A DNA stretch of 64,000 nucleotides from positions 1,560 through 65,559 of the forward strand of contig JABISL010000034.1 in assembly GCA_018700055.1 (NCBI GenBank). The letters are read 5' to 3'. Shown here in pieces: positions 1-64,000 of the stretch; within the stretch, counting starts at the first letter, position 1, and every line of letters starts with the position of its first letter. Made by a program: the position numbers and the translations under genes. The notes below the pieces were generated by a model. The model was not told where the DNA came from. It did not search any database and was given only the letters and a program-made list of their open reading frames with translations. Source of the DNA: a bacterium. Lineage in GTDB: Bacteria; Margulisbacteria; Marinamargulisbacteria; UBA817; JABISL01.

Positions 1-445
1 GCCGCTCTATACTTTTTACTCGGATGTCGCCACCAGCATTAACTAATATATTTTGGGCCCCATTGGCTTCTAAATACTCAAATGTCTTGTCGACGATATA
101 GCCTTTGCCAATCCCACTTAAGTTAATGATGGTGTCTTTTTCTAATCGAGTTTGGTTGCCTTTAATTGTGATGCCATGATGTCCATCTGGTGTTTTTGAT
201 AGCCCTTCAAAATCAATGCGGAACAAATTATTGGTTTCGTTTTGTAATTTAAGACTGAGTTCAAGTATTGCGTATAAGCTTTTGGGAATCCCTACCCATT
301 TTTCTTTAGAACTATTGTTTAGTAGTGATAGATCACTAATTGGATCATAGAAATTGATCGCTTGTGCCAAAGATTCCATATACGTATAAGCATCTCTCGC
401 TAAATGCTCGTGGTGCGATGCAATTATTTGGATATTGGTGGTCAT
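1..445 (-). CDS. apbE: ApbE-family FAD:protein FMN transferase (flavin transferase). The N-terminal part is in the window and the C-terminus runs off the left edge. The start codon is uncertain; ATG at 443-445 is the first in-frame ATG, and the frame stays open upstream.
   Basis: My own minus-strand translation (no ORF-track entry because the gene is truncated) reads MTTNIQIIASHHEHLARDAYTYMESLAQAINFYDPISDLSLLNNSSKEKWVGIPKSLYAILELSLKLQNETNNLFRIDFEGLSKTPDGHHGITIKGNQTRLEKDTIINLSGIGKGYIVDKTFEYLEANGAQNILVNAGGDIRVKSIER. It contains the ApbE hallmark motifs GIGKGYIVD (consensus GIAKGYAVD) and VNAGGDI. Confidence 0.65.
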   Translation of the reverse strand, partial: MTTNIQIIASHHEHLARDAYTYMESLAQAINFYDPISDLSLLNNSSKEKWVGIPKSLYAILELSLKLQNETNNLFRIDFEGLSKTPDGHHGITIKGNQTRLEKDTIINLSGIGKGYIVDKTFEYLEANGAQNILVNAGGDIRVKSIER

Positions 446-486
446 TAACGACCCTGTAGCGATAAAGTTCTTGTGGAAAGGGTGAT

Positions 487-984
487 CTATTTGGAAACTA
501 ATGTTTGTACCCAATTATGAGGGAGTTCATTGCCTTGATAGAGCAGCTGTCCGTTTTTATCGACGATGAGAACGGTGGGGGTTCCTGTAATACCAAGTTC
601 TTTAACCCAGGCGAGTTTTCTATCCATAACAACTGGCATATTTAGGTGTCTTTTTCTGACATATTTTTTCACTTTTCGTTTCTTTTCTCCGGCGTTGATA
701 ACCAACATATTAATTGGGAGCTTTTGCTCTTTAATTTCGGCATAATCTTTATTTAAGTGGGCTAATTCAACCTTACAAACGGAACACCAGGTAGTGAATA
801 CACTGATTAATGTTGCAGCGTTATTCTGGATTGATGTGATGTCTCCCGATAAAGTACGAAAAGAGCCTGTAGGTACAATGTCGCCTACTTTTAGTTTAGT
901 TACTGTTGTTGATTCGAAGGCGAAAGCTGGAAGCGTACTCAATAAAATGAGTCCTAGAATAATTATGTTGTAACGAAATTTCAA
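487..984 (-). CDS. TlpA/ResA-like periplasmic thioredoxin-fold thiol:disulfide oxidoreductase
   Basis: 165 aa. It has an N-terminal signal peptide (IIILGLILLSTLPAFA) and a WCSVC CxxC redox motif in a thioredoxin-like context. Confidence 0.65.
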   Translation of the reverse strand: MKFRYNIIILGLILLSTLPAFAFESTTVTKLKVGDIVPTGSFRTLSGDITSIQNNAATLISVFTTWCSVCKVELAHLNKDYAEIKEQKLPINMLVINAGEKKRKVKKYVRKRHLNMPVVMDRKLAWVKELGITGTPTVLIVDKNGQLLYQGNELPHNWVQTLVSK

Positions 985-1034
985 AATAAAGCTCCTTTTG
1001 GATTCTGCGTGGTTAATCTATTATACTAAACGTT

Positions 1035-1286
1035 ATGATTCGCATGCTAATAGTTTTGGTTACACTTGGGGTAAGTATAGTAGGGGTTACTGCGGCAGAC
1101 CTTCAGACTACTTCGAGTTCAGACTCAGGGACGATACAATTTTTTGATAAGGGTTATTTGAATGATCCCATCATGCAATTTGAATCGGATCCATTACGTA
1201 GTGCGTTGGATCAACATATTTTTGGAATTCGTGAAGGATCTATAGGTGGATATGATTCAGCTGGGGGGTCTTGCGGGTGCAATTAG
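1035..1286 (+). CDS. hypothetical small secreted protein
   Basis: 83-aa ORF with a hydrophobic N-terminus (signal-like). I recognise no motifs. Confidence 0.25.
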   Translation: MIRMLIVLVTLGVSIVGVTAADLQTTSSSDSGTIQFFDKGYLNDPIMQFESDPLRSALDQHIFGIREGSIGGYDSAGGSCGCN

Positions 1287-2428
1287 TCGGCGTCTTTACT
1301 ATTCTTATTATGGCGTTTGTTATGGCCAAGCAGATTTTTGCGGAGCAGTACATTGCCTTTAAGTCGCTTAATTTTAAGGACTCAAAGAAAATCGATATTT
1401 GGGAAGGCTTAGTTCTTTATAAAACAGACTTATCAACTCATACTCAAATGACGGTTCAATACGGTTTGGACAGTGTGACCTCAGCTAGTTTTGGGGTGGT
1501 TTCTGGTGTGTCAGGGGCAAGCGCGAGTGCTAGTGCGATTCGCATCTCTGATGATGAGGAAGATGATGATGAGGACTCCGAATATACTGCGAGTGAAAGA
1601 TCTACGAAAACAAGGCAGCAGGCAGGATTATCTATTACTCATGCTTTTGCTCCGGATGTAAAAGGGACCTCGTCTGTAAGGATGAGTTATAAAACAGATT
1701 ACCAGTCTTATATTGCGGGCCAAACAATCACATTTCCTATAGCTGGACCTAACACGATTTTAGGCGTGGGTGGGTATTATACGCAGAATAATAATAACCC
1801 TTTGGTTACCACTACAAATGTTCAGCTTGAGCCGCCTTCGGATACTGATAGTACCCGTGTGACAGTTATTGGGTCGTTAGAACATGTGCTTTCACGCAAA
1901 AGTAAACTCAAGTTTTTGGCAGAAGGATTTGAAGATAAAGGGTATTTATCAACGGGATATCAACGCGTGACGATCACCTCAGATGATTCAGAAGCCTTGG
2001 AAGTATTGCCTAGTACACGAACTGGTTTGGCGCTTAGTATGATCTATAGTCAGTGGCTATTTGACTCTGCAGCACTTCATTTAAGAGGAAGAGTCTATCA
2101 GGATAGTTATGATATTAATGCCTATAGTTTGGATGCTCAGATAATGAAATATTTAGCAGAGGATCTTGTGGGGGATGTTCGTTTACGATACTACACTCAG
2201 TCTTCAGCAAGCTTTTTTGGTGAGTCATTTGTTAATATGCCTGATGGATTTTTTACGAACCATCCTGCGTTATCTCAATTTAATGCGTATCAGGCTACGG
2301 CTGGCATTAAAAAAGAAGTGGAATGGTTTGGGGGAGATGGCGCGATCAGCGCTGTTGTTAGTTTTTATTATGCAGACTTAGATTATAATTTTGGAACCCT
2401 TATGTTGGGGTACGAAACCACTTTTTAG
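1271..2428 (+). CDS. putative outer-membrane beta-barrel protein with an acidic DE-rich stretch
   Basis: 385 aa. It has a signal-like N-terminus, alternating hydrophobic/polar beta-strand-like segments, and a C-terminal aromatic residue (...LGYETTF) typical of OMP beta-barrels. It also has a DDEEDDDEDSEY acidic run. The start is probably downstream of the track start. Confidence 0.4.
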   Translation: MRVQLVGVFTILIMAFVMAKQIFAEQYIAFKSLNFKDSKKIDIWEGLVLYKTDLSTHTQMTVQYGLDSVTSASFGVVSGVSGASASASAIRISDDEEDDDEDSEYTASERSTKTRQQAGLSITHAFAPDVKGTSSVRMSYKTDYQSYIAGQTITFPIAGPNTILGVGGYYTQNNNNPLVTTTNVQLEPPSDTDSTRVTVIGSLEHVLSRKSKLKFLAEGFEDKGYLSTGYQRVTITSDDSEALEVLPSTRTGLALSMIYSQWLFDSAALHLRGRVYQDSYDINAYSLDAQIMKYLAEDLVGDVRLRYYTQSSASFFGESFVNMPDGFFTNHPALSQFNAYQATAGIKKEVEWFGGDGAISAVVSFYYADLDYNFGTLMLGYETTF

Positions 2429-2438
2429 GAGACTATAA

Positions 2439-3122
2439 ATGATTGGATTTATAACGGATTTGTTAGCATCATCGAGTCATAATATGGTTCTTATGGTTGG
2501 TTTGGTGTTTTTGGGTGGGATATTAACCTCATTAACTCCTTGTATATTTCCTATGATTCCAATTACCTTTTCGGTTATTACGAGCATTCATCCGGACTCG
2601 GGACGTTGGGGAAAAGTAGGGATGGTGTGTGCCTATGGCATGGGCCTTTCATTAGCTTATGTTGTACTGGGTGCGGTCGCGGTTCTATCGGGTAGCATTT
2701 TTGGCAGTATTTTGCAGGCCACTTGGATTAAGATTGTTATCGCGAATGTCTTTTTTTATATCGCGTTTTCAGCTAAAGGGTGGATGCGTCTTCCACAGGT
2801 TCAGTTCAAGCATCAATCGGTTAACTCAGTATTGTCTGTTGTCGGAATAGGGTTCGTCACCGGGGCCACAATGTCGCCATGTACGCTTCCTGTATTAGCG
2901 ATTGTGTTGGCATACGCTTCTCAGCAGAGTTTGGTGATGGGTATGTTTTTGTTGTGGGTTTACGCCATGGGGTTCTTTATTATTCTGATGGCGATTGCCT
3001 TATTTGGGGCATCATTCAAGGATCGACTGCCACAATCGGGTCCTTGGTTGAAGCGTGTAGAAACAGTGCTCTTTATATTAGCGATGGCGATTGGGGAATG
3101 GTTCTTGATGCAAGCTGGCTAA
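2439..3122 (+). CDS. ccdA: CcdA/DsbD-family membrane thiol:disulfide electron transporter (cytochrome c-type biogenesis protein CcdA-like)
   Basis: 227 aa with six hydrophobic segments. It has two conserved membrane-embedded cysteines in LTPCIFPMIP and SPCTLPVL contexts, as in CcdA/DsbD beta domains. Confidence 0.65.
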   Translation: MIGFITDLLASSSHNMVLMVGLVFLGGILTSLTPCIFPMIPITFSVITSIHPDSGRWGKVGMVCAYGMGLSLAYVVLGAVAVLSGSIFGSILQATWIKIVIANVFFYIAFSAKGWMRLPQVQFKHQSVNSVLSVVGIGFVTGATMSPCTLPVLAIVLAYASQQSLVMGMFLLWVYAMGFFIILMAIALFGASFKDRLPQSGPWLKRVETVLFILAMAIGEWFLMQAG

Positions 3123-3190
3123 TAAATTCTGACAGGGGGTATTTGGGTTAGTGATTGCCGGCATTGCCTAGGGTTTGATATAGTATCGGG

Positions 3191-4147
3191 ATGTCAGAAC
3201 AAGTCTATAATGATGTGCAGAACGTAGTCATAGTCGGATCAGGTCCAGCGGGTCATACTGCTGGGATTTATGCTGGTCGTGCATTATTGAGCCCCGTGAT
3301 GTTTGAAGGTGAGATGGCCGGTGGTGTTGCCGCAGGTGGTCAGCTGACCACAACTACTGATGTTGAAAACTATCCCGGATTTCCTGAAGGGGTTATGGGC
3401 CCGGATCTCATGTGGAAGATGCGTGAGCAGTCCATTAAATGTGGCACAACAATTATTACGAAGACCGTCGATTCAGTTGATTTTTCTAAGCAGCCATTTG
3501 AGTTAACGACACGTAAAGGTGTGGTAAAAGCCAAAACAGTTATTATTGCTACCGGAGCGACAGCAAAGAGATTAGGTATTCCAGGCGAAGACACTTATTG
3601 GCAGAAAGGCATGTCAGCTTGTGCTGTTTGTGATGGGGCGTTGCCTATTTTTCGTGAGAAACCATTGGTTGTTATTGGAGGAGGAGACTCTGCTGTAGAA
3701 GAGGCAGGGTACCTAACCAAATATGCAAGCAAAGTGTATCTCTTGGTTCGAAAAAATGAACTTAGAGCATCAAAGGTAATGCGTGAGAGAGCGATTGCCA
3801 ATGAGAAAATAGAGATCCTCTGGAATACAGAAGCTGTAGAAGCAACTGGTGGTAACTTGTTAGAGCAAGTGCGAGTGATAAACAATCAGACCAAAGAAGA
3901 GACTGTATTGGATGCGAGTGGATTATTCTATGCTATCGGACATGTTCCTAATACATCGTTCTTAGATGGCCAAATAACCCTAGATGCCGAAGGGTATATC
4001 GTGGTGTCAGAGCCAGGAACTACGAAAACCAATATCCCCGGTGTTTTTGCTTGTGGTGATGTCCAAGACAAAACCTACAGACAAGCAATAACCGCGGCGG
4101 GCTCAGGGTGTAAGGCTGCTTTAGAAGCAGAACGATACCTCGGGTAA
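3191..4147 (+). CDS. trxB: thioredoxin-disulfide reductase
   Basis: 318 aa. It has an N-terminal GSGPAGHTAG FAD-binding motif, the CAVCDGA redox-active disulfide motif and a GGGDSA NADPH motif. Confidence 0.9.
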   Translation: MSEQVYNDVQNVVIVGSGPAGHTAGIYAGRALLSPVMFEGEMAGGVAAGGQLTTTTDVENYPGFPEGVMGPDLMWKMREQSIKCGTTIITKTVDSVDFSKQPFELTTRKGVVKAKTVIIATGATAKRLGIPGEDTYWQKGMSACAVCDGALPIFREKPLVVIGGGDSAVEEAGYLTKYASKVYLLVRKNELRASKVMRERAIANEKIEILWNTEAVEATGGNLLEQVRVINNQTKEETVLDASGLFYAIGHVPNTSFLDGQITLDAEGYIVVSEPGTTKTNIPGVFACGDVQDKTYRQAITAAGSGCKAALEAERYLG

Positions 4148-4166
4148 ATTTGACGATCTGATTCAC

Positions 4167-4230
4167 TTTAGATTCGATTTTTGTCCTCGAGTTATTTGAA
4201 ACATCCCTCCGGGAAAACCGAATCTAGAAA
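4167..4230 (+). repeat. Structured intergenic repeat, copy A (TTTAGATTCGATTTTTGTCCTCG ... CCGGGAAAACCGAATCTAGAAA). It lies 20 nt after the trxB stop.
   Basis: It shares the cores TTTAGATTYGATTTTTGTYCTCG and GGRAAAMCCGAATCTA with copy B (34757-34820) and GTCCTCGA/CGGGAAAA with copy C (18305-18352). The outer arms TTTAGATTCG / CGAATCTAGA are inverted repeats. Confidence 0.5.
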
Positions 4231-4367
4231 TTTAAGCTGCGATGTTGAATAGAATGGGTCGAGGCTCGATTAACGCGTGGTTTTTTGTGAGGAGGTAGAT
4301 TCTCTTTGTCTTCGAAAGAAGAGTTAGCGTCTGGATTATTAGTTGAAGGGGGAAGTATGCCGTCATT

Positions 4368-4793
4368 TTATAGTAGCGCATCGATATCAAGAAGCTCAAC
4401 GGTAGAAATAGCTAAGCGACCTAAATCAGAATAGTTTGGTTCTGTTGCTCGATCAACAAGGCCTTGATAGGCTTCAATGGCTTTGTTTCGACTATTATTT
4501 AATCCCCAATCTGAGTTAAGCCGTAACCCAAGGTTCTTGGGGTCATTTAATATTATATCGGCGTCTTCAAAGAAGGTCAGAATGTCTTTTGAATAGTGAT
4601 CTGATCCATCGCTAAATACGGATAGATTAATGATTGTATCGTAAATATCAGTTAGTTCTTTGGTAGGGTTGAAGGTGTTGGGGTCCTTGGGTGGGCGTCC
4701 TGAAGCCGGCCGATTTGTGTTTTGGGTAGAAAATAAATTTCCCCAACTATTTGCTGTAACTACTGAAGATGTTGAACTTAATGTGGGTGCCAT
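4368..4793 (-). CDS. hypothetical protein (acidic, with a disordered N-terminus); third gene of a 3-gene operon
   Basis: 141-aa ORF lying 12 nt downstream of the previous gene on the same strand. I recognise no motifs. Confidence 0.4.
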   Translation of the reverse strand: MAPTLSSTSSVVTANSWGNLFSTQNTNRPASGRPPKDPNTFNPTKELTDIYDTIINLSVFSDGSDHYSKDILTFFEDADIILNDPKNLGLRLNSDWGLNNSRNKAIEAYQGLVDRATEPNYSDLGRLAISTVELLDIDALL

Positions 4794-4805
4794 GATTGTT
4801 CCTTT

Positions 4806-5723
4806 TTAGTTGGTTAAGAAATTAAGTTTGTGATGTAAATTTTCGATGAAAGTGGGTTTGCCACCTGCCATTGGAAAGTAGGGGGAAAAAACTTGGTCTC
4901 TAAGTGTATATTCGATAGTTGTAATATCGGCTTTTGATAACTTATCTTGGTTATAGGTTTCAATGCAACTTTGTAGAAGTAAGGCAACTTGTCCTTTGGC
5001 ATACCCTCGCTCCTGTTTTTTTGATTCTTTTTTTAATTCAGAAACAAAATTATTGAAACTATTTATATAAGGTTCTGTGCTGGGTTGTGATGGTTGTCTA
5101 TTTAATAGAGATTCACCCTCATTATGTAACTTAGTTAAGTTGGGGTTATTTCTGAGTAGGGGTTCTTTTTCACAGAGTTGTTTAAGTTCGGTGAGGGCTG
5201 TTTTGTGATCAACTGGCGCATCGTTATTTTTATAAAGGCTATTTAATTGAATTTCATTAATGACTTGTTCATATAAGGAAGCTGCTGTTTTGGGAGTAAG
5301 GGACTCGTAAATAGGAAGCAAATCAAATCGTCCATTATCACGATTATAGAACGCGGGGAGAGTTGGTAAGGGTAAAGGCGATATGTGGGGAGTTGGTGTT
5401 AGTGCTATTGCAACGGTGTTGGGGCTAAGACCGATTGCAGGTTTAACTTCAATTTTTTGTGCCTCTGCTTCCGCTAATGTTGGAACGTTGGCGGGGGTTT
5501 CGGATCGAACAGGATTGTTTTTTGGGGTTGTAGGCGGCAATTGACCTGCCAGAGGTTGAGGTATGGGCTCATTGTTTAGAAGTGCTCGAGATTGGCCCAT
5601 GATATTGAGTTGGTTTTGACTATGAGCTTTGGCGGTTTCGTTGCGTTTGGAAATCGCGAGCATAGTGTCTTTGTACTCATTCATGGCGTCTCTATTTATA
5701 GATGGTGTTGTGTTTAAGTTCAT
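4806..5723 (-). CDS. hypothetical Pro-rich disordered protein. The start is probably the ATG at 5721-5723 rather than the track's GTG at 5735.
   Basis: About 305 aa, with long P/T/L-rich low-complexity stretches (PIPQPLAGQLPPTTPKNNP..., TPTPHISPLPLPTLP). No signal peptide. The track start, a GTG, lies inside the upstream hairpin. Confidence 0.4.
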   Translation of the reverse strand: MNLNTTPSINRDAMNEYKDTMLAISKRNETAKAHSQNQLNIMGQSRALLNNEPIPQPLAGQLPPTTPKNNPVRSETPANVPTLAEAEAQKIEVKPAIGLSPNTVAIALTPTPHISPLPLPTLPAFYNRDNGRFDLLPIYESLTPKTAASLYEQVINEIQLNSLYKNNDAPVDHKTALTELKQLCEKEPLLRNNPNLTKLHNEGESLLNRQPSQPSTEPYINSFNNFVSELKKESKKQERGYAKGQVALLLQSCIETYNQDKLSKADITTIEYTLRDQVFSPYFPMAGGKPTFIENLHHKLNFLTN

Positions 5724-5727
5724 AATG

Positions 5728-5763
5728 GTCCTCACGGTAATTTTATATACTTATCGTGAGGAC
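5728..5763 (-). promoter_or_regulatory. Perfect 9-bp stem hairpin (GTCCTCACG-18 nt-CGTGAGGAC) ending 4 nt before the ATG. It sequesters the SD-like GAGGAC.
   Basis: Read directly: the inverted repeat gtcctcacg ... cgtgaggac. On the mRNA (minus) strand the 3-prime arm CGTGAGGAC is followed by CATT ATG. Confidence 0.5.
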
Positions 5764-5858
5764 GGAGGGTGGAATTTCAATTATTTAGTTTGAGCTTGAT
5801 AAGGGGATAGGGGTAGAGGTTATCTCACACACGAATAATGGTTTTGGGAAGATTGAGC

Positions 5859-6371
5859 CTATCGGATACTTAGTAGTTGAGCTAGTCGTTCAGGGGCGAC
5901 AGTGTGAATTGGTGGCATAGGTGGGTGGGCTATTTTTTTGTCGCTTTTTCTAGGAAATGAAGTAGCTGATGTAGGAAGGTTTTGGCTTGGAGGTGTGTTT
6001 TCTAATTGGTAGGGTCTTTCTGCACGAACGGCCTCACTTGTTTTTGCGGATAAGAGATCTTTTGCTTGGAGGGTTTGTTGTTCTATCTGCTGATCGGCAG
6101 AAGTAGGGATTAGGTCTTGCATTTCTTTTCTTTGAAACTCGAGTGCTCTTAAGATGTCTTTTTGTTCTAGAAGCTCTTTGCTTGGAATGGTTCGGCTATG
6201 GCCCAATATGTTAATTACGTTGGATAATTTCTGCTTAATAAACGAAACGGTTTCTTTTGAGTCTTGAGATAATGTTGAACGGGCTTCATTCGTCTCGCTA
6301 TTAGGCCCTTTTAAGGCAGACTTTTTGTCTGAATAAATTGAGAATGGAACAGTTAATGTTGGATTTAGCAT
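5859..6371 (-). CDS. hypothetical protein; first gene of the 3-gene operon
   Basis: 170-aa ORF with S/T/P/Q-rich composition. I recognise no motifs. Confidence 0.4.
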   Translation of the reverse strand: MLNPTLTVPFSIYSDKKSALKGPNSETNEARSTLSQDSKETVSFIKQKLSNVINILGHSRTIPSKELLEQKDILRALEFQRKEMQDLIPTSADQQIEQQTLQAKDLLSAKTSEAVRAERPYQLENTPPSQNLPTSATSFPRKSDKKIAHPPMPPIHTVAPERLAQLLSIR

Positions 6372-6375
6372 AAAG

Positions 6376-6412
6376 CACCTCGATAATTTAGTTATACTAA
6401 ATTATCGAGGTG
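6376..6412 (-). promoter_or_regulatory. Perfect 16-bp inverted repeat (CACCTCGATAATTTAG-TTATA-CTAAATTATCGAGGTG) ending 4 nt before the ATG of the 170-aa gene. It contains the SD GAGGTG in its 3-prime arm.
   Basis: Read directly at 6376-6412: cacctcgataatttag ttata ctaaattatcgaggtg. On the mRNA strand: CGAGGTG CTTT ATG. Confidence 0.55.
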
Positions 6413-6547
6413 GGACTGGCCTGAATTTCATTTATTTTATTAAAATTTTATTTTATTTTATTGGATGGGTAAAAAATGGGTTCAGAGTTAAGTTAAATAG
6501 GGTGGGTTTATGTTACAATTGGGTGACGTTTACAGGAGGAATATGAG

Positions 6548-7942
6548 ATGACTATAGACACTACAAAGATACGAATAGAGAAAGATACGATGGGTGAAAT
6601 GCAGGTTCCTTCGGACATGTATTATGGGGCACAGTCTGCCCGCTCATTAATGAATTTTCCAATTGGATGGGAAACGTTTCCTAGAGAATTTATCAAAGCC
6701 TTTGGCATCCTTAAGAAGGCTGCGGCATTAACAAACTTAGCATCTGGCGTATTGTCGCAAGAAAAAACGGACCTAATCGCGAAAGCGGCTGACGAAGTTA
6801 TTGAGGGCAAACTGGATGATCATTTTCCCTTAAGCGTATGGCAAACTGGGTCTGGAACGCAGACGAATATGAATGCGAATGAAGTTATCGCGAATCGTGC
6901 GATTGATATTGCAGGTGGTGTTGTAGGTTCAAAAGAGCCGATTCACCCTAATGATGATGTGAATAAATCACAATCTTCTAATGATACGTTTCCTACCGCA
7001 ATGCATATTGCCGCGGGGATGGAAATTCACGAGTCATTGATTCCGGCGATTAAGCAATTGAGAGATACATTTGCTCAAAAGGTAGAAGATTTTAAAGATG
7101 TCGTCAAAATTGGCCGAACGCATTTGATGGATGCGACGCCAGTAACTGTTGGGCAAGAGTTTTCAGGGTACGTACAGCAATTGAACAACGCACTTGAGCG
7201 TATTGAATCCGCTCAAAAACACATTTATGAGTTAGCTCTGGGTGGGACGGCAGTAGGGACAGGACTTAATACCCCGGAAGGCTATTCAGAAAACGTAGCC
7301 AAAACAATCGCAGATCTAACAGGGCTTCCTTTTGTAACAGCACCGAATAAGTTTGAAGCGTTGTCGGCACATGATGCCATTGTTCAAATGAGTGGTGCAT
7401 TCAAAACTTTGGCGGGGGGATTGTTCAAGATTGCCAATGATGTGCGTTGGTCTGCGTCTGGCCCGAGATGTGGCATTGGTGAGCTGCTGATTCCTGAAAA
7501 TGAACCTGGGTCATCAATTATGCCAGGGAAGGTAAACCCTACTCAGTGTGAAGCCCTTACAATGATTGCAGTTCAAGTTATGGGAAATGATGCCGCGATT
7601 GGGTTCGCAGGTGCATCAGGGAATTTTCAGTTGAACGTCTATAATCCAGTAATGATCTATAACTTGCTTCAGTCGATTAAACTTTTGGCTGATGGTTGCA
7701 ACGCATTTAATGATAAATGTGCAGTTGGCATTGAGCCGAATGCAGAGAATGTAGATAAGAACCTCTTTGGGTCCTTAATGTTGGTTACTGCGCTTAATAC
7801 TCACATTGGGTATGATAACGCAGCTGCGATCGCTAAGAAGGCTCATAAAGATGGATCTACGTTGAAAGAAGCGGCGGTTGGACTAGGTCATCTGACGGCG
7901 GAGCAGTTTGACGAATGGGTCAAACCAAAAACAATGGTCTAA
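6548..7942 (+). CDS. fumC: class II fumarate hydratase
   Basis: 464 aa. It has the [16 protein letters not shown] fumarate lyase signature and a typical FumC N-terminus ([17 protein letters not shown]). Confidence 0.92.
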
Positions 7943-7959
7943 TCTTGTCATCTAATTTT

Positions 7960-7996
7960 CCGCAGAGCTATCTGAAATGGCCCTGCGGAAAAAAAG
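7960..7996. terminator. Candidate bidirectional intrinsic terminator between the convergent fumC and the 8057-9373 gene
   Basis: ttttCCGCAGagctatctgaaatggccCTGCGGaaaaaaag. It has a 6-bp GC stem flanked by a T-run on one side and an A-run on the other. Confidence 0.4.
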
Positions 7997-8056
7997 AGTA
8001 AGATGCCTCGGCCTTCGAAGAATTAGAAGACAGTTAGAATTAAGAAGATTAAATTT

Positions 8057-9373
8057 CTATTTTGCTAACTTTTCAAGCATTTTAGCGACCTTGGAATCGC
8101 CATTCTTTTCATAGAGTGCTTCGAGGACTAAGGCGCCCATCTCGGTATCCCCAATTTTGAGGTAGTTGTGAGCGAGTAGATAGTAGGCTTCAAGTCGTTC
8201 TTCGTCTAATAACATGCTGGTTTCTAGGTAGTTAATAGCGGCATGGTGATATCCCATCTTGGTATAAACATATCCCAATTCGAAGTGAGCATCGTCCATA
8301 TCTTGTTCGTAGAAAACAATCTTGAGGAGTTGTTTTTCAGCATCAAGATAGTGCCCTCTTTCGATTGCGCGTTCGGCATGACTGAATAGATAACTTAGGA
8401 AGTTTTTGGCGCCATAGTCATAAGGTGTGCCTAGTTGTGGCGTCCATCGTAACCCTGCAAACGCAATATTATTAGTAAACGACTCATCTGTGTCAGTAGA
8501 TATACGAACCGTGTTACTGTAACCGCCGTTCAGCTGTAATGAGTCAGTTAGAAACTGTAAATATTGTACGCCAATTGTAGTGTCTTCATCTGTTCTTTCA
8601 GTGTCCCAATTGGGGTATTCTGAGTTTCCTTTTGAATAAATAAGAGTTAAGAGTTGATTGGCTGAAAGTTGTGCATAAGCCTCTCCTTTCATTGTGGTTC
8701 CTGAAAAATTATATGTCGTTTCTAAAGAAGAACTGTCCGCTACTTCATATCCCGCACCCAGACTTATCCAATGGTTAAGTGGCAGGTAAAGTGTTCCTCC
8801 GTAATTGTTCTCAGCGGTATCTATATCAACATCATTATATTGAAGGCCACTGTTTTCATAATATACATCGAGTCCTAAATTGGGATTAAAGTAATAAGAT
8901 AAGCGAGGTTTGAAAATGAGTTTTGAATATTGGTTTCCACTAGACTCAACCTCTTTAAACGTGTCATAAAACACGCTTCCGTTAAGTGTTAGTTGAGGGC
9001 CAAAGCTGTATTGTAACGTAGCGTAGGCTTGGTTTTTGACATATTGGTCAAAGTTTGAATTCATGTATTTATCGATGTTGCTCTGGAAGCCTGCATTCAG
9101 TGAAAGATCAGGGCTAAGGTAGCTGGAAATTCCGATGCCTATTCCAGCTTTGCTCGCAGTGACGTTTTCAGTTGTTGTGGAACTTAGGCTGAGATTATCA
9201 TTGGATTCTACCCCAAAGTCTAGTATTGGTGTGATTGAAATTCCGGCCCATAGGCTTTGGTAGGTGATTGCAAGTATGGCTATACATATTAGTGTTGTTT
9301 TTTTCATAAGGGTCCCCATAGAAAGGCCCTCCAGGCTCTGTCTGGAGGGTGCATTGTGTAGCAGATTAGTCAT
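8057..9373 (-). CDS. secreted / outer-membrane-associated protein with a C-terminal TPR-like domain
   Basis: 438 aa. It has a signal peptide (LICIAILAITYQSLWA) and a long beta-rich, S/T/N/G-rich region. The C-terminal roughly 100 aa carries TPR-like helical repeats (YYLLAHNYLKIGDTEMGALVLEALYEKNG). Confidence 0.35.
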   Translation of the reverse strand: MTNLLHNAPSRQSLEGLSMGTLMKKTTLICIAILAITYQSLWAGISITPILDFGVESNDNLSLSSTTTENVTASKAGIGIGISSYLSPDLSLNAGFQSNIDKYMNSNFDQYVKNQAYATLQYSFGPQLTLNGSVFYDTFKEVESSGNQYSKLIFKPRLSYYFNPNLGLDVYYENSGLQYNDVDIDTAENNYGGTLYLPLNHWISLGAGYEVADSSSLETTYNFSGTTMKGEAYAQLSANQLLTLIYSKGNSEYPNWDTERTDEDTTIGVQYLQFLTDSLQLNGGYSNTVRISTDTDESFTNNIAFAGLRWTPQLGTPYDYGAKNFLSYLFSHAERAIERGHYLDAEKQLLKIVFYEQDMDDAHFELGYVYTKMGYHHAAINYLETSMLLDEERLEAYYLLAHNYLKIGDTEMGALVLEALYEKNGDSKVAKMLEKLAK

Positions 9374-9974
9374 TTAGATTATCTAATAGGTTGTTTAGTT
9401 CATCTAGCCGGCTATCGATTTGTCGTTTAATTCGGTCTTTGTTTCGAATACGTTCATGCAGTTTACTGCGATGACGGTCGAAGTCTCTTCGATGTTTCAT
9501 GCTTTTTCGGTTTATCAGAGAGGTGTTAGGTCCGCTTCGGTGGTGTTTTCGAGTTAGTTTTTGGTCTAACTTATTGAGTTTTTTAGATAATTTATGAGCC
9601 AATTTACTTTTTCTTCGTCTTTTTTTGAGTTTGTTAACTTGCTTTTCGTTGAGTAAGTCGCGTGTTTTTTTTAGATCATCAATTTGAGTGTCCATTAACC
9701 GTTCGTTAATTAAAGCGACTGAGTTTTTCAGGTCAGCGATTTTGATCTCATCAGGTGTATCTTTAAGCAGTTCTTCACGAATACTTTGCTTTTTCTCTGT
9801 TTTTTGTGACACAAGATGTCGTCGTAACTTACTAGACTTCTTTTTTTGGTCGCGGATTTCATGTATTTGCTCACGGGATAAATCAAGTTCATCTACCCAA
9901 TTTTCTGCAAATGATATTGTGGGGATACTTAAGATTGCGATTAATGTTAGTGCTAATAGTTTTTTCTTAGTCAT
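9366..9974 (-). CDS. periplasmic highly basic coiled-coil protein with LTXXQ-like motifs (Spy/CpxP-family-like envelope stress protein)
   Basis: 202 aa with a signal peptide (LLALTLIAILSIPTISFA). It has LSREQ and LNEKQ motifs resembling the paired LTXXQ motifs of CpxP/Spy, and extreme K/R content. Its stop overlaps the downstream gene start. Confidence 0.35.
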   Translation of the reverse strand: MTKKKLLALTLIAILSIPTISFAENWVDELDLSREQIHEIRDQKKKSSKLRRHLVSQKTEKKQSIREELLKDTPDEIKIADLKNSVALINERLMDTQIDDLKKTRDLLNEKQVNKLKKRRRKSKLAHKLSKKLNKLDQKLTRKHHRSGPNTSLINRKSMKHRRDFDRHRSKLHERIRNKDRIKRQIDSRLDELNNLLDNLND

Positions 9975-10014
9975 GGTGTGGTCCTCCTTTTAAGGCCATT
10001 TGATCATTATACAA

Positions 10015-10299
10015 TCAGGATTCCTCAAATGTTCCCAGTATTTCTATATTGATATCGGCATCTTGCTCCATAGATATATAATCATCCGCGAACATTTCGT
10101 CCAAATACCCATTTACTTCTGACTCAAGTGCCACCTGGGTATAGATATTGATAGATAGTACCAGCGCTAAGCAAAAGGCCAATGAGCCTATTAACTTGGG
10201 CCGGAACCATTGGGAAAAGGCAGGTTTCTTCACTTCTCTTTCGTTTAGAGTGTCATTTATTCGATACCATAATTGATTGGGTGTTTTATTGTCTAACAT
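10015..10299 (-). CDS. putative anti-sigma factor (single-pass membrane protein)
   Basis: 94 aa with one TM segment (LIGSLAFCLALVLSINIY). It sits immediately downstream of, and overlapping, the ECF sigma factor gene, which is the classic sigma/anti-sigma arrangement. Confidence 0.4.
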   Translation of the reverse strand: MLDNKTPNQLWYRINDTLNEREVKKPAFSQWFRPKLIGSLAFCLALVLSINIYTQVALESEVNGYLDEMFADDYISMEQDADINIEILGTFEES

Positions 10300-10842
10300 G
10301 TTGTCCTACCTCCTTTATATATACGTTTTTTAATTGTTTCTTTGCTCGGTTGATTCTTGATTTCACAGTGCCAATATTGATATTCAAAAGTTCTGCAATG
10401 CGTTCGTATGGGTGGTCTTCTAAAGTTTTCATAACCAAGCATATTCGATAATCTGGTTTTATCTGCGCTAAACATTTCATGATTACTGGGTCTGTAAATT
10501 CCAAATCGGGGAGATGATCTTCGGTTTTTCCACCCCAAAAAAAGAGCTGTTCTGTTTTTTGAGAAACGTTTGATTTCGCTTCAACTGATTCAGTGTGTGA
10601 TTTACCGCAATACGATAGATCCATGTGGTGAACTGCGAAGAAAAGTTATATTTTTGGCGAGCATCATAGATTTTTATATAAATATCGTGTGCTAAGTCTT
10701 CGGCCTCCTGAGTATTTCGAGTAAGTTTGACGACAACATTAAATATATAGCTGGATGTTGCTAAATAGATCTCATGGAAAGCGGATCTATTACCATTTTG
10801 AAAGGCGCGAATCGTATCATCTGATATCTGTATTGATTCCAT
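10286..10842 (-). pseudogene. ECF (sigma-70 family) RNA polymerase sigma factor, split into two overlapping frames by a 1-nt frame change in a homopolymer. It is either a pseudogene, a phase-variable gene or an assembly error.
   Basis: ORF 10483..10842 encodes sigma region 2 (FTTWIYRIAVNHTLNQLKR). ORF 10286..10624, in a different frame, encodes region 4 (ERIAELLNINIGTVKSRINRAKKQL). The frames cross in the A7 run at 10537-10543 and the T6 run at 10555-10560. Confidence 0.55.
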
Positions 10843-10896
10843 ATAGTACCCTTCCCTCTTTTCCCATGATACAACCCTTATTGGTTTTTGTTCCCG

Positions 10897-11562
10897 TTAA
10901 TCAAGCCACTGTGTATAGTCGGAGAGAGGGAGTCGAGTAGGGACGAAAGTGTTTACGAGTGCATTTGGATCCGGTGCACCTAAGCTAAGGCCGCAGACGA
11001 TAAGTCGGTCAGGCGCTAAGTTGATGTGGTCACGTATTGTTTGAGAGAAGGCCAATAAACTGGCTTGAGGGCAACTGCCGAGCCCTTCGATGGTAAGACC
11101 AAGCATGACGTTTTGGAGGAATAATCCCATGTCGAGAAAGGTTCCTTTTTCTGAAGCCATAGGCAGATGAAAGATCATTAGACATGGCGCGCCAAAACAT
11201 TCAAAGTTTTCTCGTGAGTGTGCTTTTCTTTTGTCGTGATCGTCTCGTTTAATGCCTTTTAAATCAAAGAGTGCGTACCCACAGTCACGAGCCCGGGTTT
11301 TGAATGTGTCAGGGAAAGGGTTGGGGCTGTATTGATAGTCCGGGGAATCGAATTCATTGGCATCAAACTTTTGGCACATGGTTTCAATCAAGGTGCTCAG
11401 TGTATTTCCGGTGAGTATAGCGACTTCCCAAGGTTGGGTGTTTTTGGTGGATCCCGCCTGCCCTGCATTAGTGAGTATAGTTTCTAGGATTTGTCTGGAA
11501 ACTGGGGTGTTTAAAAAAGCGCGTTTACTGTGTCTGGATGTGATTGCACTGTGATCGATCAT
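10897..11562 (-). CDS. nitroreductase-family (NAD(P)H flavin oxidoreductase) protein
   Basis: 221 aa. The N-terminal HSKRAF..V..E.L..IL.AG.QAGSTKNTQPWE pattern is typical of the nitroreductase fold. Confidence 0.65.
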   Translation of the reverse strand: MIDHSAITSRHSKRAFLNTPVSRQILETILTNAGQAGSTKNTQPWEVAILTGNTLSTLIETMCQKFDANEFDSPDYQYSPNPFPDTFKTRARDCGYALFDLKGIKRDDHDKRKAHSRENFECFGAPCLMIFHLPMASEKGTFLDMGLFLQNVMLGLTIEGLGSCPQASLLAFSQTIRDHINLAPDRLIVCGLSLGAPDPNALVNTFVPTRLPLSDYTQWLD

Positions 11563-13658
11563 TTGCTTTTAGAAGTGGTGATCATATCGCCCATGATGGC
11601 GATAGTTTCTTCTAAATAAATGTCTTTAAGGAGAGATGTCTTCCAGGTCTCTAATTCTTTTTTACGAGCATCATCTTTAATGCTTTCTGCGGTAGGAATT
11701 AGGATGGTGACAGTGGCATTTTCGGTTGCGGCAGAAAGGTCATTGATGGATTTGGATTCTTTGATAGCCGCCCGTTGTTTGGCCCACGCTCTTTCAAAGT
11801 GCAAAGGTTGTAATGCATCTTTCTCTGTTTTGTTGGTAAGGATATAAGAGTTTATTTTGGTAAACTTGGGACTGACTTTGACGCGTCGTTCGCTTTGATC
11901 TCGTAATGGGCCTTTGTGCCATTTTTTTGACCATTTGGGATACGCGAGTCGGTTAATTTCGGTAGCTTCCATTGCATGCGGAAGTGTTTTTTCCCCAATT
12001 TCCATATAATCATTGGGGGAAGGTAAGATGATATCGGGAATAACGCCTTGATACTGGGTGGTTTTGCCATTTACGCGATAAAACTTTTGGATAGTGGATT
12101 TGAGTGATCCCAAGGGTTTGTATGATTGATAGAAAGGGTGGGCATCTAAGTTATAAAATGTTTGAACGGTACCCTTTCCAAAGGTTTGAGTCGTTCCCAC
12201 GATGATGGCGCGTTCGTAGTCCTGAAGTGCTCCAGCTAGAATTTCTGATGCGGAAGCACTAAATGTATTTACCATTACAATTAGGGGACCGTTATACGAA
12301 ATAGTGGGATCTCGATCTTCTAGAGAATGACTAGTATTGCGATCTTTTACCTGAACGACTGGGCCGGTTTTGATAAAGTGCCCGGTAACGCCAACCGCAT
12401 CTTTTAGGGAGCCACCCCCATTGTTACGGAGGTCCAAGATTATGCCCTGAATTTGGTGTTTTTTGAGCTCTTGAATAGCCTTGAGGATGTCATCAGAGGC
12501 GTTTCTGGCGGATTGTTTTTTGAAGTTTCGATAGAAAGAAGGGAGATAGATGTAGCCGATGTCGGCCTTAGTAGCTTTGGATTGATAGATGGCCGTTTTG
12601 GCATAGGTATCTTCGATTACTACGACGTCTCGAATGATTGGGATGATTTTGATTTGGCGATCGGGTTTTTTGACGGTGAGTTTTACGAGCGTCCCTTTTT
12701 TACCTCGAATGTGTTTCACAGCTTCTCTAACAGGAACATCCACGATATCAACAGGGTCGCCCTTTTTCTGAGCCACTTTTAGGATAATATCTTCGGCTTT
12801 GAGTTCCCCTTGTCGCCAAGCTGCACTGCCTGGAATGATCCGGACGACTTTTATTTTGCCGTCATCTTCTCTTAGAACGGCGCCAATGCCCTCCAATGTC
12901 CCGGTCATACCGATATCGAAGTCTTCTTTTTCGGCTGGTGGAAAATAAGATGTGTGGGGATCATAGACTTGGGCAAGTGCATTTAGATAGCGTTCATGGC
13001 GGTAGCTACGTTTCTCTTTTTGAAGACGTTTTAGACGCCGTCCTAAGCTTTTTTGGATTTTTTTTCGGGCTTTTTTTTCTAATTTGGCATCCCACTTAAA
13101 GGCCAACGACTCCGTGTTATTGGATGGCGTTTTGTCATCTTCCTTGAGGAGATTGAAGTAACTGATCATAACTTGGTAAGAAATTAATTTTCTCCAAAGT
13201 TGTTTTTGGGCGTCTTTATCTTTGGGGTATGCGCGCTTCTCAGCTTTGAGTTGTATGCTTACGTTTTGGGTGATGGGGAATGGGTCACTAAGGATGTCTT
13301 TGTAGATGCTTTGTACATATTGGATGCCTTCTTGATATCGAGCGGTGGCATCTTCAAAAAATGCATCTTGAGACTGAAGCAGTTGGTTATCGATGGTGTA
13401 TCGATAGTTATTTAATGCATTGATATCTATTTGGGTTAGAAATGTTTTGCCAGGGTCGAGTCTTTTGAGATAGAGGTCATAAACGCGTTCAGAATAACTA
13501 TTGTCGATTTTAAGTGGCGCATAGTGAGTTTGGGTTAGGCTATTTAGGATTAAGTTGGTTAGCGCTTTTTCCTTGGGGCTTGGGGTTGCCCACAAGGGCA
13601 CGCAAATAGCGAGAATGATTCCTGTTATTAGCCCCCGTTTAAGTTTTCCCCTGATCAC
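11559..13658 (-). CDS. prc: tail-specific (C-terminal processing) protease, S41A family
   Basis: 699 aa with a signal peptide, a PDZ-like segment, the RNNGGGSL and VNTFSASASEILAGALQDYERAIIVG catalytic-domain motifs, and an approximately 110-aa C-terminal extension after the catalytic domain. Confidence 0.85.
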   Translation of the reverse strand: MIRGKLKRGLITGIILAICVPLWATPSPKEKALTNLILNSLTQTHYAPLKIDNSYSERVYDLYLKRLDPGKTFLTQIDINALNNYRYTIDNQLLQSQDAFFEDATARYQEGIQYVQSIYKDILSDPFPITQNVSIQLKAEKRAYPKDKDAQKQLWRKLISYQVMISYFNLLKEDDKTPSNNTESLAFKWDAKLEKKARKKIQKSLGRRLKRLQKEKRSYRHERYLNALAQVYDPHTSYFPPAEKEDFDIGMTGTLEGIGAVLREDDGKIKVVRIIPGSAAWRQGELKAEDIILKVAQKKGDPVDIVDVPVREAVKHIRGKKGTLVKLTVKKPDRQIKIIPIIRDVVVIEDTYAKTAIYQSKATKADIGYIYLPSFYRNFKKQSARNASDDILKAIQELKKHQIQGIILDLRNNGGGSLKDAVGVTGHFIKTGPVVQVKDRNTSHSLEDRDPTISYNGPLIVMVNTFSASASEILAGALQDYERAIIVGTTQTFGKGTVQTFYNLDAHPFYQSYKPLGSLKSTIQKFYRVNGKTTQYQGVIPDIILPSPNDYMEIGEKTLPHAMEATEINRLAYPKWSKKWHKGPLRDQSERRVKVSPKFTKINSYILTNKTEKDALQPLHFERAWAKQRAAIKESKSINDLSAATENATVTILIPTAESIKDDARKKELETWKTSLLKDIYLEETIAIMGDMITTSKSK

Positions 13659-13671
13659 TATGACAGGCTCC

Positions 13672-14853
13672 TTAGGATTCTTCTAAATGAACTCTTTTGA
13701 CTTCTTCAGCTACTAGGTAAGGGACCTTTTTGTCCAATACAGCGGGTAGAATGTGGTCAACCGTAGGGTTTTCTACAGCGGTAGCCAATGCTCTTGCTGC
13801 TGCAATTTTCATTTTTTTTGTAATACGAGGTGCACGTGCATCGATTGCCCCACGGAAAATTCCAGGGAATGCCAATACGTTATTTACTTGGTTAGCGAAA
13901 TCGCTTCGTCCAGTGCCTACAATAAATGCCCCGGCTTCTTTTGCGTCTTCAGGCATTATTTCTGGGATTGGGTTAGACATAGCCAAGATAATGGCTTTGT
14001 CTGCCATAGATCGGACCATGTCCTTAGTGACACAGTTGGCGACACTAACACCAACAAATACGTCGGCATCAACAATGGCGTCTGCGAGAGATCCATTTTG
14101 ATTGTTCCGATTGGTTCGTTTGGCGATACGTAGCTTGGATGCGTTTTCAACAACATCAGGACGTGTTTCAGAAACGATTCCTTTGGAATCACAAAGTATG
14201 ATTTCTCGAACAGATTCTGGCTTGGCATCATCGTAGCTCATGCTTAGTAAAAGCTCTGCAATTGCAATTCCAGCAGCACCAGCACCATTGATAACAACTT
14301 TGAGTGTAGTTGGGTTTTTTCCGGCGAGCTTTGCAGCATTGAGGATGGCGGCCAACGTTACAATAGCTGTGCCATGTTGATCATCATGAAATACTGGAAT
14401 CCCAATATCTAATAAAGCTTCTTCGATTTCGAAGCAGCGAGGTGCAGCGATATCTTCAAGGTTAATTCCGCCAAATACAGGAGCAAGATTTTTCACGATG
14501 TTGATGATTTCGATTGTGTTTTGAGTTGTGAGACAGATTGGAAATGCGTCTACATTCGCATATTCTTTAAATAAAATGGCTTTGCCTTCCATTACAGGGA
14601 TTGCGGCTTCGGCACCAATGTTTCCAAGTCCTAGTACAGCAGAGCCGTCAGAAACGATGGCGACAGTGTTTTTCTTAAGAGTGAGGTCATGGACTCTCTC
14701 AGGGTTTTTGTGAATTTCTTCGCAAACGCCAGCTACTCCTGGGGTATAAGCTAAAGATAAATCGTGAGTGGTTTTGAGGGGGGCTTTTAAAGCGATTTCA
14801 AGTTTTCCGCCTAGTTCTTCGTGGTATTCAATGGATTCTTCATAAATCGTCAT
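13672..14853 (-). CDS. maeB: NAD(P)-dependent malic enzyme (short form)
   Basis: 393 aa. It has the LSLAYTPGVAGVC motif, a GAGAAGIAIAELL Rossmann motif and malic-enzyme family architecture. Confidence 0.85.
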   Translation of the reverse strand: MTIYEESIEYHEELGGKLEIALKAPLKTTHDLSLAYTPGVAGVCEEIHKNPERVHDLTLKKNTVAIVSDGSAVLGLGNIGAEAAIPVMEGKAILFKEYANVDAFPICLTTQNTIEIINIVKNLAPVFGGINLEDIAAPRCFEIEEALLDIGIPVFHDDQHGTAIVTLAAILNAAKLAGKNPTTLKVVINGAGAAGIAIAELLLSMSYDDAKPESVREIILCDSKGIVSETRPDVVENASKLRIAKRTNRNNQNGSLADAIVDADVFVGVSVANCVTKDMVRSMADKAIILAMSNPIPEIMPEDAKEAGAFIVGTGRSDFANQVNNVLAFPGIFRGAIDARAPRITKKMKIAAARALATAVENPTVDHILPAVLDKKVPYLVAEEVKRVHLEES

Positions 14854-14921
14854 GGGTTATTCTCCTTACTTTAAAGCTCAAGTATAACGGAGAATTACGC
14901 TAGGCACAAATTTAGCAGGGG

Positions 14922-15752
14922 CTATACACCGGTTTTTTGGTCCCATTTTTCGATATGAAGACGGGGGGAGAAAGTGTATTGGTGGGTTTTACATAAGGTT
15001 TGGATAGTTGGTGCCAAGCGTAGGTAGTCCTTTCGGTTATCTGCTGCTGGCATTAGTAATATGCGATTATTGGCGATGGCGTGAGGGGTTTGGTATGTCT
15101 TTTGAATTTCATGGAGGTCATTTTCGTTCTGAATCACAAACTTGAAGCTTGATTTGGGATTACGACCAAACCAGTCGATAACATCAGTACAATATCGTTT
15201 ATCAAGAGACATGCCGCTATTGGCTAGTTTGGGGCTGACGTTATATTGAGAGATGTGTGAATCCAGTTTTTTGGATGGAATAAGTGTCCCATTAGTTTCC
15301 ATTTCTATTTGGATAAGATCCACATCCGCCTTTGGCGTAGATGGATTACGGAGTTTCGAAGCAAGTTTGAAGTTCTCTCGGCCGCTTTTGACTTGGAGTT
15401 CATCCGATAAGTCGTCTAAAAAGGCACAAATGGCAGTGTCATGGAGTAGGGGTTCGCCCCCAGTAACAACTAAGTGAGTGCCGGACCGAAGACTATCAAT
15501 CCATCCGTTTAGTTTCCAAGTTTTTAATAAAGTATCTATTGGAGTGGGAGTTCCCTTGGTCCATACCTCGATGGTGTCACAGCGCCAGGTGGCTCCGAAA
15601 TCCAGTGTTTTTGTCTTAATTGTGTTGGGGCCACCGCAAGTAAGGTTACATCCGGATAACCGTAAGAATAGTGCGGGAACACCGGCGGAAATACCTTCGC
15701 CTTGAATCGATAAAAAAGATTCAGAGATGGATAGGGTTGTTGATTTTGTCAT
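14922..15752 (-). CDS. queE: 7-carboxy-7-deazaguanine synthase (radical SAM QueE)
   Basis: 276 aa. The FLSIQGEGISAGVPALFLRLSGC, LVVTGGEPLLHD, METNGT and VSPK blocks run colinear with E. coli QueE. The cysteine spacing is unusual (C-x3-C-x17-C) and the protein is longer than typical. Confidence 0.7.
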   Translation of the reverse strand: MTKSTTLSISESFLSIQGEGISAGVPALFLRLSGCNLTCGGPNTIKTKTLDFGATWRCDTIEVWTKGTPTPIDTLLKTWKLNGWIDSLRSGTHLVVTGGEPLLHDTAICAFLDDLSDELQVKSGRENFKLASKLRNPSTPKADVDLIQIEMETNGTLIPSKKLDSHISQYNVSPKLANSGMSLDKRYCTDVIDWFGRNPKSSFKFVIQNENDLHEIQKTYQTPHAIANNRILLMPAADNRKDYLRLAPTIQTLCKTHQYTFSPRLHIEKWDQKTGV

Positions 15753-15827
15753 ATTTGAAATTCCTGGAGTAAGTATAAAGGTCGAGTATTTTTTTGTGAA
15801 ACATAAGTGCTCGGCTATAATAAGTAA

Positions 15828-16772
15828 ATGAAGTGGGAAAAATGGACCGGGGTATTGATGGTTGTGTTTGCAGTAGTGTTTTCACCAGCACTATTTGCGG
15901 AAGGTCCTGTTGTTTATGTTCTAAAGCATAAGTCTCTTTCTGTTTATAACGAGACAGAGGCGGCTGTGGTGGCGGATTTGAAATTGGACTACACGGTTGT
16001 AACAGCGAATGTCACTCTTGATACGATTAACTCGGTGTCGAGAGCGATTCGGAAGAAAAAGGCTGTGGCAGTCGTTGCCATTGGGACTAAGGCAACAGCA
16101 ATGATTAAGAAGAAGGTTACGCGTATCCCAATTCTTTTTTGTATGGCGTTGCGACCTGTTAAGACCGGTTTGGTTCCTTCGCTTAAACGGCCTGGTCATA
16201 TGATTACCGGAATTTCATTGGATATTCCGGTTGAAGTCCAGTTTAAACGTATTCGGAAACTTTTTCCTTGGATCAACAGAATCGGTGTTTTATACACTCC
16301 AAATCAAGATGAAGCGTTGATAGCGGCTGCCAAAAAATCAGCTAAACGATATGGGTTTAAGTTGTATATTAAGCCAATCCATTCGCAGAGTCAGATTCAA
16401 CCGCAGCTTAAGGATCTTTTTCAGAAACAAATTGAGCTGCTATGGGCCATTCCTGATCAAAAAATATATTCCAAACAAAACCTAGAATATATTCTTTTGT
16501 CCCTCAACCGGTTCAAAATTCCTTTTATGGGATTGTCTCGCGCCTATTTAAGTATGGGTGCCTTTTTCTCATTTGATCCAGATCCGAGTGATATAGGGAA
16601 AAGAACAGCCGCTCTAGTGAAGCGAGTGGATCAAAAAGGGGTGTCGCCAGGCAAAATATCTATAAAGGGCCCTAAAAAAATTAACTATTCTATCAATCAA
16701 CGTGTGATGAAGCGGTTTGGGTTTCATCCGCCACAAGAGACATTGAGAAATGCTAAAGAGGTCTTCCAATAA
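15828..16772 (+). CDS. periplasmic substrate-binding protein of the ABC_sub_bind (PF04392-like) family
   Basis: 314 aa with a signal peptide. The fold pattern resembles the uncharacterised ABC-type periplasmic components often found upstream of cyclase or kinase sensors. Its stop overlaps the downstream cyclase start (ATGA). Confidence 0.45.
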   Translation: MKWEKWTGVLMVVFAVVFSPALFAEGPVVYVLKHKSLSVYNETEAAVVADLKLDYTVVTANVTLDTINSVSRAIRKKKAVAVVAIGTKATAMIKKKVTRIPILFCMALRPVKTGLVPSLKRPGHMITGISLDIPVEVQFKRIRKLFPWINRIGVLYTPNQDEALIAAAKKSAKRYGFKLYIKPIHSQSQIQPQLKDLFQKQIELLWAIPDQKIYSKQNLEYILLSLNRFKIPFMGLSRAYLSMGAFFSFDPDPSDIGKRTAALVKRVDQKGVSPGKISIKGPKKINYSINQRVMKRFGFHPPQETLRNAKEVFQ

Positions 16773-18280
16773 TGGGGAAGGTTCGGATAAGCCTACTCGT
16801 TAAGTTTGTTGTCGCCTTGTCTCTCCTGATTGTCATGACCTCCATGATTATCACTCAGTTTTTCTTGACCAAGCAAACTCAACTCTATAGTGAAACGCTA
16901 CAGATGCGGTCTGAAACAGTGACCAAATCATTGGTTCAACATGCTGAGTTAGGTGTGCTGATCGCAAATAAAGAGTTGTTGTTGTCGTTGCTTGGAAAAG
17001 TGATGAAAGATGAGAATGTTTTGTTTACTGCTATTTTGAATCCGAAAAAGCGAATTTTGGCGATGGATAAACAGAAAGCCTTGGACCTAAGACTGGTCAG
17101 TCGATTGATTAGCCGGCTGGATCTTAAACGACCAGAAAAAGGTGTGGTGTCTAAATTGGCGTCAATTAAGGAGCTCGACTACCCGGCGTTTTTTTTGATG
17201 TCGCCAGTGGTTAGTAAAGAAAAAGTAATATTGGATGAAGAGGAGCTATTGTTTTTTACTGACATGGCCGATTCAGTAGGTGGGCAAGTGATTGGTTATG
17301 GGTTAGTTGTGGTTTCTACTAAAGCGATAGCATTAGCCATAAAGCGAAACCGGACGATTAGTTTGTTGATTACCCTGGGCGTTATTGTATTGGGAATTGT
17401 AGTGGGGCTGTTGTTTACGAGCTTTATTATTAAGCCTGTAAAAGCCTTGGTTAGTGGCACTAAATTGGTGTCGGGAGGGGACTATTCTATTCAAGTGGAT
17501 GTGAGCTCAAAGGATGAGATTGGGGTGCTAACGTATTCGTTTAATACCATGGTTGATAAAATCCGAGTGCAGCAAGATCAGCTTATGGACTATAATCGAA
17601 CTTTGGAAGAAAAGGTAAAACAACGCACGTCAGAGTTGGCTGTCGAAAAAGAAAAATCTGATGAGTTGCTACTCAATATTTTACCGTTATCAATTGCTGA
17701 TCGTCTCAAAGCTAAAGAAGAAACCATTGCAGATAGTTTTGATGAGGTGACCGTTTTGTTTTCGGATATTGTTGGGTTTACCCCACTTTCTTCCAAAATA
17801 TCAGCTACAGAATTAGTTGTTTTGCTTAATGACATTATCTCCGAATTTGACCGTATGACGGAGCGGTTTGGGTTGGAAAAAATTAAGACCGTTGGGGATG
17901 CCTATATGGCAGTGAGTGGTGCGCCAGACTTTCGCTCAGATCATGCCGAGTGTGTAGCAAATATGGCGCTGGAAATGAGAGAGTTTCTGAGTGACTATCA
18001 TTCCAAAACAGGCGATGCGATTAGTATTCGAATAGGTATAAATACCGGACCTGTGGTTGCAGGTGTTATTGGCCTCAAGAAGTTCGTTTATGATCTTTGG
18101 GGCGACGCGGTTAATGTGGCTAGTCGTATGGAATCCAGCGGCGTTCCAGGCGAAGTTCAGATCTCAGAAAGTACTTATGCCCATATTAAGGACAAGTTTA
18201 TAACCGAAGATAGGGGCGAGATAGAAGTAAAAGGCAAAGGGAAAATGCAGGCATACCTCTTAAAAGGAACGCTCGGATAA
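16772..18280 (+). CDS. membrane-anchored class III adenylate/guanylate cyclase with a HAMP domain
   Basis: 502 aa with an N-terminal TM, a periplasmic region and a second TM. It has HAMP (ALVSGTKLVSGGDYSIQVDVSSKDEIGVLTYSFNTMVDKI) and CYCc-domain motifs (VTVLFSDIVGFTPLSS, KTVGDAYMAVSG, WGDAVNVASRMES). Confidence 0.85.
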   Translation: MGKVRISLLVKFVVALSLLIVMTSMIITQFFLTKQTQLYSETLQMRSETVTKSLVQHAELGVLIANKELLLSLLGKVMKDENVLFTAILNPKKRILAMDKQKALDLRLVSRLISRLDLKRPEKGVVSKLASIKELDYPAFFLMSPVVSKEKVILDEEELLFFTDMADSVGGQVIGYGLVVVSTKAIALAIKRNRTISLLITLGVIVLGIVVGLLFTSFIIKPVKALVSGTKLVSGGDYSIQVDVSSKDEIGVLTYSFNTMVDKIRVQQDQLMDYNRTLEEKVKQRTSELAVEKEKSDELLLNILPLSIADRLKAKEETIADSFDEVTVLFSDIVGFTPLSSKISATELVVLLNDIISEFDRMTERFGLEKIKTVGDAYMAVSGAPDFRSDHAECVANMALEMREFLSDYHSKTGDAISIRIGINTGPVVAGVIGLKKFVYDLWGDAVNVASRMESSGVPGEVQISESTYAHIKDKFITEDRGEIEVKGKGKMQAYLLKGTLG

Positions 18281-18304
18281 ATATTGGAAATATCTGCGTA
18301 TTAT

Positions 18305-18352
18305 TTAATGTTTTTGTCCTCGACGTATAGTAATACGCCTCCGGGAAAAAAA
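18305..18352 (+). repeat. Structured intergenic repeat, copy C (TTTTTGTCCTCGACGTATAGTAATACGCCTCCGGGAAAA). It lies 24 nt after the cyclase stop.
   Basis: It shares CGTATAGTAATACGCCT with copy B and TTTTTGTCCTCGA plus CCTCCGGGAAAA with copy A. Confidence 0.45.
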
Positions 18353-18360
18353 TAAAAAAA

Positions 18361-18456
18361 GCCTTGATCTTCCCAATATTTAAACCGAGCTGGGGAGGAG
18401 TTTTTCGGAAAACCCAGAAGCTGCCTTGATTTTCGGAAAATTTAAATCGATATTGG
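18361..18456 (+). repeat. Two imperfect 33-nt direct repeats (GCCTTGATYTTC..AATATTTAAAYCGA..TGG) separated by about 30 nt, in the convergent 3-prime intergenic region
   Basis: 18361-18393 gccttgatcttcccaatatttaaaccgagctgg versus 18423-18456 gccttgattttcggaaaatttaaatcgatattgg, about 75 percent identical. The CGGAAAAYY motif is also repeated in this region. Confidence 0.4.
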
Positions 18457-18466
18457 AAGTGGCTTT

Positions 18467-19240
18467 TTAATGGGAGTGCGCTTTATGACCATGGTGATGC
18501 GTTTTCTGGGTGTTTATTTCTTCATGTGCATGGGAGTGGTTGTCGGAACGAAGCCTAACATTATCGGGGGAGGGTGTATTTAAAAATCCGTGTATTTGTA
18601 TGAGAAAAAGTAGGGCGCCAGCAACGATAAGTCCTCCATTGGCAAAGGTGCTAAACTTTGTGAATGAGGGTGTTTTTCGCCAGTTGGAAATAAGAATAAT
18701 CATTGCTAATAAGGCGACGATTTGCCCGATTTCTACGCCTACATTAAATGATAATATTCTCATAACAAGGCCATGATCTCCGAGAGGGAGTTGTTGTAGT
18801 CTAGTTGAAAGCCCAAAGCCATGAATCAATCCAAATAAGAAGACGATAGAAATAAGATTGGGGCTTTTTATTTTGAGATACTTTTTGAACCCATCAATAT
18901 TCTCAAACCCTTTGTAACAAACACTCAAGGCGATTATGGCATCCACAAGGTAATAGTTGGCGGAGACATTAAAAATAGTGGCGAAAATGAGTGTAATACT
19001 ATGTCCTAAGGTAAAGGCTGTAATAAACTTGAAGATGTCTTTGAACCGGCGTAAAAAGAAAATAATCCCGAGTAAAAATAAAAGGTGATCATAGCCAGTA
19101 ACCATGTGAATAGCACCTAAACGGATGTACTCTAAATAGCCGCCGTTTAGCATGGTGACTTGGTTTGCTTTAGAAATTCCGTGAGCAAAGGCTTGTGTAG
19201 TTGGAGAGAGACAGATTATTAGTAAGAATTTTTTTAGCAT
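18467..19240 (-). CDS. HupE/UreJ-family membrane protein (Ni/Co-type metal transporter accessory) with a His-rich C-terminal tail
   Basis: 257 aa with a signal peptide and multiple TM segments. The C-terminus reads HSHAHEEINTQKTHHHGHKAHSH. Confidence 0.6.
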   Translation of the reverse strand: MLKKFLLIICLSPTTQAFAHGISKANQVTMLNGGYLEYIRLGAIHMVTGYDHLLFLLGIIFFLRRFKDIFKFITAFTLGHSITLIFATIFNVSANYYLVDAIIALSVCYKGFENIDGFKKYLKIKSPNLISIVFLFGLIHGFGLSTRLQQLPLGDHGLVMRILSFNVGVEIGQIVALLAMIILISNWRKTPSFTKFSTFANGGLIVAGALLFLIQIHGFLNTPSPDNVRLRSDNHSHAHEEINTQKTHHHGHKAHSH

Positions 19241-19256
19241 ATTGATACCTTCTTTT

Positions 19257-19691
19257 TTAAATTTTGGCTTTTGCTGTGTCGAGTTTATCTTGAACCATCT
19301 GAGTGTTGGGGTGGTTGGGGCCGAGGGTTTCGGTGAGTTCTGCGATGGCTTGTTCGTAGTGAATAATGGCTTTTTTGGGACGGAGAGTTTGATCGAAAAG
19401 GGTGGCGATTTGGAATAGGATTCCAGCCGAATCTTCGTGCGGTTTTAGGTGATGATTTTGAGATGTTTTTAAGGCCTCAAAATAGTGCTCGAAGGCTTCT
19501 TTACGATGACCAAGAGATCGATGGATTATAGCGATTTCAAGGTGTACATTACTAAGCGTTTCGGGATCAGGAGTAACGGTTAATTGATCGAGAACGAGAT
19601 TGAGTGACTCTAATGCCTTGCTAGGTCGATTTTGATTTAGCCAGTTTTCCGATTTTTGGAGCAACTGATCAATTGCGTCTGTCTTAGTCAC
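19257..19691 (-). CDS. TPR-repeat protein
   Basis: 144 aa of helical repeats with a TPR-like pattern (AIIHRSLGHRKEAFEHYFEALK...). Confidence 0.45.
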   Translation of the reverse strand: MTKTDAIDQLLQKSENWLNQNRPSKALESLNLVLDQLTVTPDPETLSNVHLEIAIIHRSLGHRKEAFEHYFEALKTSQNHHLKPHEDSAGILFQIATLFDQTLRPKKAIIHYEQAIAELTETLGPNHPNTQMVQDKLDTAKAKI

Positions 19692-19693
19692 TT

Positions 19694-21166
19694 TTAGTGG
19701 TTGCCTGCGATGCTAGTGAACCCTTTTTCGGACTTGAACTTGGAACTCTCAAATTGGTGAAGCTTTTCAAGGTGTGTCCAATGTATGATTTTTCCAAAGG
19801 CTTGAAGAAAAGAAGCGATCTGGGTTTCGGCATCGGGATCATTGGTTAATAATCGGATACGATATAAGTCGATTGGATGGGTGTCCGATGTATCGTTTAT
19901 GTGGACACAGCTGCCTCGATTGGCTATGCAGTCGAGTGTAAATGGCCCGGAAACAATCGTGGATTGAACGATTTTTTCTATTTCTTTGGCTTGTGCCTGA
20001 GATTGGAAATAAACATCGATGCCAGCGAGGATGCGTTTATGAGGTGTATTGCTATATTTGGGTAGGGTTTTTTTAATTTGGACAGGCGCATAGGGTCTGG
20101 AAGTGTACTGGGTTGGACTTTTTCCTAAGTTACCAATGACCTGGTTGGTGAACTCTTTCGTTCCTAGTGCAGGATTTGATTTGGCAAGGTCACCGGTTAG
20201 TTGGCCACTTTCTAGTGTCGTGTAAAGGGCTTTTTCAATAGATGTGGCTTCATTAAATAATTCTAAATGGCGGAGCATAATGATACTCGCAGAAATGAGG
20301 GCCGTAGGGTTGGCGAGATTTTTACCAGCAATATCAGGGGCGGACCCATGAACGGCTTCAAAGATTGCGGCGTTATAGCCAATATTGGATGAAGCGGCGA
20401 CGCCGAGGCCTCCTACTAATCCAGAAGTGAGATCACTAAGGATGTCACCATTCATATTGGATGTGACGATGATATCGAATAGTTCGGGTCGGATGACTAA
20501 TTGATGTGCACAATTATCGATAATAATGTGGTGACCCTCAATATCAGGATATTCGTCGTTAACCGATTCAAAGGTTCGTTTCATTAAGCCTTCGGTAAGC
20601 TTCATGATATTGGCCTTAGTAGCACAATGGACGCTTTTTTTATTAAGCGCTCGCGCGGTTTCAAACGCGAATCGGATAATCTTTTCACAGCCTTGCCGAC
20701 TCATCAACTTGAGACCCTGAGCGACGTCAGGGGTTTCCATATACTCAATTCCAGCATAAAGATCCTCAACGTTTTCTCTAACGACAACTAGGTCGATGTT
20801 TCGGTCACTAAATGGTGTAATAATGCCTGGTAGATTGGTGACTGGTCGCGTATTTGCAAAGGTTTCGAACTGTTTTCTTAAGGTGACATTGGCGCTTTTT
20901 TCGCCGTAGCCAACGGGCGTTTCGAGGGGGCCTTTGAGCGCAATTCTGGTTTGTCGGATAGAGTCCACGGTGGCTTGTGGAACGCCTGTAGGGTCGCCTT
21001 TAAGGAAGACGGAGGCCCCAGCTTCACAGAACTCATACGTTAATGGCACATTGGCAGCTTCTAATACTTGAAGTGCTGCATTAACAACCTCTGGTCCGAT
21101 GCCGTCTCCTGGAATAACGGTGATTTTTTGATGTGTCATTTCTTCATTATCGTGAATTTGGGTCAC
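19694..21166 (-). CDS. isocitrate/isopropylmalate dehydrogenase-family enzyme of NAD-IDH-like type, with an approximately 130-aa C-terminal extension
   Basis: 490 aa. N-terminal ITVIPGDGIGPEV, catalytic loop NMNGDILSDLTSGLVGGLGVAASSNIG. The closest motif match is NAD-dependent IDH (GDILSDL..GGLG..NIG). The C-terminal residues after about 355 are unrecognised. Confidence 0.65.
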   Translation of the reverse strand: MTQIHDNEEMTHQKITVIPGDGIGPEVVNAALQVLEAANVPLTYEFCEAGASVFLKGDPTGVPQATVDSIRQTRIALKGPLETPVGYGEKSANVTLRKQFETFANTRPVTNLPGIITPFSDRNIDLVVVRENVEDLYAGIEYMETPDVAQGLKLMSRQGCEKIIRFAFETARALNKKSVHCATKANIMKLTEGLMKRTFESVNDEYPDIEGHHIIIDNCAHQLVIRPELFDIIVTSNMNGDILSDLTSGLVGGLGVAASSNIGYNAAIFEAVHGSAPDIAGKNLANPTALISASIIMLRHLELFNEATSIEKALYTTLESGQLTGDLAKSNPALGTKEFTNQVIGNLGKSPTQYTSRPYAPVQIKKTLPKYSNTPHKRILAGIDVYFQSQAQAKEIEKIVQSTIVSGPFTLDCIANRGSCVHINDTSDTHPIDLYRIRLLTNDPDAETQIASFLQAFGKIIHWTHLEKLHQFESSKFKSEKGFTSIAGNH

Positions 21167-21186
21167 AAAGTATAGGAGGTTTTGAT

Positions 21187-21636
21187 TTAAGCGATTTGTC
21201 GAATGGCTTCATAGAGTCCAATTCCTACGGTTGTGGCTAGGTTTAGGGATCTAATATTGGGGTTAATCATTGGAAGTGTGACGCATTGATCGGAATATTG
21301 TTGTCGTAGAGTTTCGCTTAATCCAAGCGTTTCACTGCCGAATACTAGAGAATGGTTCGGCGTATAGTTAACTTGGGTGTAGGCTATTTCGGACTTGGTG
21401 GTGAAGAGGGCCAGGGACTTGGGATCCAAAGACGCGAAATAGGATTCTGTATCCGGAAAAACTTCCCAATTTACATAAGGCCAGTAATCAAGCCCCGCAC
21501 GTTTGAGGTGTTTGTCGTCTAAAGTGAACCCCAATTCACCTACCAAATGTAGCCTGGTATTTGTGGCTGCACAAAGGCGAGCCACATTACCGGTATTGGG
21601 AGGGATCTTTGGATCTACGAGAACAATGGTTAGCAT
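21187..21636 (-). CDS. trmL: tRNA (cytidine/uridine-2-prime-O)-methyltransferase of the TrmL/SpoU family
   Basis: 149 aa. The MLTIVLVDPKIPPNTGNVARLCAATNTRLHLV N-terminus and overall size are typical of TrmL. Confidence 0.75.
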   Translation of the reverse strand: MLTIVLVDPKIPPNTGNVARLCAATNTRLHLVGELGFTLDDKHLKRAGLDYWPYVNWEVFPDTESYFASLDPKSLALFTTKSEIAYTQVNYTPNHSLVFGSETLGLSETLRQQYSDQCVTLPMINPNIRSLNLATTVGIGLYEAIRQIA

Positions 21637-21645
21637 CGTTTAGTA

Positions 21646-22629
21646 TTATATCCCGTATTGCCAACCAAGTGTGATGATGGATGTGGTTTCGAGTTGAGAC
21701 CCGTTAAGCGTTTGTGCTATTGGAGTAATCAGTTCTAATGCGAAGCGGTGTCCGGAATAAGGCCCTTCGGGTTGAATGAAGTTGATTCCAAGGCCTATCT
21801 CTGTTCGTGTTCCACCGGAGTTAATTGGGTTGCCGGCAGGCGACTTGGTGCTCGATATTGTAGCGTCTGATCCTTTGATTGATCCCCAAACGGTATGATC
21901 CACTCTGGCTGAGATACTTAAACTGTTTCCTAGAGGTTTTGCGATCCAAGTAGTGGCCTTGTATTGATCTCCTAAGCGATAGTCACGAGGATTGTCATTG
22001 GTACGAATGGTTGCGGAGGTTTGGGCTCCCAAGGACAAGTCAGCGTGTGTTTGAACGTAAGTGAGTCCTGGTAGAAGGGATGTGGACCCGGATCCAATTT
22101 GCATCGGATACGTTTGGACTGACCCTCCAGTGCTTGAGTTAATACGTCCTATTGGTAGGCTTGCCCCTGCTGTGAGATGGAGCTTATGGGTCGGTGTTTT
22201 CCAAATGGTATAGAGCGCAGAAAGTGACACGTCGCCGAACCCTTGAGACATTTCAGACATGGTCGCAGATGACATTTGGTTAATCATTGTCATGTTTTTT
22301 CGTGACCACGGGAGCATGATCATCCATGTGAAGTCGTCTGTAGGGGCGATCATAGCGCCAAGCATAAGCATATCCATACTCATTGACTGAGGCGCCATCA
22401 TATAGCCAGTAGCAGCGCTATTTAGTCCCGCCATGTTCATTCTCATATATCGTGTTGATAGCATCCATTCGCCTTTATTATGGGTGTGCTCACCCATTAC
22501 TGAGATAGGGGCATGGGCATCTGGGCGACTCACAGCCATAGCGGGAGAAAATGCTGAGAGTAATAGTATGCCTGTCATTAGACAAAATAATTTGTTTTTC
22601 ATAGTAATAGTCCTTTGTATATGATCCAA
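21646..22629 (-). CDS. outer-membrane beta-barrel protein with a strongly Met-rich region
   Basis: 327 aa with a signal peptide (LFCLMTGILLLSAFSPAMA). It has a dense Met cluster (MRMNMAGL...MMAPQSMSMDMLMLGAMIAP...WMIMLPWSRKNMTMINQMSSATMSEMSQ) and beta-strand-rich remainder. Confidence 0.4.
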   Translation of the reverse strand: MDHIQRTITMKNKLFCLMTGILLLSAFSPAMAVSRPDAHAPISVMGEHTHNKGEWMLSTRYMRMNMAGLNSAATGYMMAPQSMSMDMLMLGAMIAPTDDFTWMIMLPWSRKNMTMINQMSSATMSEMSQGFGDVSLSALYTIWKTPTHKLHLTAGASLPIGRINSSTGGSVQTYPMQIGSGSTSLLPGLTYVQTHADLSLGAQTSATIRTNDNPRDYRLGDQYKATTWIAKPLGNSLSISARVDHTVWGSIKGSDATISSTKSPAGNPINSGGTRTEIGLGINFIQPEGPYSGHRFALELITPIAQTLNGSQLETTSIITLGWQYGI

Positions 22630-22681
22630 TCTCCGATGTTAAATTTGGGGTGGATATGGATGGAGTTCAGCGTAAGGCTGG

Positions 22682-23131
22682 TTATATTACAAAGGAAGTA
22701 TTGGGTGGCTGTGTGGGTGGAGGCCGCTTAATGGAGCGGGAATTCTCATTTAAATAGGCGAGTTGGGTGGTTGTTATTTTTGGGATAGTTATTGCGAGTA
22801 GTGATGGATTAGCGGCTATTTTCGGGAAGACGGTTTGGTCCAAGTCTTGTGTTTTGGGTTCAGAGGTTGGATTGGGTGATGGTGTTATGGATTTTATTGG
22901 ACTACTAGGGTTACAGACGATGAAGTTGTCGTGTGTGGTTTGACCTTGAGTGGGCAGCAAGGGAATGCTGATACTCATAATCAAGACATAAGTTAGTAGT
23001 GTGAGTGCAGAAATATAGGGTTGGAGTCTACGGAGCATTTGCATAACCTTATTACTATAGTAGCGATATATTACCGTAAGAATTAAGATGTTTACAAGGT
23101 GGGGATGATCACTTATGATACTAAGTCTCAA
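22682..23131 (-). CDS. hypothetical membrane-anchored Pro-rich protein (the start is probably internal)
   Basis: 149-aa ORF with one TM (ISALTLLTYVLIMSISIPLL) followed by a P/S/T-rich low-complexity tail. The track start overlaps the repeat region at 23116-23148. Confidence 0.25.
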   Translation of the reverse strand: MRLSIISDHPHLVNILILTVIYRYYSNKVMQMLRRLQPYISALTLLTYVLIMSISIPLLPTQGQTTHDNFIVCNPSSPIKSITPSPNPTSEPKTQDLDQTVFPKIAANPSLLAITIPKITTTQLAYLNENSRSIKRPPPTQPPNTSFVI

Positions 23132-23148
23132 TTGATACTAAGTCTCAA
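23116..23148 (+). promoter_or_regulatory. Two perfect 16-bp direct repeats (TGATACTAAGTCTCAA) with 17-bp periodicity. They lie 50 nt upstream of the porin-like OMP gene in a divergent intergenic region.
   Basis: Read directly: tgatactaagtctcaa t tgatactaagtctcaa at 23116-23131 and 23133-23148. Confidence 0.5.
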
Positions 23149-23198
23149 AATGTAATATTGACGAGTACAAAATATATAGAAAATACAGGAGATTTATA

Positions 23199-24338
23199 GT
23201 GAAAAAGACAATAGCAAGTATATTAATGATTGGGGTTTTGGTTAGCCCGATGGTGGCAGCGGACTATAAGAGTTTGGATAGTGAAAAAGGGTCTGGCGGA
23301 TACGCTATTACCGCTTTTGATCGAAATGCATCACGGAAAGTGGCATTGGGTGGTTATTTTGATACGGAATTTATTTCGAAAGATGGATCATCTACATTTC
23401 GTGCCCATCGCTTGGTACTAGAAACATCTGCACAATTGCACAAAAATTTGTTGTTTAGTTCAGAAATAGAATTTGAATATGGCGCTAAAATTGCAGGCGA
23501 TTCTACAGATACTGATGGTGAACTTAAGATTGAACAAGTTTGGTTTGATTACCGATTGAATGATGCTCTAACTACACGTACAGGAATTGTTTTGGTTCCT
23601 TTTGGTCGGTTGAATCAGCTTCATGATTCTGATGTTAGAGATACAACAGAGCGTGGCGTATTTGCTAAGTACATAGTTCCTACTACTTGGAGTGACACAG
23701 GCGCAGGGTTGTTGGGTCAGTTAGAATTTGGTGATGTGGAAGTAAGTTATGAAGGGTATTTGATCAACGGATTAAATGCTGCACCTACAGCTGCTAAAGG
23801 GATTCGTAGCTCACGCCCAGGATTCAAAACGGACAACAATGAGAACAAGGCGATTGTTGGTCGATTGGGACTTAGCCCGTATCAAGGATTAGTTGTTGGT
23901 GTGAGTGGTTACACAGGTACTTATGACACCGATGGCGATAAGTCGATAGGGATGTTTGGATTAGATGCTTCTTGGAAAAACGGACCCGCTGAAGTCGTTG
24001 CTGAATGGGCTCAAATTGATGCGAACCAAGAAACAAGCGCAACGCCTCAGACGCTTTCTGGATATTATGTTGAAGGTCGTTACCATTTATCGCCTGCATG
24101 GTTAAAGTCTGGATTGCCTGATTTTAAACATCCAGTAATCACACTGTTTGGTCGTTTGGGATCCGTAGATTTGGATACGTCAGTTGAAGATTCTATGGAT
24201 ATTACTCAATACACGTTTGGATTAAACTTCAGACCTATTGAGAATGTTGCGTATAAGTTTGAATATGAAATTAATGAAGAAAAGACTGATGCTACAGACA
24301 ATAACGCGTTTATTGCTTCGATTGCAGTTGGCTTTTAA
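23199..24338 (+). CDS. porin-like outer-membrane beta-barrel protein
   Basis: 379 aa with a signal peptide (ILMIGVLVSPMVAA). It has an alternating beta-strand pattern and a C-terminal ...IASIAVGF (terminal Phe). Confidence 0.4.
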   Translation: MKKTIASILMIGVLVSPMVAADYKSLDSEKGSGGYAITAFDRNASRKVALGGYFDTEFISKDGSSTFRAHRLVLETSAQLHKNLLFSSEIEFEYGAKIAGDSTDTDGELKIEQVWFDYRLNDALTTRTGIVLVPFGRLNQLHDSDVRDTTERGVFAKYIVPTTWSDTGAGLLGQLEFGDVEVSYEGYLINGLNAAPTAAKGIRSSRPGFKTDNNENKAIVGRLGLSPYQGLVVGVSGYTGTYDTDGDKSIGMFGLDASWKNGPAEVVAEWAQIDANQETSATPQTLSGYYVEGRYHLSPAWLKSGLPDFKHPVITLFGRLGSVDLDTSVEDSMDITQYTFGLNFRPIENVAYKFEYEINEEKTDATDNNAFIASIAVGF

Positions 24339-24366
24339 TTCATTTTCGAATTTGATAGCACGGAGA

Positions 24367-24394
24367 ACGGCTCTTTTGGGAGCCGTTCTTTTTG
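24367..24394 (+). terminator. Candidate rho-independent terminator after the porin gene. Alternatively it lies inside a Tat-like leader of the next ORF if that ORF starts at TTG 24352.
   Basis: ACGGCTC-ttttgg-GAGCCGT, a 7-bp GC-rich stem, followed by tctttttgtg. It lies 28 nt after the stop at 24338. Confidence 0.5.
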
Positions 24395-24486
24395 TGTGTC
24401 TGGGAGTAGAGACAGCGTGTTGGGGGATAGAAACGCCAGATTATTCGGAGAAAATATATGCCACATCGGATCAAGCATTAGTTCAA

Positions 24487-24927
24487 ATGTTTCCCAAGGC
24501 GTTACGGTTTGAAGAAAAGACAGTGACCTTAAGTGCCAAAGAAAAAAAAGTGGTAGAAACCGAATTGGGATGGCGAGTGACCCAAACTAATTACTCAGTT
24601 GTTAATGCAATGGCGGAAGATAAGATCCTAGGATACGGCATAATCTTGGATGAGTTGGGCAAGCATTATCCGATTACTTTTATGGTGGGAATAAGTCCTG
24701 ATTTATCAGTAAGTAATGCGGTAGTGATGGTGTATCGAGAACGGATTGGATGGAAAATTAAGAAACGTCGATTTCTGAAACAGTTTTTTGGGAAGACGTT
24801 GAAGGATGCCATTGCAGTAGATCTCGATATCAATGGAATTAGTGGCGCGACAATATCGTCTTGGGCGGTTGCCTCTGGGATTAGACGGGCATTGGTCGTG
24901 ACCCAGGTGATACAATCTAGACTATGA
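24487..24927 (+). CDS. FMN-binding domain protein carrying an ApbE flavinylation motif. The start is uncertain; in-frame alternatives are TTG 24352 and GTG 24394.
   Basis: The C-terminal DLDINGISGATISSWAV matches the D-x-x-[ST]-G-A-[TS] covalent FMN attachment motif of NqrC/RnfG-type FMN_bind domains. The track ORF 24238.. overlaps the porin gene by 100 nt and is probably over-extended. The TTG-started form would begin IARRTALLGAVLFV, which is Tat-like. Confidence 0.5.
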   Translation: MFPKALRFEEKTVTLSAKEKKVVETELGWRVTQTNYSVVNAMAEDKILGYGIILDELGKHYPITFMVGISPDLSVSNAVVMVYRERIGWKIKKRRFLKQFFGKTLKDAIAVDLDINGISGATISSWAVASGIRRALVVTQVIQSRL

Positions 24928-25568
24928 GGAAATTTCATCGTGTAGCCAGTATGGTGTCATTGTTGGGCTTGTTATTGTTGGCTTTAACAGGGTTATATTT
25001 GAATCATTCTGACTCGTTTCAACGATTGGATATAAGAGATCCGTTTGCGCGAGGGATTAGTGTTATGGCACAAGACCCTAATGAGGCCAATAGAGTCTGG
25101 ATTGGGACTAAGCATGGGCTGTTTCTTAGTCAAGATGGGGGGGTAAATGCGCAAGAAGTCCGGCTACCCTTTCCCGCTAAAAAAGTAAGATATTTACAAG
25201 TCGCATCTGACGGTAGTGTTTATGCGGGCTTGGCTGATGGGGTTCTTTTTCGACTGGATGTGAATGGGCCTTTCTGGGAACGCCTTATCTTGCCCTCTAA
25301 TACCTATGAGCTTAAGGGAATGATTGTGTTTGGCGAGAGTATTATGATAGTGAATCGTCAGGGCCTTTTTCAGCGGCGCATGGGGCAGTCTGAGTGGGCA
25401 TTGTTGCAGAAGGACGTCTACCCTAGGCCTGTCCGTGATTGGGTAAAAGATATTCATACAGGACACATATTTCGTGGGCCATTGTTGGTTTGGTTGTATG
25501 ACATATCTGCTGTGATTCTTTTGGGGTTAATTGTAACTGGAATCGCGATGTTCTTTCGCAAACGTTAA
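24924..25568 (+). CDS. PepSY-associated-TM-like membrane protein (two TM helices flanking a periplasmic repeat domain)
   Basis: 214 aa. It has an N-terminal TM (MVSLLGLLLLALTGLYLNH) and a C-terminal TM preceded by HTGHIFRGPLLVW, which is a PepSY_TM-like His/Gly signature. The start overlaps the FMN-bind gene stop (ATGA). Confidence 0.4.
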   Translation: MRKFHRVASMVSLLGLLLLALTGLYLNHSDSFQRLDIRDPFARGISVMAQDPNEANRVWIGTKHGLFLSQDGGVNAQEVRLPFPAKKVRYLQVASDGSVYAGLADGVLFRLDVNGPFWERLILPSNTYELKGMIVFGESIMIVNRQGLFQRRMGQSEWALLQKDVYPRPVRDWVKDIHTGHIFRGPLLVWLYDISAVILLGLIVTGIAMFFRKR

Positions 25569-25617
25569 GCTTAGCGTTTATACCGTACTTAGAGCGCTTG
25601 TTGGGCTCCAAATCTAA

Positions 25618-26562
25618 TTAAGAGAGGAACTCTTCGTCCTTAAACCGGTCAATAGGCTGGCTTCGAATGACGGGTTTGCTTTTTTTGGAAGGAACGCCCA
25701 ATTGTGTGGCTTCTAAAAGGTACAGCGTGCGTGCGCCGATTAAGATGACCATAAAGGCTTGAAATATCCAGGCAAAGAAGGCAAATACACCACCAAAAGC
25801 CCCATAGAATGGATTGATTTGAGCGATGTACCCAATGGCAGTTGCGAAAATGTATTTGAGGCAGGTAAAAATAAACCCAATGATGGTGGTCATTACAATA
25901 CTGTTTAGCCATGATCGGTTCGTATCTGGGCGCATGAAGTGATACATGAGGAATATGAGTAACCAAAAAGAAAAGAAGGTTAGGGTGTTAGTAATTAGGA
26001 TGAAAAAATTGGTTTGGAAAAACTCGGGAACCATTTTTTGGAAGGTTTCAATATGGATTAACCATTCCATTGCTTGTGTAATTAGGTGTCCTCCGAAGTA
26101 GAGAGTGAATAGGCCTAATATAAAAATAGGGATAGATACAATTTGAATGACAATTTCTTTTTTGGTTGTAATATGTGGGTCGCAAAAAATGCCATGTAAT
26201 GTGTGATGAAGTGCTAAGAAGAGGCTGGAAGCAAAGTAATAAGCAGTAAAGAATGATAGGAGACCGTAAACCTTTCGTCCGGGAACGATAAGTGTCATGA
26301 CGGTTTCGATAAAGGCCTCCATGTTCACGGGAATACGTGGAAGAACTTGGTATAGGGTTGCTGCAAGGTCTTTTCCTTCAAAAGGGAAGATAGACATAAT
26401 ACTGGCACAAACGATTATCAGGGGAATGATAGAAACGATTGTGTAATACGAGAGTGCTGCAGCTCTATAGCGATAGCGGTGAGCGATGATATCGGGAAAG
26501 GCTGTTTGAATACAAATTAGTAGTCGTTTGAGATATAGCGTTACAGAATCCATCACAGGCAT
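25618..26562 (-). CDS. YihY/BrkB-family (ribonuclease BN-like) inner membrane protein
   Basis: 314 aa, polytopic. It has the YRAAALSYYTIVSIIPL N-terminal motif typical of YihY. Confidence 0.55.
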   Translation of the reverse strand: MPVMDSVTLYLKRLLICIQTAFPDIIAHRYRYRAAALSYYTIVSIIPLIIVCASIMSIFPFEGKDLAATLYQVLPRIPVNMEAFIETVMTLIVPGRKVYGLLSFFTAYYFASSLFLALHHTLHGIFCDPHITTKKEIVIQIVSIPIFILGLFTLYFGGHLITQAMEWLIHIETFQKMVPEFFQTNFFILITNTLTFFSFWLLIFLMYHFMRPDTNRSWLNSIVMTTIIGFIFTCLKYIFATAIGYIAQINPFYGAFGGVFAFFAWIFQAFMVILIGARTLYLLEATQLGVPSKKSKPVIRSQPIDRFKDEEFLS

Positions 26563-26723
26563 TTTAGCTTAAAACGATGGCTTTGGCAGCTAAGAAATTA
26601 TTCTCAAAAGGTCGTTTTTGTAAAATAGATGAATACACACACGAAAATAGATAAAAAATGCACCATTGCCAAAGGGATAGTCCCTTGGCGTTGGTGGCAT
26701 TTTTTTGACTGTAATAGTGGATT

Positions 26724-27356
26724 TTAGTTGGATATGTTGTTGAATCCAAAAGTAGGTGGCTGCATTTCACATTGCCCCCCACTGCCATCTATTTTTCCTG
26801 TACCATCAGTTACGAACTGACCTATAGTAGCTCCGGATACAACTAGATTAGAACTTAATTGGAATCCCTTGGTGGCATCAGATGAGGTAGTTGGTGCTTT
26901 CCATGGGGTTACACCATCGCCTCCACCTGTAGATGTAGATGCGGTGGATAGGTGAAGCCAAACCTTATTTTCAGTTCCGTCACAGGTTGTAGTGGAGCCA
27001 TCGATCGGGTTGATAACATCCTCTGATCCATTGTTGCCACATACATCAGACGTTTCATCTTCATCGGCAGTACAGGTTCCAGTAGTAGAAGTAGATGCGT
27101 ATTTAATGTTGTCACTCATTTCTATGATAACACAGTTATATGTTCCATCAGCGAGTTCCCCTGACCCAAAATCAGGGCTGTCGAGTACATTTTTGTATTC
27201 TGGATCGGTATTGTTTACAACAACGACCGGGTCAGTACAAAATGCGCTTTCAGAAACCGCAAATCGATAAACCTTAACTTTTAAAAATGCTGGATCTGCG
27301 CCGTTGACGAGCGTAGTAAATAGGATTGCTGTAATTAGTAATCCCCATATTTTCAT
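26724..27356 (-). CDS. secreted Cys-containing, T/S/G/D-rich hypothetical protein
   Basis: It has a signal peptide (MKIWGLLITAILFTTLVNGA) and six or more Cys in the mature part. I recognise no motifs. The start was chosen at the internal Met of track ORF 26724..27374. Confidence 0.3.
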   Translation of the reverse strand: MKIWGLLITAILFTTLVNGADPAFLKVKVYRFAVSESAFCTDPVVVVNNTDPEYKNVLDSPDFGSGELADGTYNCVIIEMSDNIKYASTSTTGTCTADEDETSDVCGNNGSEDVINPIDGSTTTCDGTENKVWLHLSTASTSTGGGDGVTPWKAPTTSSDATKGFQLSSNLVVSGATIGQFVTDGTGKIDGSGGQCEMQPPTFGFNNISN

Positions 27357-27403
27357 TTGTTGAACCCCTTTCAATTAAGACAATTGTTATGACTTGGCCT
27401 GAT

Positions 27404-27532
27404 TTAACTTCCGGCCCCTTTTAGTGTAAACGTGTTTGTGCTTTCTGGTGCTTGCGCACAAGATAGAACAGAAACAGTGACACCAACCCCAATGATGACC
27501 GCTAGCATTGTTAATACAGCTTGTTTGAACAT
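27404..27532 (-). CDS. unannotated 42-aa small ORF with a signal peptide / lipoprotein-like leader plus a 15-aa mature peptide
   Basis: My own translation: MFKQAVLTMLAVIIGVGVTVSVLSCAQAPESTNTFTLKGAGS. It has a hydrophobic leader ending VLSC (lipobox-like). It is below the ORF-track length cutoff. Confidence 0.3.
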   Translation of the reverse strand: MFKQAVLTMLAVIIGVGVTVSVLSCAQAPESTNTFTLKGAGS

Positions 27533-27602
27533 AAATAAAACCCCATCCTTTCCCCAAAGTGGATTGCTAGATTTACTCTACCATTAATTTATCGAATCTC
27601 AT

Positions 27603-27640
27603 CGTTATTTACTCTTTTTCTGTCCTCGACCTTCGATAAA
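27603..27640 (+). repeat. Partial member (copy D) of the GTCCTCGA / CCTTCGATAA intergenic motif family
   Basis: ttctGTCCTCGACCTTCGATAAatgaaagggcagg. It shares GTCCTCGA with copies A and C, and CCT(C)CGATAA with the two SD-hairpins at 5728 and 6376. Confidence 0.3.
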
Positions 27641-27657
27641 TGAAAGGGCAGGTCTAA

Positions 27658-27918
27658 TTAAATATTGTTACCAATTTCATCCATAGCGTGGCCTACCAAC
27701 CAGTTACAGAGGTTGTCGATACGTAGCGTTTCTTCAGAAGAGAGTGTGTCTGGAGAGTGCCATTTACAGTCCAGGATGGTGTGGGTATTAGGAGATTCTT
27801 TAATATGAAGCGCGATTGTTGAGTTGGGCATTTCAACTACACTGGTGGCATGGTAGTTTTCTGGTGTTGAAAGTTGGTTTTGAACAATTAATAATGGATT
27901 GATGTTGGGTTGTGACAT
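27658..27918 (-). CDS. small hypothetical protein encoded immediately downstream of cysteine desulfurase
   Basis: 86 aa. It is conserved-looking but I do not recognise it; it has two Cys (ILDCKWHS, NLCNW). Confidence 0.3.
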   Translation of the reverse strand: MSQPNINPLLIVQNQLSTPENYHATSVVEMPNSTIALHIKESPNTHTILDCKWHSPDTLSSEETLRIDNLCNWLVGHAMDEIGNNI

Positions 27919-27933
27919 AAATGGGCTCCAGGG

Positions 27934-29094
27934 TTAGGCTTTTTTCGATGTAATTGATAATCGTGGTAAGAGTTGAGAGAGAGAGTTGATAAGTTGATCA
28001 ATGGATGAATTCGTAGTGGCATGTCCCCAGCTGAGTCTGACGGCGCTGAGGGCTTCTTTTGTAGAAAGGCCCATTTCTAATAGTACATGTGATGGTTCTA
28101 CAGACCCTGTTGAGCATGCGGACCCAGTAGATACACAAATACCTTCTAGATCGAGACTCATCATAATGGCACTACCGCTAATGTTGTCGAACGATACCAA
28201 TAACGTGTTGGGCAGGCTTTCTTTAGGTGAATATATCTGAACCGGGGTTGATAGAGACTTTATTTTTTTGATTAAGTGTTCTTTAATTTTGGCCATATGA
28301 GCAATTTCTTTTTCTTGATTTTGTTTCCACCAGTTAATCGCGCTAGAAAATCCTATAATTCCCAGGGTGTTTTGTGTTCCTGCACGTAAACTTCGTTCAT
28401 GGCTCCCGCCTCTGAGTAAGGGTGTTAGCCAAGTTTCATCTGCGCAATATAGACAGCCAATGCCTTTTGGCCCATATAACTTGTGGGCGCTGAGAGATAG
28501 CGTGTCTAGTCCAATGTCGCTTACGTTTAAAGGGACTTTTCCGACATATTGAACGGCATCGCTATGAAAACGGACGCCATTGAATTTGGCGAGATCTGAT
28601 AGTTGAGAGAGGGGTTGGATCGTTCCAGTTTCATTATTGGCGGCCATGATACTGACTAGGGAAGTACTTGTTGTTATGGCTTTTGAATAGGCTTCCATAT
28701 TAATGCGGCCATTTTCATCTACTGGTAGATATGTCACTTGAACCCCTTCTTTTTCTAATTGGTTGCAAGTGCTGATGATACTCGTGTGTTCAATAGACGA
28801 GGTGATGATGTGAGGTGATTTTTCTTCCAAGAGTGCTTGTGAGACTGCGGATTTAAGTACCCAATTGTTGCTCTCTGTGGCGGATCCCGTAAAGAACAAG
28901 TGCTCTGGAGATTTCGCTCCGATGAACTGTGCTATGGATTCTCGCGCGGATTCAATGTCTTCTTGAGCGCTTTGCCCTAAGTGATGCAAGCTAGATGGGT
29001 TTCCAAAATGGGATAATCCTTTTTTTATAGCAGACTCTACCGTTGGGTGGAGCGGTGTTGTGGCATTATAGTCCAGATAAATAGTGCTAGACAT
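27934..29094 (-). CDS. cysteine desulfurase (class V aminotransferase, NifS/IscS-like)
   Basis: 386 aa. It has the PLP-lysine motif SAHKLYGPKGIG and the active-site Cys loop STGSACS. Confidence 0.85.
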   Translation of the reverse strand: MSSTIYLDYNATTPLHPTVESAIKKGLSHFGNPSSLHHLGQSAQEDIESARESIAQFIGAKSPEHLFFTGSATESNNWVLKSAVSQALLEEKSPHIITSSIEHTSIISTCNQLEKEGVQVTYLPVDENGRINMEAYSKAITTSTSLVSIMAANNETGTIQPLSQLSDLAKFNGVRFHSDAVQYVGKVPLNVSDIGLDTLSLSAHKLYGPKGIGCLYCADETWLTPLLRGGSHERSLRAGTQNTLGIIGFSSAINWWKQNQEKEIAHMAKIKEHLIKKIKSLSTPVQIYSPKESLPNTLLVSFDNISGSAIMMSLDLEGICVSTGSACSTGSVEPSHVLLEMGLSTKEALSAVRLSWGHATTNSSIDQLINSLSQLLPRLSITSKKA

Positions 29095-30025
29095 AGCGCT
29101 GTAATGTTGTGCAAAAGAGGGTGTAGAGTGAAAGCTGAGTGGCCAAAAAGTTGTCTCGGGTATTGGTTATGTTTTCTACAGTTTCAGTGAAATAACTTGT
29201 GTTTGTAAGTAATATCTTTAAAAAGGAAAGTGTTTCTTGTTGAATCTTTGCTCTTACTTCTTTGGCGTCTGAATAAAAAAATAAGTTAAAGTGCATTTTT
29301 ATTTTGTCGATTAAGAATCGAATATCCTGGCTTGGAATTTGAAAAAACCCTTTGAGATTTACCATTTGCCCCTTGCTAGTTTTTAGTTCCATGTTCGCAG
29401 GGAAGAATTGTTGGATATGGAGATAAAGAGCGTTTAATTGTTCGCTTGGTAAGCTAGATAAGATGATAAAAAATAAATCTAAATCCTTGTTTTCACCGAT
29501 TGAACTAATCATTTGAACGGGGTTTTGGGTAAGAATATTAATCCGATTAATACTAGCTTCGAGATCATTGCTATATTTTTGAAATAGATGGACGAGAGAG
29601 GCGATGAAATCTCGGTTTAACTGGGCATTCTGTTTGGTTTTTGAGAAGACCTTATTAAAAAAATAGGATTGGAATTGTTTGTATGATTGGTCAATCTTTC
29701 CAAACGTAAATGACGAACTCATTTTGTTTTTCCACTGTATGGTAACCGTTTTACCTTTAGTGCTAATCCATTTGATATGGGTGTTCTCTAGGCCATCTAA
29801 TAGACTAAGTGCAGTCAAAAGCATTAGTTGTATAAACGTGACAGATTCAGGAGAGGACACAAATGAGGGCAGTTCAATTAGGTCTTTTTCTGTATTTAGA
29901 AAAGCTAAAAACTGAACTTGGAGCGGATTGTTTTTTTTAAATAATGGCTGAGCGTCACCCAGATGGGTGACGATGCTTTGAAGAATTGAAACAGACGCCG
30001 GCAGTGAAGTTGCTGAGCCGGACAC
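29087..30025 (-). CDS. hypothetical protein co-transcribed with cysteine desulfurase (overlapping by 8 nt)
   Basis: 312-aa ORF. I recognise no motifs. Confidence 0.35.
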   Translation of the reverse strand: MSGSATSLPASVSILQSIVTHLGDAQPLFKKNNPLQVQFLAFLNTEKDLIELPSFVSSPESVTFIQLMLLTALSLLDGLENTHIKWISTKGKTVTIQWKNKMSSSFTFGKIDQSYKQFQSYFFNKVFSKTKQNAQLNRDFIASLVHLFQKYSNDLEASINRINILTQNPVQMISSIGENKDLDLFFIILSSLPSEQLNALYLHIQQFFPANMELKTSKGQMVNLKGFFQIPSQDIRFLIDKIKMHFNLFFYSDAKEVRAKIQQETLSFLKILLTNTSYFTETVENITNTRDNFLATQLSLYTLFCTTLQRYV

Positions 30026-30028
30026 TAG

Positions 30029-30466
30029 TTATGATTTAGCGGCTGCCGGTGCTTTTTTAGCGGCTGCTTTTTTTGGAGCTGCTTTTTTAGCCGTTGTAGC
30101 TGCTGGCTTTTTTGGAGCTGCTTTTTTAGTTGTTGTAGCCGGTGCTTTTTTAGCGGCTGCTTTTTTCGGAGCTGCTTTTTTAGTCGCTGTAACTGGCGCT
30201 GGTGTAGTAGCTCCTTTGTTATTTGCAAGAGCAAGCTTAGATTTGGTTCTAGCTGCAGTATTTTTGTTCAAAATTCCTTTGCTAACACTTTTATCAATAA
30301 TGCTAAGCGTGTTTCTCACGATAGTTAGTTGATTGGCGTCTTTTGATTCAATCGCTGCGTATGCTGCCTTGATTGCAGATTTCATTTGAGTTTTGTTTGA
30401 AAGGTTGCGTGATCTGTTTCGCGCGTTCCGTTTAATGTCTTTTTTTGCTGCTTTAATATTTGCCAT
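30029..30466 (-). CDS. rpsT: 30S ribosomal protein S20 with a C-terminal histone-H1-like KAAP-repeat extension
   Basis: The N-terminal roughly 85 aa read MANIKAAKKDIKRNARNRSRNLSNKTQMKSAIKAA.. (S20). The C-terminal roughly 60 aa read TTPAPVTATKKAAPKKAAAKKAPATTTKKAAPKKPAATTAKKAAPKKAAAKKAPAAAKS, encoded by tandem DNA repeats at 30040-30200. Confidence 0.8.
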   Translation of the reverse strand: MANIKAAKKDIKRNARNRSRNLSNKTQMKSAIKAAYAAIESKDANQLTIVRNTLSIIDKSVSKGILNKNTAARTKSKLALANNKGATTPAPVTATKKAAPKKAAAKKAPATTTKKAAPKKPAATTAKKAAPKKAAAKKAPAAAKS

Positions 30467-30486
30467 GCTTCTTCTCCACTAGTACT

Positions 30487-30516
30487 TTGACATGATATGA
30501 TGTCATTTCATATTAT
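30487..30516 (+). promoter_or_regulatory. candidate sigma-70 promoter for accD (TTGACA - 18 nt - TATTAT) with an embedded palindrome TGACAT-gatatg-ATGTCA
   Basis: tTTGACAtgatatgatgtcatttcaTATTATttg, about 37 nt upstream of the accD ATG at 30553. Confidence 0.35.
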
Positions 30517-30552
30517 TTGTTGAGCTCAAATGGTAGCTCAGATAGAGGTTAT

Positions 30553-31416
30553 ATGTCAATAATCGACTGGTTCAATCAACGTGAAAAAATAGAAGATCGC
30601 TCAAAAAAGCTGGATATCCCAGGTGATTTGTGGGTGAAGTGTTATAAATGTAGTGACATTCTTTATCTAAAGGATTTGGAATCTAGCAAAAAAGTTTGTC
30701 CTTCTTGCAAGTATCATTTTCGGATAACGCCGGAAGAAAGACTACAGTATCTTTTTGATTCCAATTCCTTTGAAGAGGCGGAAGACTCCATTCGTGCTGT
30801 GGATTTTCTTAAATTTCGGGATACTGAAGAATATAAAGATCGACTAGAAAAGGCACGAAAAAAGACAAAGCATGCAGATGCGATTATCATTGGTGTCGCT
30901 AAAATTAAAAAACGAACTGTAAATGTAGGTATTATGGATTTTTCTTTTATGGGTGGCAGTATGGGATCGGTTGTTGGGGAAAAAATTACTAGGCTGATTG
31001 AGTTAGCCTTGGAAAACCATCATCCGTTGGTTATGTTTACGTCTTCAGGTGGTGCTCGGATGCAAGAAGGGATTATGTCCTTAATGCAAATGGCGAAAAC
31101 AAGTGCGGCATTACAGCTTTTAGCCAAAAAGAAGATTCCATATATTTCAGTTCTATGTGACCCAACAATGGGTGGGACCTCGGCCAGTTTTGCGATGTTA
31201 GGCGATATTAATATTGGAGAGCCTGGCGCATTAATTGGATTTGCAGGGCCTCGCGTTATTGAGCAGACTGTTCGTGAAAAGCTGCCAAAAGGATTTCAGA
31301 GAGCAGAGTTTTTGTTGAAACACGGAATGTTAGATATGGTAGTAGAGCGACAATCCATGCGGGACACTCTGGCTCATTTAGTAAATGTGCTCGACCCCCA
31401 CAGAAAGCCGGTATAA
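30553..31416 (+). CDS. accD: acetyl-CoA carboxylase carboxyltransferase beta subunit
   Basis: It has the Zn-ribbon CxxC...CxxC (CYKCSDILY...CPSCKYH) and a carboxyltransferase domain. The start was set to ATG 30553 (MSIIDWFNQ; the GAGG RBS is upstream) rather than the track's TTG 30517. Confidence 0.9.
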   Translation: MSIIDWFNQREKIEDRSKKLDIPGDLWVKCYKCSDILYLKDLESSKKVCPSCKYHFRITPEERLQYLFDSNSFEEAEDSIRAVDFLKFRDTEEYKDRLEKARKKTKHADAIIIGVAKIKKRTVNVGIMDFSFMGGSMGSVVGEKITRLIELALENHHPLVMFTSSGGARMQEGIMSLMQMAKTSAALQLLAKKKIPYISVLCDPTMGGTSASFAMLGDINIGEPGALIGFAGPRVIEQTVREKLPKGFQRAEFLLKHGMLDMVVERQSMRDTLAHLVNVLDPHRKPV

Positions 31417-31419
31417 ATT

Positions 31420-32382
31420 ATGAAACCATTAGATTTTGAAAAACCATTAGATGAGTTATACGCCAAGATTGATGAGCTACGACGTTTGTCCGCAGAGGGG
31501 CAAGTGGATTTAAGTGATGAGATAGCTAGTATCGAAAAACGTGCCGAAAAATTGCGTAATGAAGTGTTTAGTAACCTAACGCCTCATCAAATTCTTCAAA
31601 TAGCACGACATCCGAATCGACCAGACACCTTTGGATTATCAATGTTGGTGTTTGATGATTTTGTTGAGCTTCATGGTGATAGACAGTTTCGTGATGATCC
31701 ATCTATTGTTGGTGGTATCGCTCAGTTAGGGACGCATCGCGTCATGGTGATTGGTCATCAAAAAGGGCATGATACGAAGGAAAAAATCTATCGTAACTTT
31801 GGAATGCCTCATCCTGAAGGGTATCGAAAAGCATTGCGATTAATGCATATGGCTGAAAAGTTTAATATGCCAATCGTTACATTTATTGATACCCCGGGTG
31901 CGTACCCTGGAAAAGAAGCTGAGGAACGTGGGCAGTCCGAAGCGATTGCGCGTAATTTGAGAGAAATGTCTGGCCTATCGGTTCCTGTAATTACGTTTGT
32001 TATAGGTGAAGGTGGGTCTGGTGGCGCTTTGGGAATTGCGGTGTCGAATCGGATATATATGCTGGAATATGCGGTTTATTCGGTGATTTCTCCTGAGGGA
32101 TGTGCATCGATTTTATTTAGAGATGCGGATCAAGCAAACTATGCTGCTGAAAAACTTAAAATTACAGCGGGAGATATATCGAATCTTGGTATTGGCGATG
32201 GCGTTTTGAAAGAACCCTTGGGTGGCGCACATAATGATTGGCCACATGTGTCTGAAACGATTCGGTCTAAAATCAATGAAGACCTTAAACGGTATGAGAC
32301 GATGTCGCCGGAAGAAGTGTTTCAAGAACGTTACGATAAATTCCGATCATTCGGGAAGTTTGAGGATCCCGTCAAAGCGTGA
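31420..32382 (+). CDS. accA: acetyl-CoA carboxylase carboxyltransferase alpha subunit
   Basis: 320 aa. It has the characteristic LDFEKPL..L...I..L N-terminus and the TFIDTPGAYPG motif. Confidence 0.9.
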   Translation: MKPLDFEKPLDELYAKIDELRRLSAEGQVDLSDEIASIEKRAEKLRNEVFSNLTPHQILQIARHPNRPDTFGLSMLVFDDFVELHGDRQFRDDPSIVGGIAQLGTHRVMVIGHQKGHDTKEKIYRNFGMPHPEGYRKALRLMHMAEKFNMPIVTFIDTPGAYPGKEAEERGQSEAIARNLREMSGLSVPVITFVIGEGGSGGALGIAVSNRIYMLEYAVYSVISPEGCASILFRDADQANYAAEKLKITAGDISNLGIGDGVLKEPLGGAHNDWPHVSETIRSKINEDLKRYETMSPEEVFQERYDKFRSFGKFEDPVKA

Positions 32383-34097
32383 AAACTAAAGCAGTCAAAT
32401 CACCTGATGCGGTTTGGCAAGCTTATCCTCAAAATATAGAGTTAGCCAAGTCCTTGGCGAAGACGTTGAATTGCCATGCGATCACTGCGCAACTTTTATT
32501 GAATAGAGGGATTCGATCGGTAACGGAAGCTAAGGCATTTTTGTTTCCAGAACTGGATGCCTATCAAACGCCTTTTCTCAGTGAGCCATTGGCGGCAGCA
32601 ATTGAATTGATTAGTGACGTTGTAGAATCAAAAGGGCCTGTATTTGTATATGGTGACTATGACGTAGATGGGGTTACATCAACGACTATTATGGTTGATA
32701 TTCTTAGACGCTTGGGTGTTCATGTAGATTATATGATTCCGGATCGTTTCAAAGATGGGTATGGCCTGGGAAAAAGTGCTGTTCAAAGAGTGTTGTTGGG
32801 TAACTATTCATTAATGATAGCTTTGGATTGTGGGATTAGTAATTGGCGTGAAATTGAGGTTATTCGCCAAGAAAAAGAGACAAAGGTTCTCATAATGGAT
32901 CATCATAAAACGCCTCAAAAATTACCGGATGCACAAGCCATTCTTAATCCAAGAGATCAACCAGAAGGCCACCCGTTTGGTGAATTGTGTACGGCGGGCA
33001 TTGTTTATTGTTTTTGGATGGAAGCAATCAAAGCGAAGGGTTGGGATTTGGATATTACCGATTATCTTGATGTTGCTGCTCTTGGGACAGTGGCAGATAT
33101 GATGCCGCTTTCTGGACAAAATAGAGTGCTTACAATGTTTGGATTGAAACAGCTTTCTTCTCGAAACAGAGATAGTTTACGGATACTTTTGGAAAGAGTG
33201 GGGTTTAAAAATTCTCAAGTGACTTCTCGCGATATTGGATTTGTGATTGCTCCTAGATTAAATGCGGCGGGTCGTTTGGTTCATGCGAAGGCGGGGGTTG
33301 AACTTCTTCTTGCTGGAACTACGGAAGAAATGTTTCGGATATCAGGTGAGTTAGATGGACTTAACCAAAGGCGAAGAGAAATGGGACAGTTGATTTTAGC
33401 GGGGGCAGAAGCTCAAATAAAAGCGGATCCATCTGTTTTGGACGCCCATGTGGTGGCCTTGTCTGGTGAGGATTGGCACACCGGAATTATTGGCATAACA
33501 GCGGCTCAATTGGTCCGAAAACATGGTCGCCCTGCAGTAATGATCACCGAAGAGTCAGGGATTTGTAGAGGATCTGCTAGAAGCGTGCCTGGAGTAGACA
33601 TCTATCAGGTTTTGAAGGCTTGTGATGGTCATTTTGAAACATTTGGAGGCCATGCAGGTGCCGCTGGTTTTAGTATGTTGCCAGAGAAGGTTCCGGCTTT
33701 TTTGCTTGCTTTGCGGGAGATTTCTTTGACGATGATTTCATCAGGGGATTTAGTTCCTGTTTTGGATATAGATATTGCTGTGGACCCTAAAGATATGACT
33801 CTGGATCTTGTATCTGATTTAGCGAAGATGGAGCCATTTGGTATGGGAAATCCGCAACCTGTTTTCTATACAAATCAACTTCGTCCCGAGGACTTTCGAA
33901 CAGTGGGTGACGGCTCACATTTAAAGGCGAGTTTTCGATCCTTAGATGGCAAGACAGTTGTGGATGCCATTGGATTTGGTATGGCCGACAAGCTTCCTAA
34001 ACTGTATGAAGATCAAGTTGAGTTAGCCTTTCATTTGGAGACAAATGAGTGGGGCGGTGTGGTTGTGCCTCAGTTGAGGTTGGTAGGTGTTCGATAG
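32379..34097 (+). CDS. recJ: single-stranded-DNA-specific exonuclease RecJ
   Basis: 572 aa with DHH motifs (VYGDYDVDGVTST, DHH at MDHHK) and a DHHA1 domain (GGHAGAAGF). Confidence 0.85.
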   Translation: MKTKAVKSPDAVWQAYPQNIELAKSLAKTLNCHAITAQLLLNRGIRSVTEAKAFLFPELDAYQTPFLSEPLAAAIELISDVVESKGPVFVYGDYDVDGVTSTTIMVDILRRLGVHVDYMIPDRFKDGYGLGKSAVQRVLLGNYSLMIALDCGISNWREIEVIRQEKETKVLIMDHHKTPQKLPDAQAILNPRDQPEGHPFGELCTAGIVYCFWMEAIKAKGWDLDITDYLDVAALGTVADMMPLSGQNRVLTMFGLKQLSSRNRDSLRILLERVGFKNSQVTSRDIGFVIAPRLNAAGRLVHAKAGVELLLAGTTEEMFRISGELDGLNQRRREMGQLILAGAEAQIKADPSVLDAHVVALSGEDWHTGIIGITAAQLVRKHGRPAVMITEESGICRGSARSVPGVDIYQVLKACDGHFETFGGHAGAAGFSMLPEKVPAFLLALREISLTMISSGDLVPVLDIDIAVDPKDMTLDLVSDLAKMEPFGMGNPQPVFYTNQLRPEDFRTVGDGSHLKASFRSLDGKTVVDAIGFGMADKLPKLYEDQVELAFHLETNEWGGVVVPQLRLVGVR

Positions 34098-34138
34098 TAT
34101 TGCCCATCGACTCTATAGCAGCTATAGTAGTCCACTGT

Positions 34139-34214
34139 CGGGGTGTGGCGCAGTTGGTAGCGCACCAGTTTTGGGAACTGGGGGCCGGAAGTTCGAGTCT
34201 TCTCACCCCGACCA
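34139..34214 (+). tRNA. tRNA-Pro (anticodon UGG)
   Basis: Folded by hand into a 76-nt cloverleaf. It has a 7-bp acceptor stem (CGGGGTG/CACCCCG), a D-arm GCGC-AGTTGGTA-GCGC, an anticodon stem CCAGT/ACTGG with loop TTTGGGA (UGG at positions 34-36, G37), a T-arm GGAAG-TTCGAGT-CTTCT and the ACCA end. Confidence 0.85.
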
Positions 34215-34246
34215 TTAGGAAAAATGATAGACTATAGTGTAAGGAA

Positions 34247-34738
34247 TTGGAGATCAATATGAATTTAAAAGACGTTAAAAAGCTTATTAAACTAGTAGAA
34301 GACGCCAATATTACTGCCTTATCTATAGAAGAAGATGGGAAGAAGATAGAAGTCAAAAAAGATTCTATTCATGCATCAGCACCGTCTTATTTGGCCCCTC
34401 AGCCAGCTCCGGTTATGACGGCACCAGTTGCTGCGGCTCCTTTAGCTGAGACGCCTCAAGCAGCTCCTGCTTCGGTTGAGCCAGTGAATGATTCGAACTT
34501 AGTGGCAATTAAGTCCCCCATGGTAGGCACGTTTTATGCGTCTTCTAGCCCTGAAACACCGGTTTATGTGAAAGAAGGGTCTTCTGTTAAGGAAGGCGAT
34601 GTTGTTTGTATGGTTGAGGCTATGAAGCTGTTTAATGAAATTGAGTCTGAAGTGTTAGGAACTATCGAAAAGATTTTGGTAGAGAATGCATCGCCAGTAG
34701 AGTATGGCCAAGACCTTTACCTCGTTAGACTGTCATAA
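34247..34738 (+). CDS. accB: acetyl-CoA carboxylase biotin carboxyl carrier protein
   Basis: 163 aa with an Ala/Pro-rich linker and a biotinyl domain containing the EAMKLFNEIES motif. No accC is adjacent. Confidence 0.85.
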   Translation: MEINMNLKDVKKLIKLVEDANITALSIEEDGKKIEVKKDSIHASAPSYLAPQPAPVMTAPVAAAPLAETPQAAPASVEPVNDSNLVAIKSPMVGTFYASSSPETPVYVKEGSSVKEGDVVCMVEAMKLFNEIESEVLGTIEKILVENASPVEYGQDLYLVRLS

Positions 34739-34756
34739 ATTTCGCGAATTGAACGA

Positions 34757-34820
34757 TTTTAGATTTGATTTTTGTTCTCGCCGTATAGTAATACGCCTGT
34801 AGGAAACCCGAATCTAAAAG
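34757..34820 (+). repeat. Structured intergenic repeat, copy B (TTTTAGATTTGATTTTTGTTCTCGCCGTATAGTAATACGCCTGTAGGAAACCCGAATCTAAAAG). It lies 19 nt after the accB stop.
   Basis: It has outer inverted arms TTTTAGATTTG / CGAATCTAAAAG and an inner hairpin CGTAT-AGTA-ATACG. It is homologous to copies A and C. Confidence 0.5.
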
Positions 34821-34953
34821 CCCGGAAAATACGATATTCTTTACGCATGAAGAGCGTGTGTAGCTTATGTGCATAGGATACCCCCTCCCCTATAAAATGT
34901 TTAAAAAGTGTGAAAACTGGGTACTCTATTAATTACGTAGGGGGGGACTTACG

Positions 34954-35124
34954 ATGAATAAGAACGCGCGTCTAGCGATGATGCGTCATTTTCTCGAAGC
35001 TCAACGTATTGGGGAGGAAGCGGAGTTACACGCACAGTCAAATGTGCATAACGCTGATCTTGATCACCAAGACATGGAATTTCGTGTGAATGATCGCACA
35101 GAAGCATCAAACGCCACAGTTTAG
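34954..35124 (+). CDS. unannotated 56-aa small ORF with a strong RBS
   Basis: AGGGGGGGActtacgATG, then MNKNARLAMMRHFLEAQRIGEEAELHAQSNVHNADLDHQDMEFRVNDRTEASNATV, ending TAG at 35122-35124. It is followed by the hairpin AGACAAC...GTTGTCT. It is below the ORF-track cutoff. Confidence 0.3.
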   Translation: MNKNARLAMMRHFLEAQRIGEEAELHAQSNVHNADLDHQDMEFRVNDRTEASNATV

Positions 35125-35167
35125 ACTGTGCCGGGGACTAGACAACACCGAGTACAATCGGGGTTGT

Positions 35168-37351
35168 CTACCCTGATTTGGGGCGGAAAACAGCGGTGAC
35201 GTCGGGAACGGCGCCCACGATTTTTTTTAGATGATTCAGGTGATCCATATCTTTCAGTTCTAGTTGGATACGAATCATAGCGCGTCCATCACTAAATACT
35301 TTACTGCTAGCTTGTAGAATATTGGTTTTGGATTCTGAGATTCGGTTTACGATGTCTTTTAATAGACCCATTCTGTCATACCCTTCAATTTCTAGGGTGA
35401 CTGGGAAAACACGTTCGCTGGATTTGATTTCCCACTCGACATCGATCAATCTATGGCGATCTTTTTCAGAGAGCTTGCTTATGTTTTGGCAACACGTTCG
35501 ATGAACGGCTACGCCAAATCCCATAGTGACAAAGCCGATAACATCGTCTCCTGGTAGTGGATGGCAACATTTGGCCAAATACACTTCAATGTTTTCTTCT
35601 CCGAGAACGCGAATTCCATAAATGGACTCCTTGCCAGTTTGGGCGGGTGTTTTGTAGTCCAACGATTGAAGGACTTCGGCATTGCTCGGTTGATCAAGTT
35701 TGCCAGTGATTTTGTCTAAATGTCGGATGACGCCTGGTACGCCGATATCTCCATTTGCAATAGCTAGGTAAAGGGTCTCTAGTGAGTCAAACTGATGTTT
35801 ATCTAAAAAGGGTTGGATATTTGGTCTGTTTGCTAAATCCTTAGCAACATATCCGGCGGCAACTAAGGCTTTTTCCAGTTCATGCTTGGCACGATCCTTT
35901 TTTTCGTTGGCATCTTGGCGGCGGAACCACTGTTTGATTTTGCTTTGTGCATAACTGGTTTTGACAAACTCAAGCCAGTCTAGTTTAGGGTTGGCGGTTT
36001 TGCCTTGTATTATTTCAAGGCGATCGCCATTTTGAAGGGTGTAGTGAAGCGTGACGATGTGACCATTTATTTTGGCGCCTTGGATACTGTTTCCGACTTC
36101 AGTATGGACTCTATAGGCAAAATCAATAGGCGTAGCACCTTTAGGCAAAACAAAGAGTTCTCCTGCGGGAGAAAAAACGAAGACCTCGGCGGCAAAAAGA
36201 TCGATTTTGAGGGTTTGGATATAAGAGTCTGGATCATCTTGTTGGGCAGATAAAATTTGTCGTAACCAAGCAAAGTCGGCTTGGTATGTCGTTGCATCTG
36301 ATTTTTTCCCTTCTTTGTATTTCCAGTGAGCGGCGACCCCATACTCTGCAACCTCATCCATTTCTTTGGTTCGAATTTGTATTTCTACAGGGCGTCCTTC
36401 ATGGCCGATAACGGTGGTATGCAAAGATTGATACATATTGGTTTTTGGTAAGGCAATATAGTCCTTAATTCGACCGGCTACGGGGGTAAATTTTGCATGA
36501 ATAATTCCGAGGGTTTCATAACAATTTGCAAGGGTATCTACAATGATGCGAATGCCAAGCAAGTCATACATTTCGCTGTAGTCATCCCCTTTTTGGATTT
36601 TTCGGAAAATACTAAAAAAGTGTTTGGGCCGTCCGGTCACAACACCTTTTACCGGACTTGAATCCAATAGGATCTCTACCTGTTTGATCATTTTTTTGAT
36701 ATATAATTCGCGCTCCTCTCTTTTGGAGGCAACAGCAGATCGAATAGATTTGAACTCTTCAGGAAATAAATACATCATCGACAAATCTTCTAATTCCCAT
36801 TTAAGGCTTCCCATACCCAATCGATAGGCAAGTGGCGCAAAGATTTCTAATGTTTCTTTGGCGATTCGTTGTTGTTTGTCAGGGCGTAAATGTTTGAGGG
36901 TGCGCATATTATGTAAGCGGTCGGCGAGTTTAATGATAACGACTCGTAAATCCTCTGCCATGGCCAAAAACATTCGTCGATAGTTTTCTGCTTGAGCTTC
37001 TTCAGAGGTGCCAAAATAAACTTTTCCCAATTTGGTGACACCTTTGATTAAGTGGGTTACTTCAGAACCAAACTCAGACAAAATTTCGGATTCTTTGGCG
37101 TTGGTATCTTCCAAAACATCATGGAGGAGGGCTGCAGCGATAGTATCTCGCCCTTGGTTTTGTTCTGCCAAAATAATCCCTACTTCTAAGGGGTGTGTAA
37201 TATAGGGTTTTCCAGATTTACGAATTTGGTTGGTGTGCCAATGATCAGCGAACTCATAAGCGGAGCGGATGAATTGAATATCCTCAGGCGGCATTGTATC
37301 GCCAAAGCAGTTAATTAAGGTATCGATTGTTGGCGACTCAGACATACCCAC
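35168..37351 (-). CDS. spoT: bifunctional (p)ppGpp synthetase/hydrolase of the RelA/SpoT family
   Basis: 727 aa. It has the HD hydrolase motif (HPLEVGIILAE...LLHDVLEDT), a synthetase domain, and TGS and ACT-like C-terminal regions. Confidence 0.9.
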   Translation of the reverse strand: MGMSESPTIDTLINCFGDTMPPEDIQFIRSAYEFADHWHTNQIRKSGKPYITHPLEVGIILAEQNQGRDTIAAALLHDVLEDTNAKESEILSEFGSEVTHLIKGVTKLGKVYFGTSEEAQAENYRRMFLAMAEDLRVVIIKLADRLHNMRTLKHLRPDKQQRIAKETLEIFAPLAYRLGMGSLKWELEDLSMMYLFPEEFKSIRSAVASKREERELYIKKMIKQVEILLDSSPVKGVVTGRPKHFFSIFRKIQKGDDYSEMYDLLGIRIIVDTLANCYETLGIIHAKFTPVAGRIKDYIALPKTNMYQSLHTTVIGHEGRPVEIQIRTKEMDEVAEYGVAAHWKYKEGKKSDATTYQADFAWLRQILSAQQDDPDSYIQTLKIDLFAAEVFVFSPAGELFVLPKGATPIDFAYRVHTEVGNSIQGAKINGHIVTLHYTLQNGDRLEIIQGKTANPKLDWLEFVKTSYAQSKIKQWFRRQDANEKKDRAKHELEKALVAAGYVAKDLANRPNIQPFLDKHQFDSLETLYLAIANGDIGVPGVIRHLDKITGKLDQPSNAEVLQSLDYKTPAQTGKESIYGIRVLGEENIEVYLAKCCHPLPGDDVIGFVTMGFGVAVHRTCCQNISKLSEKDRHRLIDVEWEIKSSERVFPVTLEIEGYDRMGLLKDIVNRISESKTNILQASSKVFSDGRAMIRIQLELKDMDHLNHLKKIVGAVPDVTAVFRPKSG

Positions 37352-37359
37352 ATTGTACC

Positions 37360-37956
37360 TTAGATCAATGCGTCTTGAATGAGTATTTTGGCTTGTTGTA
37401 ACGCAATATGTCGATGCGATAAGGCGTTTTTTTCTTGGGAGCTCATTTGGGCAAACGTTCTGTCGTCGCCTTCAGGGATAAAAACAGCGTCATAGCCAAA
37501 TCCATTGTCTCCGACTAGATCGGGACTAATATGGCCGCGAATAATGCCAGATGTCGTTTGGATCGCGTTGTCCGGAAACCGAATGGCGATTACGCATTGA
37601 AACTGGGCATCACGATTCCCGGTGTGATGGAGCTCTTTCAGAAGTTTATGGCAGAGTTCTTCTTTGCTTGCGTTTTCACCTGCATACCGAGCGGAATAAA
37701 TGCCTGGTGCACCGTCTAGGATATCCACTTCTAATCCCGAGTCATCAGCAACAAGAATGGTGTTGGCTTTAAGGGAAAAAGCGGTGACTTTTTTTATTGC
37801 ATTTTCTTCAAATGTGAGTCCATCTTCAATGATAGTTACAGGGTTGGGATAAATGTCTTTGTAAGGTGAAACAGAGACGGGCAAATCGGATAAAAGTGAT
37901 GTCATTTCGTGACACTTATTTGCATTGTTTGTTGCTAATACGATTTGATGGGTCAT
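37360..37956 (-). CDS. rdgB: non-canonical purine NTP pyrophosphatase (RdgB/Ham1 family)
   Basis: 198 aa. It has the LATNNANKCHEM N-terminal motif and Ham1-like blocks. Confidence 0.8.
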   Translation of the reverse strand: MTHQIVLATNNANKCHEMTSLLSDLPVSVSPYKDIYPNPVTIIEDGLTFEENAIKKVTAFSLKANTILVADDSGLEVDILDGAPGIYSARYAGENASKEELCHKLLKELHHTGNRDAQFQCVIAIRFPDNAIQTTSGIIRGHISPDLVGDNGFGYDAVFIPEGDDRTFAQMSSQEKNALSHRHIALQQAKILIQDALI

Positions 37957-38001
37957 ACAGGTAGTCTATGATATAATTTTGGTGTTAATCAAGCGTATAT
38001 A

Positions 38002-38790
38002 TTGAGTAGTTTCTCAAATGCTATGAGGGGGTTGAAGAGGATGTTTATTAAAATCACGGTCTTAGTGATTGTTGTTTTTAGTTGGATAACGACGACTATT
38101 GTTGCGATGATGCCATCGTATGTTAAGCCTATTTGGCATGGTCCTCGATCGATAAAGACCGTAGCGCTAACCTTTGATGATGGACCGCATCCGGATTATT
38201 CGAATACGATTTTGGACGTGTTGAATACTCATGATGTGTCGGCAACCTTTTTTGTAGTGGGACGATCCGTTTTGGCCTACAAGACAATTGTCCAGCGTAT
38301 GGCTGCGGAAGGACATGAACTAGGGAATCACACATTTACTCATCAACGGTTGGATCAGCTAGCTCCGGCAGAAATGGTATTAGAGATGGATTCGATTAAT
38401 CGTTTAGTCAGGGAAGTAACTGGCCAGAATATGACTTTTTTTCGACCCCCAGGAGGTCGATATAACCGGTATGTTCTGGATCATCTAAAAACCACTTCAA
38501 TGCAAATGGTTCTGTGGGATATTAATACCGGGGATTATTATGTTCCTGTATCTGAGGAAGATCGATCGGATTACCCTTATGCTAAAAATACAGTCCAGAA
38601 AAAAGCCGCTCGTGTAGTTAAAGAGATATTAGAGTCCGTACAGTCGGGCAGTATTATTCTTTTGCATAATACGGATGGCGAGACGATTAAGGCGCTTCCT
38701 CAGATTATTACAGCGCTTAGGGGGCAAGGGTATCGATTTGTTACATTGTCTAAGATGCTAAAAGAGGGGTCCTTGGTGGTTAAACGATGA
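38002..38790 (+). CDS. polysaccharide deacetylase (NodB homology domain)
   Basis: 262 aa with an N-terminal TM and the NodB motifs TFDDGPHP and HTFTHQ. Confidence 0.75.
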   Translation: MSSFSNAMRGLKRMFIKITVLVIVVFSWITTTIVAMMPSYVKPIWHGPRSIKTVALTFDDGPHPDYSNTILDVLNTHDVSATFFVVGRSVLAYKTIVQRMAAEGHELGNHTFTHQRLDQLAPAEMVLEMDSINRLVREVTGQNMTFFRPPGGRYNRYVLDHLKTTSMQMVLWDINTGDYYVPVSEEDRSDYPYAKNTVQKKAARVVKEILESVQSGSIILLHNTDGETIKALPQIITALRGQGYRFVTLSKMLKEGSLVVKR

Positions 38791-39623
38791 CAAGGTTGTC
38801 TCAACTTGTAATGGATCAAGGGATTCAGACGGTTTTGGTGGATGCATCGGGAGTCTTGTATACGGATGATGGTGTTGTCCCAGGTGTTCCTGAGACTATT
38901 CAGTCGCTTAGAGATGCGGGTTGTTATGTAATAGTTGTGACTAACAATTCGGGGCACTCTCAGGCGATGATTGCGGATCGGTTAACTAGGTTTGGGATAC
39001 CAATAGACCCTCAAGATGTGATTTCATCAGGGTTGGGATTGTCAGAAGATGCGCAGTGTCGTCAAATTATTGAGGGGCGATCGGTTTTTGTTTATGGACG
39101 AGCGTCGTCTCATGGATACGTCACAATGGCTGGGGGGCAAATCGTTGATGAGGTTGGTGATAGTGAAGTGGTTGTGATGATGGCCTCACTCAAAGCGGAT
39201 AATCAGGCGGTTTATGAATCGGTTAGGGCGCATGTTATTGCAACTGGGGTTCCGGTTGTTTGTGCTAATCCGGATCAATATATTTGGAATCAAGAAGGGT
39301 TATATAAGGTTTGTGGCTACTATGCGACGCAATTGGAAAAAGAAACTTCGTGCTCAATGACATGGATTGGCAAACCTTTTTGCAATTTCTCTATGGTAGT
39401 ACACGATATATTAATGAGGCGGAATATTTCCGTTGATAATAATGTTCTTTTTATTGATGACAATATCCACAATGTAGATCGACTTCGGTCCGACCTGGGA
39501 ATCCTAGGCGGTTGTGTTAGTCTAACGGGCTTAATGAACCACTATGGAATGGATATTATACAGATTGGTCAGAATACGGATTATGTATTCGAGACATTGG
39601 CAGGGGAAATATCGACTAACTAG
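38787..39623 (+). CDS. HAD-superfamily class IIA-like hydrolase
   Basis: 278 aa. It has the N-terminal DASGVLY (motif I) in a HAD-IIA context. Its start overlaps the deacetylase stop (ATGA). Confidence 0.5.
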   Translation: MTRLSQLVMDQGIQTVLVDASGVLYTDDGVVPGVPETIQSLRDAGCYVIVVTNNSGHSQAMIADRLTRFGIPIDPQDVISSGLGLSEDAQCRQIIEGRSVFVYGRASSHGYVTMAGGQIVDEVGDSEVVVMMASLKADNQAVYESVRAHVIATGVPVVCANPDQYIWNQEGLYKVCGYYATQLEKETSCSMTWIGKPFCNFSMVVHDILMRRNISVDNNVLFIDDNIHNVDRLRSDLGILGGCVSLTGLMNHYGMDIIQIGQNTDYVFETLAGEISTN

Positions 39624-39658
39624 ATATGGGGACAGGTTAAATAACGTTAACGAGGCAA

Positions 39659-40318
39659 ATGATGAGTTTAGAAAATTATAAATTAACAGTATTAAATGAA
39701 ATGGGCGTATTGAAGAAAGTTTCTTCTTTTGTTCAAGAAACAGTTTTTAATTTAGGTTGTGTGAAATCGGCTTTTGATTCTCGACTACCTGTAGGGGAGT
39801 TTCCGATTAAGGGTTATGAAAACGATGACCCTAATGACGGGATATGTCGGTCTTCATTAACGTCCAATGCGGACTCAAGTGTATTCGGAGGTTACTCAGC
39901 GAAGTCTTCACCAGAGGGGTCTCCTGTATCGAGAGCGGGTCGAGTCATTAGTCTTTCTTCAGATGGAGGAACGGATGGAGACGCTTCGCCGGCTTTTCTT
40001 ACTGGACGAGAGAGTAAGGTTTCGATGCCCTTGAAAATTTCTGAGTATGGGGCGCAACAAACTATTTATCCAATAGTAGAGAATCCACCGATGATGAGGG
40101 CTAGCTCTTTACAAAATATAGCTAGTGAGCGACTACACTCTCCTGTAAAACAGCAATCTGGATCGTTTCCGAGAAGTTCTTTCCAGGGGATGTTTAAGCA
40201 GGGAATGTTAACTTCTCATGTTCCTCGTGCGAGTAATTTGAAAGAGGGGCCTTCAAAAGAGGCCTATGATAGAGCTTTGATTATAGGGTCGTCAAAATCA
40301 AGAGCTGCAAATATCTAA
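39659..40318 (+). CDS. hypothetical Ser/Pro-rich intrinsically disordered protein with SP motifs
   Basis: 219 aa. It has no signal peptide and is low-complexity S/P/G-rich (SSPEGSPVSRAGR, LHSPVKQQSGSFPRSSF). Confidence 0.4.
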   Translation: MMSLENYKLTVLNEMGVLKKVSSFVQETVFNLGCVKSAFDSRLPVGEFPIKGYENDDPNDGICRSSLTSNADSSVFGGYSAKSSPEGSPVSRAGRVISLSSDGGTDGDASPAFLTGRESKVSMPLKISEYGAQQTIYPIVENPPMMRASSLQNIASERLHSPVKQQSGSFPRSSFQGMFKQGMLTSHVPRASNLKEGPSKEAYDRALIIGSSKSRAANI

Positions 40319-40395
40319 AGCGTATAAGGCGATAATGTTGATAGAGGAGGGGATGATGAATAGAGTGTTGATGCTTTGTTTCATCTATATGGTTT

Positions 40396-43300
40396 ATGAA
40401 CATGTTTAATAAAGTGTTATTTAAAGTTTTGGCGGTTGTTTCTCGGGATGTTCATCAAACCAGCGCGGTTTTTGGGACGCTAACCGTTACAGAAAGAATG
40501 GAAACGGTTTTTTCTGATATGTTGAAGGTGATAGATGAGCAGTTTCCTGCGGATCTAACATTAGTACATACTGATGGTCCGGCTAGAGAGTCTCTTTCGG
40601 TCTCACCACCTTTGCCAAGGGCAGGGTCCCAGGATGGCCGTGAGTCTAAGATGTCGTCTCCTCTTCGAGCATATACTCGGACAATGACCCCGACAGATAT
40701 TCCTGATCGAAACGATGAGGTAAGTGAACCCTTTTCAGTTTTGAGTAATGTTCTTGATGAAATGAGCCAAAGCAACCTTCAAGTTGGCGATGAAATTGTT
40801 CCTCTGTCAGTGTTTTATATGTATTTGAGGATACTAGAAAGGGAGTTTGAGACAGCGGTTGTTTCTTATACTTCTGGAATTGGAGATTTCATTCAAGCAC
40901 TTCAGGATTATATGAGAGAGCATAATGCTAACCCGATAGGTGCGATTCACAACTTCCATCAGCATCTTTTGGGGGAAAGAACATTAGCGTCAGAATGGAT
41001 TGAGAAACACCAAATAGCAGGAGATGACAATGAAGGTGGGTGGGAATCTGAGCTAAAAAAAATATTTAAGCAAGCCAACAGTAGTATGGTTTCCGTTGGG
41101 GTTTCTTTCCAGAAAGATGCCAACTATTTTGATCGGAATTATACGGCTTTTCGTAAATATTGGGATTTAATGGAGCCAACTTATTCGATGGGCATGGGGA
41201 TGTCTCGGAACAATAAAAGACAGTACTTTTTGATGGCGGCTACATTTTCTCGTGTTTTAGCTCAAAGATTAGGGGATTTGTATTCAGATAGCCCCCTGCC
41301 AGAATTTAATTGGCGGAATGTTTTGTACGATAGTTTTATGAGTACCTTACCCGTATCCAAACCCGCGATTGGGCTAGATACGTTTATGAATGAGCTAATG
41401 AAGAAGCCAGAGTTGATAAAAAAAGAATCGTTTTTTGTTAATGGTGATCATTGCGATCTTTTAATTTTTGATAACCGAAAGAAAGGGTTGTTTAATGGGT
41501 TTGAGTCAGAAGCCTATGGGATGCTATGTTCGCAGTTTCATGAAGCATGGGCGCTGGCGCTTACTGAGCTAGGGATGGATCGTGTACGCCAAGTAACCAC
41601 CCCTTTTGGTGGTGGTTATATGGAGGCTGATTTTATCACTCTAGTTGCATGTAAACCGGGTGATAAATTCGATAGCCTGAAAGCATTTTTTACTAGTAAA
41701 TATTCAATTTCAGAGATTGTGTCGAGCGGGGATTTCGAAAAGAAATATCAAGGCGATATATTTATGGGAGGGTGTTATGTGCCGCCCAAAGATCAGGGGC
41801 TTCAAGTAGGAGAAATTGCGGCGTTCTTTACGTTAAAAGAAGGGTTGAACTGTGTAGCAAAGGATATCGTCATCACTCGGGACGGTAATACAGTTCCTTT
41901 GAAATATGATGATCTTGTCAGGGTTACTAATAGTACTAGAACCAATTCTTCAAAGGCGATAGGTGCACTAGAAAAGGTGGGGTTCGGATTAATGGGGCGT
42001 TTTCAAGAGTATGAGAAAAGGGCTGACGTTTTGATTGATGCGTTATCTAAAACAGATAAGGCGCTTGTGACAGAAATGTGTAATGCACATTTTTTACTGA
42101 ATAGAGAGGGTATGACAAACGATTATGGTCAGCCAGATTTACCAATGTACAACGAATATGATCACCCTGTGGTCAACACGAGAGACTTTTTTTGGGTCCC
42201 AGAAGTGTATCAGGAAAGTCAGCCTGTTATGGAAAAAATGGACGATTTGGACCGGTTGGTCTTGGCGATTCAAGCGGATTTTGATTCTCGAGCAGGGTCT
42301 ACAGAAGCGATTCAAATGGTGAGAAAAGAGATGTTGTCTCGAATAGATAGGTTAGGAGTATTTAAACAATATTTGATAGATAATGTTGAGAAACAAGACC
42401 GATTTTTTGAGTTTATGGCTAGGCAATGGGAAGTGTTTCAGGAAGAAGTTCCTGATGACTTTTCGACAGTTAGGAGACAATACTTTGATCATTGTCACCC
42501 GGCTAGATCAGATGAATATCGCCCGCCTAAGCAACTTGCTTGTTTTAATACGGGATTGGTTCGAGAGGCGTTGCCTCCGACATGGGATGTGGAGCAGTTT
42601 CGTCCGGATCTGTTAAAAAAGAATCGAACATTGGTGGCTTTTTTTATGTGCCTACGTCACCTAGGCGATTCTTTATATGTATCACATGACTTGGATCAGT
42701 CAAGACTGGGCAAGGCGATTAAAATGATTCGTGGGTTTCAAAAAATGGAGACAAATCTTGAAACCAAGCTTCAAGCAACGATTTACCCGAAAGTTACGCG
42801 GATATTTGGTAGTCAAGAAGAGGTGTCTGGCGGAGAGTTATTTGATGCTGAAGGCCGAGGAATTACCAAAGAAAAAATTAATGAAATGTTTTTAGAAATG
42901 AAAGGACTATTGGCCTTTGTTCCGAAAGCTCAATGGCGACTACTTCAGAAAAATCAAATTGTAGTGGATTTTTATGGGACAATGAATATAATGCAAAGTC
43001 TTGTAGCGTGTTTGGACTGTTTGGAGCAAGTTCAGAATGAGGGTGTGAGCCCTTCCTTTTTTGATTCTTTGAAAAGTTTGATAAAGCTTGTTTCTGACTT
43101 AGAAAAAATGCTTTCTAGGGCTCAATCTGGGGATGTGTTATTTGATGGAGAAGAGAAACCTCTTCAATGGATGGGTGTTTTGTCCTTGTCTAAGCAAATG
43201 TATTTGCAAACAGCTATTGGCGATACGTTATCACCGCTGTATGGGGTATTGACGAGCCAAATTCGTCAGTCGCTATTGGCGCATCCAGAGTCTTTTTTGG

Positions 43301-43749
43301 ACAACTATAAAAAAATGGCTGAAGTTAGTATTGCTGCGTCACTGTTGTTAGGCGATTTTAGTATTTCAGAAGGATTTGAGAAGCATTTTTCAGCGGTATT
43401 GCTTAAAATGAACATGATGTTGATTCAGACTCCGATAGATGGAAAGGGTTTAAAGCATCTAACGCGTGATATTCAGTTTGCGCAGAAACGAAATACTTAT
43501 TCTGAAGTGGAGAAGGAGTGCTGGCGTGATTTGGAACGATATATTAGTTTAACTGTTTCAGATGCGAGGTCTATTGATAGAGTCTCCGAAGAAAAGGTTT
43601 CAGTTGCTAGGCAAGAAGCCCTCAATGATATCTGGCAGAGCCTACAAGGCAGTGTGTTAGGAGCGGAAGATAGACCCCCGCTGCCGCCTGAAAAAAAAAT
43701 GTCACGGCGAGGGACAAAGAGCTTGTTTAAAGTGGCTTCGAACTCTTAA
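40396..43749 (+). CDS. large (1117 aa) hypothetical protein with no recognisable domains; candidate orphan / effector-like protein
   Basis: Long uninterrupted ORF. It has an S/P-rich N-terminus with SP/TP motifs and a Pro-rich C-terminus (RPPLPPEKK). It has no signal peptide and no TM. Confidence 0.5.
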   Translation: MNMFNKVLFKVLAVVSRDVHQTSAVFGTLTVTERMETVFSDMLKVIDEQFPADLTLVHTDGPARESLSVSPPLPRAGSQDGRESKMSSPLRAYTRTMTPTDIPDRNDEVSEPFSVLSNVLDEMSQSNLQVGDEIVPLSVFYMYLRILEREFETAVVSYTSGIGDFIQALQDYMREHNANPIGAIHNFHQHLLGERTLASEWIEKHQIAGDDNEGGWESELKKIFKQANSSMVSVGVSFQKDANYFDRNYTAFRKYWDLMEPTYSMGMGMSRNNKRQYFLMAATFSRVLAQRLGDLYSDSPLPEFNWRNVLYDSFMSTLPVSKPAIGLDTFMNELMKKPELIKKESFFVNGDHCDLLIFDNRKKGLFNGFESEAYGMLCSQFHEAWALALTELGMDRVRQVTTPFGGGYMEADFITLVACKPGDKFDSLKAFFTSKYSISEIVSSGDFEKKYQGDIFMGGCYVPPKDQGLQVGEIAAFFTLKEGLNCVAKDIVITRDGNTVPLKYDDLVRVTNSTRTNSSKAIGALEKVGFGLMGRFQEYEKRADVLIDALSKTDKALVTEMCNAHFLLNREGMTNDYGQPDLPMYNEYDHPVVNTRDFFWVPEVYQESQPVMEKMDDLDRLVLAIQADFDSRAGSTEAIQMVRKEMLSRIDRLGVFKQYLIDNVEKQDRFFEFMARQWEVFQEEVPDDFSTVRRQYFDHCHPARSDEYRPPKQLACFNTGLVREALPPTWDVEQFRPDLLKKNRTLVAFFMCLRHLGDSLYVSHDLDQSRLGKAIKMIRGFQKMETNLETKLQATIYPKVTRIFGSQEEVSGGELFDAEGRGITKEKINEMFLEMKGLLAFVPKAQWRLLQKNQIVVDFYGTMNIMQSLVACLDCLEQVQNEGVSPSFFDSLKSLIKLVSDLEKMLSRAQSGDVLFDGEEKPLQWMGVLSLSKQMYLQTAIGDTLSPLYGVLTSQIRQSLLAHPESFLDNYKKMAEVSIAASLLLGDFSISEGFEKHFSAVLLKMNMMLIQTPIDGKGLKHLTRDIQFAQKRNTYSEVEKECWRDLERYISLTVSDARSIDRVSEEKVSVARQEALNDIWQSLQGSVLGAEDRPPLPPEKKMSRRGTKSLFKVASNS

Positions 43750-43758
43750 TTCATCACA

Positions 43759-46719
43759 ATGATTATTCTTTATTCTATTATTATTTGTCTAAATGTAGGG
43801 TTGGGGTTTTTAGCGTTATTTAAAAATAATAATCAAAAAGGACTCGTTCAAACGAGAGCGGCTTTTTTTAATCTTTCTTGTTTTTGTGCGCTTTGGGTTC
43901 TGTCAGTCTGTATGGTGAAATATGGGGCTAGTCCAATTTTTTGGATCAAAATGGCCTTTTTTTCGGGGATAGGGTTTGTCTTTAGTTTTTTGTTGATGAT
44001 ACTCAGATACCCTACTCATATAAACCTTCCTAAATGGGTTTGGGGGTTAGTGATTGGGGGGGCAGTCTTGTTATGCGGGCTGAGTTTTACGCCTCTAATT
44101 GTTCAAGGGTTTGATGCAAGTGCACACCAGGTAAACTATGGCCCTTTATATAGGGTGGTGGTCTATTATATTTCGGCGTTAATTTTGACTTCTGGATTTC
44201 TGGCTATTCATCAGTATAGAAAAGGAAGTGGTTTGGATCGATTGCGTGTCTTTTATTTGATATCAGGGATGTTGTTTTCTTTTGTTGGTATCTATATTAC
44301 CAATATTCTTCTTCCAAATTTGTTGCATACAAACAAAAGTAGTGCCTATGGACCTTTGTTTTTGACTGTATTTTTGGCGACGACAGTTTACTCTATTCTG
44401 AAGCATCGTCTTATGGAAATTGATCTTGTGATCAAAAAAGGCGTGTTTTATTTTCTGCTTACTACATGTTTGTCCCTCCCGGTTTTATTTTTGTTTATGG
44501 TAACAAGTATTCTTACAGCAGATGAATCTGGACTCACGCTCTTTTTTTGTTTTGGGTTTGTAGCCATAAGTATTGTTCTTTTGTATCCCCATCTTATTGA
44601 AATTATTGACCATATTACAGAACGGTTGTTTTTTCGGAAGCCAACGGATTACCAAGCATTAACGACGGATATTAGTGGTCGTCTTTCTAGAGTTATCACC
44701 GAGACGCAATTGGCAGATGTTCTGGTTCGAGTAATGACGGATCGATTAAAATTGTATGGTGCAAGTTTATATGTTTTAAGGGGAACGGGAGCGTTTTCTC
44801 GGGTGGAAGGGGTAGGGTCTATGAAAAATATTCCTGAGGTATTACCTGAGGACCATCCCGTGATTCAATGGTTTAAATATCGCCCTTGTAGTGTTTACCC
44901 TAATGAACCTGTTTTTGATGTTAGTGATATTCCACAAAAAGAGTTGTTTACACAAGAAATGTCTTTTTTTATGGTAAACGGTGTTGGTGTAGGGATTCCT
45001 TTTATGTATGAGGGCCGTTTGATGGGGTTTTTGTTATTAACTGAAAAATTGTCTCAGAAAGCGTTTACTCAGAACGATACATTGTTTTTTGAGATGGTTT
45101 CGAATCAAGCTGTTACTGTGCTACAAAATATGGTGAGTATCGCTGAAGTAAAGCAACAAATATCGACATTAAATGACTTGAATGCGTTTGCGGTAAGGGT
45201 TTCTGAAACGTTGGAGTCGGATGCTATTTTTGAGGTTTTTTCTACGGATGCTAAAAAGTTTTTGGGATTTGATTGGGTGATATGTAGTGACTCAACCAAG
45301 CTTTTAGGCGATGAAAGTGGCGCGTCTTGGTTTGATAGGGACAGTGATTCAAAAAAAATAAAGCCTTTTCCATGTAGTGCCTATAAAGAGTATGTTCTTC
45401 AGTTAGATTCCGAGTATGGTCCGTTTGTACTGTCTTCGGATATGCATCCTGAGCTGACAAAATATAAGGACTATTTGACGGAGCAATTGGGGAACCATAG
45501 AGTGATCGGGATTCCTTTTTTACATAGTGGAAAGCTGATGGGGATAGCATTGGGAGGATTATCCAATGTTCGATCAGAATTGTCTCCTCGTAAGATGATG
45601 ATGTTGGGGACCTTGGCTCAACAAACGGCTGTGGCATTATATAACGCCCATCTCTATGAAGAAATGCGTCAAATGCAGTCTTATCATGAGGCTATACTAG
45701 GTAACATGACGAGTGGTGTGGTGGTTTTAGATGACCAGAACTGTGTGGCTTTGGTAAATCAAGCGTTTGCGACAAGTATTTCAATGCAGAGAGAGGCGAT
45801 GGTACATGTTTCGATTGATGATCTTATTAAAAAGAACAGAGCTTTGATAGCGTTGACGGAGAACCGAGGGCCTCGGCAGCCGGTAGAAATTATCTTGAAA
45901 AATGAAACAGGGATGCATGACTACTCCCTAAGTGTGGAAGAAATCCCGTTTGGGGAGGTTGTATATCGAGTAGGTGTTCTTAGTGATTTGACGTCGATTA
46001 AAAAGCTTCAGAAACAAATGATTCATGCTGATCGATTGTCATCGTTAGGGACCATGGCTGCGGGGATTGCCCATGAAATTCGAAATCCGCTTTCAGCTGT
46101 TTTGTTATGTACTGAAATGCTTCAAACCAAATGGGAGGATAACGGGTTTACGAAGACGTATGTGGATACAGTGGATACACAAGTCACTCGTATTAATACG
46201 CTCTGTCAGTCACTGCTACGCTTGGGAAAACCTCAAAAGCCGAGGTTGGACGAAGTATCACTTCGCCAAGTGTTTCAAGAAATGGAGGATTTGTTAGGGG
46301 TTAAGTTTCGGGAGAAAAGTGTCTCTTTTGAGAGTCGTGTAACGCAAGAGTGTTCAGTATATGCAGACCGAAATCAATTGGTTCAAGTATTAATAAATAT
46401 TATTTTGAATGCATTGGATGCAGTTCCTGATACGGGTGGCGTTATTTGGTTTTCTTATGAGTCGAGTGGGGAGATTGCAGTTATCAGGATTCATGATAAT
46501 GGAAAAGGGATTCCTTCTGATGATATTTCTAAGGTATTTGATCCGTTCTTTACTAACAAAGAGCAAGGGACGGGGCTTGGATTGTCGATTGTTCATCAAA
46601 TTATTCAAGATCATAGAGGTACAATATCGGTTCAATCTAGTCCTGATCAGGGGACAGAGTTTGTTATATCGATTCCCTTATTTGCCATTAGACGAGTGCC
46701 TAAGGAATTAATGGTATGA
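43759..46719 (+). CDS. sensor histidine kinase with an N-terminal multi-TM (HK 7TM-like) domain plus GAF, PAS, HisKA and HATPase_c domains; paralog 1
   Basis: 986 aa with about 8-9 N-terminal TM segments. It has the H-box SLGTMAAGIAHEIRNPL and ATP-lid motifs DNGKGIP and GTGLGLSIVHQII. Confidence 0.8.
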   Translation: MIILYSIIICLNVGLGFLALFKNNNQKGLVQTRAAFFNLSCFCALWVLSVCMVKYGASPIFWIKMAFFSGIGFVFSFLLMILRYPTHINLPKWVWGLVIGGAVLLCGLSFTPLIVQGFDASAHQVNYGPLYRVVVYYISALILTSGFLAIHQYRKGSGLDRLRVFYLISGMLFSFVGIYITNILLPNLLHTNKSSAYGPLFLTVFLATTVYSILKHRLMEIDLVIKKGVFYFLLTTCLSLPVLFLFMVTSILTADESGLTLFFCFGFVAISIVLLYPHLIEIIDHITERLFFRKPTDYQALTTDISGRLSRVITETQLADVLVRVMTDRLKLYGASLYVLRGTGAFSRVEGVGSMKNIPEVLPEDHPVIQWFKYRPCSVYPNEPVFDVSDIPQKELFTQEMSFFMVNGVGVGIPFMYEGRLMGFLLLTEKLSQKAFTQNDTLFFEMVSNQAVTVLQNMVSIAEVKQQISTLNDLNAFAVRVSETLESDAIFEVFSTDAKKFLGFDWVICSDSTKLLGDESGASWFDRDSDSKKIKPFPCSAYKEYVLQLDSEYGPFVLSSDMHPELTKYKDYLTEQLGNHRVIGIPFLHSGKLMGIALGGLSNVRSELSPRKMMMLGTLAQQTAVALYNAHLYEEMRQMQSYHEAILGNMTSGVVVLDDQNCVALVNQAFATSISMQREAMVHVSIDDLIKKNRALIALTENRGPRQPVEIILKNETGMHDYSLSVEEIPFGEVVYRVGVLSDLTSIKKLQKQMIHADRLSSLGTMAAGIAHEIRNPLSAVLLCTEMLQTKWEDNGFTKTYVDTVDTQVTRINTLCQSLLRLGKPQKPRLDEVSLRQVFQEMEDLLGVKFREKSVSFESRVTQECSVYADRNQLVQVLINIILNALDAVPDTGGVIWFSYESSGEIAVIRIHDNGKGIPSDDISKVFDPFFTNKEQGTGLGLSIVHQIIQDHRGTISVQSSPDQGTEFVISIPLFAIRRVPKELMV

Positions 46720-49655
46720 GGTGGGTTTATGTTCTTTTGGTTTTTTTGACCTTACTAATCACTTCATTTCGGGTAATATTTCATGCTCGACCTAGCAGTC
46801 GTTGGTTTTTTTCGTTATTTGGGTTTTCTACTATATTGTGGACAGCGTCTACATATTTGATGATTTATATGGAAACAGCCGCTTTGTTGTGGACCCGAAT
46901 TACCTTTGTTGGGCCTGTAATTTTTATTGTAGCGCTTAACTATTTTGTGCATGATTACCCTGCGCCTTTGTCGATGTCACGATGGGTGAAGTGGAGTCTT
47001 TTGAGCTTAGGAATCGTACAGTGTATATCTGTTTTTTTTCCTTGGGTTGTTTTGTCAGTTGGCCCGTATCCAGAGATTGTTTATGGCCCTGGATTTTCTG
47101 TATATACGGGGCTATCTCTTTTAGGCCTTGGAAGAGTGTTTCGTATTCTGATTCGGCAGCAAAAAGAACTGATTGGATATGAGCGCCTTTGTGCACGTTA
47201 CTTTATTTATGCCTTGATAGGCTTGGTGGTAGTTCCAATTATTTCGAACCTATTGTTACCGTTGTGTGGCATTACGGATTGGACCTGGTTGGGGATTTGT
47301 TCGTTAATGATTTTTCCTGTCATTCTTAGTATTCCTGTATTGGGGTATAACCGAGTGCAATTGATCTCGATATTGCAGGAGATGATGTATTATACATTTT
47401 TATCTATAGCAGTAGGGTCTATCTATGCTGGGACGACGTATATGGTTCGATTGATACCTGGGTTTGGCAAGTCTAGTAGTATGGGACTAATACTCTTGGT
47501 TTCTATAGGCGTTATGCTATTAATTCCTAAGTTGCAGTTGTTTTTTCGATATGTGGTTAATTTGATTTTTTTCCGCCAACATTTTGACTATCAAAAAACG
47601 TTAAGGGAACTTAGTGACAGGTTGCATTCAATGATTCATTTGGATGGCATTGCAACCACGCTGACTTCGGCATTGCCAGTTGCCTTAAAAGTGGATCAAG
47701 TTCGCTTGTTATTGCGAGTTCCGGATGGACGATATGTTCAACATGGACATTATCTAACAGATGGTCATGAATTAAGTGAGACGGACGCTATTTCGAAGCA
47801 GTTGAAAAAGAGCTCTAATGGATTGGAGTATGACGCTATTCAACTTGAAAGAGATTTTTGTGAAGGGGATAAAAAAAGTGAGATGACTCGCCTTTTGGCC
47901 CGCATGTCTGAGTTGGGATATAAACTTTGTTATCCACTTATTATTTCAGGTCAATTAGAGGGCATATTATGCATTGGGGCTAAGCGAATGTTTGTTCCTT
48001 TTAATCGGGATGATGTCGTTCTTGTTGAAAGTATAGTGAACCATACGGTTTTGGCGATTCAAAATGCGCATATCTTCCATGAATTGGAAGAAAATAGAGA
48101 TACATTACAAGCGTTGAATCGGTTTTGTGCTCAGATGAGTACATCGGTGTCTGTTACGAAGCTTTGTGATGATGTGTCGGATGTGCTGGCCTATTTTTTA
48201 GGGCTTAAGAATACGATTGTTTATCGTGAACATTATCAGACGAGAGAGATGGAGCTAGTGTCGATTACAGGGGATGGATTATTTCAAAATGGCAGATGGG
48301 ATTTAGAGGTAGATGATATATTACTTCATTGGCAGGCAAGTAGATCGAGCATGGCGCCTTTTGTTTATACGGATGACTTAAACCATCCCTATAGGAAAGG
48401 GCTTAAACGAGTGATGGATATGTTTGGTGCAAGTCAAATGTTGGTGATTCCATTGTTAGTAGGTGAGCGTGTCATTGGTTGTGTTTTTGGGCTATCCAAG
48501 ACTTCTATCGACTATATTGCGATGAGTAGAAAACAGGTCTTGGGGACCATCGCTCAAGAGTGTGCGGTGGCTCTTAATAACGTTCGTTTATATGACTATA
48601 TGACTCAGCTCAAAAACTATCATGAGTCTATCTTACATAACATGGGAACGGGTGTTTTGGTTTGTGATGAGCAAGGGCAAATAGTCAATTGTAATAAGTT
48701 GGCAGGGGGTCTTTTTGGACAGTATCCAAGTGATTTGTTGGGTCGGCAGCTATCGGAATTAGCAGTTAAGGTCCCGTCACTTTCGATTATTTTGGAAACG
48801 TTTGATACTGGAAATAAGATTGAGGAAATAATGTTGAAAATAGACTCGAATTCCTTACACTATTCATTAATGACGAGTACAATTACTGTTTCTGATAAAC
48901 GATTTGTGATTGCTGTCTTTCATGATATAAATCCCATTAAACAGTTGCAGCGGCAAGTAGAGCAGGTGGATCGTTTGGCTTCGTTAGGGACAATGGCGGC
49001 GGGTGTAGCGCACGAAATTAGAAATCCATTGGTATCTGTAAAAACATTTTCTCAGCTTATTCCATCACGAAAGAATGACCCTAGTTTTCGAGAAGAGTTT
49101 GCGAAAATTGTTATCCCACAAGTGGAACGGATTAATGATATGTGCCAATCTCTTTTGGATCTTGGGCGCCCTAGGAAGCCTGAATTGGGCGCTCTATTTC
49201 TTAAACCAGTTCTTTCTAAATTAGCGACGATTACTCAGGTAGAAGCGAGTTCTGCTAATGTGACCTTAACAATTTATTGCGATGAGGACGTTCAGATAAT
49301 GGCCGATTTGTCACAAATTTCTCAGGTGTTTCTTAACTTACTAATGAATGCCTATCAATCGATGCCCGATGAGGGTGGAGAGGTTGTGATTCAGATTGAT
49401 ACATCTAACGCAGAGTTTGTGTCTATTCGGGTTTCAGATAATGGCTGTGGAATGACTTCAGATCAAATGGATCAAATATTTGATCCATTTTTTACTCTTA
49501 AAGACCAAGGAACGGGGTTGGGGCTATCGGTGGTTCATCAGATATTAAAAGATCATGGCGGAACGATTGAAGCTGAGTCTGAAGAAGGAAAAGGAACTTG
49601 TTTTACACTACGTTTGGCGGTTGTTAAAAAATCGGATCTATTAACCTTGGCTTAA
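46716..49655 (+). CDS. sensor histidine kinase, paralog 2 (same architecture); its start overlaps the paralog 1 stop (ATGA)
   Basis: 979 aa with multi-TM, GAF and PAS regions. It has the H-box SLGTMAAGVAHEIRNPL and HATPase motifs DNGCGMT and GTGLGLSVVHQIL. Confidence 0.8.
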   Translation: MRWVYVLLVFLTLLITSFRVIFHARPSSRWFFSLFGFSTILWTASTYLMIYMETAALLWTRITFVGPVIFIVALNYFVHDYPAPLSMSRWVKWSLLSLGIVQCISVFFPWVVLSVGPYPEIVYGPGFSVYTGLSLLGLGRVFRILIRQQKELIGYERLCARYFIYALIGLVVVPIISNLLLPLCGITDWTWLGICSLMIFPVILSIPVLGYNRVQLISILQEMMYYTFLSIAVGSIYAGTTYMVRLIPGFGKSSSMGLILLVSIGVMLLIPKLQLFFRYVVNLIFFRQHFDYQKTLRELSDRLHSMIHLDGIATTLTSALPVALKVDQVRLLLRVPDGRYVQHGHYLTDGHELSETDAISKQLKKSSNGLEYDAIQLERDFCEGDKKSEMTRLLARMSELGYKLCYPLIISGQLEGILCIGAKRMFVPFNRDDVVLVESIVNHTVLAIQNAHIFHELEENRDTLQALNRFCAQMSTSVSVTKLCDDVSDVLAYFLGLKNTIVYREHYQTREMELVSITGDGLFQNGRWDLEVDDILLHWQASRSSMAPFVYTDDLNHPYRKGLKRVMDMFGASQMLVIPLLVGERVIGCVFGLSKTSIDYIAMSRKQVLGTIAQECAVALNNVRLYDYMTQLKNYHESILHNMGTGVLVCDEQGQIVNCNKLAGGLFGQYPSDLLGRQLSELAVKVPSLSIILETFDTGNKIEEIMLKIDSNSLHYSLMTSTITVSDKRFVIAVFHDINPIKQLQRQVEQVDRLASLGTMAAGVAHEIRNPLVSVKTFSQLIPSRKNDPSFREEFAKIVIPQVERINDMCQSLLDLGRPRKPELGALFLKPVLSKLATITQVEASSANVTLTIYCDEDVQIMADLSQISQVFLNLLMNAYQSMPDEGGEVVIQIDTSNAEFVSIRVSDNGCGMTSDQMDQIFDPFFTLKDQGTGLGLSVVHQILKDHGGTIEAESEEGKGTCFTLRLAVVKKSDLLTLA

Positions 49656-49680
49656 ACTTTTCGCTTAGTGATCGATAATA

Positions 49681-51876
49681 GTGAGTATGAAAATACTCTC
49701 TTCTAAATCTCGAAACTTTGGTAGTGAAATGTCTATGGGCGTGTTGTCTGCTTTGAGTATGGTTTTGGCGGGTGTTTCATTTTCAGCATTGATATTTACA
49801 GGGCCCTTATTGCCCTACTTGCCGGTGGGTTTAAGTTTGATATTGGTAGGTTGGGGTGTTGCGACTCTTTATAGCACCTTTCGTACCAAGGTTCCGACTC
49901 AATTAATGGGACCTCAAGATAAACCTATAGTGATATTAGCCAGTATGGTTATTTCGTCATCTCTAGGACTTTATACCTTTCAGGAACATGCCCTTTTTTC
50001 TACGATTATGACGATTGTGGTCGCCACTAACCTCATATTTGGATTGGCGATGATTGTGGTAAGTCGGTATCGTCTCAGTCGTATGGCTGAGTATATCCCC
50101 TATCCCGTTGTTGGTGGATTTCTAGCTGGTACGGGCTACTACTTTTTGGATGCAGCGATCTATGTTTTAACTGGGATGAAGTTGTCTATTGTAACGATTC
50201 CTAACTTGCTTTCCTGGCCGACAGTGTTCTTATGGGGCCCTTCCTTGGTCATGGGGTTAATCATGTTTGTTTTGATTCGTCGTCTAAAAAAATCTTGGGT
50301 TATGCAAGCGTGTGTTGCGGTTTTGTGGCTCGGTTTCTTTTTGGTTTCTTTTTATATGGGGTTTGATATGGAGACCCTTCGGGAAGCGGGTTTTTTCTTT
50401 CAGCCCATTTCAAATACATCCTTTTCTTTTTGGATACAGTCATACCATTTTGATTCGATTCATTGGCTATTCATTCGTGATCATCTCGGAGACATTATTG
50501 CTTTATTATTATTATCATTTTTGGGAGCATTGTTGAATCTGACGGGGTTAGAACTGGGCTTAAGACAAACGGTTGATACGGATCATGAACTTCGAGTGGT
50601 GGGTGAGGTTAATTTACTTATGACCTTCTTCGGGGGGTTACTTAGTTATACCCAAATTGGACCGACGCTTCTTTATTCTAGAGCTGGAGCTTCGACTCGT
50701 GTGCTGGGGATAATTACTGCGATTGGTTGTTTTCTTTGTGGGTTGTTTGGGACTGGGGTTATCGCATTTATTCCTAAGATGGTGTTAGGGGCACTTATCT
50801 TGGTATTTGCTATGGAATTCCTTTATACATGGATTTTTGCGATTAGGCGTCATATTACCAAGATTGAGTATGGTGTCATCTTAATGATTCTTGCGGCGAT
50901 TGTTGTTGTAGGCTTTTTGGAAGGGATCTTATTAGGTCTTTGCGTATCGATCGTAATGTTTGTTGTTAATTATAGTCGGATTAACGTGGTTAGATCGGTA
51001 TTAAGTGGCGTAGAAACGCGTAGTAATGTGGTGAGAGATGTTGATCAAAAAAGGTATTTGGAGTCGTTGGGTGCATCTGTAAATATTCTTATGTTACATG
51101 GGTATGTGTTTTTTGGATCTGCTACCCATTTAATGGGGACGATTAAAGCCTGTTTTTCAGGCAAGGGAAGACAGAAGGTAAAGTATATTATTTTGGATTT
51201 TCGCTTGGTTCATGGCATGGATTCGTCTTCAATATTTGTGTTTGGTAAGTTGTCACATTTTATTCATAAACATAATGTGCATTTGGTACTTACAGGCCTA
51301 TCGGATACGATTCGTCATGCCTTGTACGTCCATGATTTTTTTGTAGATGAGCGGTGTCATTACTTCAAAAACTTTGACTTAGGTATGGAATGGGTAGAAA
51401 CCCAGATATTATTTGGTCGCAAAACAGAAAAGAACGATCGCCCCACAGCCAAGGGGTACTTGATGGAAGTATTGCATGACTCTGAAAAAGCAGACGCTCT
51501 TCTGGGGTATCTAACGCCGGGGACGTTTCAACGAGGGGATGCCATTATTCAAGAAGGGGACCAAGGCGATCAAGTATTCTTTTTAGTACAAGGAAAGGTC
51601 TCTGTCTATATGCAAGGCTCTGGGGACAGGCCGATTCGACTACGTTCTTTTTCAGCGGGGACGTTGGTGGGCGAAATGAGTCATTACTTGAGTTATGAGC
51701 GCTCAGCTAGTGTAATTGCTGATACGGATTGTAAAGGATATGTGATTTCTCATGATGCCTTGATGCGTCTTTTTCAAGAAAGACCGAAAGTAGCAGCGGC
51801 TTTTCATGAACTATGTGCGCGCCTCATGGCAGAGCGCATCTATCATATGAACAAGCAGCTCAAATCTCTTTTTTAA
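49681..51876 (+). CDS. SulP-family anion transporter fused to a STAS domain and a C-terminal cyclic-nucleotide-binding domain
   Basis: 731 aa with a polytopic SulP core. It has a STAS-like segment (YIILDFRLVHGMDSSSI) and a cNMP-binding domain (GDQVFFLVQGKVSV...FSAGTLVGEMS). Confidence 0.75.
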   Translation: MSMKILSSKSRNFGSEMSMGVLSALSMVLAGVSFSALIFTGPLLPYLPVGLSLILVGWGVATLYSTFRTKVPTQLMGPQDKPIVILASMVISSSLGLYTFQEHALFSTIMTIVVATNLIFGLAMIVVSRYRLSRMAEYIPYPVVGGFLAGTGYYFLDAAIYVLTGMKLSIVTIPNLLSWPTVFLWGPSLVMGLIMFVLIRRLKKSWVMQACVAVLWLGFFLVSFYMGFDMETLREAGFFFQPISNTSFSFWIQSYHFDSIHWLFIRDHLGDIIALLLLSFLGALLNLTGLELGLRQTVDTDHELRVVGEVNLLMTFFGGLLSYTQIGPTLLYSRAGASTRVLGIITAIGCFLCGLFGTGVIAFIPKMVLGALILVFAMEFLYTWIFAIRRHITKIEYGVILMILAAIVVVGFLEGILLGLCVSIVMFVVNYSRINVVRSVLSGVETRSNVVRDVDQKRYLESLGASVNILMLHGYVFFGSATHLMGTIKACFSGKGRQKVKYIILDFRLVHGMDSSSIFVFGKLSHFIHKHNVHLVLTGLSDTIRHALYVHDFFVDERCHYFKNFDLGMEWVETQILFGRKTEKNDRPTAKGYLMEVLHDSEKADALLGYLTPGTFQRGDAIIQEGDQGDQVFFLVQGKVSVYMQGSGDRPIRLRSFSAGTLVGEMSHYLSYERSASVIADTDCKGYVISHDALMRLFQERPKVAAAFHELCARLMAERIYHMNKQLKSLF

Positions 51877-52721
51877 GGGTTGTTAATACCGCCGATGGAT
51901 TCAAATAGTTTTTCGTGAGATTTGATGAGCTTTTTGGCAGTGGTAGTTACTCCTTCGTGTATAGGCGTCATCATAAAAAGGGCACCAACGCCTGGCGGTT
52001 CATTGGATCGTTCCATATAGCCTTGCGCTACGAAGTATTGAGGGTCTTCTAGGATAGTGGCTTTTTCAGGGTCCATGATATAGAAAAAGGTACCTTCAAA
52101 TGTCCATAAACCTTGTGTGTTTTCAAACCCAGTAATTTTGAGACGATCGACATATTCTCCATTTATGTCATAGATTTTTCCATTTCGTTTAATTAACGGA
52201 TTATCTGTTGTGAGATAGATGTAGCCATTTTCTCCTAATATTGGATAGCTATGCGCTAGCGTAATGAGCATGCCATCCCGACTAAGTGTGCAGCGTCCAT
52301 CGGAGACAAAGCTCCATGTGCCATCGGGAAGCTCTACTGTAAAAAAATTGGTGCGTCCGCTGATGTAGAGGTCCAATGCACGATTAGTATGTGTGGCTCC
52401 TTCTTTGGCCCAATCCATGAATTGTATGGGGACTAGATCCTTGTTTTCGTTGTAATACATTGCGATTTTTTGGCGTTTGTATCCCGGCATGGTGGCATTT
52501 ACGGTAGAGAGCAAGTAGTGTTTGAAGTAGTTGTCATACCCCGACATGCTTTGCCCGATGACCTTGAGATAATGTGGGTAAGTGGTGGTGTTATCAGACA
52601 AGTCTCGTTGTACGTAAGTATTATCTGGCCACGTTTTGGCCATAGGTGCGGGAACGCCGATGTTGGCGATAGCATGTGAAGCTATGGCGATTAGGGTTAG
52701 AAAAGTTAATAGACGACTCAT
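51873..52721 (-). CDS. secreted hypothetical protein
   Basis: 282 aa with a signal peptide (LTFLTLIAIASHAIA). I recognise no motifs. Its start overlaps the upstream gene stop. Confidence 0.35.
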   Translation of the reverse strand: MSRLLTFLTLIAIASHAIANIGVPAPMAKTWPDNTYVQRDLSDNTTTYPHYLKVIGQSMSGYDNYFKHYLLSTVNATMPGYKRQKIAMYYNENKDLVPIQFMDWAKEGATHTNRALDLYISGRTNFFTVELPDGTWSFVSDGRCTLSRDGMLITLAHSYPILGENGYIYLTTDNPLIKRNGKIYDINGEYVDRLKITGFENTQGLWTFEGTFFYIMDPEKATILEDPQYFVAQGYMERSNEPPGVGALFMMTPIHEGVTTTAKKLIKSHEKLFESIGGINNP

Positions 52722-53218
52722 AGCCCCATTATACCAGTCAGTTTACGGTTTTTTCGTTTGGATGCTCGATACTCCCAAGGTGGGAGGGGTTTTTGGGATT
52801 TCCATAATCCTTGTCGAGTAGATTTGGCAATAGATTCCAGAGACTGGCATGATTTGATAAGGGGTTGTTTGGGGTAGCACCAAGCATGACCATTTTTGAT
52901 CCAAAGTGTATTAATAGAAGCATTTTCATGGACAATGTCTGCTAGGTAGCGACCGTAAATATCTTTTTTGGCGATAAAGGCCGTTACTTCTTGATTGAGT
53001 AGTCTTTTTTGTAGTGCTTTTTTGGCGGTTTTGCCATAAGGTTGTTTCCATTCAGGGGAGTCGATGTGATTGAGTCGGATCTCATATGTTTGGTTCTGAT
53101 GAGTTATTACTAAGGAATCGCCGTCGATTACCCGTGTAACGTTGCCTGTAACAGTCCATGCATGGATAGGCGTGGTTAGAAATAGAGATGCCACGATGAA
53201 ATAGAAGAACGGCTTCAT
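52718..53218 (-). CDS. secreted staphylococcal-nuclease-like (thermonuclease / SNase fold) protein
   Basis: 166 aa with a signal peptide. It has the SNase blocks VIDGDSLVI, IRLNHIDSPE, YGRYLADIV and NGHAW. Confidence 0.6.
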   Translation of the reverse strand: MKPFFYFIVASLFLTTPIHAWTVTGNVTRVIDGDSLVITHQNQTYEIRLNHIDSPEWKQPYGKTAKKALQKRLLNQEVTAFIAKKDIYGRYLADIVHENASINTLWIKNGHAWCYPKQPLIKSCQSLESIAKSTRQGLWKSQKPLPPWEYRASKRKNRKLTGIMGL

Positions 53219-53236
53219 TAGGTCTAGTGTAGCAGC

Positions 53237-54691
53237 TTAGCTCATAAGAGGGAGAATGAGGTTGTCTACTTTGTTTCTAAATTGATCGGGGCCTTTTTTA
53301 ACTCGATGGGCGACCTCTTCAACCCGAATGTCACGCTCTTCTCTAGCTAAAAGCTGCTGCCCTTTTGGCGGGGGTTCAATGAGTTCAACCCCACGCCTAA
53401 TTAAGAAGGGAAAAGCTTTGTTTATTCCGCCAACAACACGGTATTCCAAAACAGTTTGCCCCGACTTTAAAGCATTATTGGATTGAGCGGTTCTTAATCC
53501 GGCTAAGCGTCCTAGGATGAGTTTTGTTCCAGGGTTTCGGTTGAGTATCATTGTAATCGCCATGTCAGTTACATTGTGAGTGGCGACCATGAATTCAGAG
53601 TTTTGATTTAAGGTGGTACCTTGCGCTCCTTTTTCAACAGAATTTCTGTAGGTGTCGTCCGTACCGGACTTTGTTGTGTGAATAATTCCTTCTGGTTCAG
53701 ATAGCATATAGGCCCCACGTACTGCCCTGTTTATAGTGGCTAAGTTGTTTGTTTTAGTAAGAAGGTTTGTATCATCAATACGATCGCCTCCATTTTGTAA
53801 GTAGTTTTGAAGCACTTCCCCATAAACGGCTTGATCGTTAGTGTTGAAATGAAGGATTAGGCATTTGGCTGTTTCGTGTATAGCGAGTTGGACATTTGAT
53901 TTTTCGGCATCCATTTGTAGTCGGACTCCACTAGCGATGGATAAGTTTCCAAGTCGTTCGCAACGATCAATGCTATTTAGAAACGTTTTTTTGAGATCTC
54001 CAAAATCATCCGGGGTAATTAAGCTTTCGTTGTCTGGATAGGTGTTGTTAGGGTTTTTTGCGTAATCGAGTAAAACCTTAAACTCGGGTAGTTTTTTTCC
54101 ATTTTCAAGAAGGTTTTGCATGGTTAGTAACACCTCTTCAAGAAAAAGGGACCCTGTTACTTTTAGCGCTGCAATTTCTGGTGGTCTTAGGCGGGTTTCT
54201 CCGACGAACATGCCGCTTACTTGCTCAAAAGCCGTTTCAATTTGTTCTTCGGTTTTGCAGTATTCATTAACGAGGTTGTAGCACCCAATAGTTCCTGGGG
54301 AATCTGAGGTATTTAGTCGTGCCTCTTCTAAGGTCTCTCCGGCATAAAAAGAACTAAATGCCCATCTTACTATGGGGTGTCCTACGGGGTTGTCTAAAGC
54401 GATTTCTGTGGCCTTCATTATTCCCGCACGTGCTGTGGCTGGGCATTTGGATATGAGAACCATAGCCCCAAATAGTGCGGCATCTTTTACTAATGTAGCC
54501 GTTGGGACGTTTTCAAGTCCGCTATGATGAGACAGTTTTTTTGCGAGCCCTTCGACGTCTTTAGAGTTGGGGTCGGTTTGGGGTACATGTTGGGCTTTTG
54601 TAACGGTGCTAGTTGTAGTTCCAAATCCACGGAATACGACGGGGCCAATATGTTTGAACGCACGTACAGCTGGGGTAGTTAATCCTTGCAT
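53237..54691 (-). CDS. proline dehydrogenase (PRODH / PutA catalytic-domain-like), monofunctional
   Basis: 484 aa. The motifs FYAGETLEEA, LQMDAE, VRGAYM and ATHN correspond to conserved PRODH blocks. Confidence 0.55.
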   Translation of the reverse strand: MQGLTTPAVRAFKHIGPVVFRGFGTTTSTVTKAQHVPQTDPNSKDVEGLAKKLSHHSGLENVPTATLVKDAALFGAMVLISKCPATARAGIMKATEIALDNPVGHPIVRWAFSSFYAGETLEEARLNTSDSPGTIGCYNLVNEYCKTEEQIETAFEQVSGMFVGETRLRPPEIAALKVTGSLFLEEVLLTMQNLLENGKKLPEFKVLLDYAKNPNNTYPDNESLITPDDFGDLKKTFLNSIDRCERLGNLSIASGVRLQMDAEKSNVQLAIHETAKCLILHFNTNDQAVYGEVLQNYLQNGGDRIDDTNLLTKTNNLATINRAVRGAYMLSEPEGIIHTTKSGTDDTYRNSVEKGAQGTTLNQNSEFMVATHNVTDMAITMILNRNPGTKLILGRLAGLRTAQSNNALKSGQTVLEYRVVGGINKAFPFLIRRGVELIEPPPKGQQLLAREERDIRVEEVAHRVKKGPDQFRNKVDNLILPLMS

Positions 54692-54855
54692 AATAATAAT
54701 CTCCTAAAATGAACCGTAATACGGTGGGGAAAAACACTTAGGGTGGCGATAACTTGTAGTAGGCTTTTTGCAACTTTCCGAATTATTCGCCTGTTTGTTG
54801 TATTTAATTCTAATTATTTCGAATAATATTTTACGATATTAGCAGTTTTTTAATA

Positions 54856-54878
54856 TAAATTCCAGTAAATGGAATTTA
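54856..54878 (-). terminator. hairpin terminator overlapping the msrA stop (TAAATTCCA-gtaaa-TGGAATTTA followed by TTTATATT on the mRNA strand)
   Basis: A 9-bp perfect inverted repeat, read directly. Confidence 0.45.
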
Positions 54879-55463
54879 TTTGGGCCAGTGCTGTTTAAGA
54901 AAAGAGTCTCTACCGGATCCTTTTTTGTAACGGTTGTACTGGAGGGTGCTTTTTTTGTAATAATCCTGATGGTAGTCTTCGGCTAGGTGAAATGTAGTGT
55001 ATGGGCGGAGTTGAGTAACTATTGGGAGATCAAATTTTCTGGAGCCAGACAGCGCTTGTTTTGCAGCGATAGCCAGTTGGTGTTGATCGTCGTCATGGTA
55101 GAAAATAATGGTTCGGTAGTGTTTGCCGATGTCAGCAAACTGTCCATCATCTTGGGTGGGGTCGATGCTTCTCCAATAGGTAATTAATAGTTGGTCGTAG
55201 CTCACGACCTTGGGGTTATACGTGACTTGAACGGCTTCGGCATAGTCTGTTTGGCCATGCGCTACTTCATGATAGGTCGGATTGGGTGTCGTTCCACCAG
55301 CATAACCAGCGACAACTTCAGTGACGCCTTCTAAGGATTCAAATGGGGGCTCCATGCACCAAAAGCAACCGCCCGCGAACGTAGCTGTTTGAGTAGATGC
55401 GCAGCTTGGTGTTGTCATGAGTAGACCTCCGAGGAGTATTAATGTGAGTAGTTGTTTGAGCAT
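54876..55463 (-). CDS. msrA: peptide methionine-S-sulfoxide reductase MsrA
   Basis: 195 aa with a signal-like N-terminus. It has the GGCFWCME active-site motif. Confidence 0.85.
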   Translation of the reverse strand: MLKQLLTLILLGGLLMTTPSCASTQTATFAGGCFWCMEPPFESLEGVTEVVAGYAGGTTPNPTYHEVAHGQTDYAEAVQVTYNPKVVSYDQLLITYWRSIDPTQDDGQFADIGKHYRTIIFYHDDDQHQLAIAAKQALSGSRKFDLPIVTQLRPYTTFHLAEDYHQDYYKKSTLQYNRYKKGSGRDSFLKQHWPK

Positions 55464-55478
55464 TGATCAATTGAACAT

Positions 55479-55508
55479 GGGACACATCATCCTAAGGCAA
55501 TGTGTCCC
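55479..55508 (-). promoter_or_regulatory. perfect 9-bp stem hairpin (GGGACACAT-12 nt-ATGTGTCCC) ending 15 nt upstream of the msrA ATG and after the stop of the Cys/His-rich small gene
   Basis: Read directly at 55479-55508. Confidence 0.45.
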
Positions 55509-55522
55509 AGTTAATTATTTAT

Positions 55523-55768
55523 TTAGCAGCAGCCCTGTCCGTGTGTGTGGGTGTGTCCACCAGTGGAGGGTGTGTCTGTTTTACAGCATTTGCAAAATCC
55601 CTTACAGACTTTTTTGAGTCCAATAATGGTTAGAATTGCTGGCCATACAATAGAAACGGTGTCAGTGCTAAGTACACCAAAGCGACCTAGTAATAGCGTT
55701 AAACCGATAAGGGTGATGCCAATACCTACTGATTTGTGGCATAAGCATTTACAAATTCCGTGAGACAT
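55523..55768 (-). CDS. small membrane protein with CxxC pairs and a Cys/His-rich metal-binding-like tail
   Basis: 81 aa: MSHGICKCLCHK...(two TM-like segments)...KVCKGFCKCCKTDTPSTGGHTHTHGQGCC. Confidence 0.4.
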   Translation of the reverse strand: MSHGICKCLCHKSVGIGITLIGLTLLLGRFGVLSTDTVSIVWPAILTIIGLKKVCKGFCKCCKTDTPSTGGHTHTHGQGCC

Positions 55769-55848
55769 AAATAATCCTCCTAGTATTGGTCCAGTAATAA
55801 GAAATTGGACTGTATTAATTATACACTAGGCGAAAGTTGAAAAGGGAT

Positions 55849-56046
55849 CTATTCCCAGCCTTCGACTTCTTTGATTACAGGTAATGTGTAGTCTGCAGCA
55901 ACCCATTTGTAGATATCTTGAGCAGGGGTTTTCCCATCTGTAGAGAATAAACGGACATCATTTGTGTAGTTGCCTTTTTTCTTTGGTTTTTTGTCAAAAA
56001 AGAGGATGTAGTTGTTTTTAAGTAGAACGATGTAAAGTTTTTTCAT
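55849..56046 (-). CDS. small hypothetical protein
   Basis: 65-aa ORF, lysine-rich. I recognise no motifs. Confidence 0.2.
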   Translation of the reverse strand: MKKLYIVLLKNNYILFFDKKPKKKGNYTNDVRLFSTDGKTPAQDIYKWVAADYTLPVIKEVEGWE

Positions 56047-56213
56047 AATGGTAGCTTCTTCCGTTTAAATAGATGGTATGACTTGGCCTTTATAGTATAG
56101 GGAAAACGACTATTATGCACCCTTTATTTGTAGTAGATCCACTTTGACCTTCGGCAAAGGTGGATCACGGCTGCAATTAGATCAATCCTCCTTCGCTTTT
56201 GTTTCCTTACTAA

Positions 56214-58505
<2,292 letters not shown>

Positions 58506-58524
58506 GAAAAAGGGAGTATTAATT

Positions 58525-58842
58525 ATGACTAATTATATGTTTGCGTATCATGGTGGTGACCAGCCAGAGAGCCCGGAAGAAGGGGCAAAGCACATGACAA
58601 ACTGGAAAAAGTGGGTGGCTGATCTTGGTGATGCAATGGTGACTCCCGAAGTCCCATTGGGAATGTCTAAGACAGTAAGTTCTTCTGGTGTTGCTGATGA
58701 TGGCGGGGCCAACCCAATATTGGGTTATACAGTTATTGCAGCAGAGAGTATGGATGCCGCATTAAAGATTGCTCAAGCATGTCCCTTTTTGGCGATGAAC
58801 GGCACGATTGAAGTGGCAGAAGTTAGGCAAATGCCGGGATAG
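58525..58842 (+). CDS. small YCII/DGPF-like domain protein (tentative)
   Basis: 105 aa. The pattern is a weak match to YCII-related proteins (MFAYHGG...W..W...L). Confidence 0.3.
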   Translation: MTNYMFAYHGGDQPESPEEGAKHMTNWKKWVADLGDAMVTPEVPLGMSKTVSSSGVADDGGANPILGYTVIAAESMDAALKIAQACPFLAMNGTIEVAEVRQMPG

Positions 58843-58862
58843 ATTAGGGTATAGTTAACACT

Positions 58863-59939
58863 ATGGCACCGACTATATTTATTCTATCGACCGCAGACAA
58901 AGGTGGAGAACGGACTCATATCCAGCAGATTACTTCTGGGTTGGGGGCTGAGTATGAATTCAGGGTTATTCAAAGTGGGTTATCGCCTCTATCGTTGAGG
59001 TCTCTTTATTTAGAGATTAAAAAAGATAAACCCGTTTTAATCCATGCGCATGGTTATAAGTCGTTTACTCAGGTTCGGTTGCTTAAGCTGTTAGGCTGTC
59101 GAGTGCCCCCTATTTTAGGGACTATCCATGGGTTTCATTTGTCTCGATATCCAAGTGCAATCAAACGGTTTTTTCGGCTTAGGATTGAGCGGATGTTGTG
59201 TCGCTTGCAAGATGTAACGATTGCCGTGAGTCAGTCGGATTACGATGCAATTTTGAGTTATCGATTGGCAGATGAAAAGTCTCTGGTGTTGATCCCAAAT
59301 GGGGTATCGATTTCTGATAAGACAGTGGTTCAAAGTGAGAAGGCGGTAGATGAACTGAGACAATTAGGCATCGATCTAGATAGGCATGATATTGTGATAT
59401 CGGTAGGTGCATTGGAACCAGTAAAAGGCTTTGATTTCTTGATTGAATCGATGCATCGGATTGTTCAGAATCAATCCGATACTCGATTGCGTATAGTTGT
59501 TTTGGGAGAAGGTGTTGAAAGGCGAAGGTTAGAGCGTCAGATTAAGACCCTTGGACTGATTAATCATGTGTTTTTGGTCGGCCGAAAGGATAATTGCCAG
59601 GGATGGCTTTCATTGGCGTCTATTTACTTATGCTGTTCCCACTATGAAGGCTTGCCCTACTCTGTATTAGAGGCGATGAGTATGGGCTTACCAGTGATTG
59701 CGTTGGATGTGCCAGGTTGTAGAGACTTGGTTCGTGATGGTGAAACGGGATTATTGGCTCCTTTTGGGGATTGTGAGGCGTTTGTTAGTGCGGTTCAGGC
59801 GGTTCGAGAAAATGAAGACCTAAGAGCGCGATTGGGTGAGGGGGGGAGAGACTTGGTTATCAAAACTTATTCGCTGCAGGGTGCATTGGATAAATTGCGT
59901 GGGGCTTATGGACGGGCAGGCTTTTCTAGACTTCTTTGA
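58863..59939 (+). CDS. GT4-family (GT-B) glycosyltransferase
   Basis: 358 aa. It has the C-terminal E-x7-E motif region SHYEGLPYSVLEAMSMGLPVIA. Confidence 0.7.
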   Translation: MAPTIFILSTADKGGERTHIQQITSGLGAEYEFRVIQSGLSPLSLRSLYLEIKKDKPVLIHAHGYKSFTQVRLLKLLGCRVPPILGTIHGFHLSRYPSAIKRFFRLRIERMLCRLQDVTIAVSQSDYDAILSYRLADEKSLVLIPNGVSISDKTVVQSEKAVDELRQLGIDLDRHDIVISVGALEPVKGFDFLIESMHRIVQNQSDTRLRIVVLGEGVERRRLERQIKTLGLINHVFLVGRKDNCQGWLSLASIYLCCSHYEGLPYSVLEAMSMGLPVIALDVPGCRDLVRDGETGLLAPFGDCEAFVSAVQAVRENEDLRARLGEGGRDLVIKTYSLQGALDKLRGAYGRAGFSRLL

Positions 59940-59997
59940 CTGTAAAGAGGTATTATTTTTCTAGGTATAGGGCTTTTTACTTTATATTAATAATTGG

Positions 59998-60750
59998 TTG
60001 ATGGGAGTGTTTTCTATGGGGTTTCGTATTAAGTTGTTTTTGAGGACCTGGATTCTTCCACCTGGTATTTTAGTTGTCTGGGTATGGTTGAACTCTTTGT
60101 CTGAACGTTGGCGATATACTGGATTTCGGCAAAAAGGATATGATGAAAAACGGTATTGGCAAGATCGTCACAAACAATATGGAGAGTCACTTCGAGGGGT
60201 AGGCTTTAAGGGTATGGATGAGTTGGAGAATATGGCTTGGTACCTGAATGGGAAATATATTTTTCAGGCCCTTTTGGCGCAACTAAATTTATCTACTTCG
60301 ACTTCTATATTGGAAATTGGTTTTGGGACTGGCTTTTACACGCAACTTTTAGTAGAAAGAGGTATTGGTTCATATCTTGGCGTAGATATTGTTGATCAAC
60401 ATCATGATAAGTTGCAAAATATTCTATCTGGTACATCTTCAGAGCTTTTAGTAGCAGATATTGGAAAGGAAAATATTAAGAGTTTTTCAGCAGACCTTGT
60501 TACTATGCTAGATGTATCGCAGCATATTGTGAATGATAAAGATTTGATTTTTTGTTTGAAACAGGTAGATGCTTGTTTAGAGTCAGGTGGTTTTTTTATG
60601 GTTACTGATTCGGATGAAACCTTTCGGGAATCTTTTTATGTGTGTGGTAGATCCTTTGATTTTTATAAGACAAACTTATCTAATTATCGTGTGTTTCATC
60701 AAAAGGTTAGGTTTAGAGATAAATATGCTTTGGTTCTTCAAAAGAAGTAG
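59998..60750 (+). CDS. class I SAM-dependent methyltransferase
   Basis: It has the ILEIGFGTGFYT motif I. The true start is possibly the ATG at 60001. Confidence 0.55.
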   Translation: MMGVFSMGFRIKLFLRTWILPPGILVVWVWLNSLSERWRYTGFRQKGYDEKRYWQDRHKQYGESLRGVGFKGMDELENMAWYLNGKYIFQALLAQLNLSTSTSILEIGFGTGFYTQLLVERGIGSYLGVDIVDQHHDKLQNILSGTSSELLVADIGKENIKSFSADLVTMLDVSQHIVNDKDLIFCLKQVDACLESGGFFMVTDSDETFRESFYVCGRSFDFYKTNLSNYRVFHQKVRFRDKYALVLQKK

Positions 60751-60755
60751 GTTTT

Positions 60756-62183
60756 TTGGGGCTGATTTTGTTTAAAAAAGACCTTTTATATTTTTTTGTC
60801 TCGAAGGTGTTTCATATTGGCTTTGGGTTGTTTATTTTACGAACCTTATCTAATAATTTGTCCCCAGCTAGTTTTGGTTTGTATGAAACAGCCTTTGTTA
60901 CTATACAGCTCCTTAGTTTGATTATCGGTCTGGGTTTGGGGTCTGGATTGACGCGAGAGGTGGCTGTTGGATCTAGGGATGTTAAAACATTGTTTTCTTT
61001 TGCGCTTATATTGGTGCTGCTTATGGGTTGCGGGGCTATTTTTTTAGGGTGGGGACTTTCTCCTTGGCTTACAACCTATTTATCTAAGGAAGTTTTAGTC
61101 TTTGTTTTTGTTTCGGCTGGTTTTTTCGCTCTGAACGAGCTTGGGTTTGGTTTGGTTAGAGGGTATTCCTATTCTAAGTATTATTTACTGATTATTTGTG
61201 CTCAAAATGCGGTTTTTTTAGGGACGCTTTATTTCTTTTTTACGGCATATAATGTCTCTTTGTTTTATGCGCTTCTTGGGTTTTTTTTGGGGCAAGTTAC
61301 AGCCTTTTTATTATATGGGATTCGGTTTTTCCCGTCTCTGTGTCGACCCGCTTCTTGGGGCTCATTTTCGGGTATCTTTTTCTTTTCATTTCCACTAATG
61401 TTGTCTAACTTATTGGCCTTTGTTTACCACTCTTCAGATCGGTATATGTTGGCGCTTATGCAATCGCTAGAGGAGGTTGCATTTTATAGTATTGCTTACC
61501 GAGTTTTTGGGTTGCTTATGGTTGTTATAGGAGTAGTCCAAATGGCTTTTCCTGGGTATATTTTTCGGGTTTATGCAAATAACCCGAAGTATTCACAGGC
61601 GCTTAGTAGTACGGTTCAGATCGTATTCTTTCTTTATTCAGTATGTTCAGTAGGGTTGTCGATTGGGGCTGCCTTTTTAGTACGTTTTCTCTCCTCATCG
61701 GTCTATTTGCCTGCGGTGCCGATAATTTTTGTGCTGATGATGGCAGGTCTTTTCCAAGGGCTATCAAGTTTGCTAGTTTCTGGCATTAGTTTTGAAGGGC
61801 GGACATCTAGGTTTTTGGTAGTAACTTTTGTGTGTGCGCTTGTTAACTTCTCACTTAATTTTATTTGGATTCCACCGTATGGCATGATGGGGGCAGCCGT
61901 TTCCACTTCTATTTCAATGGCGTTGATGTGTTTATTGAGTGCGATTGTGTCCTTTTATACGCACCCAATTTCTTATAAATGGGTGCGTATTAGTTTGGAT
62001 TTGATACTATTGTTTTCATTTTTAATGTGGCAGTTGTTTTTCCCTATGGCGTTGGGTTTTAGGCTATTGGTTGGTGGTGCCGTTATTCTATTTGCAGCGG
62101 TTATTTTAATTTCTCGTGATGAAATCTTGCTTATTAAGGAGGAGTTAGAGAAATATGATGTTTTTGCGAAGATTTTGCGTTAG
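60756..62183 (+). CDS. polysaccharide biosynthesis membrane protein (MOP/Wzx-like flippase)
   Basis: 475 aa with about 12 TM segments and no other domains, in a glycan-locus context. Confidence 0.5.
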   Translation: MGLILFKKDLLYFFVSKVFHIGFGLFILRTLSNNLSPASFGLYETAFVTIQLLSLIIGLGLGSGLTREVAVGSRDVKTLFSFALILVLLMGCGAIFLGWGLSPWLTTYLSKEVLVFVFVSAGFFALNELGFGLVRGYSYSKYYLLIICAQNAVFLGTLYFFFTAYNVSLFYALLGFFLGQVTAFLLYGIRFFPSLCRPASWGSFSGIFFFSFPLMLSNLLAFVYHSSDRYMLALMQSLEEVAFYSIAYRVFGLLMVVIGVVQMAFPGYIFRVYANNPKYSQALSSTVQIVFFLYSVCSVGLSIGAAFLVRFLSSSVYLPAVPIIFVLMMAGLFQGLSSLLVSGISFEGRTSRFLVVTFVCALVNFSLNFIWIPPYGMMGAAVSTSISMALMCLLSAIVSFYTHPISYKWVRISLDLILLFSFLMWQLFFPMALGFRLLVGGAVILFAAVILISRDEILLIKEELEKYDVFAKILR

Positions 62184-63288
62184 GTTTTTTTTGCTATTAT
62201 TTCAGAGGCGTAACCGAACGGCGTTGTCTGAAGTTAACACTATATTGATACTGACTTATATGGGCATTGGAAATTTGATTTTGATGAGCCCAATGTTACA
62301 AGCGTTGCGTGCAGCTATGCCAAATGCACGTATTATTATCCAGGGATCTAAAGCCGCACATTCCTCAGTTATTTTGCCGGAAGGCTTGGTAGACGAGCAC
62401 CATATAGTGGATGTGGCTGAAAATAGTATTTGGCGCTTTCTCAAAAGGGGTTTTGTTTTACGTAACCAGGTAGACCTATTAATTTCTGACTGTCACAGTT
62501 TAATTTTTAGTTTGATGTCTCAAGTCGCACTTATGAATATTCCGAATAGAATAGGCCATATTAGCAGTGAGAGATGGCAAGGAAATTATGACTTTATCTA
62601 TAATCTGCCCGTTTCTATGCCAGCATTTTCTCATGAAATTGATCGATACCTTAGGCTGTTGCGCCCATTAGAAGCGTATCAGGCTATTTCTCCTGAGTCT
62701 GCCAACCTTCTGTTTTCGTTGCAAGACAAAGATGTTGTCCATGCGCGTAATTTTATGGCTTCTTTGCCTAATAGAAAGCATGTTTTGGGTGTTCAAATTG
62801 GTGCATCGGTGCTTTGGAAGCAATATCCCAAGGCCCTACTTGTATCGGTACTTTCTCAATTGAGTGCGTACCCAATCATGTTTGTTTTTTTGGGGTCCCC
62901 TGCCGATTTGGCTTTAGGAGAAGAAATTCGTGATGAGCTGAATACCGTTGATTCCATTGTGATTCATATGACAGCTGAATTGTCACAGTCTGCAGCTGTT
63001 ATTTCTGGTTTAGACGCTGTGCTGACAAATGATAGTGGTCTTATGCATGTGGCTCACGCCTTTCGTAAGCCGCTTGTGGCTCTTTATGGGCCAACTGAGT
63101 ATGAACGCACCGCTCCTCATGGGGAGAATGTTCGTCTTATACGTGGTGAATGCCCTTGCCAGCCTTTTGAGGATATTATGAATCACCAGGCAGTTCAGAA
63201 CTGTCCAAATGACCGCGTTTGCTTATCCTCAATTTCTTCAGAAAATGTTGTTCAGGAAGTTTTGGCTTCTTTAGAGATTGCATTGTGA
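62155..63288 (+). CDS. GT9-family glycosyltransferase (ADP-heptose:LPS heptosyltransferase-like)
   Basis: 377 aa. It has ILILTYMGIGNLILMSPMLQAL near the N-terminus and the C-terminal DSGLMHVAHAFRKPLVALYGPT, typical of RfaF/RfaC-type GT9 enzymes. Confidence 0.7.
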   Translation: MMFLRRFCVRFFLLLFQRRNRTALSEVNTILILTYMGIGNLILMSPMLQALRAAMPNARIIIQGSKAAHSSVILPEGLVDEHHIVDVAENSIWRFLKRGFVLRNQVDLLISDCHSLIFSLMSQVALMNIPNRIGHISSERWQGNYDFIYNLPVSMPAFSHEIDRYLRLLRPLEAYQAISPESANLLFSLQDKDVVHARNFMASLPNRKHVLGVQIGASVLWKQYPKALLVSVLSQLSAYPIMFVFLGSPADLALGEEIRDELNTVDSIVIHMTAELSQSAAVISGLDAVLTNDSGLMHVAHAFRKPLVALYGPTEYERTAPHGENVRLIRGECPCQPFEDIMNHQAVQNCPNDRVCLSSISSENVVQEVLASLEIAL

Positions 63289-64000
63289 TTATACTTGCGT
63301 ATTTAAGAAAATATAATTTATTTGTATTAATCATTAAAGCTTTTTTGAAGGTGGTTGAAAGGATCACAAATCTTTGGTTTCGTCATTTTGATGTGAGTAG
63401 AGATACAAGGCTAGCTAATTTTATTTTGCCGACTGTAGAAAACGAAAGCCTTTGGCCTACTTTTGATGAGTGTGAAGGTTGTTCGAATGATGTTACAGAG
63501 TTTCTCATAGAGATGTACTTGTCCCATCGCTTTGATTTATTGGGCAGTGGCTGGGTACGCAATGCTTATGATTCTACTTGTCTTGGGTTAGAAGGTAGTC
63601 GATATGAGTCATTGTTGGAAATTTCTAGTTTTGATCCAAAAGGGGAGTGGCTTTCAGGATTGTTGCGACCAGCACATGTGGGACGGAGTATGGAATCCTG
63701 GGCACTAATAAACGATCAAAATTATAAGCCTATTGATTGGCAACGCGATTTTAAGAGTGGCTATAGGTGGTCTCAACGGGATTGGTATAAGGACCTTGCG
63801 ATAATACGTATGCCTGGTGTTGATATCAAAGTGCCTTGGGAACTTGCCCGACTTCAGCATTTGCCTAGGATGGCTCTTTTGGTGCAGAAACGGCCTCAAT
63901 TTCAAGAAAGTGTTATTCGAGAATTTCGATCTGAGGTATTGGATTTTATAGCAACCAACCCTCCACGAATGGGTGTGAATTGGGTCTGTACCATGGATGT
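63285..64000 (+). CDS. heparinase II/III-like family protein (partial, running off the window end). The start is uncertain: GTG 63285 or ATG 63513.
   Basis: My own translation (no ORF-track entry): ...NYKPIDWQRDFKSGYRWSQRDWYKDLAIIRMPGVDIKVPWELARLQHLPRMALL...GVNWVCTMD. The pattern is typical of the N-terminal region of heparinase II/III-like proteins found in LPS/capsule loci. Confidence 0.45.
   Translation, partial: MIILAYLRKYNLFVLIIKAFLKVVERITNLWFRHFDVSRDTRLANFILPTVENESLWPTFDECEGCSNDVTEFLIEMYLSHRFDLLGSGWVRNAYDSTCLGLEGSRYESLLEISSFDPKGEWLSGLLRPAHVGRSMESWALINDQNYKPIDWQRDFKSGYRWSQRDWYKDLAIIRMPGVDIKVPWELARLQHLPRMALLVQKRPQFQESVIREFRSEVLDFIATNPPRMGVNWVCTMD

Follow-up and report, generated by a model that had tools for sequence, protein, structure and literature searches.

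Non-coding foldback repeats just past stop codons in a deep-branching Margulisbacteria-like lineage

Three genes in the stretch of DNA analysed here (64 kb, hereafter the window) are each followed, shortly past the stop codon, by an imperfect hairpin, which raises the question of whether these hairpins are copies of one element and, if so, what kind of element it is. A first-pass annotation, made from the sequence alone, had grouped them as three copies (A, B, and C) of a REP-like or miniature structured 3′ element, and had offered as possible roles a terminator or mRNA stabiliser, a protein-binding site, or a decayed MITE. The evidence base for the family as described below is five distinct sequences: A, B, and C from the window, and one sequence each from two contigs of other organisms, referred to here as L003 and L054. 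The window has a G+C content of 40-44% and a positive GC skew (+0.1 to +0.24). The closest proteins to those of the window are at most 77% identical for trxB and at most 55% for RelA, with the best named RelA match being that of Candidatus Marinamargulisbacteria at 52%, and the window therefore comes from a deep-branching lineage without close relatives.

Reading the window sequence confirmed the positions of A, B, and C and the sequence blocks they had been said to share. Pairwise Smith-Waterman comparisons between the three copies gave z values of 10-16, with none of 500 shuffles reaching the observed scores. A covariance model (R1) built from A, B, C, and one outside copy was run over the 64-kb window and scored A at 87.1, B at 82.4, and C at 76 bits (E of 1e-16 to 1e-19, with A at 1e-19), whereas the runner-up match in the window reached 16.6 bits with filters off. 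At the level of short words, the 12-mer TTTTTGTYCTCG has six matches with at most one mismatch where 1.28 are expected (0/100 shuffles reach six), and the 17-mer CGTATAGTAATACGCCT has two exact matches where 0.01 are expected. The grouping of A, B, and C as one repeat family thus withstands the shuffling control. Identical counterparts of all three are present in independent assemblies from other samples (A in ENA contig L001, B in JGI contig L007, and C in JGI contig L004), and the copies are therefore not assembly artefacts. The distance from stop codon to copy, previously given as 19-24 nt, was measured as 18-24 nt, the largest value belonging to C. The copies and the candidate relatives discussed below are listed in Table 1.

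Table 1. Repeat copies and candidate relatives in the window
Feature	Coordinates	Strand	Description
Copy A	4167..4230	+	64-nt imperfect hairpin; 19 nt past the stop of a trxB-like gene (3191-4147; Pyr_redox_2)
Copy B	34757..34820	+	64-nt imperfect hairpin; 18 nt past the stop of an accB-like gene (34247-34738; Biotin_lipoyl)
Copy C, full unit	18278..18381	+	Foldback of about 105 nt; the gene upstream encodes a HAMP+Guanylate_cyc (class-III, adenylate) cyclase (16772-18280)
Possible partial copy D	27604..27630	+	Left half only: TTATTTACTCTTTTTCTGTCCTCGAC; similarity confined to the left half of C
Possible second truncated left half	4296..4318	+	In the same gap as A; TAGATTC..TCTTTGTCTTCGA; from inverted repeat I2 and sequence reading
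Fumarase hairpin	7951..7997	+	Directly 3′ of the fumarase stop; TTTTCCGCAG...CTGCGGAAAA

Two further regions had been proposed as degenerate relatives, and they fared differently. The region at 56075-56110 showed no relationship to the family in alignment tests (z 0-0.9). Candidate D gave a local z of 7.3 against C and an alignment score of 31 against a window-wide background maximum of 29, drew no covariance-model call in the window scan, and sits in a gap between minus-strand genes, where it would be antisense to local transcription; judged by its sequence, it would be a borderline relative. We would like to note that a 13-mer, TATGACTTGGCCT, is common to 27388-27400 and 56077-56089, and that its minus-strand form (AGGCCAAGTCATA) lies roughly 15-30 nt upstream of two minus-strand starts (those of the gene at 26724-27374 and of a small ORF starting near 56048), so that the shared 13-mer may be a common promoter or regulator site. 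An unannotated minus-strand ORF at 27404-27532 would encode a 42-aa lipoprotein-like peptide (MFKQAVLTMLAVIIGVGVTVSVLSC...). The possible truncated left half in the gap that holds A is not significant alone, its alignment score being at the background level.

The hairpin behind the fumarase gene is very stable (folding z -6.9), resembles the inner segment of A (alignment z 5 against A as a whole), and has the same layout as the repeat family, its stem being preceded by a U-run and followed by an A-run, with no U-tail. Nevertheless, its membership is not demonstrable, as it scores 16.6 bits (E 0.18) with the covariance model and its alignment score of 24 equals the 99th percentile of the background. 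This inverted-terminator layout may be the usual gene-end shape in this organism. The submotif YCGGRAAAAYC, which had been described as recurring and taken as a hint of a protein-binding site, has a single occurrence in the window, inside A. A looser form, YCGGRAAAW, occurs seven times where 7.1 are expected, and this chance level leaves the argument for a protein site from a recurring submotif unsupported.

The two shorter copies share their outer arms, which in A read TAGATTCGATTTT and AAAACCGAATCTA around a centre of TTTTTGTCCTCGA...CCTCCGGGAAAA. As had been described, these arms form inverted repeats, here measured as 13-16 nt long and 81-92% complementary, and B and C both contain the inner hairpin CGTAT-AGTA-ATACG; A carries the segment AGTTATTTGAAACATC in its place. 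Copy C proved longer than first annotated. The segment given for it, 18305-18352, is only the core of a palindrome of about 105 nt (about 18278-18381), whose full extent was recognised with the L054 unit as a guide. The outer arm of C (TAAATATTGG / CCAATATTTA) overlaps the TAA stop of the cyclase gene, and inside it lie the blocks CTGCGT (18294-18299), the core TTTTTGTCCTCGACGTATAGTAATACGCCTCCGGGAAAA (18311-18349), and GCCTTG (18361-18366). Near C, by eye, the right arm GCCTTGATCTTCCCAATATTTAAACCGAG (18357-18385) recurs about 67 nt downstream (18424-18452) as GCCTTGATTTTCGGAAAATTTAAATCGAT, with 23 of 29 bases the same, and ATATTGGAA recurs at 18281 and 18452; this recurrence may be the remnant of a second nested or adjacent element.

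Further copies were sought outside the window, and two were found. An exact pattern requiring both core halves was scanned against 241 million metagenome records and returned B and C again (sample Ga0209775), chance-like matches at 15-25 bits, and one convincing homologue, L003, at 68 bits. The same scan did not recover copies of this organism from beyond the window, while B and C were recovered from a second sample. An exact-pattern scan of 185,579 species genomes gave only chance-like matches and one ambiguous site in Rhodococcus chondri (L017), where the match lies beside a tRNA terminator. As the pattern required TTTTTG and RGGAAA, where the L054 copy has TTTG and GGTAAA, the counts from public collections are lower bounds. 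A match on contig L006 has flanks that can pair like the arms of the element, yet it is antisense inside an ORF, and we grouped it with the chance-like matches. Plasmids, phages, and viral contigs searched by blastn and pattern scans yielded neither the element nor an IS carrying it, a viral match (L058) being chance-like and located in a coding region. A literature search for the core string retrieved nothing beyond primers and one coincidental match to an Obelisk sequence.

The L003 contig is from Verrucomicrobiales, has a G+C content of 62%, and carries its copy in sense orientation, with a cobW-like gene on one side and the gene for an amino-acid ABC permease on the other. The block measures about 195 nt, has inverted ends CTTATTCATGAA and TTCATGAATAAA, and folds as a long hairpin. 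In 18 related contigs, whose permeases are 81-93% identical, the cobW-permease spacer is 9-22 nt long; the block of about 195 nt is found in L003 alone, bordered on both sides by sequence collinear with the relatives, and the covariance model found no copies in about 230 kb of sequence from these relatives. The absence of the block from 18 relatives therefore indicates a recent gain of the element at this locus. We considered the possibility that the segment is a riboswitch or leader of the L003 amino-acid ABC transporter, and rejected it given that the whole segment is missing in the 18 relatives.

The second outside copy was found by scanning contigs of the organisms with the closest RelA. 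The organism with the most similar RelA (55% identity) carries it 3′ of relA on contig L054, and it is also present on contig L055 (36.8 bits, E about 1e-6). In L054 the unit is a 111-nt near-perfect foldback whose first three bases are the TGA stop of relA and whose ends are a perfect 15-nt inverted repeat (TGAAATTTAAGACAA / TTGTCTTAAATTTCA). The element is missing between relA and ham1 in Marinamargulisbacteria and in the P0250 contig, where the two genes are 1-28 nt apart, and a further relative (L028), which is syntenic with the window around copy A (trxB, one gene, and fumC), leaves 14 nt between trxB and the next gene and lacks a copy there. Two independent Logan assemblies stop exactly at the right end of the foldback (L054 11172-11282 and L055 4626-4736), a pattern suggestive of an element that either is present more than once in that genome or disrupts assembly graphs. 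The G+C content of the carriers is 41% for the Margulisbacteria-like organism, 47% for its relative, and 62% for the verrucomicrobium. By sequence comparison, the family reaches other phyla with a nearly invariant centre, a feature that the first-pass annotation did not include.

With these copies in hand, the full unit can be described as a foldback of about 105-111 nt with an outer inverted repeat abutting or overlapping the upstream stop, variable arms that stay paired, and a strongly conserved centre. C, L054, and L003 have three blocks in common at fixed spacing, namely CTGCGT, TTTGTCCTCGA-CGTAT(loop)ATACG-CCTSCGG, and GCCTTG, and in the predicted fold CTGCGT lies opposite GCCTTG, forming an internal loop. 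The consensus of the centre is CTGCGT ... TTTGTYCTCG-A-[CGTAT-loop-ATACG]-CCTNNRG ... GCCTTG, while A and B are a shorter subfamily with arms of their own. Comparison between organisms gives 82-92% identity for the centre and 41-47% for the arms and termini. Even so, the arms remain paired: of the cells in the five-sequence alignment, 81% form pairs, and both sides have changed in 11 of the 22 pairs, with a four-sequence alignment giving the same picture. None of 500 shuffles reach the observed pairing or covariation, and slid controls reach 32-58%. Compensatory changes across copies, which the first-pass annotation had proposed as a check on the fold, are therefore present.

Within the window, A and B are 60% identical in the arms and 65% in the centre, and the centre of C is 92% identical to that of L054 and 78% to that of A. 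The arms are common to A and B, whereas the inner hairpin is common to B, C, L003, and L054. The shared arms of A and B, together with a centre of C that is nearer to L054 than to A, therefore indicate a mosaic family with at least two subfamilies. The inner hairpin differs in length by 2 nt between copies, which shifts any reading frame, and the element is thus non-coding; a 28-codon ORF on the minus strand of L003 was considered as a conserved small ORF and ruled out, since C has no start codon and the frame shifts. Folding of the window copies is modestly better than that of shuffles (z -1.4 to -3.1), the full unit of C giving z -3.3 on the plus strand and -4.5 on the minus strand and the L054 unit -5.7 and -8.7. 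Neither strand is consistently the better folder, as assignments by folding energy (for A, -16.1 on the plus strand and -21.7 on the minus strand) or by counts of G-U pairs are inconsistent across copies.

All five copies (A, B, C, L003, and L054) have the orientation of the gene upstream, on its sense strand, and these upstream genes (trxB, accB, the cyclase gene, relA, and the cobW-like gene) are functionally unrelated. A, C, and the fumarase hairpin occupy convergent gaps just past stops, B is likewise 3′ of a stop, and A and C have no same-strand gene downstream in the window. Among the approximately 45 proteins encoded in the window there is no transposase, integrase, RAYT (Y1_Tnp, PF01797), or HUH enzyme. 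Rfam searched over the whole window at the gathering threshold returned only a tRNA-Pro, and in E-value mode on the A, B, and L003 regions it returned nothing but noise at E>2. In the relatives (L054, L056, and the P0250 contig), recJ, relA, and ham1 are adjacent on one strand. At 32379-37956 of the window, recJ is followed by the tRNA-Pro (34139-34214), accB, and copy B, with ham1 followed by relA on the opposite strand, and this altered order points to a local rearrangement with a breakpoint in the gap that holds B. Downstream of B there is also an unannotated plus-strand ORF of 56 aa (34954-35124), and if it is real, the gap is not strictly convergent.

Elsewhere in the window, we observed three further features. 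An ECF-type sigma factor on the minus strand (10286-10842) is read as two overlapping ORFs in different frames, with Sigma70_r2 in 10483-10842 and Sigma70_r4_2 in 10286-10624; it could be a frameshifted pseudogene, a sequencing error, or a case of programmed frameshifting. A divergent gap holds a perfect 17-bp inverted repeat at 6376-6412 (CACCTCGATAATTTAGT-ata-ACTAAATTATCGAGGTG); it lies 4 nt ahead of the start of the minus-strand gene 5859-6371 and probably serves as an operator or as a hairpin that controls translation. The gene for ribosomal protein S20 (30029-30466, minus strand, with a Pfam match over residues 2-81) has a C-terminal extension of about 60 residues encoded by five copies of an 88-nt direct repeat (30006-30225), with starts 15-39 nt apart and rich in GCTGCT and T-runs on the plus strand; judging from the sequence, the tail is probably Lys/Ala-rich.

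What, then, are the repeats? The reading we favour, in which our belief and our doubt are about equally balanced, is that they are a low-copy, non-autonomous, non-coding foldback mobile element of the MITE/REPIN kind. It is favoured by the inverted ends (13-16 nt in A and B, TAAATATTGG/CCAATATTTA in C, a perfect 15 nt in L054, and 11-12 nt in L003), by the filled and empty sites at the L003 locus, by mosaic modules like those of BIMEs, and by the lack of both an Rfam match and a U-tract. The observations behind it are direct: the copies form one family, compensatory changes have preserved the foldback, the element was gained at one locus and is absent from the matching sites of relatives, and it has neither coding capacity nor a terminator tail. 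The earlier REP-like or decayed-MITE interpretation thus holds as far as a non-coding foldback family 3′ of stop codons and an insertion relative to 18 contigs are concerned, while its terminator role and its submotif do not. As to the annotation as a whole, the family of A, B, and C stands, the relative at 56075-56110 and the recurrence of YCGGRAAAAYC fall, and the region at 27604-27630 stays borderline.

Several points count against a mobile element, namely the lack of a resolved target-site duplication, the lack of an autonomous parent element among the sequences found, the lack of a transposase, integrase, or RAYT among the approximately 45 window proteins, and the low apparent copy number. 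The end sequences (AAATTT, AATATT, and TTCATGAA) are themselves palindromic, so that a direct repeat is indistinguishable from an inverted one, also in comparison with the empty sites of the L003 relatives; a candidate 8-mer duplication in L003 is itself a palindrome. The window has three solid copies in 64 kb, and the metagenome scan, which recovered B and C but nothing of this organism from beyond the window, suggests that copies are few, although its pattern is blind to L054-type variants. In addition, the centre is conserved and the arms vary, opposite to a classical MITE; selection on a structured RNA or a recognition site would give such a distribution. We also tried the idea that the element supplies the stop codon, given that A and C share CTCGGRTAAAT as the last two codons and stop (Leu-Gly-stop), and rejected it: trxB homologues natively end in ...RFLG(E), and the similarity of the flanks is weak (z 0.7-3.1).

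If the repeats are such a mobile element, we infer that its movement would depend on an enzyme acting in trans, whose gene lies elsewhere and which recognises the folded centre. By analogy with IS200/IS605-RAYT systems, the likeliest model would be a transposase or recombinase that recognises single-stranded hairpins. Copies would survive only where they are harmless, that is, in the short spacer just behind a stop codon. Once inserted, the element would be transcribed with the 3′ UTR and form a hairpin of about 60-110 nt, which could slow 3′-exonucleases as a by-product, as REP and BIME hairpins do, without causing intrinsic termination.

A structured RNA selected for its own sake is the strongest alternative, although we hold it to be unlikely. 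The conserved centre would then be a functional RNA (a 3′-UTR cis element, a protein-binding rod, an sRNA, or an unrecognised ribozyme- or riboswitch-like motif), with arms free to vary while paired and the foldback serving as its vehicle or scaffold. The three blocks at fixed spacing, the gap in identity between core and arms, the 11 compensated pairs, the placement of five copies out of five on the sense strand, and several plus-strand G-U pairs (U-G in UCCU/GGGA and in the TTTG/CGAA arm of B) are all as such an RNA would have them. However, the L003 copy is an insertion lacking in 18 related contigs, the element is not retained at orthologous sites in relatives, the upstream genes have no function in common, and two of the window copies (A and C) have no same-strand downstream gene there. 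Folding energy favours neither strand and exceeds that of shuffles only modestly in the window copies, Rfam gives no match, and the exact pattern found a single convincing extra copy in the species genomes and metagenome records combined. Resemblances to hairpin, hammerhead, and twister ribozymes, guanidine-III, lambda boxB, and the K-turn, as well as to the CRESS-virus nonanucleotide, tmRNA/tRNA T-arm fragments, and anti-Shine-Dalgarno mimicry, were considered and rejected, as the bases essential to each motif vary among the five copies.

A more far-reaching proposal takes the centre of about 45 nt (UUUGUYCUCG-A-[hairpin]-CCUNNRG plus the CUGCGU/GCCUUG internal loop) to be a structured nucleic-acid module under purifying selection in at least two phyla (Margulisbacteria-like and Verrucomicrobiales), riding a foldback that settles at gene ends. 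Such a module would be a recombination or transposition site of a new, folded single-strand class, or else a mobile RNA motif of a new kind, such as a protein-binding rod or a ribozyme. We regard this proposal as improbable, on a level with the structured RNA considered above.

Somewhat less probable again is a site that acts at the DNA level, where a site-specific recombinase or an HUH-type enzyme would recognise the folded single strand following the logic of attC sites or IS200/IS605 ends, with an orientation set by the direction of replication and not by transcription. All window copies are plus-oriented, including the borderline and antisense D. The GC skew lies between +0.11 and +0.24 in every 4-kb bin from 1 to 64000 regardless of gene strand, which places the whole window on one replication arm with an unusually strong strand asymmetry. 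The location at gene ends and an imperfect palindrome of 60-110 nt recall the geometry of attC, and a conserved centre with free arms suits recognition of a structure plus a few bases. Against this, three solid copies give the orientation a p of about 0.1 at best, direct reading finds the attC boxes RYYYAAC...GTTRRRY absent from the ends, the upstream genes are core housekeeping genes and not cassettes, and the window has no integrase or HUH gene. This explanation overlaps with that of a mobile element and differs from it mainly in the enzyme and in the cause of the orientation.

An intrinsic (factor-independent) or bidirectional terminator shared by convergent genes and duplicated between loci would account for hairpins placed in convergent gaps just past stops, and we consider it very unlikely. 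The repeat is not an intrinsic terminator: on neither strand does a U-run follow the stem in any copy. Each copy has a U-run ahead of the stem and an A-run behind it, the two runs pairing together, and the stems are AT-rich and interrupted. A terminator scan calls none of the copies yet calls canonical terminators, for example at 24362-24391, so that the terminator role suggested in the first-pass annotation is not borne out. Moreover, the L003 element lies inside an operon that is tightly spaced in relatives, where a strong terminator would be polar. Finally, chance similarity or an assembly artefact, which might be raised given that the window and all homologues come from metagenome assemblies and that L054 and L055 both end right at the element, is already refuted by the independent assemblies with identical A, B, and C, and is further opposed by E values of 1e-16 to 1e-19 and by the collinear flanks of the L003 insert.

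Among the closest known systems are the REP/BIME elements and REPINs of Enterobacteria and Pseudomonas, which are mobilised by RAYT, an IS200/IS605-like Y1 transposase. Similar to the window repeats, these are short, non-coding, extragenic imperfect palindromes that typically lie just past stops, in convergent gaps or between the genes of operons, are transcribed as 3′-UTR hairpins, and combine modules in a mosaic manner, with REPINs being foldbacks of about 100 nt. In contrast, REPs occur in tens to hundreds of copies with a species- or genus-specific sequence, whereas the family described here apparently has a low copy number and a centre common across phyla. A, B, C, L003, and L054 have no GTAG-type head at the foot of the hairpin, the approximately 45 window proteins include no RAYT, and the arms of the repeats are not small palindromes themselves. 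MITEs such as Correia/NEMIS of Neisseria, ERIC, RUP, Nezha, and Chunjie are likewise small, non-autonomous, and AT-rich with terminal inverted repeats, form long hairpins once transcribed, and show presence/absence polymorphism among related genomes, as L003 does against its 18 relatives. MITE termini, however, are conserved while the interior drifts, and here the interior is conserved while the termini differ between A/B, C, L003, and L054; neither a target-site duplication nor a parent IS was found for the present family.

The attC sites of integrons are also imperfect palindromes (57-141 nt) that begin at or over the preceding stop codon, and they are recognised as a folded single strand in which structure outweighs sequence. 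Nevertheless, the repeat is not an attC site: it has no R''(RYYYAAC) or R'(GTTRRRY) boxes, attC is conserved at its ends and not at its centre, and the genes upstream are housekeeping genes and not promoterless cassettes; the repeats form no array, and the window encodes no integrase. Intrinsic terminators and 3′ stabiliser hairpins share the position past a stop codon, but the window repeats have no U-tract, their stems are long, interrupted, and AT-rich, and their shared sequence is one of descent and not of convergence. Read plainly as a MITE- or REP-like family, the repeats are a routine annotation item that explains three enlarged intergenic gaps and cautions against calling such hairpins terminators. 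The conserved centre across phyla makes the family somewhat more interesting than an ordinary repeat family, as a centre that is 82-92% identical across organisms between arms that are about 40% identical yet paired implies that the element passed between phyla very recently or that a folded recognition module is under strong selection. In either case, the family would offer a way towards an enzyme that mobilises DNA in uncultured lineages, and would be a clear example of a mobile element targeting the first bases past a stop codon.

Follow-up and report, generated by a model that had tools for sequence, protein, structure and literature searches.

In a three-gene operon from marine metagenomes, two consecutive genes each follow a module of about 75 nt, in which a nine-codon leader ORF runs into a stable hairpin that sequesters the Shine-Dalgarno (SD) sequence of the gene. 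We propose, with somewhat less than even confidence, that ribosomes on the leader open the stem and so make the SD accessible, a form of translation attenuation or uORF-mediated unmasking. The operon occupies the minus strand of a 64,000-nt stretch of bacterial DNA (the window), to which all positions refer. The leader ORFs, with their stop codons inside the hairpins, are new in this analysis and had gone unnoticed in the initial annotation. The genes are as follows.

5859..6371, minus strand: gene 1, encoding a 170-aa orphan protein (NCBI HOH87_03750)
4806..5723, minus strand: gene 2, encoding a 305-aa orphan protein from its ATG (HOH87_03745)
4368..4793, minus strand: gene 3, encoding a 141-aa orphan protein (HOH87_03740)

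The three minus-strand genes of 170, about 305 and 141 aa described initially were recovered as ORFs 6371..5859, 5723..4806 and 4793..4368, with an upstream GTG as an alternative start of gene 2 (309 aa). Frame-specific scoring showed native codon usage in all three (for gene 1, +0.10 bits/codon in frame vs −0.65 and −0.54 out of frame), ruling out non-coding ORFs. Gene 3 starts 12 nt past the gene 2 stop, with its own unstructured SD AAGGAA (4804-4799) and no hairpin (−4.6 kcal/mol, z = −0.64), and its translation is probably coupled to that of gene 2. The fumC gene is divergent from gene 1, and the first hairpin (H1) sits in the intergenic region between them. The terminator and promoter scan found no terminator between genes 1 and 2, and no regulator gene was found in the neighbourhood.

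The proteins gave no Pfam, PHROG or PDB match and no predicted transmembrane segment or signal peptide, which agrees with the earlier statement that they lack recognisable domains and signal peptides. Their reported P/S/T-rich composition was likewise borne out (Pro 8.8%, 9.5% and 5.7%), although it follows in part from the C-rich coding strand common to all minus-strand genes here. With this strand bias, the orphan status of the proteins and no secretion system in the neighbourhood, the label "effector-like" found no support. AlphaFold2 single-sequence models were too poor for fold searches (pLDDT 46.6 for gene 2 and 37.4 for gene 3); the low-confidence gene 2 model shows a helix at the N-terminus, a probably disordered Pro-rich stretch of about 75 aa and, towards the C-terminus, a helical part. 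The proteins of genes 1 and 2 were barely alignable (E = 0.31), and a weak N-terminal similarity hints at an old duplication.

Searches for homologues of the three proteins returned only the proteins themselves among 5.8 billion clusters. A full phmmer search with the 305-aa protein against 1.84 billion representatives likewise returned only itself, and IMG/VR yielded no relatives. In a contig search with the neighbouring fumarase, relatives reached at most 71% identity, and there was no close genome and no usable synteny; two short contigs (L001 and L002) were 100% identical to the window. That no homologue turned up weighs against our proposal.

The hairpins upstream of genes 1 and 2 comprise the following elements.

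6376..6412, minus strand: H1, a perfect inverted repeat with 17-bp arms and the 3-nt loop ATA
6412-6396, minus strand: H1 5' arm, CACCTCGATAATTTAGT, starting with a copy of the 16S-type anti-SD CACCTC
6392-6376, minus strand: H1 3' arm, terminating in the SD GAGGTG (6381-6376), then CTTT, then ATG
5728..5763, minus strand: H2, GTCCTCACG(A)TAA paired with TTA(C)CGTGAGGAC
5733-5728, minus strand: end of the H2 3' arm, the SD GAGGAC, then CATT, then ATG

H1 is a perfect inverted repeat as first described, with arms of 17 bp instead of the 16 bp given. The perfect 9-bp stem reported for H2 was reproduced and continues for 3 bp beyond an A/C mismatch. The location of GAGGTG and GAGGAC in the 3' arms, 4 nt before the ATG, was also confirmed, and the AUG itself lies outside the stem. 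The predicted folding energies at 37 °C were −26.1 kcal/mol for H1 (z = −7.65) and −15.9 kcal/mol for H2 (z = −4.2), and 0/200 shuffles were as stable in either case. At the foot of the stems the bases differ yet pair (CA..UG in H1 vs GU..AC in H2), as expected of a structure and not of a common protein-binding site. Both rank among the six longest inverted repeats in the window (I3 and I6). The sequence at 23113-23150, which resembles a long palindrome, proved to be a tandem direct repeat of 17 nt.

Perfect hairpins of at least 9 bp over the SD occurred at 2 of the 40 SD-led starts in the window, both of them here, and at 0/893 control starts (SD-led starts of ORFs of at least 100 codons in 1.72 Mb of unrelated DNA). 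The energy of H2 is less exceptional: with the SD core fully paired, 24/908 control starts reached −15.9 kcal/mol or lower, and 9/908 reached −20 kcal/mol or lower. Two observations count against our proposal, namely a third, weaker SD stem at 9327-9349 and the C-rich transcripts of the minus strand, which make anti-SD pairing more likely in general. The scan flagged H1 as an intrinsic terminator, but we rejected this assignment (6/17 pairs are G-C, the tail is CUUUAUGCU, and the hairpin lies between divergent genes); H2 was not flagged. The genuine terminator after fumC (7951-7997) has a different appearance.

In silico, the probability that GAGG is unpaired stayed below 0.01 from 4 to 80 °C in both stems. 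If present in the transcript, such stems would have to be opened actively. The RNA thermometer proposed initially, in which rising temperature would melt the stems and release the SD, shares with this locus the general layout of an SD inside a hairpin. Its probability is close to negligible: the SD remained more than 99% paired across the tested range, the stems are perfect, without the mismatches and G-U pairs that ROSE and fourU elements typically contain, and the marine metagenome origin makes a large temperature up-shift look unlikely.

The 5' arm of each hairpin overlaps a short ORF on the same strand.

6402..6431, minus strand: uORF1, ATG AAA TTC AGG CCA GTC CCA CCT CGA TAA, encoding MKFRPVPPR and stop
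5751..5780, minus strand: uORF2, TTG AAA TTC CAC CCT CCG TCC TCA CGA TAA, encoding (M)KFHPPSSR and stop
6423..6437, minus strand: conserved block 1 of leader 1, AAATAAATGAAATTC, comprising the uORF1 start context and first three codons
5772..5786, minus strand: conserved block 1 of leader 2, AAATAATTGAAATTC
6445..6473, minus strand: candidate sigma70-like promoter, TTTACC-17-TAAAAT in an A/T-rich (ATAAA)n tract

Both leaders have exactly nine codons, start with xTG-AAA-TTC and end with CGA-TAA in the 5' arm; the TAA of uORF1 (6404-6402) falls within the H1 5' arm and that of uORF2 (5753-5751) within the extended H2 5' arm. Block 1 is identical at 14 of 15 nt between the leaders (6423-6437 vs 5772-5786), and CGATAA follows 15 nt later in both, giving the common pattern [A/T]TGAAATTC-N15-CGATAA. 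The in-register match has a P of about 1.5e-5, the total identity is 25/45 nt (P about 1e-4), and no other 15-nt match among the 1326 upstream-region pairs of the window was as good as block 1. Because the downstream proteins are barely alignable, the leader blocks appear to be constrained. Recoding of TAA was considered and rejected, TAA being the commonest ordinary stop (32/52).

In the light of these leaders, the shared CCTC(A)CGATAA core of the initial annotation is no free-standing motif; it consists of the anti-SD CCTC, the Arg codon CGA and the leader stop TAA. Motif searches showed no enrichment (CCTCNCGATAA, 6 matches vs 3.35 expected; CCTCGATAA, 12 matches vs 14.3 expected). The supposed third occurrence lies at about 27630-27639, not at 27610-27625, and adjoins no hairpin or start codon, and so is a chance match. 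A metagenome scan with AATAANTGAAATTCN{12,18}CGATAA gave at least 120 matches, all chance-like among the matches listed; their spacing was flat (20/120 at N=15 among those listed), and the source locus was not among them. The six matches of a looser viral scan were all due to chance.

Neither leader is preceded by an SD, only by A-rich AAATAA, and uORF2 starts with TTG; the leaders may still be translated, as this genome commonly uses SD-less starts. In the predicted folds, the start regions of the leaders are accessible (mean unpaired 0.27-0.75 vs 0.000-0.005 for the main SD). Leader 1 has Pro-Pro at codons 7-8 and leader 2 at codons 5-6, which is only suggestive of stall sites. The candidate promoter at 6445..6473 matches the consensus at 9/12 positions, not above shuffle expectation; its use would place both uORF1 and H1 in the transcript.

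Stable stems over the SD might instead be operated independently of the leaders, through a trans-acting helicase, RNase III, RNA-binding protein or sRNA, or might serve as 5' stabilisers. RNase III activates translation of lambda N and E. coli adhE, and H1, with 17 bp, nears the length of an RNase III substrate. The RNase III processing suggested initially could accordingly fit H1 but not H2, whose 9+3 bp with a mismatch make a poor substrate. The loops share no sequence that a single binding protein might recognise, and Rfam gave no covariance-model match in 4100-6700 even at E up to 5. Leader-independent opening also leaves the equal length and conservation of the leader ORFs and the position of their stops unexplained, and we regard it as unlikely while granting it appreciable weight.

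The conserved blocks could also be read as promoter elements, either TTGAAA/ATGAAA-19 nt-GATAAG/GATAAT or TGAAAT-17 nt-CGATAA, with transcription starting inside the hairpin. The start may lie within the palindromes, and this possibility counts against our proposal. That such promoter blocks should mimic an in-frame nine-codon ORF by chance seems to us improbable.

One reading of this kind combines the −35/−10-like blocks with a start in or near the loop and takes the palindromes as repressor operators centred on +1, so that the hairpins would never exist in RNA. A promoter overlapped by a palindromic operator is the commonest bacterial regulatory layout, and two conserved blocks at a constant distance, with a non-conserved spacer between them, are a classic promoter signature. 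The distance from GATAAT/GATAAG to the ATG (29 or 26 nt) would leave a leader of about 20 nt, a usual length for SD-led genes in the window, and H1 lies in a divergent intergenic region adjoining fumC. However, the spacer is 19 nt, GATAAG lacks the near-invariant −7 T, all recognisable −10 elements in the window are of the form TAnnnT, and the promoter scan passes over the block sites. The palindromes (36-37 bp, one perfect) exceed typical operators in length, and both terminate precisely at the SD, 4 nt from the ATG, a position that an operator does not need. No regulator gene lies nearby.

The operator geometry is also inconsistent between the two sites. The GATAA...TTAyC half-sites are 15 nt apart in H1 vs 10 nt in H2. 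Each half-site is thereby displaced by 2.5 bp, and one rigid dimer cannot bind the two sites, which disfavours the shared dimeric operator raised in the initial annotation. Measured from the dyad, GATAA lies at 8-12 nt in H1 and at 5.5-9.5 nt in H2, and only CCTC/GAGG, the SD itself, is in register. A Fur operator was tested for GATAAT...ATTATC near fumC and rejected: neither hairpin matched the 19-bp box GATAATGATAATCATTATC or the 7-1-7 motif (both were absent from the window sites with at least 12/19 or at least 11/14 matches), and the hexamers are 13 nt apart, not 1 or 7. We consider the operator reading clearly unlikely.

Alternatively, a promoter inside the hairpin could act in the style of T4 lysozyme, such that a start in the loop yields translatable mRNA while read-through transcripts stay silent and the cistrons are insulated. 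The e, soc and I-TevI genes of phage T4 are precedents for a promoter inside an SD-occluding hairpin. The promoter-like blocks would serve equally here, the loop centres TAGTATAAC and GTATATAAAAT are TATA-like and lie 18-19 nt before the ATG, promoters near start codons occur genome-wide, and leaderless genes are common. Read-through from gene 1 into gene 2 is expected, since no terminator separates them. On the other side, TATAAC, TATATA and TATAAA lack the −7 T, the TAAAAT of H2 has neither a −35 element nor a TG extension, gene 1 has no upstream co-directional gene to silence, and the conserved nine-codon ORF ending in each 5' arm is left unexplained. Overall, a promoter within the hairpin is improbable.

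Finally, the palindromes and the leader similarity might have no function and be by-products of a local duplication in fast-evolving orphan DNA on a C-rich strand. There are only two copies, in one operon, which may simply share ancestry, and this too counts against our proposal. The orphan genes, the N-terminal similarity between the proteins of genes 1 and 2, the anti-SD pairing favoured by C-rich transcripts and the short two-copy repeats common in this region would all be compatible with such an origin. Against it, stems of −26 and −16 kcal/mol, if unopened, would silence genes whose long ORFs, native codon usage and good SDs otherwise suggest that they are maintained; conservation of the leader blocks far exceeds that of the coding sequence beside them, and no control start carries such a stem. 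We therefore judge an absence of function distinctly improbable.

The leader-ribosome mechanism that we favour can be laid out as follows. Main-gene translation of genes 1 and 2 would depend on a ribosome translating the short leader. Each module consists of an A/U-rich, SD-less start region, the nine-codon leader ORF and the very stable hairpin. The leader ORF ends in the sequence that forms the 5' arm of this hairpin (anti-SD CCUC, Arg CGA and stop UAA), and the 3' arm supplies the main SD. In naked mRNA the main SD would be locked. A ribosome reaching, and especially dwelling on, the last leader codons would unwind the 5' arm, and its leading edge would then stand 8-17 nt upstream of the freed SD. 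Initiation at the main AUG, 27-30 nt past the leader stop, could be carried out by a second 30S subunit or by the terminating ribosome itself, and gene 3 would then be expressed through ordinary coupling. Dwell time might be modulated by pausing at Pro-Pro or other Pro codons, or by a nascent MKF[R/H]P peptide. The stems, the place of the SDs within them, the leader ORFs, their in-register similarity and the footprint geometry are shown by the analysis; transcription of the hairpins and leaders, translation of the leaders and the modulator of dwell time are inferred.

A footprint simulation was consistent with this scheme. The main stem was lost once the P-site reached codon 4-5 (H1) or codon 3 (H2). 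The gap between the front edge of the ribosome and the SD was 8-11 nt at the stop codon and 8-17 nt at codons 7-9, which leaves room for an initiating 30S subunit in silico. One prediction counts against our proposal: while a ribosome occupies codons 4-5 of leader 2, part of the SD is still paired in an alternative fold. The original suggestion that stems gate translation at consecutive ribosome-binding sites fits all computations and is strengthened by the leaders, and we regard it as partly supported.

A bolder extension, which we hold to be speculative and improbable, is that MKF[R/H]P...R-stop represents an undescribed family of arrest or pause peptides in an uncultured marine lineage. Such peptides would sense Pro-codon pausing (Pro-tRNA, EF-P status or a small molecule) and gate Pro-rich orphans cistron by cistron through two autonomous copies in one operon, with the stop codon in a perfect anti-SD/SD stem and the terminating ribosome as the switch.

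If the leader model is true, ribosome-operated switches extend beyond resistance and Mg2+/amino-acid operons to orphan genes of an uncultured marine lineage. The design would be compact (about 75 nt), with an SD-less leader and its stop in a perfect anti-SD stem, duplicated to gate two cistrons independently. For annotation, the lesson is that the 3' end of a mini-ORF can pass for a "shared motif" beside two hairpins. The practical importance is limited, as the three orphan proteins have no relatives in the databases searched.

Among known systems, RNA thermometers of the ROSE and fourU types also pair the SD in a 5'-UTR hairpin, but their weak, imperfect stems melt at 30-42 °C, whereas the stems here stay unmelted below 80 °C in silico. 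In the T4 late genes e, soc and I-TevI, a hairpin occludes the SD and AUG around a TATA-like palindrome centre. We found no T4-type late promoter (TATAAATA), no phage context and no viral relatives at this locus, and, unlike in the T4 layout, gene 1 has no upstream read-through to be insulated against.

The chloramphenicol-inducible cat-86/cat(pC194) and cmlA systems, with 9-codon leaders, resemble the modules in having a short leader ORF, a stem-loop in which the downstream SD is sequestered, and an overlap between the leader and the 5' side of the stem, by which a paused ribosome opens the stem. Our two copies agree in the first five leader residues (MKF[R/H]P), and the cat and cmlA pentapeptides play an analogous role. 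The peptides are unrelated to MVKTD or MSTSK, and the architecture differs: a single perfect stem stands in place of alternative stem-loops, orphan Pro-rich proteins in place of resistance genes, and the module occurs twice in one operon. The cmlA leader, of 9 aa and with stem-loops sequestering the SD (PMC8876359), has a strong SD, whereas the leaders here have none. In ermC, ribosome stalling in the leader frees a sequestered ribosome-binding site (PMC5418344), much as in our model; erm leaders are longer, however, and undergo a four-segment rearrangement (1:2/3:4 to 2:3), while no alternative pairing partner is evident here.

The closest analogue of uORF2/H2 is mgtQ-mgtB of Salmonella, where translation of the 8-aa uORF mgtQ, located between two cistrons of an operon, frees the mgtB ribosome-binding site from an inhibitory stem-loop (PMC8092293). 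The same operons carry mgtP and mgtL, Pro-codon leaders that sense Pro-tRNA or EF-P (PMC3641672, PMC5299641). mgtQ relies on ribosome-destabilising Asp/Glu codons and alternative stem-loops and has no sequence similarity to the leaders described here, whose stop, unlike that of mgtQ, lies inside the stem itself. Of the features of the attenuation class, a leader SD and a downstream antibiotic-resistance gene are absent from this operon, and a short same-strand leader ORF, an SD-sequestering stem and an overlap of leader and stem with room for a 30S subunit are present.

Genes 1-3 (NCBI locus tags HOH87_03750/45/40) are placed between trxB and fumC in the 64-kb window, which is part of a 168,586-bp contig of an uncultured marine bacterium. 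The bacterium also occurs in JGI sample 3300072015 and in the ENA 'HAWL17' marine metagenomes. The neighbors are housekeeping genes of a Gram-negative cell, among them those for class II fumarase, malic enzyme, isocitrate dehydrogenases, acetyl-CoA carboxylase subunits, thioredoxin reductase, a DsbD-like protein, tail-specific protease, RelA/SpoT, RecJ, porins, histidine kinases, and ribosomal protein S20, as well as LPS genes. Each of genes 1 and 2 is preceded by a hairpin (H1, H2), and a 9-codon ORF on the coding strand (leader 1, leader 2) lies ahead of each hairpin.

Features of the locus
3191-4147, + strand: trxB
4793-4368, − strand: gene 3, 141 aa
5723-4806, − strand: gene 2, 305 aa
5728-5763: H2, 9 perfect pairs and, beyond an A/C mismatch, 3 further pairs
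5780-5751, − strand: leader 2, TTG AAA TTC CAC CCT CCG TCC TCA CGA TAA = (M)KFHPPSSR*
6371-5859, − strand: gene 1, 170 aa
6376-6412: H1, perfect palindrome, 17-bp arms, 3-nt loop
6431-6402, − strand: leader 1, ATG AAA TTC AGG CCA GTC CCA CCT CGA TAA = MKFRPVPPR*
6548-7942, + strand: fumC

An (ATAAA)n/21-nt repeat tract lies directly 5' of leader 1 (6424-6462), and a separate 21-nt x2.2 direct repeat (TTAAGTTAAATAGGGTGCGT, 6488-6532) sits toward fumC in that divergent intergenic region; these may serve fumC as promoter or regulator sites. After fumC, a G+C-rich stem flanked on both sides by A/T runs (7951-7997) resembles an intrinsic terminator acting in both directions and illustrates the form of this genome's genuine terminators. 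The S20-like protein has 145 aa, versus ~85 aa for a typical S20, and a 39-nt x2.8 (15-nt x9.7) repeat at 30050-30183 encodes its Ala/Lys-rich C-terminal extension.

As far as sequence can show, the three genes are real. A codon-usage model built from the remaining minus-strand genes gave them in-frame scores of +0.10 to +0.19 bits/codon, against −0.5 to −0.9 out of frame, within the range of known genes. They are complete orphans: searches of 5.8 billion protein clusters, of IMG/VR, and, for gene 2 only, of 1.84 billion representatives by full phmmer returned self matches only, and Pfam, PHROGs, and PDB sequences gave no meaningful match. Neither transmembrane segments nor signal peptides are predicted, the latter as first noted. 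AlphaFold2 without an alignment yielded models of low confidence that contain helices and, for gene 2, a putative Pro-rich linker of ~75 residues. The Pro contents of genes 1, 2, and 3 are 8.8%, 9.5%, and 5.7%, compared with roughly 4% in typical window genes. The + strand GC skew is +0.09 to +0.29 throughout the window, independent of gene orientation, and minus-strand genes are all C-rich (skew −0.05 to −0.48), with inflated Pro/Ser/Thr content as a result. The Pro richness is therefore partly compositional, and nothing favors the 'effector-like' label given to these proteins. Another minus-strand ORF (22682-23131), an orphan, has 12% Pro and no Pfam match; at its 5' end, in a divergent promoter region, 23116-23148 was dropped as a palindrome, being a perfect 17-nt tandem duplication (TGATACTAAGTCTCAAT x1.9). 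A 1117-aa ORF (40396-43749) likewise has no Pfam match.

The Shine-Dalgarno (SD) sequence forms the final six bases of the 3' arm in both hairpins (GAGGTG in H1, GAGGAC in H2), 4 nt before the ATG, as the initial annotation had described; the H1 stem is 17 bp rather than 16. The predicted RNA folds reach −26.1 kcal/mol (z = −7.65) for H1 and −15.9 kcal/mol (z = −4.2) for H2, with 0 of 200 shuffles as stable in either case. Gene 3, 12 nt past the gene 2 stop, has a free, unstructured SD. A perfect stem of at least 9 bp over the SD core was found at none of 893 control SD-led ATG starts (ORFs of at least 100 codons, 1.72 Mb of unrelated bacterial and metagenomic DNA), compared with 2 of 40 in the window, H1 and H2 themselves. 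H2 is less exceptional on energy alone: with the SD fully paired, energies of −15.9 kcal/mol or below are seen at 2.6% of control starts, and of −20 or below at 1%. The stem sequences differ yet remain paired, for instance at the stem foot (CA..UG in H1, GU..AC in H2). The SD-occluding stems are real and non-random, and the initial interpretation is partly supported; the thermometer and the shared operator that it proposed are disfavored, as set out below.

Before an ATG at 9319, a third, weaker SD-occluding stem (9327-9349, minus strand, CCCTCCAG-ACAGAGC-CTGGAGGG) has −17.5 to −19.9 kcal/mol and a z of only −1.46. This ATG is probably the true start of a TPR/beta-barrel protein (called as 420 aa by JGI); translation begun at 9373, where there is an in-frame ATG, would pass through the stem. 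Upstream of the msrA-like gene 54876-55463, ~55470-55510 (minus strand) forms a strong hairpin (GGGACACAT...ATGTGTCCC) of about −20 kcal/mol, and the large 'intergenic' stretch 55464-56258 contains two small called genes of 81 and 65 aa. A perfect 13+13 palindrome (AAATGGATCAAAT|ATTTGATCCATTT, 49465-49490) is located near the 3' end of ORF 46716-49655.

Both leader stop codons fall within the 5' arm. The CCTC(A)CGATAA 'core', first read as a shared motif, thus resolves into an anti-SD (CCTC, constrained to pair with GAGG), an Arg codon, and the leader stop. The window shows no enrichment of it, and its supposed third copy (given as 27610-27625) sits in an unrelated context and is a chance match. 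The leaders share AAATAAnTGAAATTC, identical at 14 of 15 nt and the best 15-nt match among 1326 upstream-region pairs in the window. Aligned on CGATAA, the similarity is exactly in register (P ~1.5e-5 for this block; 25/45 nt overall, P ~1e-4). The gene 1 and gene 2 proteins are barely alignable (BLASTP E = 0.31, common NI[L/M]G[H/Q]SR stretch), so that, if the modules stem from one duplication, the leader blocks would have been kept while the rest diverged. H1 versus H2 is the sole comparison possible, there being no relatives; leader-motif scans gave chance matches only, among the matches listed for metagenomes and likewise for viral sequences.

The two conserved blocks could instead be promoter elements (TTGAAA/ATGAAA, 19 nt, GATAAG/GATAAT; or a vaguely ECF-like TGAAAT-17 nt-CGATAA), with transcription starting near the loop and no hairpin in the RNA. 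The spacer, non-conserved yet constant in length, and the resulting leader of ~20 nt, typical here, are consistent with this; the 19-nt spacer, the GATAAG without a −7 T, and a promoter scan that does not call these sites argue against it. On this reading, the palindromes would need to act as operators. Yet in H2 the GATAA half-sites lie 2.5 bp nearer the dyad than they do in H1, and no single rigid dimer can therefore read the two; the palindromes also span 36-37 bp and end exactly at the SD, and no regulator gene is nearby. A Fur-box test of the palindromes, made because GATAAT...ATTATC adjoins fumC, was negative. GATAA-N(6-20)-TTATC occurs 6 times in the window versus 1.7 expected; a C-rich-centered GATAA-N17-TTATC lies in the spacer between gene 1 and leader 2 (5798-5824). 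A promoter inside the hairpin that leaves read-through transcripts silent, as for T4 lysozyme, would make sense for gene 2; it is less sensible for gene 1, whose upstream neighbor is divergent.

In silico, the SD is >99% paired at all temperatures between 4 and 80 °C, which excludes temperature as the signal and disfavors the proposed RNA thermometer; if transcribed, the stems would need an active opener. Among trans-acting openers, RNase III could fit H1; it does not fit H2. Absence of function is hard to reconcile with ORFs that are maintained although stems of −26 and −16 kcal/mol would keep them silent. The obvious candidate opener is a ribosome translating the leader, and a duplicated leader-ORF/hairpin translational switch is the best single account, a possible reading somewhat short of probable. 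In simulations with a 27-nt footprint forced unpaired, the main stem was lost from P-site codon 4-5 onward in H1 and from codon 3 onward in H2. For a ribosome with the leader stop in its A site, the modeled front edge stood 8-11 nt upstream of the SD, which would leave room for an incoming 30S subunit. The main AUG follows the leader stop by 27-30 nt, and the A/U-rich leader start regions are predicted to be largely open. By eye, only ~40% of window genes have an SD; initiation without one is common, and many genes are apparently leaderless. Window-wide, many genes without an SD carry, 6-8 nt upstream of the start codon, a TATAAT-like hexamer (e.g. starts 15828, 21187(-), 51873(-), 58863, 3191, 24924, 52718(-), 37360(-)), which suggests leaderless mRNAs.

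Each leader is in frame with its main ORF, with TAA as the sole stop between them. TAA is the commonest ordinary stop here (32/52), so recoding is unsupported; CGA is the commonest Arg codon here, which rules out a rare-codon pause. Pro-Pro occurs in each leader (at codons 7-8 of leader 1 and 5-6 of leader 2), as does MKF[R/H]P; candidates for setting dwell time would hence be pausing at proline codons or a nascent-peptide effect. Before the malic-enzyme gene (13672-14920, minus strand), a 9-codon in-frame GTG ORF spans the 5' arm of a 7-bp anti-SD/SD helix (AATTCTCC...GGAGAAT) with TATACT in its loop.

The leader-ribosome switch would follow the same logic as translation attenuation in cat/cmlA, where the cmlA leader is likewise 9 aa (PMC8876359), and in ermC (PMC5418344). 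The same holds for mgtQ, an 8-aa intergenic uORF that frees the mgtB ribosome-binding site in the Salmonella mgtCBRU operon (PMC8092293), while mgtP and mgtL offer comparisons for proline-codon pausing or a nascent-peptide effect (PMC3641672, PMC5299641).

Follow-up and report, generated by a model that had tools for sequence, protein, structure and literature searches.

Genes and features of the locus

Within the 64-kb window (the whole stretch of DNA that was analysed) lies an operon encoding an outer-membrane porin, a secreted FMN_bind protein and a half-size PepSY_TM protein; it is preceded by a promoter-like site and a pair of palindromic operators, from which a second transcription unit diverges (Table 1). 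All features that the first-pass annotation had listed are present where it placed them. The family cutoffs for the three operon products are 20.9 bits (PF07396), 22 bits (PF04205) and 28.8 bits (PF03929).

Table 1. Features of the module and its surroundings, in window coordinates
Feature	Position	Strand	Basis or remark
ApbE flavin transferase, N-terminal 171 residues, cut by window edge	2..514	-	PF02424, 77.8 bits
Met-rich outer-membrane beta-barrel (Phenol_MetA_deg family)	21646-22629 or 21646-22602	-	PF13557, 36.6 bits
Small Pro/Thr-rich protein	22682..23038	-	ORF; 118-aa gene in public contigs
Third, weaker operator-like site, TGATACTCATAATCA	22969..22983	.	inside 5' end of divergent small gene
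Sigma-70-like promoter of porin operon	23091..23119	+	TTTACA, 17 nt, TATGAT
Operator copy 1, Fur-box-like 7-1-7 palindrome	23116..23130	.	overlaps -10 hexamer of promoter-like site
Operator copy 2, identical to copy 1	23133..23147	.	17 bp downstream of copy 1
Porin, phosphate-selective porin O/P family, outer membrane	23199-24338	+	PF07396 Porin_O_P, 46 bits
13-bp GC-rich hairpin, then T-run	24362..24391	+	just past porin stop
FMN_bind protein, secreted, RnfG-like	ORF open 24238-24927	+	PF04205, 34.7 bits
Codons of S164-G-A-T167	24841..24852	+	[ST]G[AS]T core
PepSY_TM protein, half-size	24924-25568	+	PF03929, 50 bits
His5 codon	24936..24938	+	invariant in 22 family members; aligns with FoxB H9 and H198
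His178 codon	25455..25457	+	invariant in 22 family members; aligns with FoxB H339 (PIHGGR segment)

The porin is the product of the operon's first gene and carries a signal peptide (MKKTIASILMIGVLVSPMVAA); its family match bears out the earlier description of a porin-like protein upstream of the FMN_bind gene. Of the ~50 related loci that were inspected, from several phyla, nearly all have a homologous porin gene immediately 5' of FMN_bind; it is the most constant partner of the latter, ahead of PepSY_TM and ApbE. Channels of the porin O/P family are known as anion channels, not iron channels. The promoter-like site agrees with the consensus at 10 of 12 positions and is a consensus match only. 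The hairpin overlaps the signal-peptide codons of the FMN_bind gene; hairpins occupy the same position in two related loci (L003 and L013), yet not at every locus, and the structure may set the ratio of porin to reductase expression, either as a partial terminator of transcription or by stabilising the mRNA.

The porin – FMN_bind – PepSY_TM order recurs in ~40 loci, mostly of Ca. Sericytochromatia, with other carriers in Margulisiibacteriota, Omnitrophota, Alpha- and Gammaproteobacteria; conservation of this neighbourhood, suggested as a check on the first reading, is strong. In ~30 distinct loci (Sericytochromatia, Tanganyikabacteria, Blackallbacteria, Margulisiibacteria) the cassette is usually followed by an ApbE gene, and Robiginitomaculum has the same four genes. 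In the window's nearest relatives (L003, L005 and L012) feoA-feoB lies directly 3' of it, and fur is found within a few kb in L005, L012 and L034; linkage to feoAB occurs in these three lineages only, and an adjacent metal transporter is absent from most module loci. The 64-kb window contains no feoAB, fur or other iron gene. The module is found chiefly in non-photosynthetic lineages that are sister to Cyanobacteria.

A putative flavoprotein and its predicted haem-binding partner

The start of the FMN_bind protein is ambiguous (TTG at 24352, or ATG at 24289, the latter chosen in the public annotation P0001); whichever applies, the protein begins with a hydrophobic export segment, and such an N-terminal segment is found in 24 of 24 aligned homologues and, within a set of 88 homologues, in 71 of the 78 that are full-length. 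The terminal part of the protein reads ...DLDINGISGATISSWAV... and includes the motif N-G-I-S-G-A-T; T167 is predicted to be the site of covalent FMN attachment, and the protein to be a substrate of ApbE. All 88 homologues retain the [ST]G[AS]T core, and T167 is invariant in the 24 aligned sequences. The motif had originally been read as Dxx[ST]GA[TS], of which the flavinylation core stands but the literal spacing does not: the conserved Asp is at -5, not -3, relative to the first S/T (83 of 88 homologues), and an Asp at -3 is also missing from solved RnfG chains. In solved RnfG the segment aligned with S164–T167 is ITG(A/S)TITS, and the family profile matches the RnfG chains 9ERI_G (E = 1e-10) and 7ZC6_G (E = 2e-8).

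No ApbE gene adjoins the module in this window, and the window's only ApbE, at its start, is no more than a candidate modifier of the FMN_bind protein. As first noted, this ApbE is present beside a Redoxin/TlpA-like gene (487-984) and has no signal peptide, because its open frame begins directly after a stop codon; it does not belong to the module, however, but to a separate ApbE–TlpA / DUF3570–DsbD–TrxB cluster. In relatives the cassette usually comes with its own signal-peptide ApbE, and these linked ApbEs have hydrophobic N-termini.

The PepSY_TM gene is coupled to FMN_bind through an ATGA overlap of stop and start codons (24924-24927), as the first-pass annotation described. The PF03929 match is confined to profile positions 178-295 of 295, the second half, and an AlphaFold2 model (mean pLDDT 79) has two TM helices, which agrees with the original assignment of a two-TM PepSY_TM-like protein. 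The layout comprises TM1 (residues 2-27), three four-stranded beta-propeller blades (45-163), a short helix (170-179) and TM2 (186-211); Ycf48 and RACK1 are among the propeller folds that the periplasmic part matches, and a profile of the TM segments only matches both halves of FoxB (7ABW) with E = 7.5e-8. The protein is a half-size FoxB with three beta-propeller blades in place of the PepSY domain.

FoxB of Pseudomonas aeruginosa is a haem-b ferric-siderophore reductase, the structure paper of which names H198 as a ligand of the cytoplasmic haem; R342, within the PIHGGR segment, contacts a propionate of the periplasmic haem. His5 and His178 are the only invariant histidines of the window's PepSY_TM family (22 members) and align with H9/H198 and H339 of FoxB, while R6 aligns with FoxB R10, which contacts a haem propionate. 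From this alignment His5 is predicted to be the axial ligand of a cytoplasmic-side haem and His178 that of a periplasmic-side haem, and the protein is predicted to be a haem-b-binding homodimer.

The operator region and the divergent genes

The first-pass annotation took the tandem 16-bp repeats (TGATACTAAGTCTCAA, at 23116-23131 and 23133-23148) for a response-regulator site. The repeats are confirmed, but a direct repeat of the response-regulator type is rejected: each 16-mer holds a 7-1-7 palindrome (TGATACT-A-AGTCTCA), and the pair is therefore considered a duplicated operator for a dimeric regulator. The expected transcription start lies within copy 2. Upstream of porin genes the pattern TGAnAnTnAnTnTCA is found 15 times in 19.7 kb, versus twice in 567 kb elsewhere (>200-fold enriched), and within the 64-kb window it is confined to this operator; with one mismatch allowed it is 26-fold enriched upstream of porins and is present in 18 of 41 loci. 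Near-identical sites lie 5' of the porin in L032 (TGATACTCAGTCTCA), L003 (TGAGACTTAGTCTCA) and L012, and boxes of the TGAGAATAATTCTTA type are found upstream of the porin in Robiginitomaculum. The third, weaker site matches the degenerate palindrome at all but one position and the classical TGATAATnATTATCA at all but two. The operator differs from the classical Fur box, and the regulator could be Zur, Mur, PerR or an unrelated dimeric protein.

The small Pro/Thr-rich protein is encoded by the first gene of the divergent unit; it has a hydrophobic N-terminal segment, and a family search returned no match. The Met-rich outer-membrane protein, whose gene likewise points away from the shared operator region, has its methionines clustered in residues 28-127, where there are 20 Met (background 2.7 %, binomial P ~3e-12), including an MxMxMxM ladder, and nine of its Met positions are invariant in homologues from Ruegeria and Methylosinus; the Methylosinus homologue lies directly upstream of feoB. 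The presence of this divergent Met-rich protein suggests a soft metal such as Cu(I). Its position and methionine cluster were correctly described at the outset, but it is not a conserved partner of the module: among related loci it lies beside the module only on contigs of the same organism and in no other lineage, and the linkage is specific to this lineage.

Proposed function and relation to known systems

The operon most likely reduces Fe(III) in the periplasm for uptake, and a metal-repressed, TonB-independent reductive iron-uptake module is considered the probable identity of the locus, though with appreciable doubt. Of the earlier proposal of "metal reduction or Cu handling" the first half is retained; the metal is most likely iron rather than copper because feoAB follows the module and fur is nearby in relatives, and a Fur-box-like operator lies upstream. 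Under iron-replete conditions a Fur-family dimer would occupy the two adjacent palindromes and so cover the -10 box and transcription start; the sites themselves are observed, and Fur and iron are their presumed regulator and metal. Upon derepression the porin would serve as a dedicated channel that admits Fe(III) species to the periplasm, a role that is inferred because its synteny with the module is obligatory. The two-helix PepSY_TM protein would dimerise into a FoxB-like four-helix bundle with two b-type haems, two His5 residues holding the cytoplasmic-side haem and two His178 residues the periplasmic-side haem, and would draw its electrons from quinol or a cytoplasmic donor; homology and the invariant histidines are observed, and haem binding and dimerisation are predicted. 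The periplasmic haem would then reduce FMN covalently bound to Thr167 of the secreted RnfG-like protein, to which an extracytoplasmic ApbE would have attached it; the motif, the export signal and the ApbE linked in relatives are consistent with this predicted modification. The flavoprotein is predicted to take Fe(III) to Fe(II), which would be imported by FeoAB; feoAB is not in the window and is therefore presumed to lie elsewhere in this genome.

That the FMN_bind ORF encodes a stray subunit, or a fragment of one, from a standard Nqr or Rnf complex (NqrC or RnfG) is highly improbable. The best PDB and NCBIfam matches are indeed RnfG, and some database sources label the homologues so, but with the NCBIfam RnfG models the protein scores 29-35 bits, where the cutoffs are 102-230; there are no Rnf or Nqr genes in the 64-kb window, L005 has a full NqrA-F operon including its own NqrC beside the module, L012 likewise has nqr genes just upstream, and the fixed neighbours of the gene are a porin and a PepSY_TM protein, all of which contradicts the fragment reading. 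Together with the N-terminal segments and the invariant Thr, this neighbourhood supports the original proposal of a flavin-based module that reduces metal outside the cytoplasm. It is unlikely that the module acquires copper, for instance for haem-copper oxidases, by reducing Cu(II) to Cu(I) in the periplasm, with the Met-rich protein as a Cu(I) channel. Such a role would account for the divergence of the Met-rich gene from the same operator region and for the conservation of its MxMxMxM ladder in homologues, and the PepSY_TM subfamily of CrpH, a proposed copper reducer, supports haem-copper oxidase function; against it, the Met-rich gene is unlinked to the module in every other lineage, its Methylosinus homologue precedes feoB and not copper genes, the conserved transporter partner of the module is FeoAB and the nearby regulator Fur, and no CopA, CusF, Sco or CcoG-type genes were seen in the window or related loci.

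Slightly less likely still is a porin-flavoprotein conduit, in which the FMN_bind protein docks in or under the porin and hands electrons on to Fe(III) or some other acceptor outside the cell, as a flavin analogue of the MtrAB porin-cytochrome that serves respiration or mineral dissolution and not uptake alone. The porin is a more invariant neighbour of FMN_bind than PepSY_TM or ApbE, and in Listeria flavinylated FMN_bind proteins are the terminal extracellular electron carriers. However, the module has a single flavin domain and lacks a wire of several haems or flavins, the pores of porin O/P-type channels are narrow, a domain of ~150 residues is unlikely to thread the barrel, and feoAB linkage and the Fur-like box suit assimilation rather than respiration. 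The least improbable of the alternatives, though doubtful, is a general periplasmic electron supply to a non-metal acceptor (such as repair or reduction of a substrate that enters via the porin), or a PepSY_TM protein that is a non-haem anchor or sensor; flavinylated systems have many extracytosolic functions, most loci have no adjacent metal transporter, and the propeller blades could bind a non-metal ligand. Such a role is opposed by the exact placement of the only two invariant histidines on the FoxB haem ligands, by feoAB and fur being the extra genes attached where any are, and by the Fur-box-like operators.

Periplasmic iron reduction, the favoured function, has counterparts in several known systems. 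FoxB-type reductases share the role of reducing periplasmic Fe(III) for an inner-membrane Fe(II) importer, and the PepSY_TM ferric-siderophore reductases related to FoxB include FpvG, FsrB, FhuB, HiuB and VciB. FoxB is a single chain with homologous TM segments, four TM helices and two PepSY domains; it is partnered by a TonB-dependent receptor and not by a flavoprotein. The window's protein has half as many TM helices, three propeller blades, a predicted flavinylated partner and a porin. In a 2026 survey, all PepSY_TM proteins modelled have at least four TM segments. CrpH of Bordetella pertussis (PMC13038864), of the copper-linked subfamily, likewise has four or more TM helices and is found with a TonB-dependent copper importer but without a flavoprotein partner, whereas the present module is not accompanied by copper genes. 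RnfG and NqrC resemble the FMN_bind protein over its full length (9ERI_G profile match, residues 11-181), in the position of the modified Thr and in facing the periplasm; unlike them, it is found outside any six-subunit complex, and it scores far below the RnfG cutoffs. The accepted outline of cyanobacterial reductive iron uptake also runs from porin entry through periplasmic reduction to FeoB import, and the likeness extends to passive or porin entry of Fe(III) (through porins or TBDTs there), reduction at the inner membrane or in the periplasm, and FeoB import of Fe(II); in Synechocystis, however, the assignment of the reductase to ARTO is no more than tentative and the genes lie scattered, whereas here a dedicated, predicted haem-flavin reductase and a porin share one operon, with feoAB too in relatives.

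The module fits the class of PepSY-like flavinylated systems already predicted by Méheust et al. 2021 (PMC8238504), in which a PF03929/PF16357 membrane protein is likewise encoded beside an ApbE substrate with an export signal. These clusters are proposed to act in iron reduction and assimilation through transmembrane electron transfer, as is the present module, and are reported to be Fur-repressed in two species. They typically encode DUF2271 (2833 of 3220 clusters), together with DUF4198, TonB receptors and VIT1; the present module instead has an RnfG-like FMN_bind substrate, a porin O/P-type channel, FeoAB (in relatives) and a PepSY_TM protein with two TM helices and propeller blades. Neither a porin nor FeoB is named in that paper's main text or in its sequel, and nothing was found for PF07396 or PF02421 in the part of its supplements consulted. 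The module differs from the described class in its substrate protein, outer-membrane gate, transporter and reductase architecture, and is an undescribed variant of it.

Layout, operator and conservation of the cassette

The cassette of porin, FMN_bind and PepSY_TM genes is considered, with moderate confidence, to be a metal-repressed reductive iron-uptake system. All of the features named in the first-pass annotation (porin, FMN_bind protein, PepSY_TM protein, repeats, Met-rich outer-membrane protein and ApbE) are present in the window, and a control region of 160 bp separates two divergent transcription units. The FMN_bind and PepSY_TM genes overlap as ATGA, an arrangement of translational coupling. 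A 13-bp hairpin followed by a T-run (24362-24391) is located just 3' of the porin stop, inside the signal-peptide codons of the FMN_bind gene; it may be a device for porin expression in excess over the reductase genes. Several other loci, not all, likewise have strong hairpins in the interval from the porin stop to the FMN_bind start (L003, about 6450-6472; L013, about 7885-7965); among the loci with such hairpins, only that of the window is followed by a T-run.

Features of the cassette, its control region and the window-start cluster
Feature	Position	Strand	Basis
ApbE, N-terminal part	2-514	-	PF02424, 77.8 bits
Redoxin/TlpA protein with CSVC	487-984	-	window-start cluster
DUF3570 protein with VSGVSGASA motif	1271-2428	+	window-start cluster, divergent
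DsbD_TM protein	2439-3122	+	window-start cluster
Thioredoxin-reductase-like Pyr_redox_2 protein with CAVC	3191-4147	+	window-start cluster
Phenol_MetA_deg-family outer-membrane barrel (Met-rich OMP)	21646-22629	-	Pfam
Small Pro/Thr-rich ORF	22682-23038	-	ORF
Tandem 16-mer TGATACTAAGTCTCAA	23116-23131 and 23133-23148		sequence repeat
Porin_O_P porin	23199-24338	+	PF07396, 46 bits
FMN_bind protein	frame open 24238 to 24927	+	PF04205, 34.7 bits (cutoff 22)
PepSY_TM protein	24924-25568	+	PF03929, 50 bits; PF16357, 32 bits

Conservation of the porin–FMN_bind–PepSY_TM neighborhood is borne out across relatives. Contig lookups for 88 homologues of the FMN_bind protein, together with a scan by an 8-sequence alignment that covered a single genome from each GTDB species, yielded about 50 loci, the neighbors of which were counted by tblastn. 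Most loci from Ca. Sericytochromatia, Tanganyikabacteria and Blackallbacteria read Porin–FMN_bind–PepSY_TM–ApbE, and a Margulisiibacteriota MAG (L032) has Porin–FMN_bind–PepSY_TM; Omnitrophota and Krumholzibacteria display Porin–FMN_bind–ApbE, and Robiginitomaculum and some Gammaproteobacteria Porin–FMN_bind. A Pfam check of the Robiginitomaculum locus L041 recovers the full set of Porin_O_P, FMN_bind, a 229-residue two-helix PepSY_TM protein and ApbE. In L003, L005 and L012, from the lineages closest to the window, feoA-feoB lies directly 3' of the PepSY_TM gene; fur is nearby in L005, L012 and L034. None of feoAB, fur or an adjacent ApbE gene is found in the 64-kb window, the remainder of which consists of housekeeping, signaling and envelope genes.

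The signaling genes are numerous (16772-18280, 43759-49655, 49681-51876). They encode a HAMP adenylate/guanylate cyclase, a SulP/STAS transporter to which a cyclic-nucleotide-binding domain is fused, and a tandem pair of histidine kinases, each about 980 residues long and of GAF-PAS type; the first kinase also has a 7TM region at its N-terminus. GC skew is strongly positive throughout: the 2-kb bins range over 0.09-0.29 (mean about 0.19) and never change sign, although both strands carry genes. The entire window seems to belong to a single replichore in which the bias of G over C is unusually strong.

The classical 7-1-7 Fur box has the consensus TGATAATnATTATCA. Each of the tandem 16-mers holds one 7-1-7 palindrome, and the two palindromes (TGATACTAAGTCTCA) have 3 mismatches to the classical box over its 14 specified positions; overall, the palindromes of the window and its relatives are two to three substitutions away from it. 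A degenerate form, TGAnAnTnAnTnTCA, occurs 15 times in the 19.7 kb located 5' of porin genes versus 2 times in the remaining 567 kb of these loci; with one mismatch allowed the counts are 27 versus 30, a 26-fold enrichment (18 of 41 loci), and in the whole window TGAnAnTnAnTnTCA matches the two tandem sites only. Close relatives carry near-identical sites (TGATACTCAGTCTCA in L032, TGAGACTTAGTCTCA in L003), the sites of Sericytochromatia read TGAGAATGATTCTCA and often come in pairs about 38 bp apart, and Robiginitomaculum has two boxes of the TGAGAATAATTCTTA type. A promoter-like site, TTTACA-17-TATGAT (23091-23119, 10/12 match), lies in the control region; the first palindrome copy overlaps its -10 hexamer, which is the arrangement expected of a repressor. 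The candidate regulator is Fur, a best guess that rests on the linkage to feoAB and fur; it may also be a different member of the Fur family. The repeats had been read in the first-pass annotation as direct repeats for a response regulator, a reading rejected here because each unit is itself palindromic and relatives carry single palindromes upstream.

The FMN_bind protein and ApbE

The start of the FMN_bind protein is ambiguous, being either TTG 24352 or the ATG at 24289 of the public annotation (P0001); with either start the protein begins ...ARRTALLGAVLFVCLGVETA, retains its hydrophobic N-terminus and aligns to the hydrophobic N-termini of all homologues. The segment is shared by each of the 24 homologues aligned and by 71 of the 78 full-length ones, and the protein is predicted from it to be extracytoplasmic. 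Tat export was considered, as the window protein has ARRTALL, and rejected; the RR pair is not conserved among homologues. Homology to RnfG spans the whole protein, and the family profile matches the solved RnfG chain 9ERI_G with E = 1e-10. That the protein could be a fragment of NqrC or RnfG is nonetheless a reading with next to no probability, and the first-pass annotation had already suggested a context other than the usual Nqr/Rnf: the NCBIfam RnfG models, with cutoffs of 102-230 bits, give 29-35 bits, the 64-kb window is devoid of nqr and rnf genes, and in L005 and L012, where nqr genes lie immediately 5' of the module, L005 has a complete NqrABCDEF with its own NqrC.

The ApbE motif is D-x-x-[S/T]-G-A-[S/T], a stretch of seven residues of which the last Thr/Ser is modified (review PMC12052999). 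In the window protein the corresponding region is N-G-I-S-G-A-T, so that of the canonical motif claimed in the first-pass annotation the S-G-A-T core stands, and the conserved Asp of the family is at -5 instead of -3. Solved RnfG chains show the same departure, and replacement of the Asp is reported to have minor effects only (PMC12052999). All 88 homologues retain the [ST]G[AS]T core and Thr167 is invariant among those aligned; this residue is the putative site of FMN attachment.

A family-less protein of 216 residues encoded two genes from the module (26724-27374, - strand) also contains an SGAT, in VVSGATIG; it is Ser/Thr/Gly-rich with an N-terminal hydrophobic segment. There is no upstream Asp and no family match, and the SGAT was rejected as a flavinylation site. 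By rough expectation about one or two [ST]GA[ST] matches arise per window by chance, and the other matches in the window are in cytoplasmic or transmembrane contexts; VVSGATIG is probably a chance match.

The sole ApbE of the window had been tied to the module in the first-pass annotation; that it belongs there does not hold, as this ApbE is a signal-less fragment 21 kb away in another cluster, and it is at best a candidate modifier of the FMN_bind protein. Positions 1-4147 are a second, separate flavinylation cluster, built around DUF3570 and DsbD; in Méheust et al. 2021 its counterpart is the 'DsbD system'. The ApbE frame overlaps the end of the TlpA gene and begins right after a stop codon, which leaves it with neither signal peptide nor lipobox. 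The DUF3570 protein presumed to be its substrate is extracytoplasmic; the enzyme is either cytoplasmic or exported some other way. Cytoplasmic ApbEs are a minority (PMC12052999), and the module-linked ApbEs of relatives carry hydrophobic N-termini.

The two-helix PepSY_TM protein

Membership of the PepSY_TM family, proposed in the first-pass annotation, is upheld by the PF03929 match of a gene adjoining FMN_bind; the match covers no more than the second half of the profile (positions 178-295 of 295), and the PepSY domain PF03413 has no match in the protein. An AlphaFold2 model (mean pLDDT 79) features TM1 at residues 2-27, TM2 at 186-211 and a short helix at 170-179; residues 45-163 form twelve strands, equivalent to three four-stranded blades. 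By Foldseek this periplasmic part resembles propeller segments of Ycf48, RACK1 and OXG-RCBH, and is similar to BNR-type proteins. A single-sequence search with the protein found no match but itself, and the family set was taken from neighboring genes in related loci and then recovered by profile. Of the histidines, only H5 and H178 are invariant across 22 aligned family members.

Searches of the PDB returned designed propellers only for the whole protein and no match for the single sequence of the TM segments; FoxB of Pseudomonas aeruginosa (7ABW) was reached only by a profile of the TM segments alone, which matches both of its halves with E = 7.5e-8. The alignment places H5 at FoxB H9 and H198, H178 at H339, and R6 at R10. 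The FoxB structure paper assigns H198 to the cytoplasmic haem as an axial ligand and places R10 and R342 in contact with haem propionates. The four-helix TM bundle of FoxB lies in one chain and the model here has two TM helices; we infer a homodimer with two b haems, which would restore four helices and in which the three blades of each chain may combine into a propeller of six.

In a search of a representative library, large BNR-repeat proteins dominate, and full-length two-helix relatives make up about two dozen of the best 150 matches. Longer relatives of roughly 450-540 residues (P0158, P0165, P0200, P0228, P0238, P0245, P0265) keep both TM helices and the HKW / EIHTGR histidines; the helices flank a full BNR-type propeller of multiple blades, and a coiled coil forms the cytoplasmic tail. 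These were considered as fused dimers and rejected as such, the full propeller being located between the same two helices; they are a larger, so far undescribed branch of two-helix PepSY_TM-like proteins. Every PepSY_TM protein modeled in a 2026 survey has at least four TM segments, and the two-helix form is therefore an unremarked architecture.

Substrate, proposed mechanism and relation to known systems

The Met-rich OMP has 20 Met in residues 28-127 versus a background of 2.7 % (P about 3e-12). Its Met ladder, AP.SMSM.M.M.G.M..TD....M.M, is conserved within one subfamily of the Phenol_MetA_deg-type barrels; homologues were obtained from a plasmid collection, and nine Met are invariant between those of Ruegeria and Methylosinus. 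On Ruegeria plasmids (L055 5815-6924) the barrel adjoins ccm genes; on a Methylosinus plasmid (L056 4576-6792) it is the C-terminal part of a 738-residue OMP directly 5' of a 1049-residue FeoB, with a PepSY_TM gene and a TonB receptor with FecIR as neighbors. A metagenome scan for the Met-rich OMP returned the same organism only, and a PDB search gave no match. The barrel may be a channel through which a reduced metal ion crosses the outer membrane. A HupE/UreJ-family membrane protein (18467-19240, - strand; PF13795, 184 bits) is encoded 2.4 kb from the Met-rich OMP and has a His-rich C-terminal tail, HSHAHEE...HHHGHKAHSH; the usual annotation of its family is Ni/Co transporter, and no operator-like site was found near the gene.

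The first-pass annotation had offered copper handling as one reading of the neighborhood, and a copper reductase would suit a Met ladder suggestive of Cu(I) and the CrpH subfamily, which ties PepSY_TM to copper. The OMP is linked to the module in this organism only, however, its invariant Met are a family trait seen also in the copy directly 5' of feoB, and copper genes are absent from the window and the related loci inspected; copper as the substrate is unsupported and improbable. Some small chance, still well short of even, is left to a non-metal periplasmic redox function or a non-haem role of the two-helix protein. Quite improbable is a trans-outer-membrane conduit of porin and flavoprotein, for which the near-obligatory pairing of porin and FMN_bind speaks, but against which stand the single flavin and the size of its domain. 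A reading in which the porin and the flavoprotein are a physical unit is a long shot: the flavinylated RnfG-like protein would be docked at the periplasmic mouth of the porin or partly inside it, the homodimeric di-haem PepSY_TM protein with its six-bladed propeller would act as feeder, and Fe(III) would be reduced at or beyond the outer membrane. If true, the module would be a flavin-based equivalent of the MtrAB porin-cytochrome conduits that is independent of TonB and poor in cytochromes, and Sericytochromatia and Margulisiibacteria would be its main carriers.

Under the favored reading of reductive iron uptake, iron limitation would relieve repression at the two operators and the porin would let in Fe(III) species. 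Electrons would cross the inner membrane through the two haems of the PepSY_TM dimer and pass from the periplasmic haem to FMN on Thr167 of the secreted RnfG-like protein; the flavoprotein would reduce Fe(III), and Fe(II) would be imported by FeoAB. Flavin-based periplasmic metal reduction, as the first-pass annotation had it, is judged probably right.

The module falls within the PepSY-like systems of Méheust et al. 2021 (PMC8238504), defined as a PF03929/PF16357 gene within five genes of FMN_bind, ApbE, DUF2271 or DUF3570, at least one of them with a signal peptide; the gene here matches both Pfam families and is coupled to an FMN_bind gene with an export segment. For this class a role in iron reduction and assimilation has been proposed, and Fur repression is reported in two species (PMC8238504); the proposed function of the module was foreseeable on the basis of the literature. 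The PepSY-like clusters described there differ in featuring mainly DUF2271, DUF4198, TonB receptors and VIT1. Porin and FeoB are unmentioned in Méheust et al. 2021 and its 2024 sequel; PF07396, PF02421, Sericytochromatia and Margulis were not found in the accessible part of the 2021 supplements, and a full-text literature search gave no description of a porin–FMN_bind–PepSY_TM cassette. The module resembles a FoxB-type reductase combined with an RnfG-type flavin carrier; it lies outside the strict FoxB family, with its four helices and PepSY domains, and is not RnfG either. New are the conserved pairing of porin and flavoprotein, a predicted haem protein of half size with propeller blades, the link to FeoAB and the finding that Sericytochromatia and Margulisiibacteria hold most of the loci.

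Reductive iron uptake in Cyanobacteria follows the same outline of porin entry, periplasmic reduction and FeoB; its reductase is still uncertain, and in Synechocystis is assigned to ARTO only tentatively. The cassette, found mainly in non-photosynthetic relatives of Cyanobacteria and in some marine Proteobacteria, would hold the whole route in one operon (outer-membrane gate, haem-flavin reductase, flavin transferase and, in some genomes, FeoAB), and offers a compact candidate, open to direct testing, for the reductase that is missing. An architecture linked to a porin and FeoAB is added to the known ApbE-dependent systems, and the PepSY_TM reductase family is extended to a half-size, probably homodimeric form in which propeller blades replace the PepSY domains.
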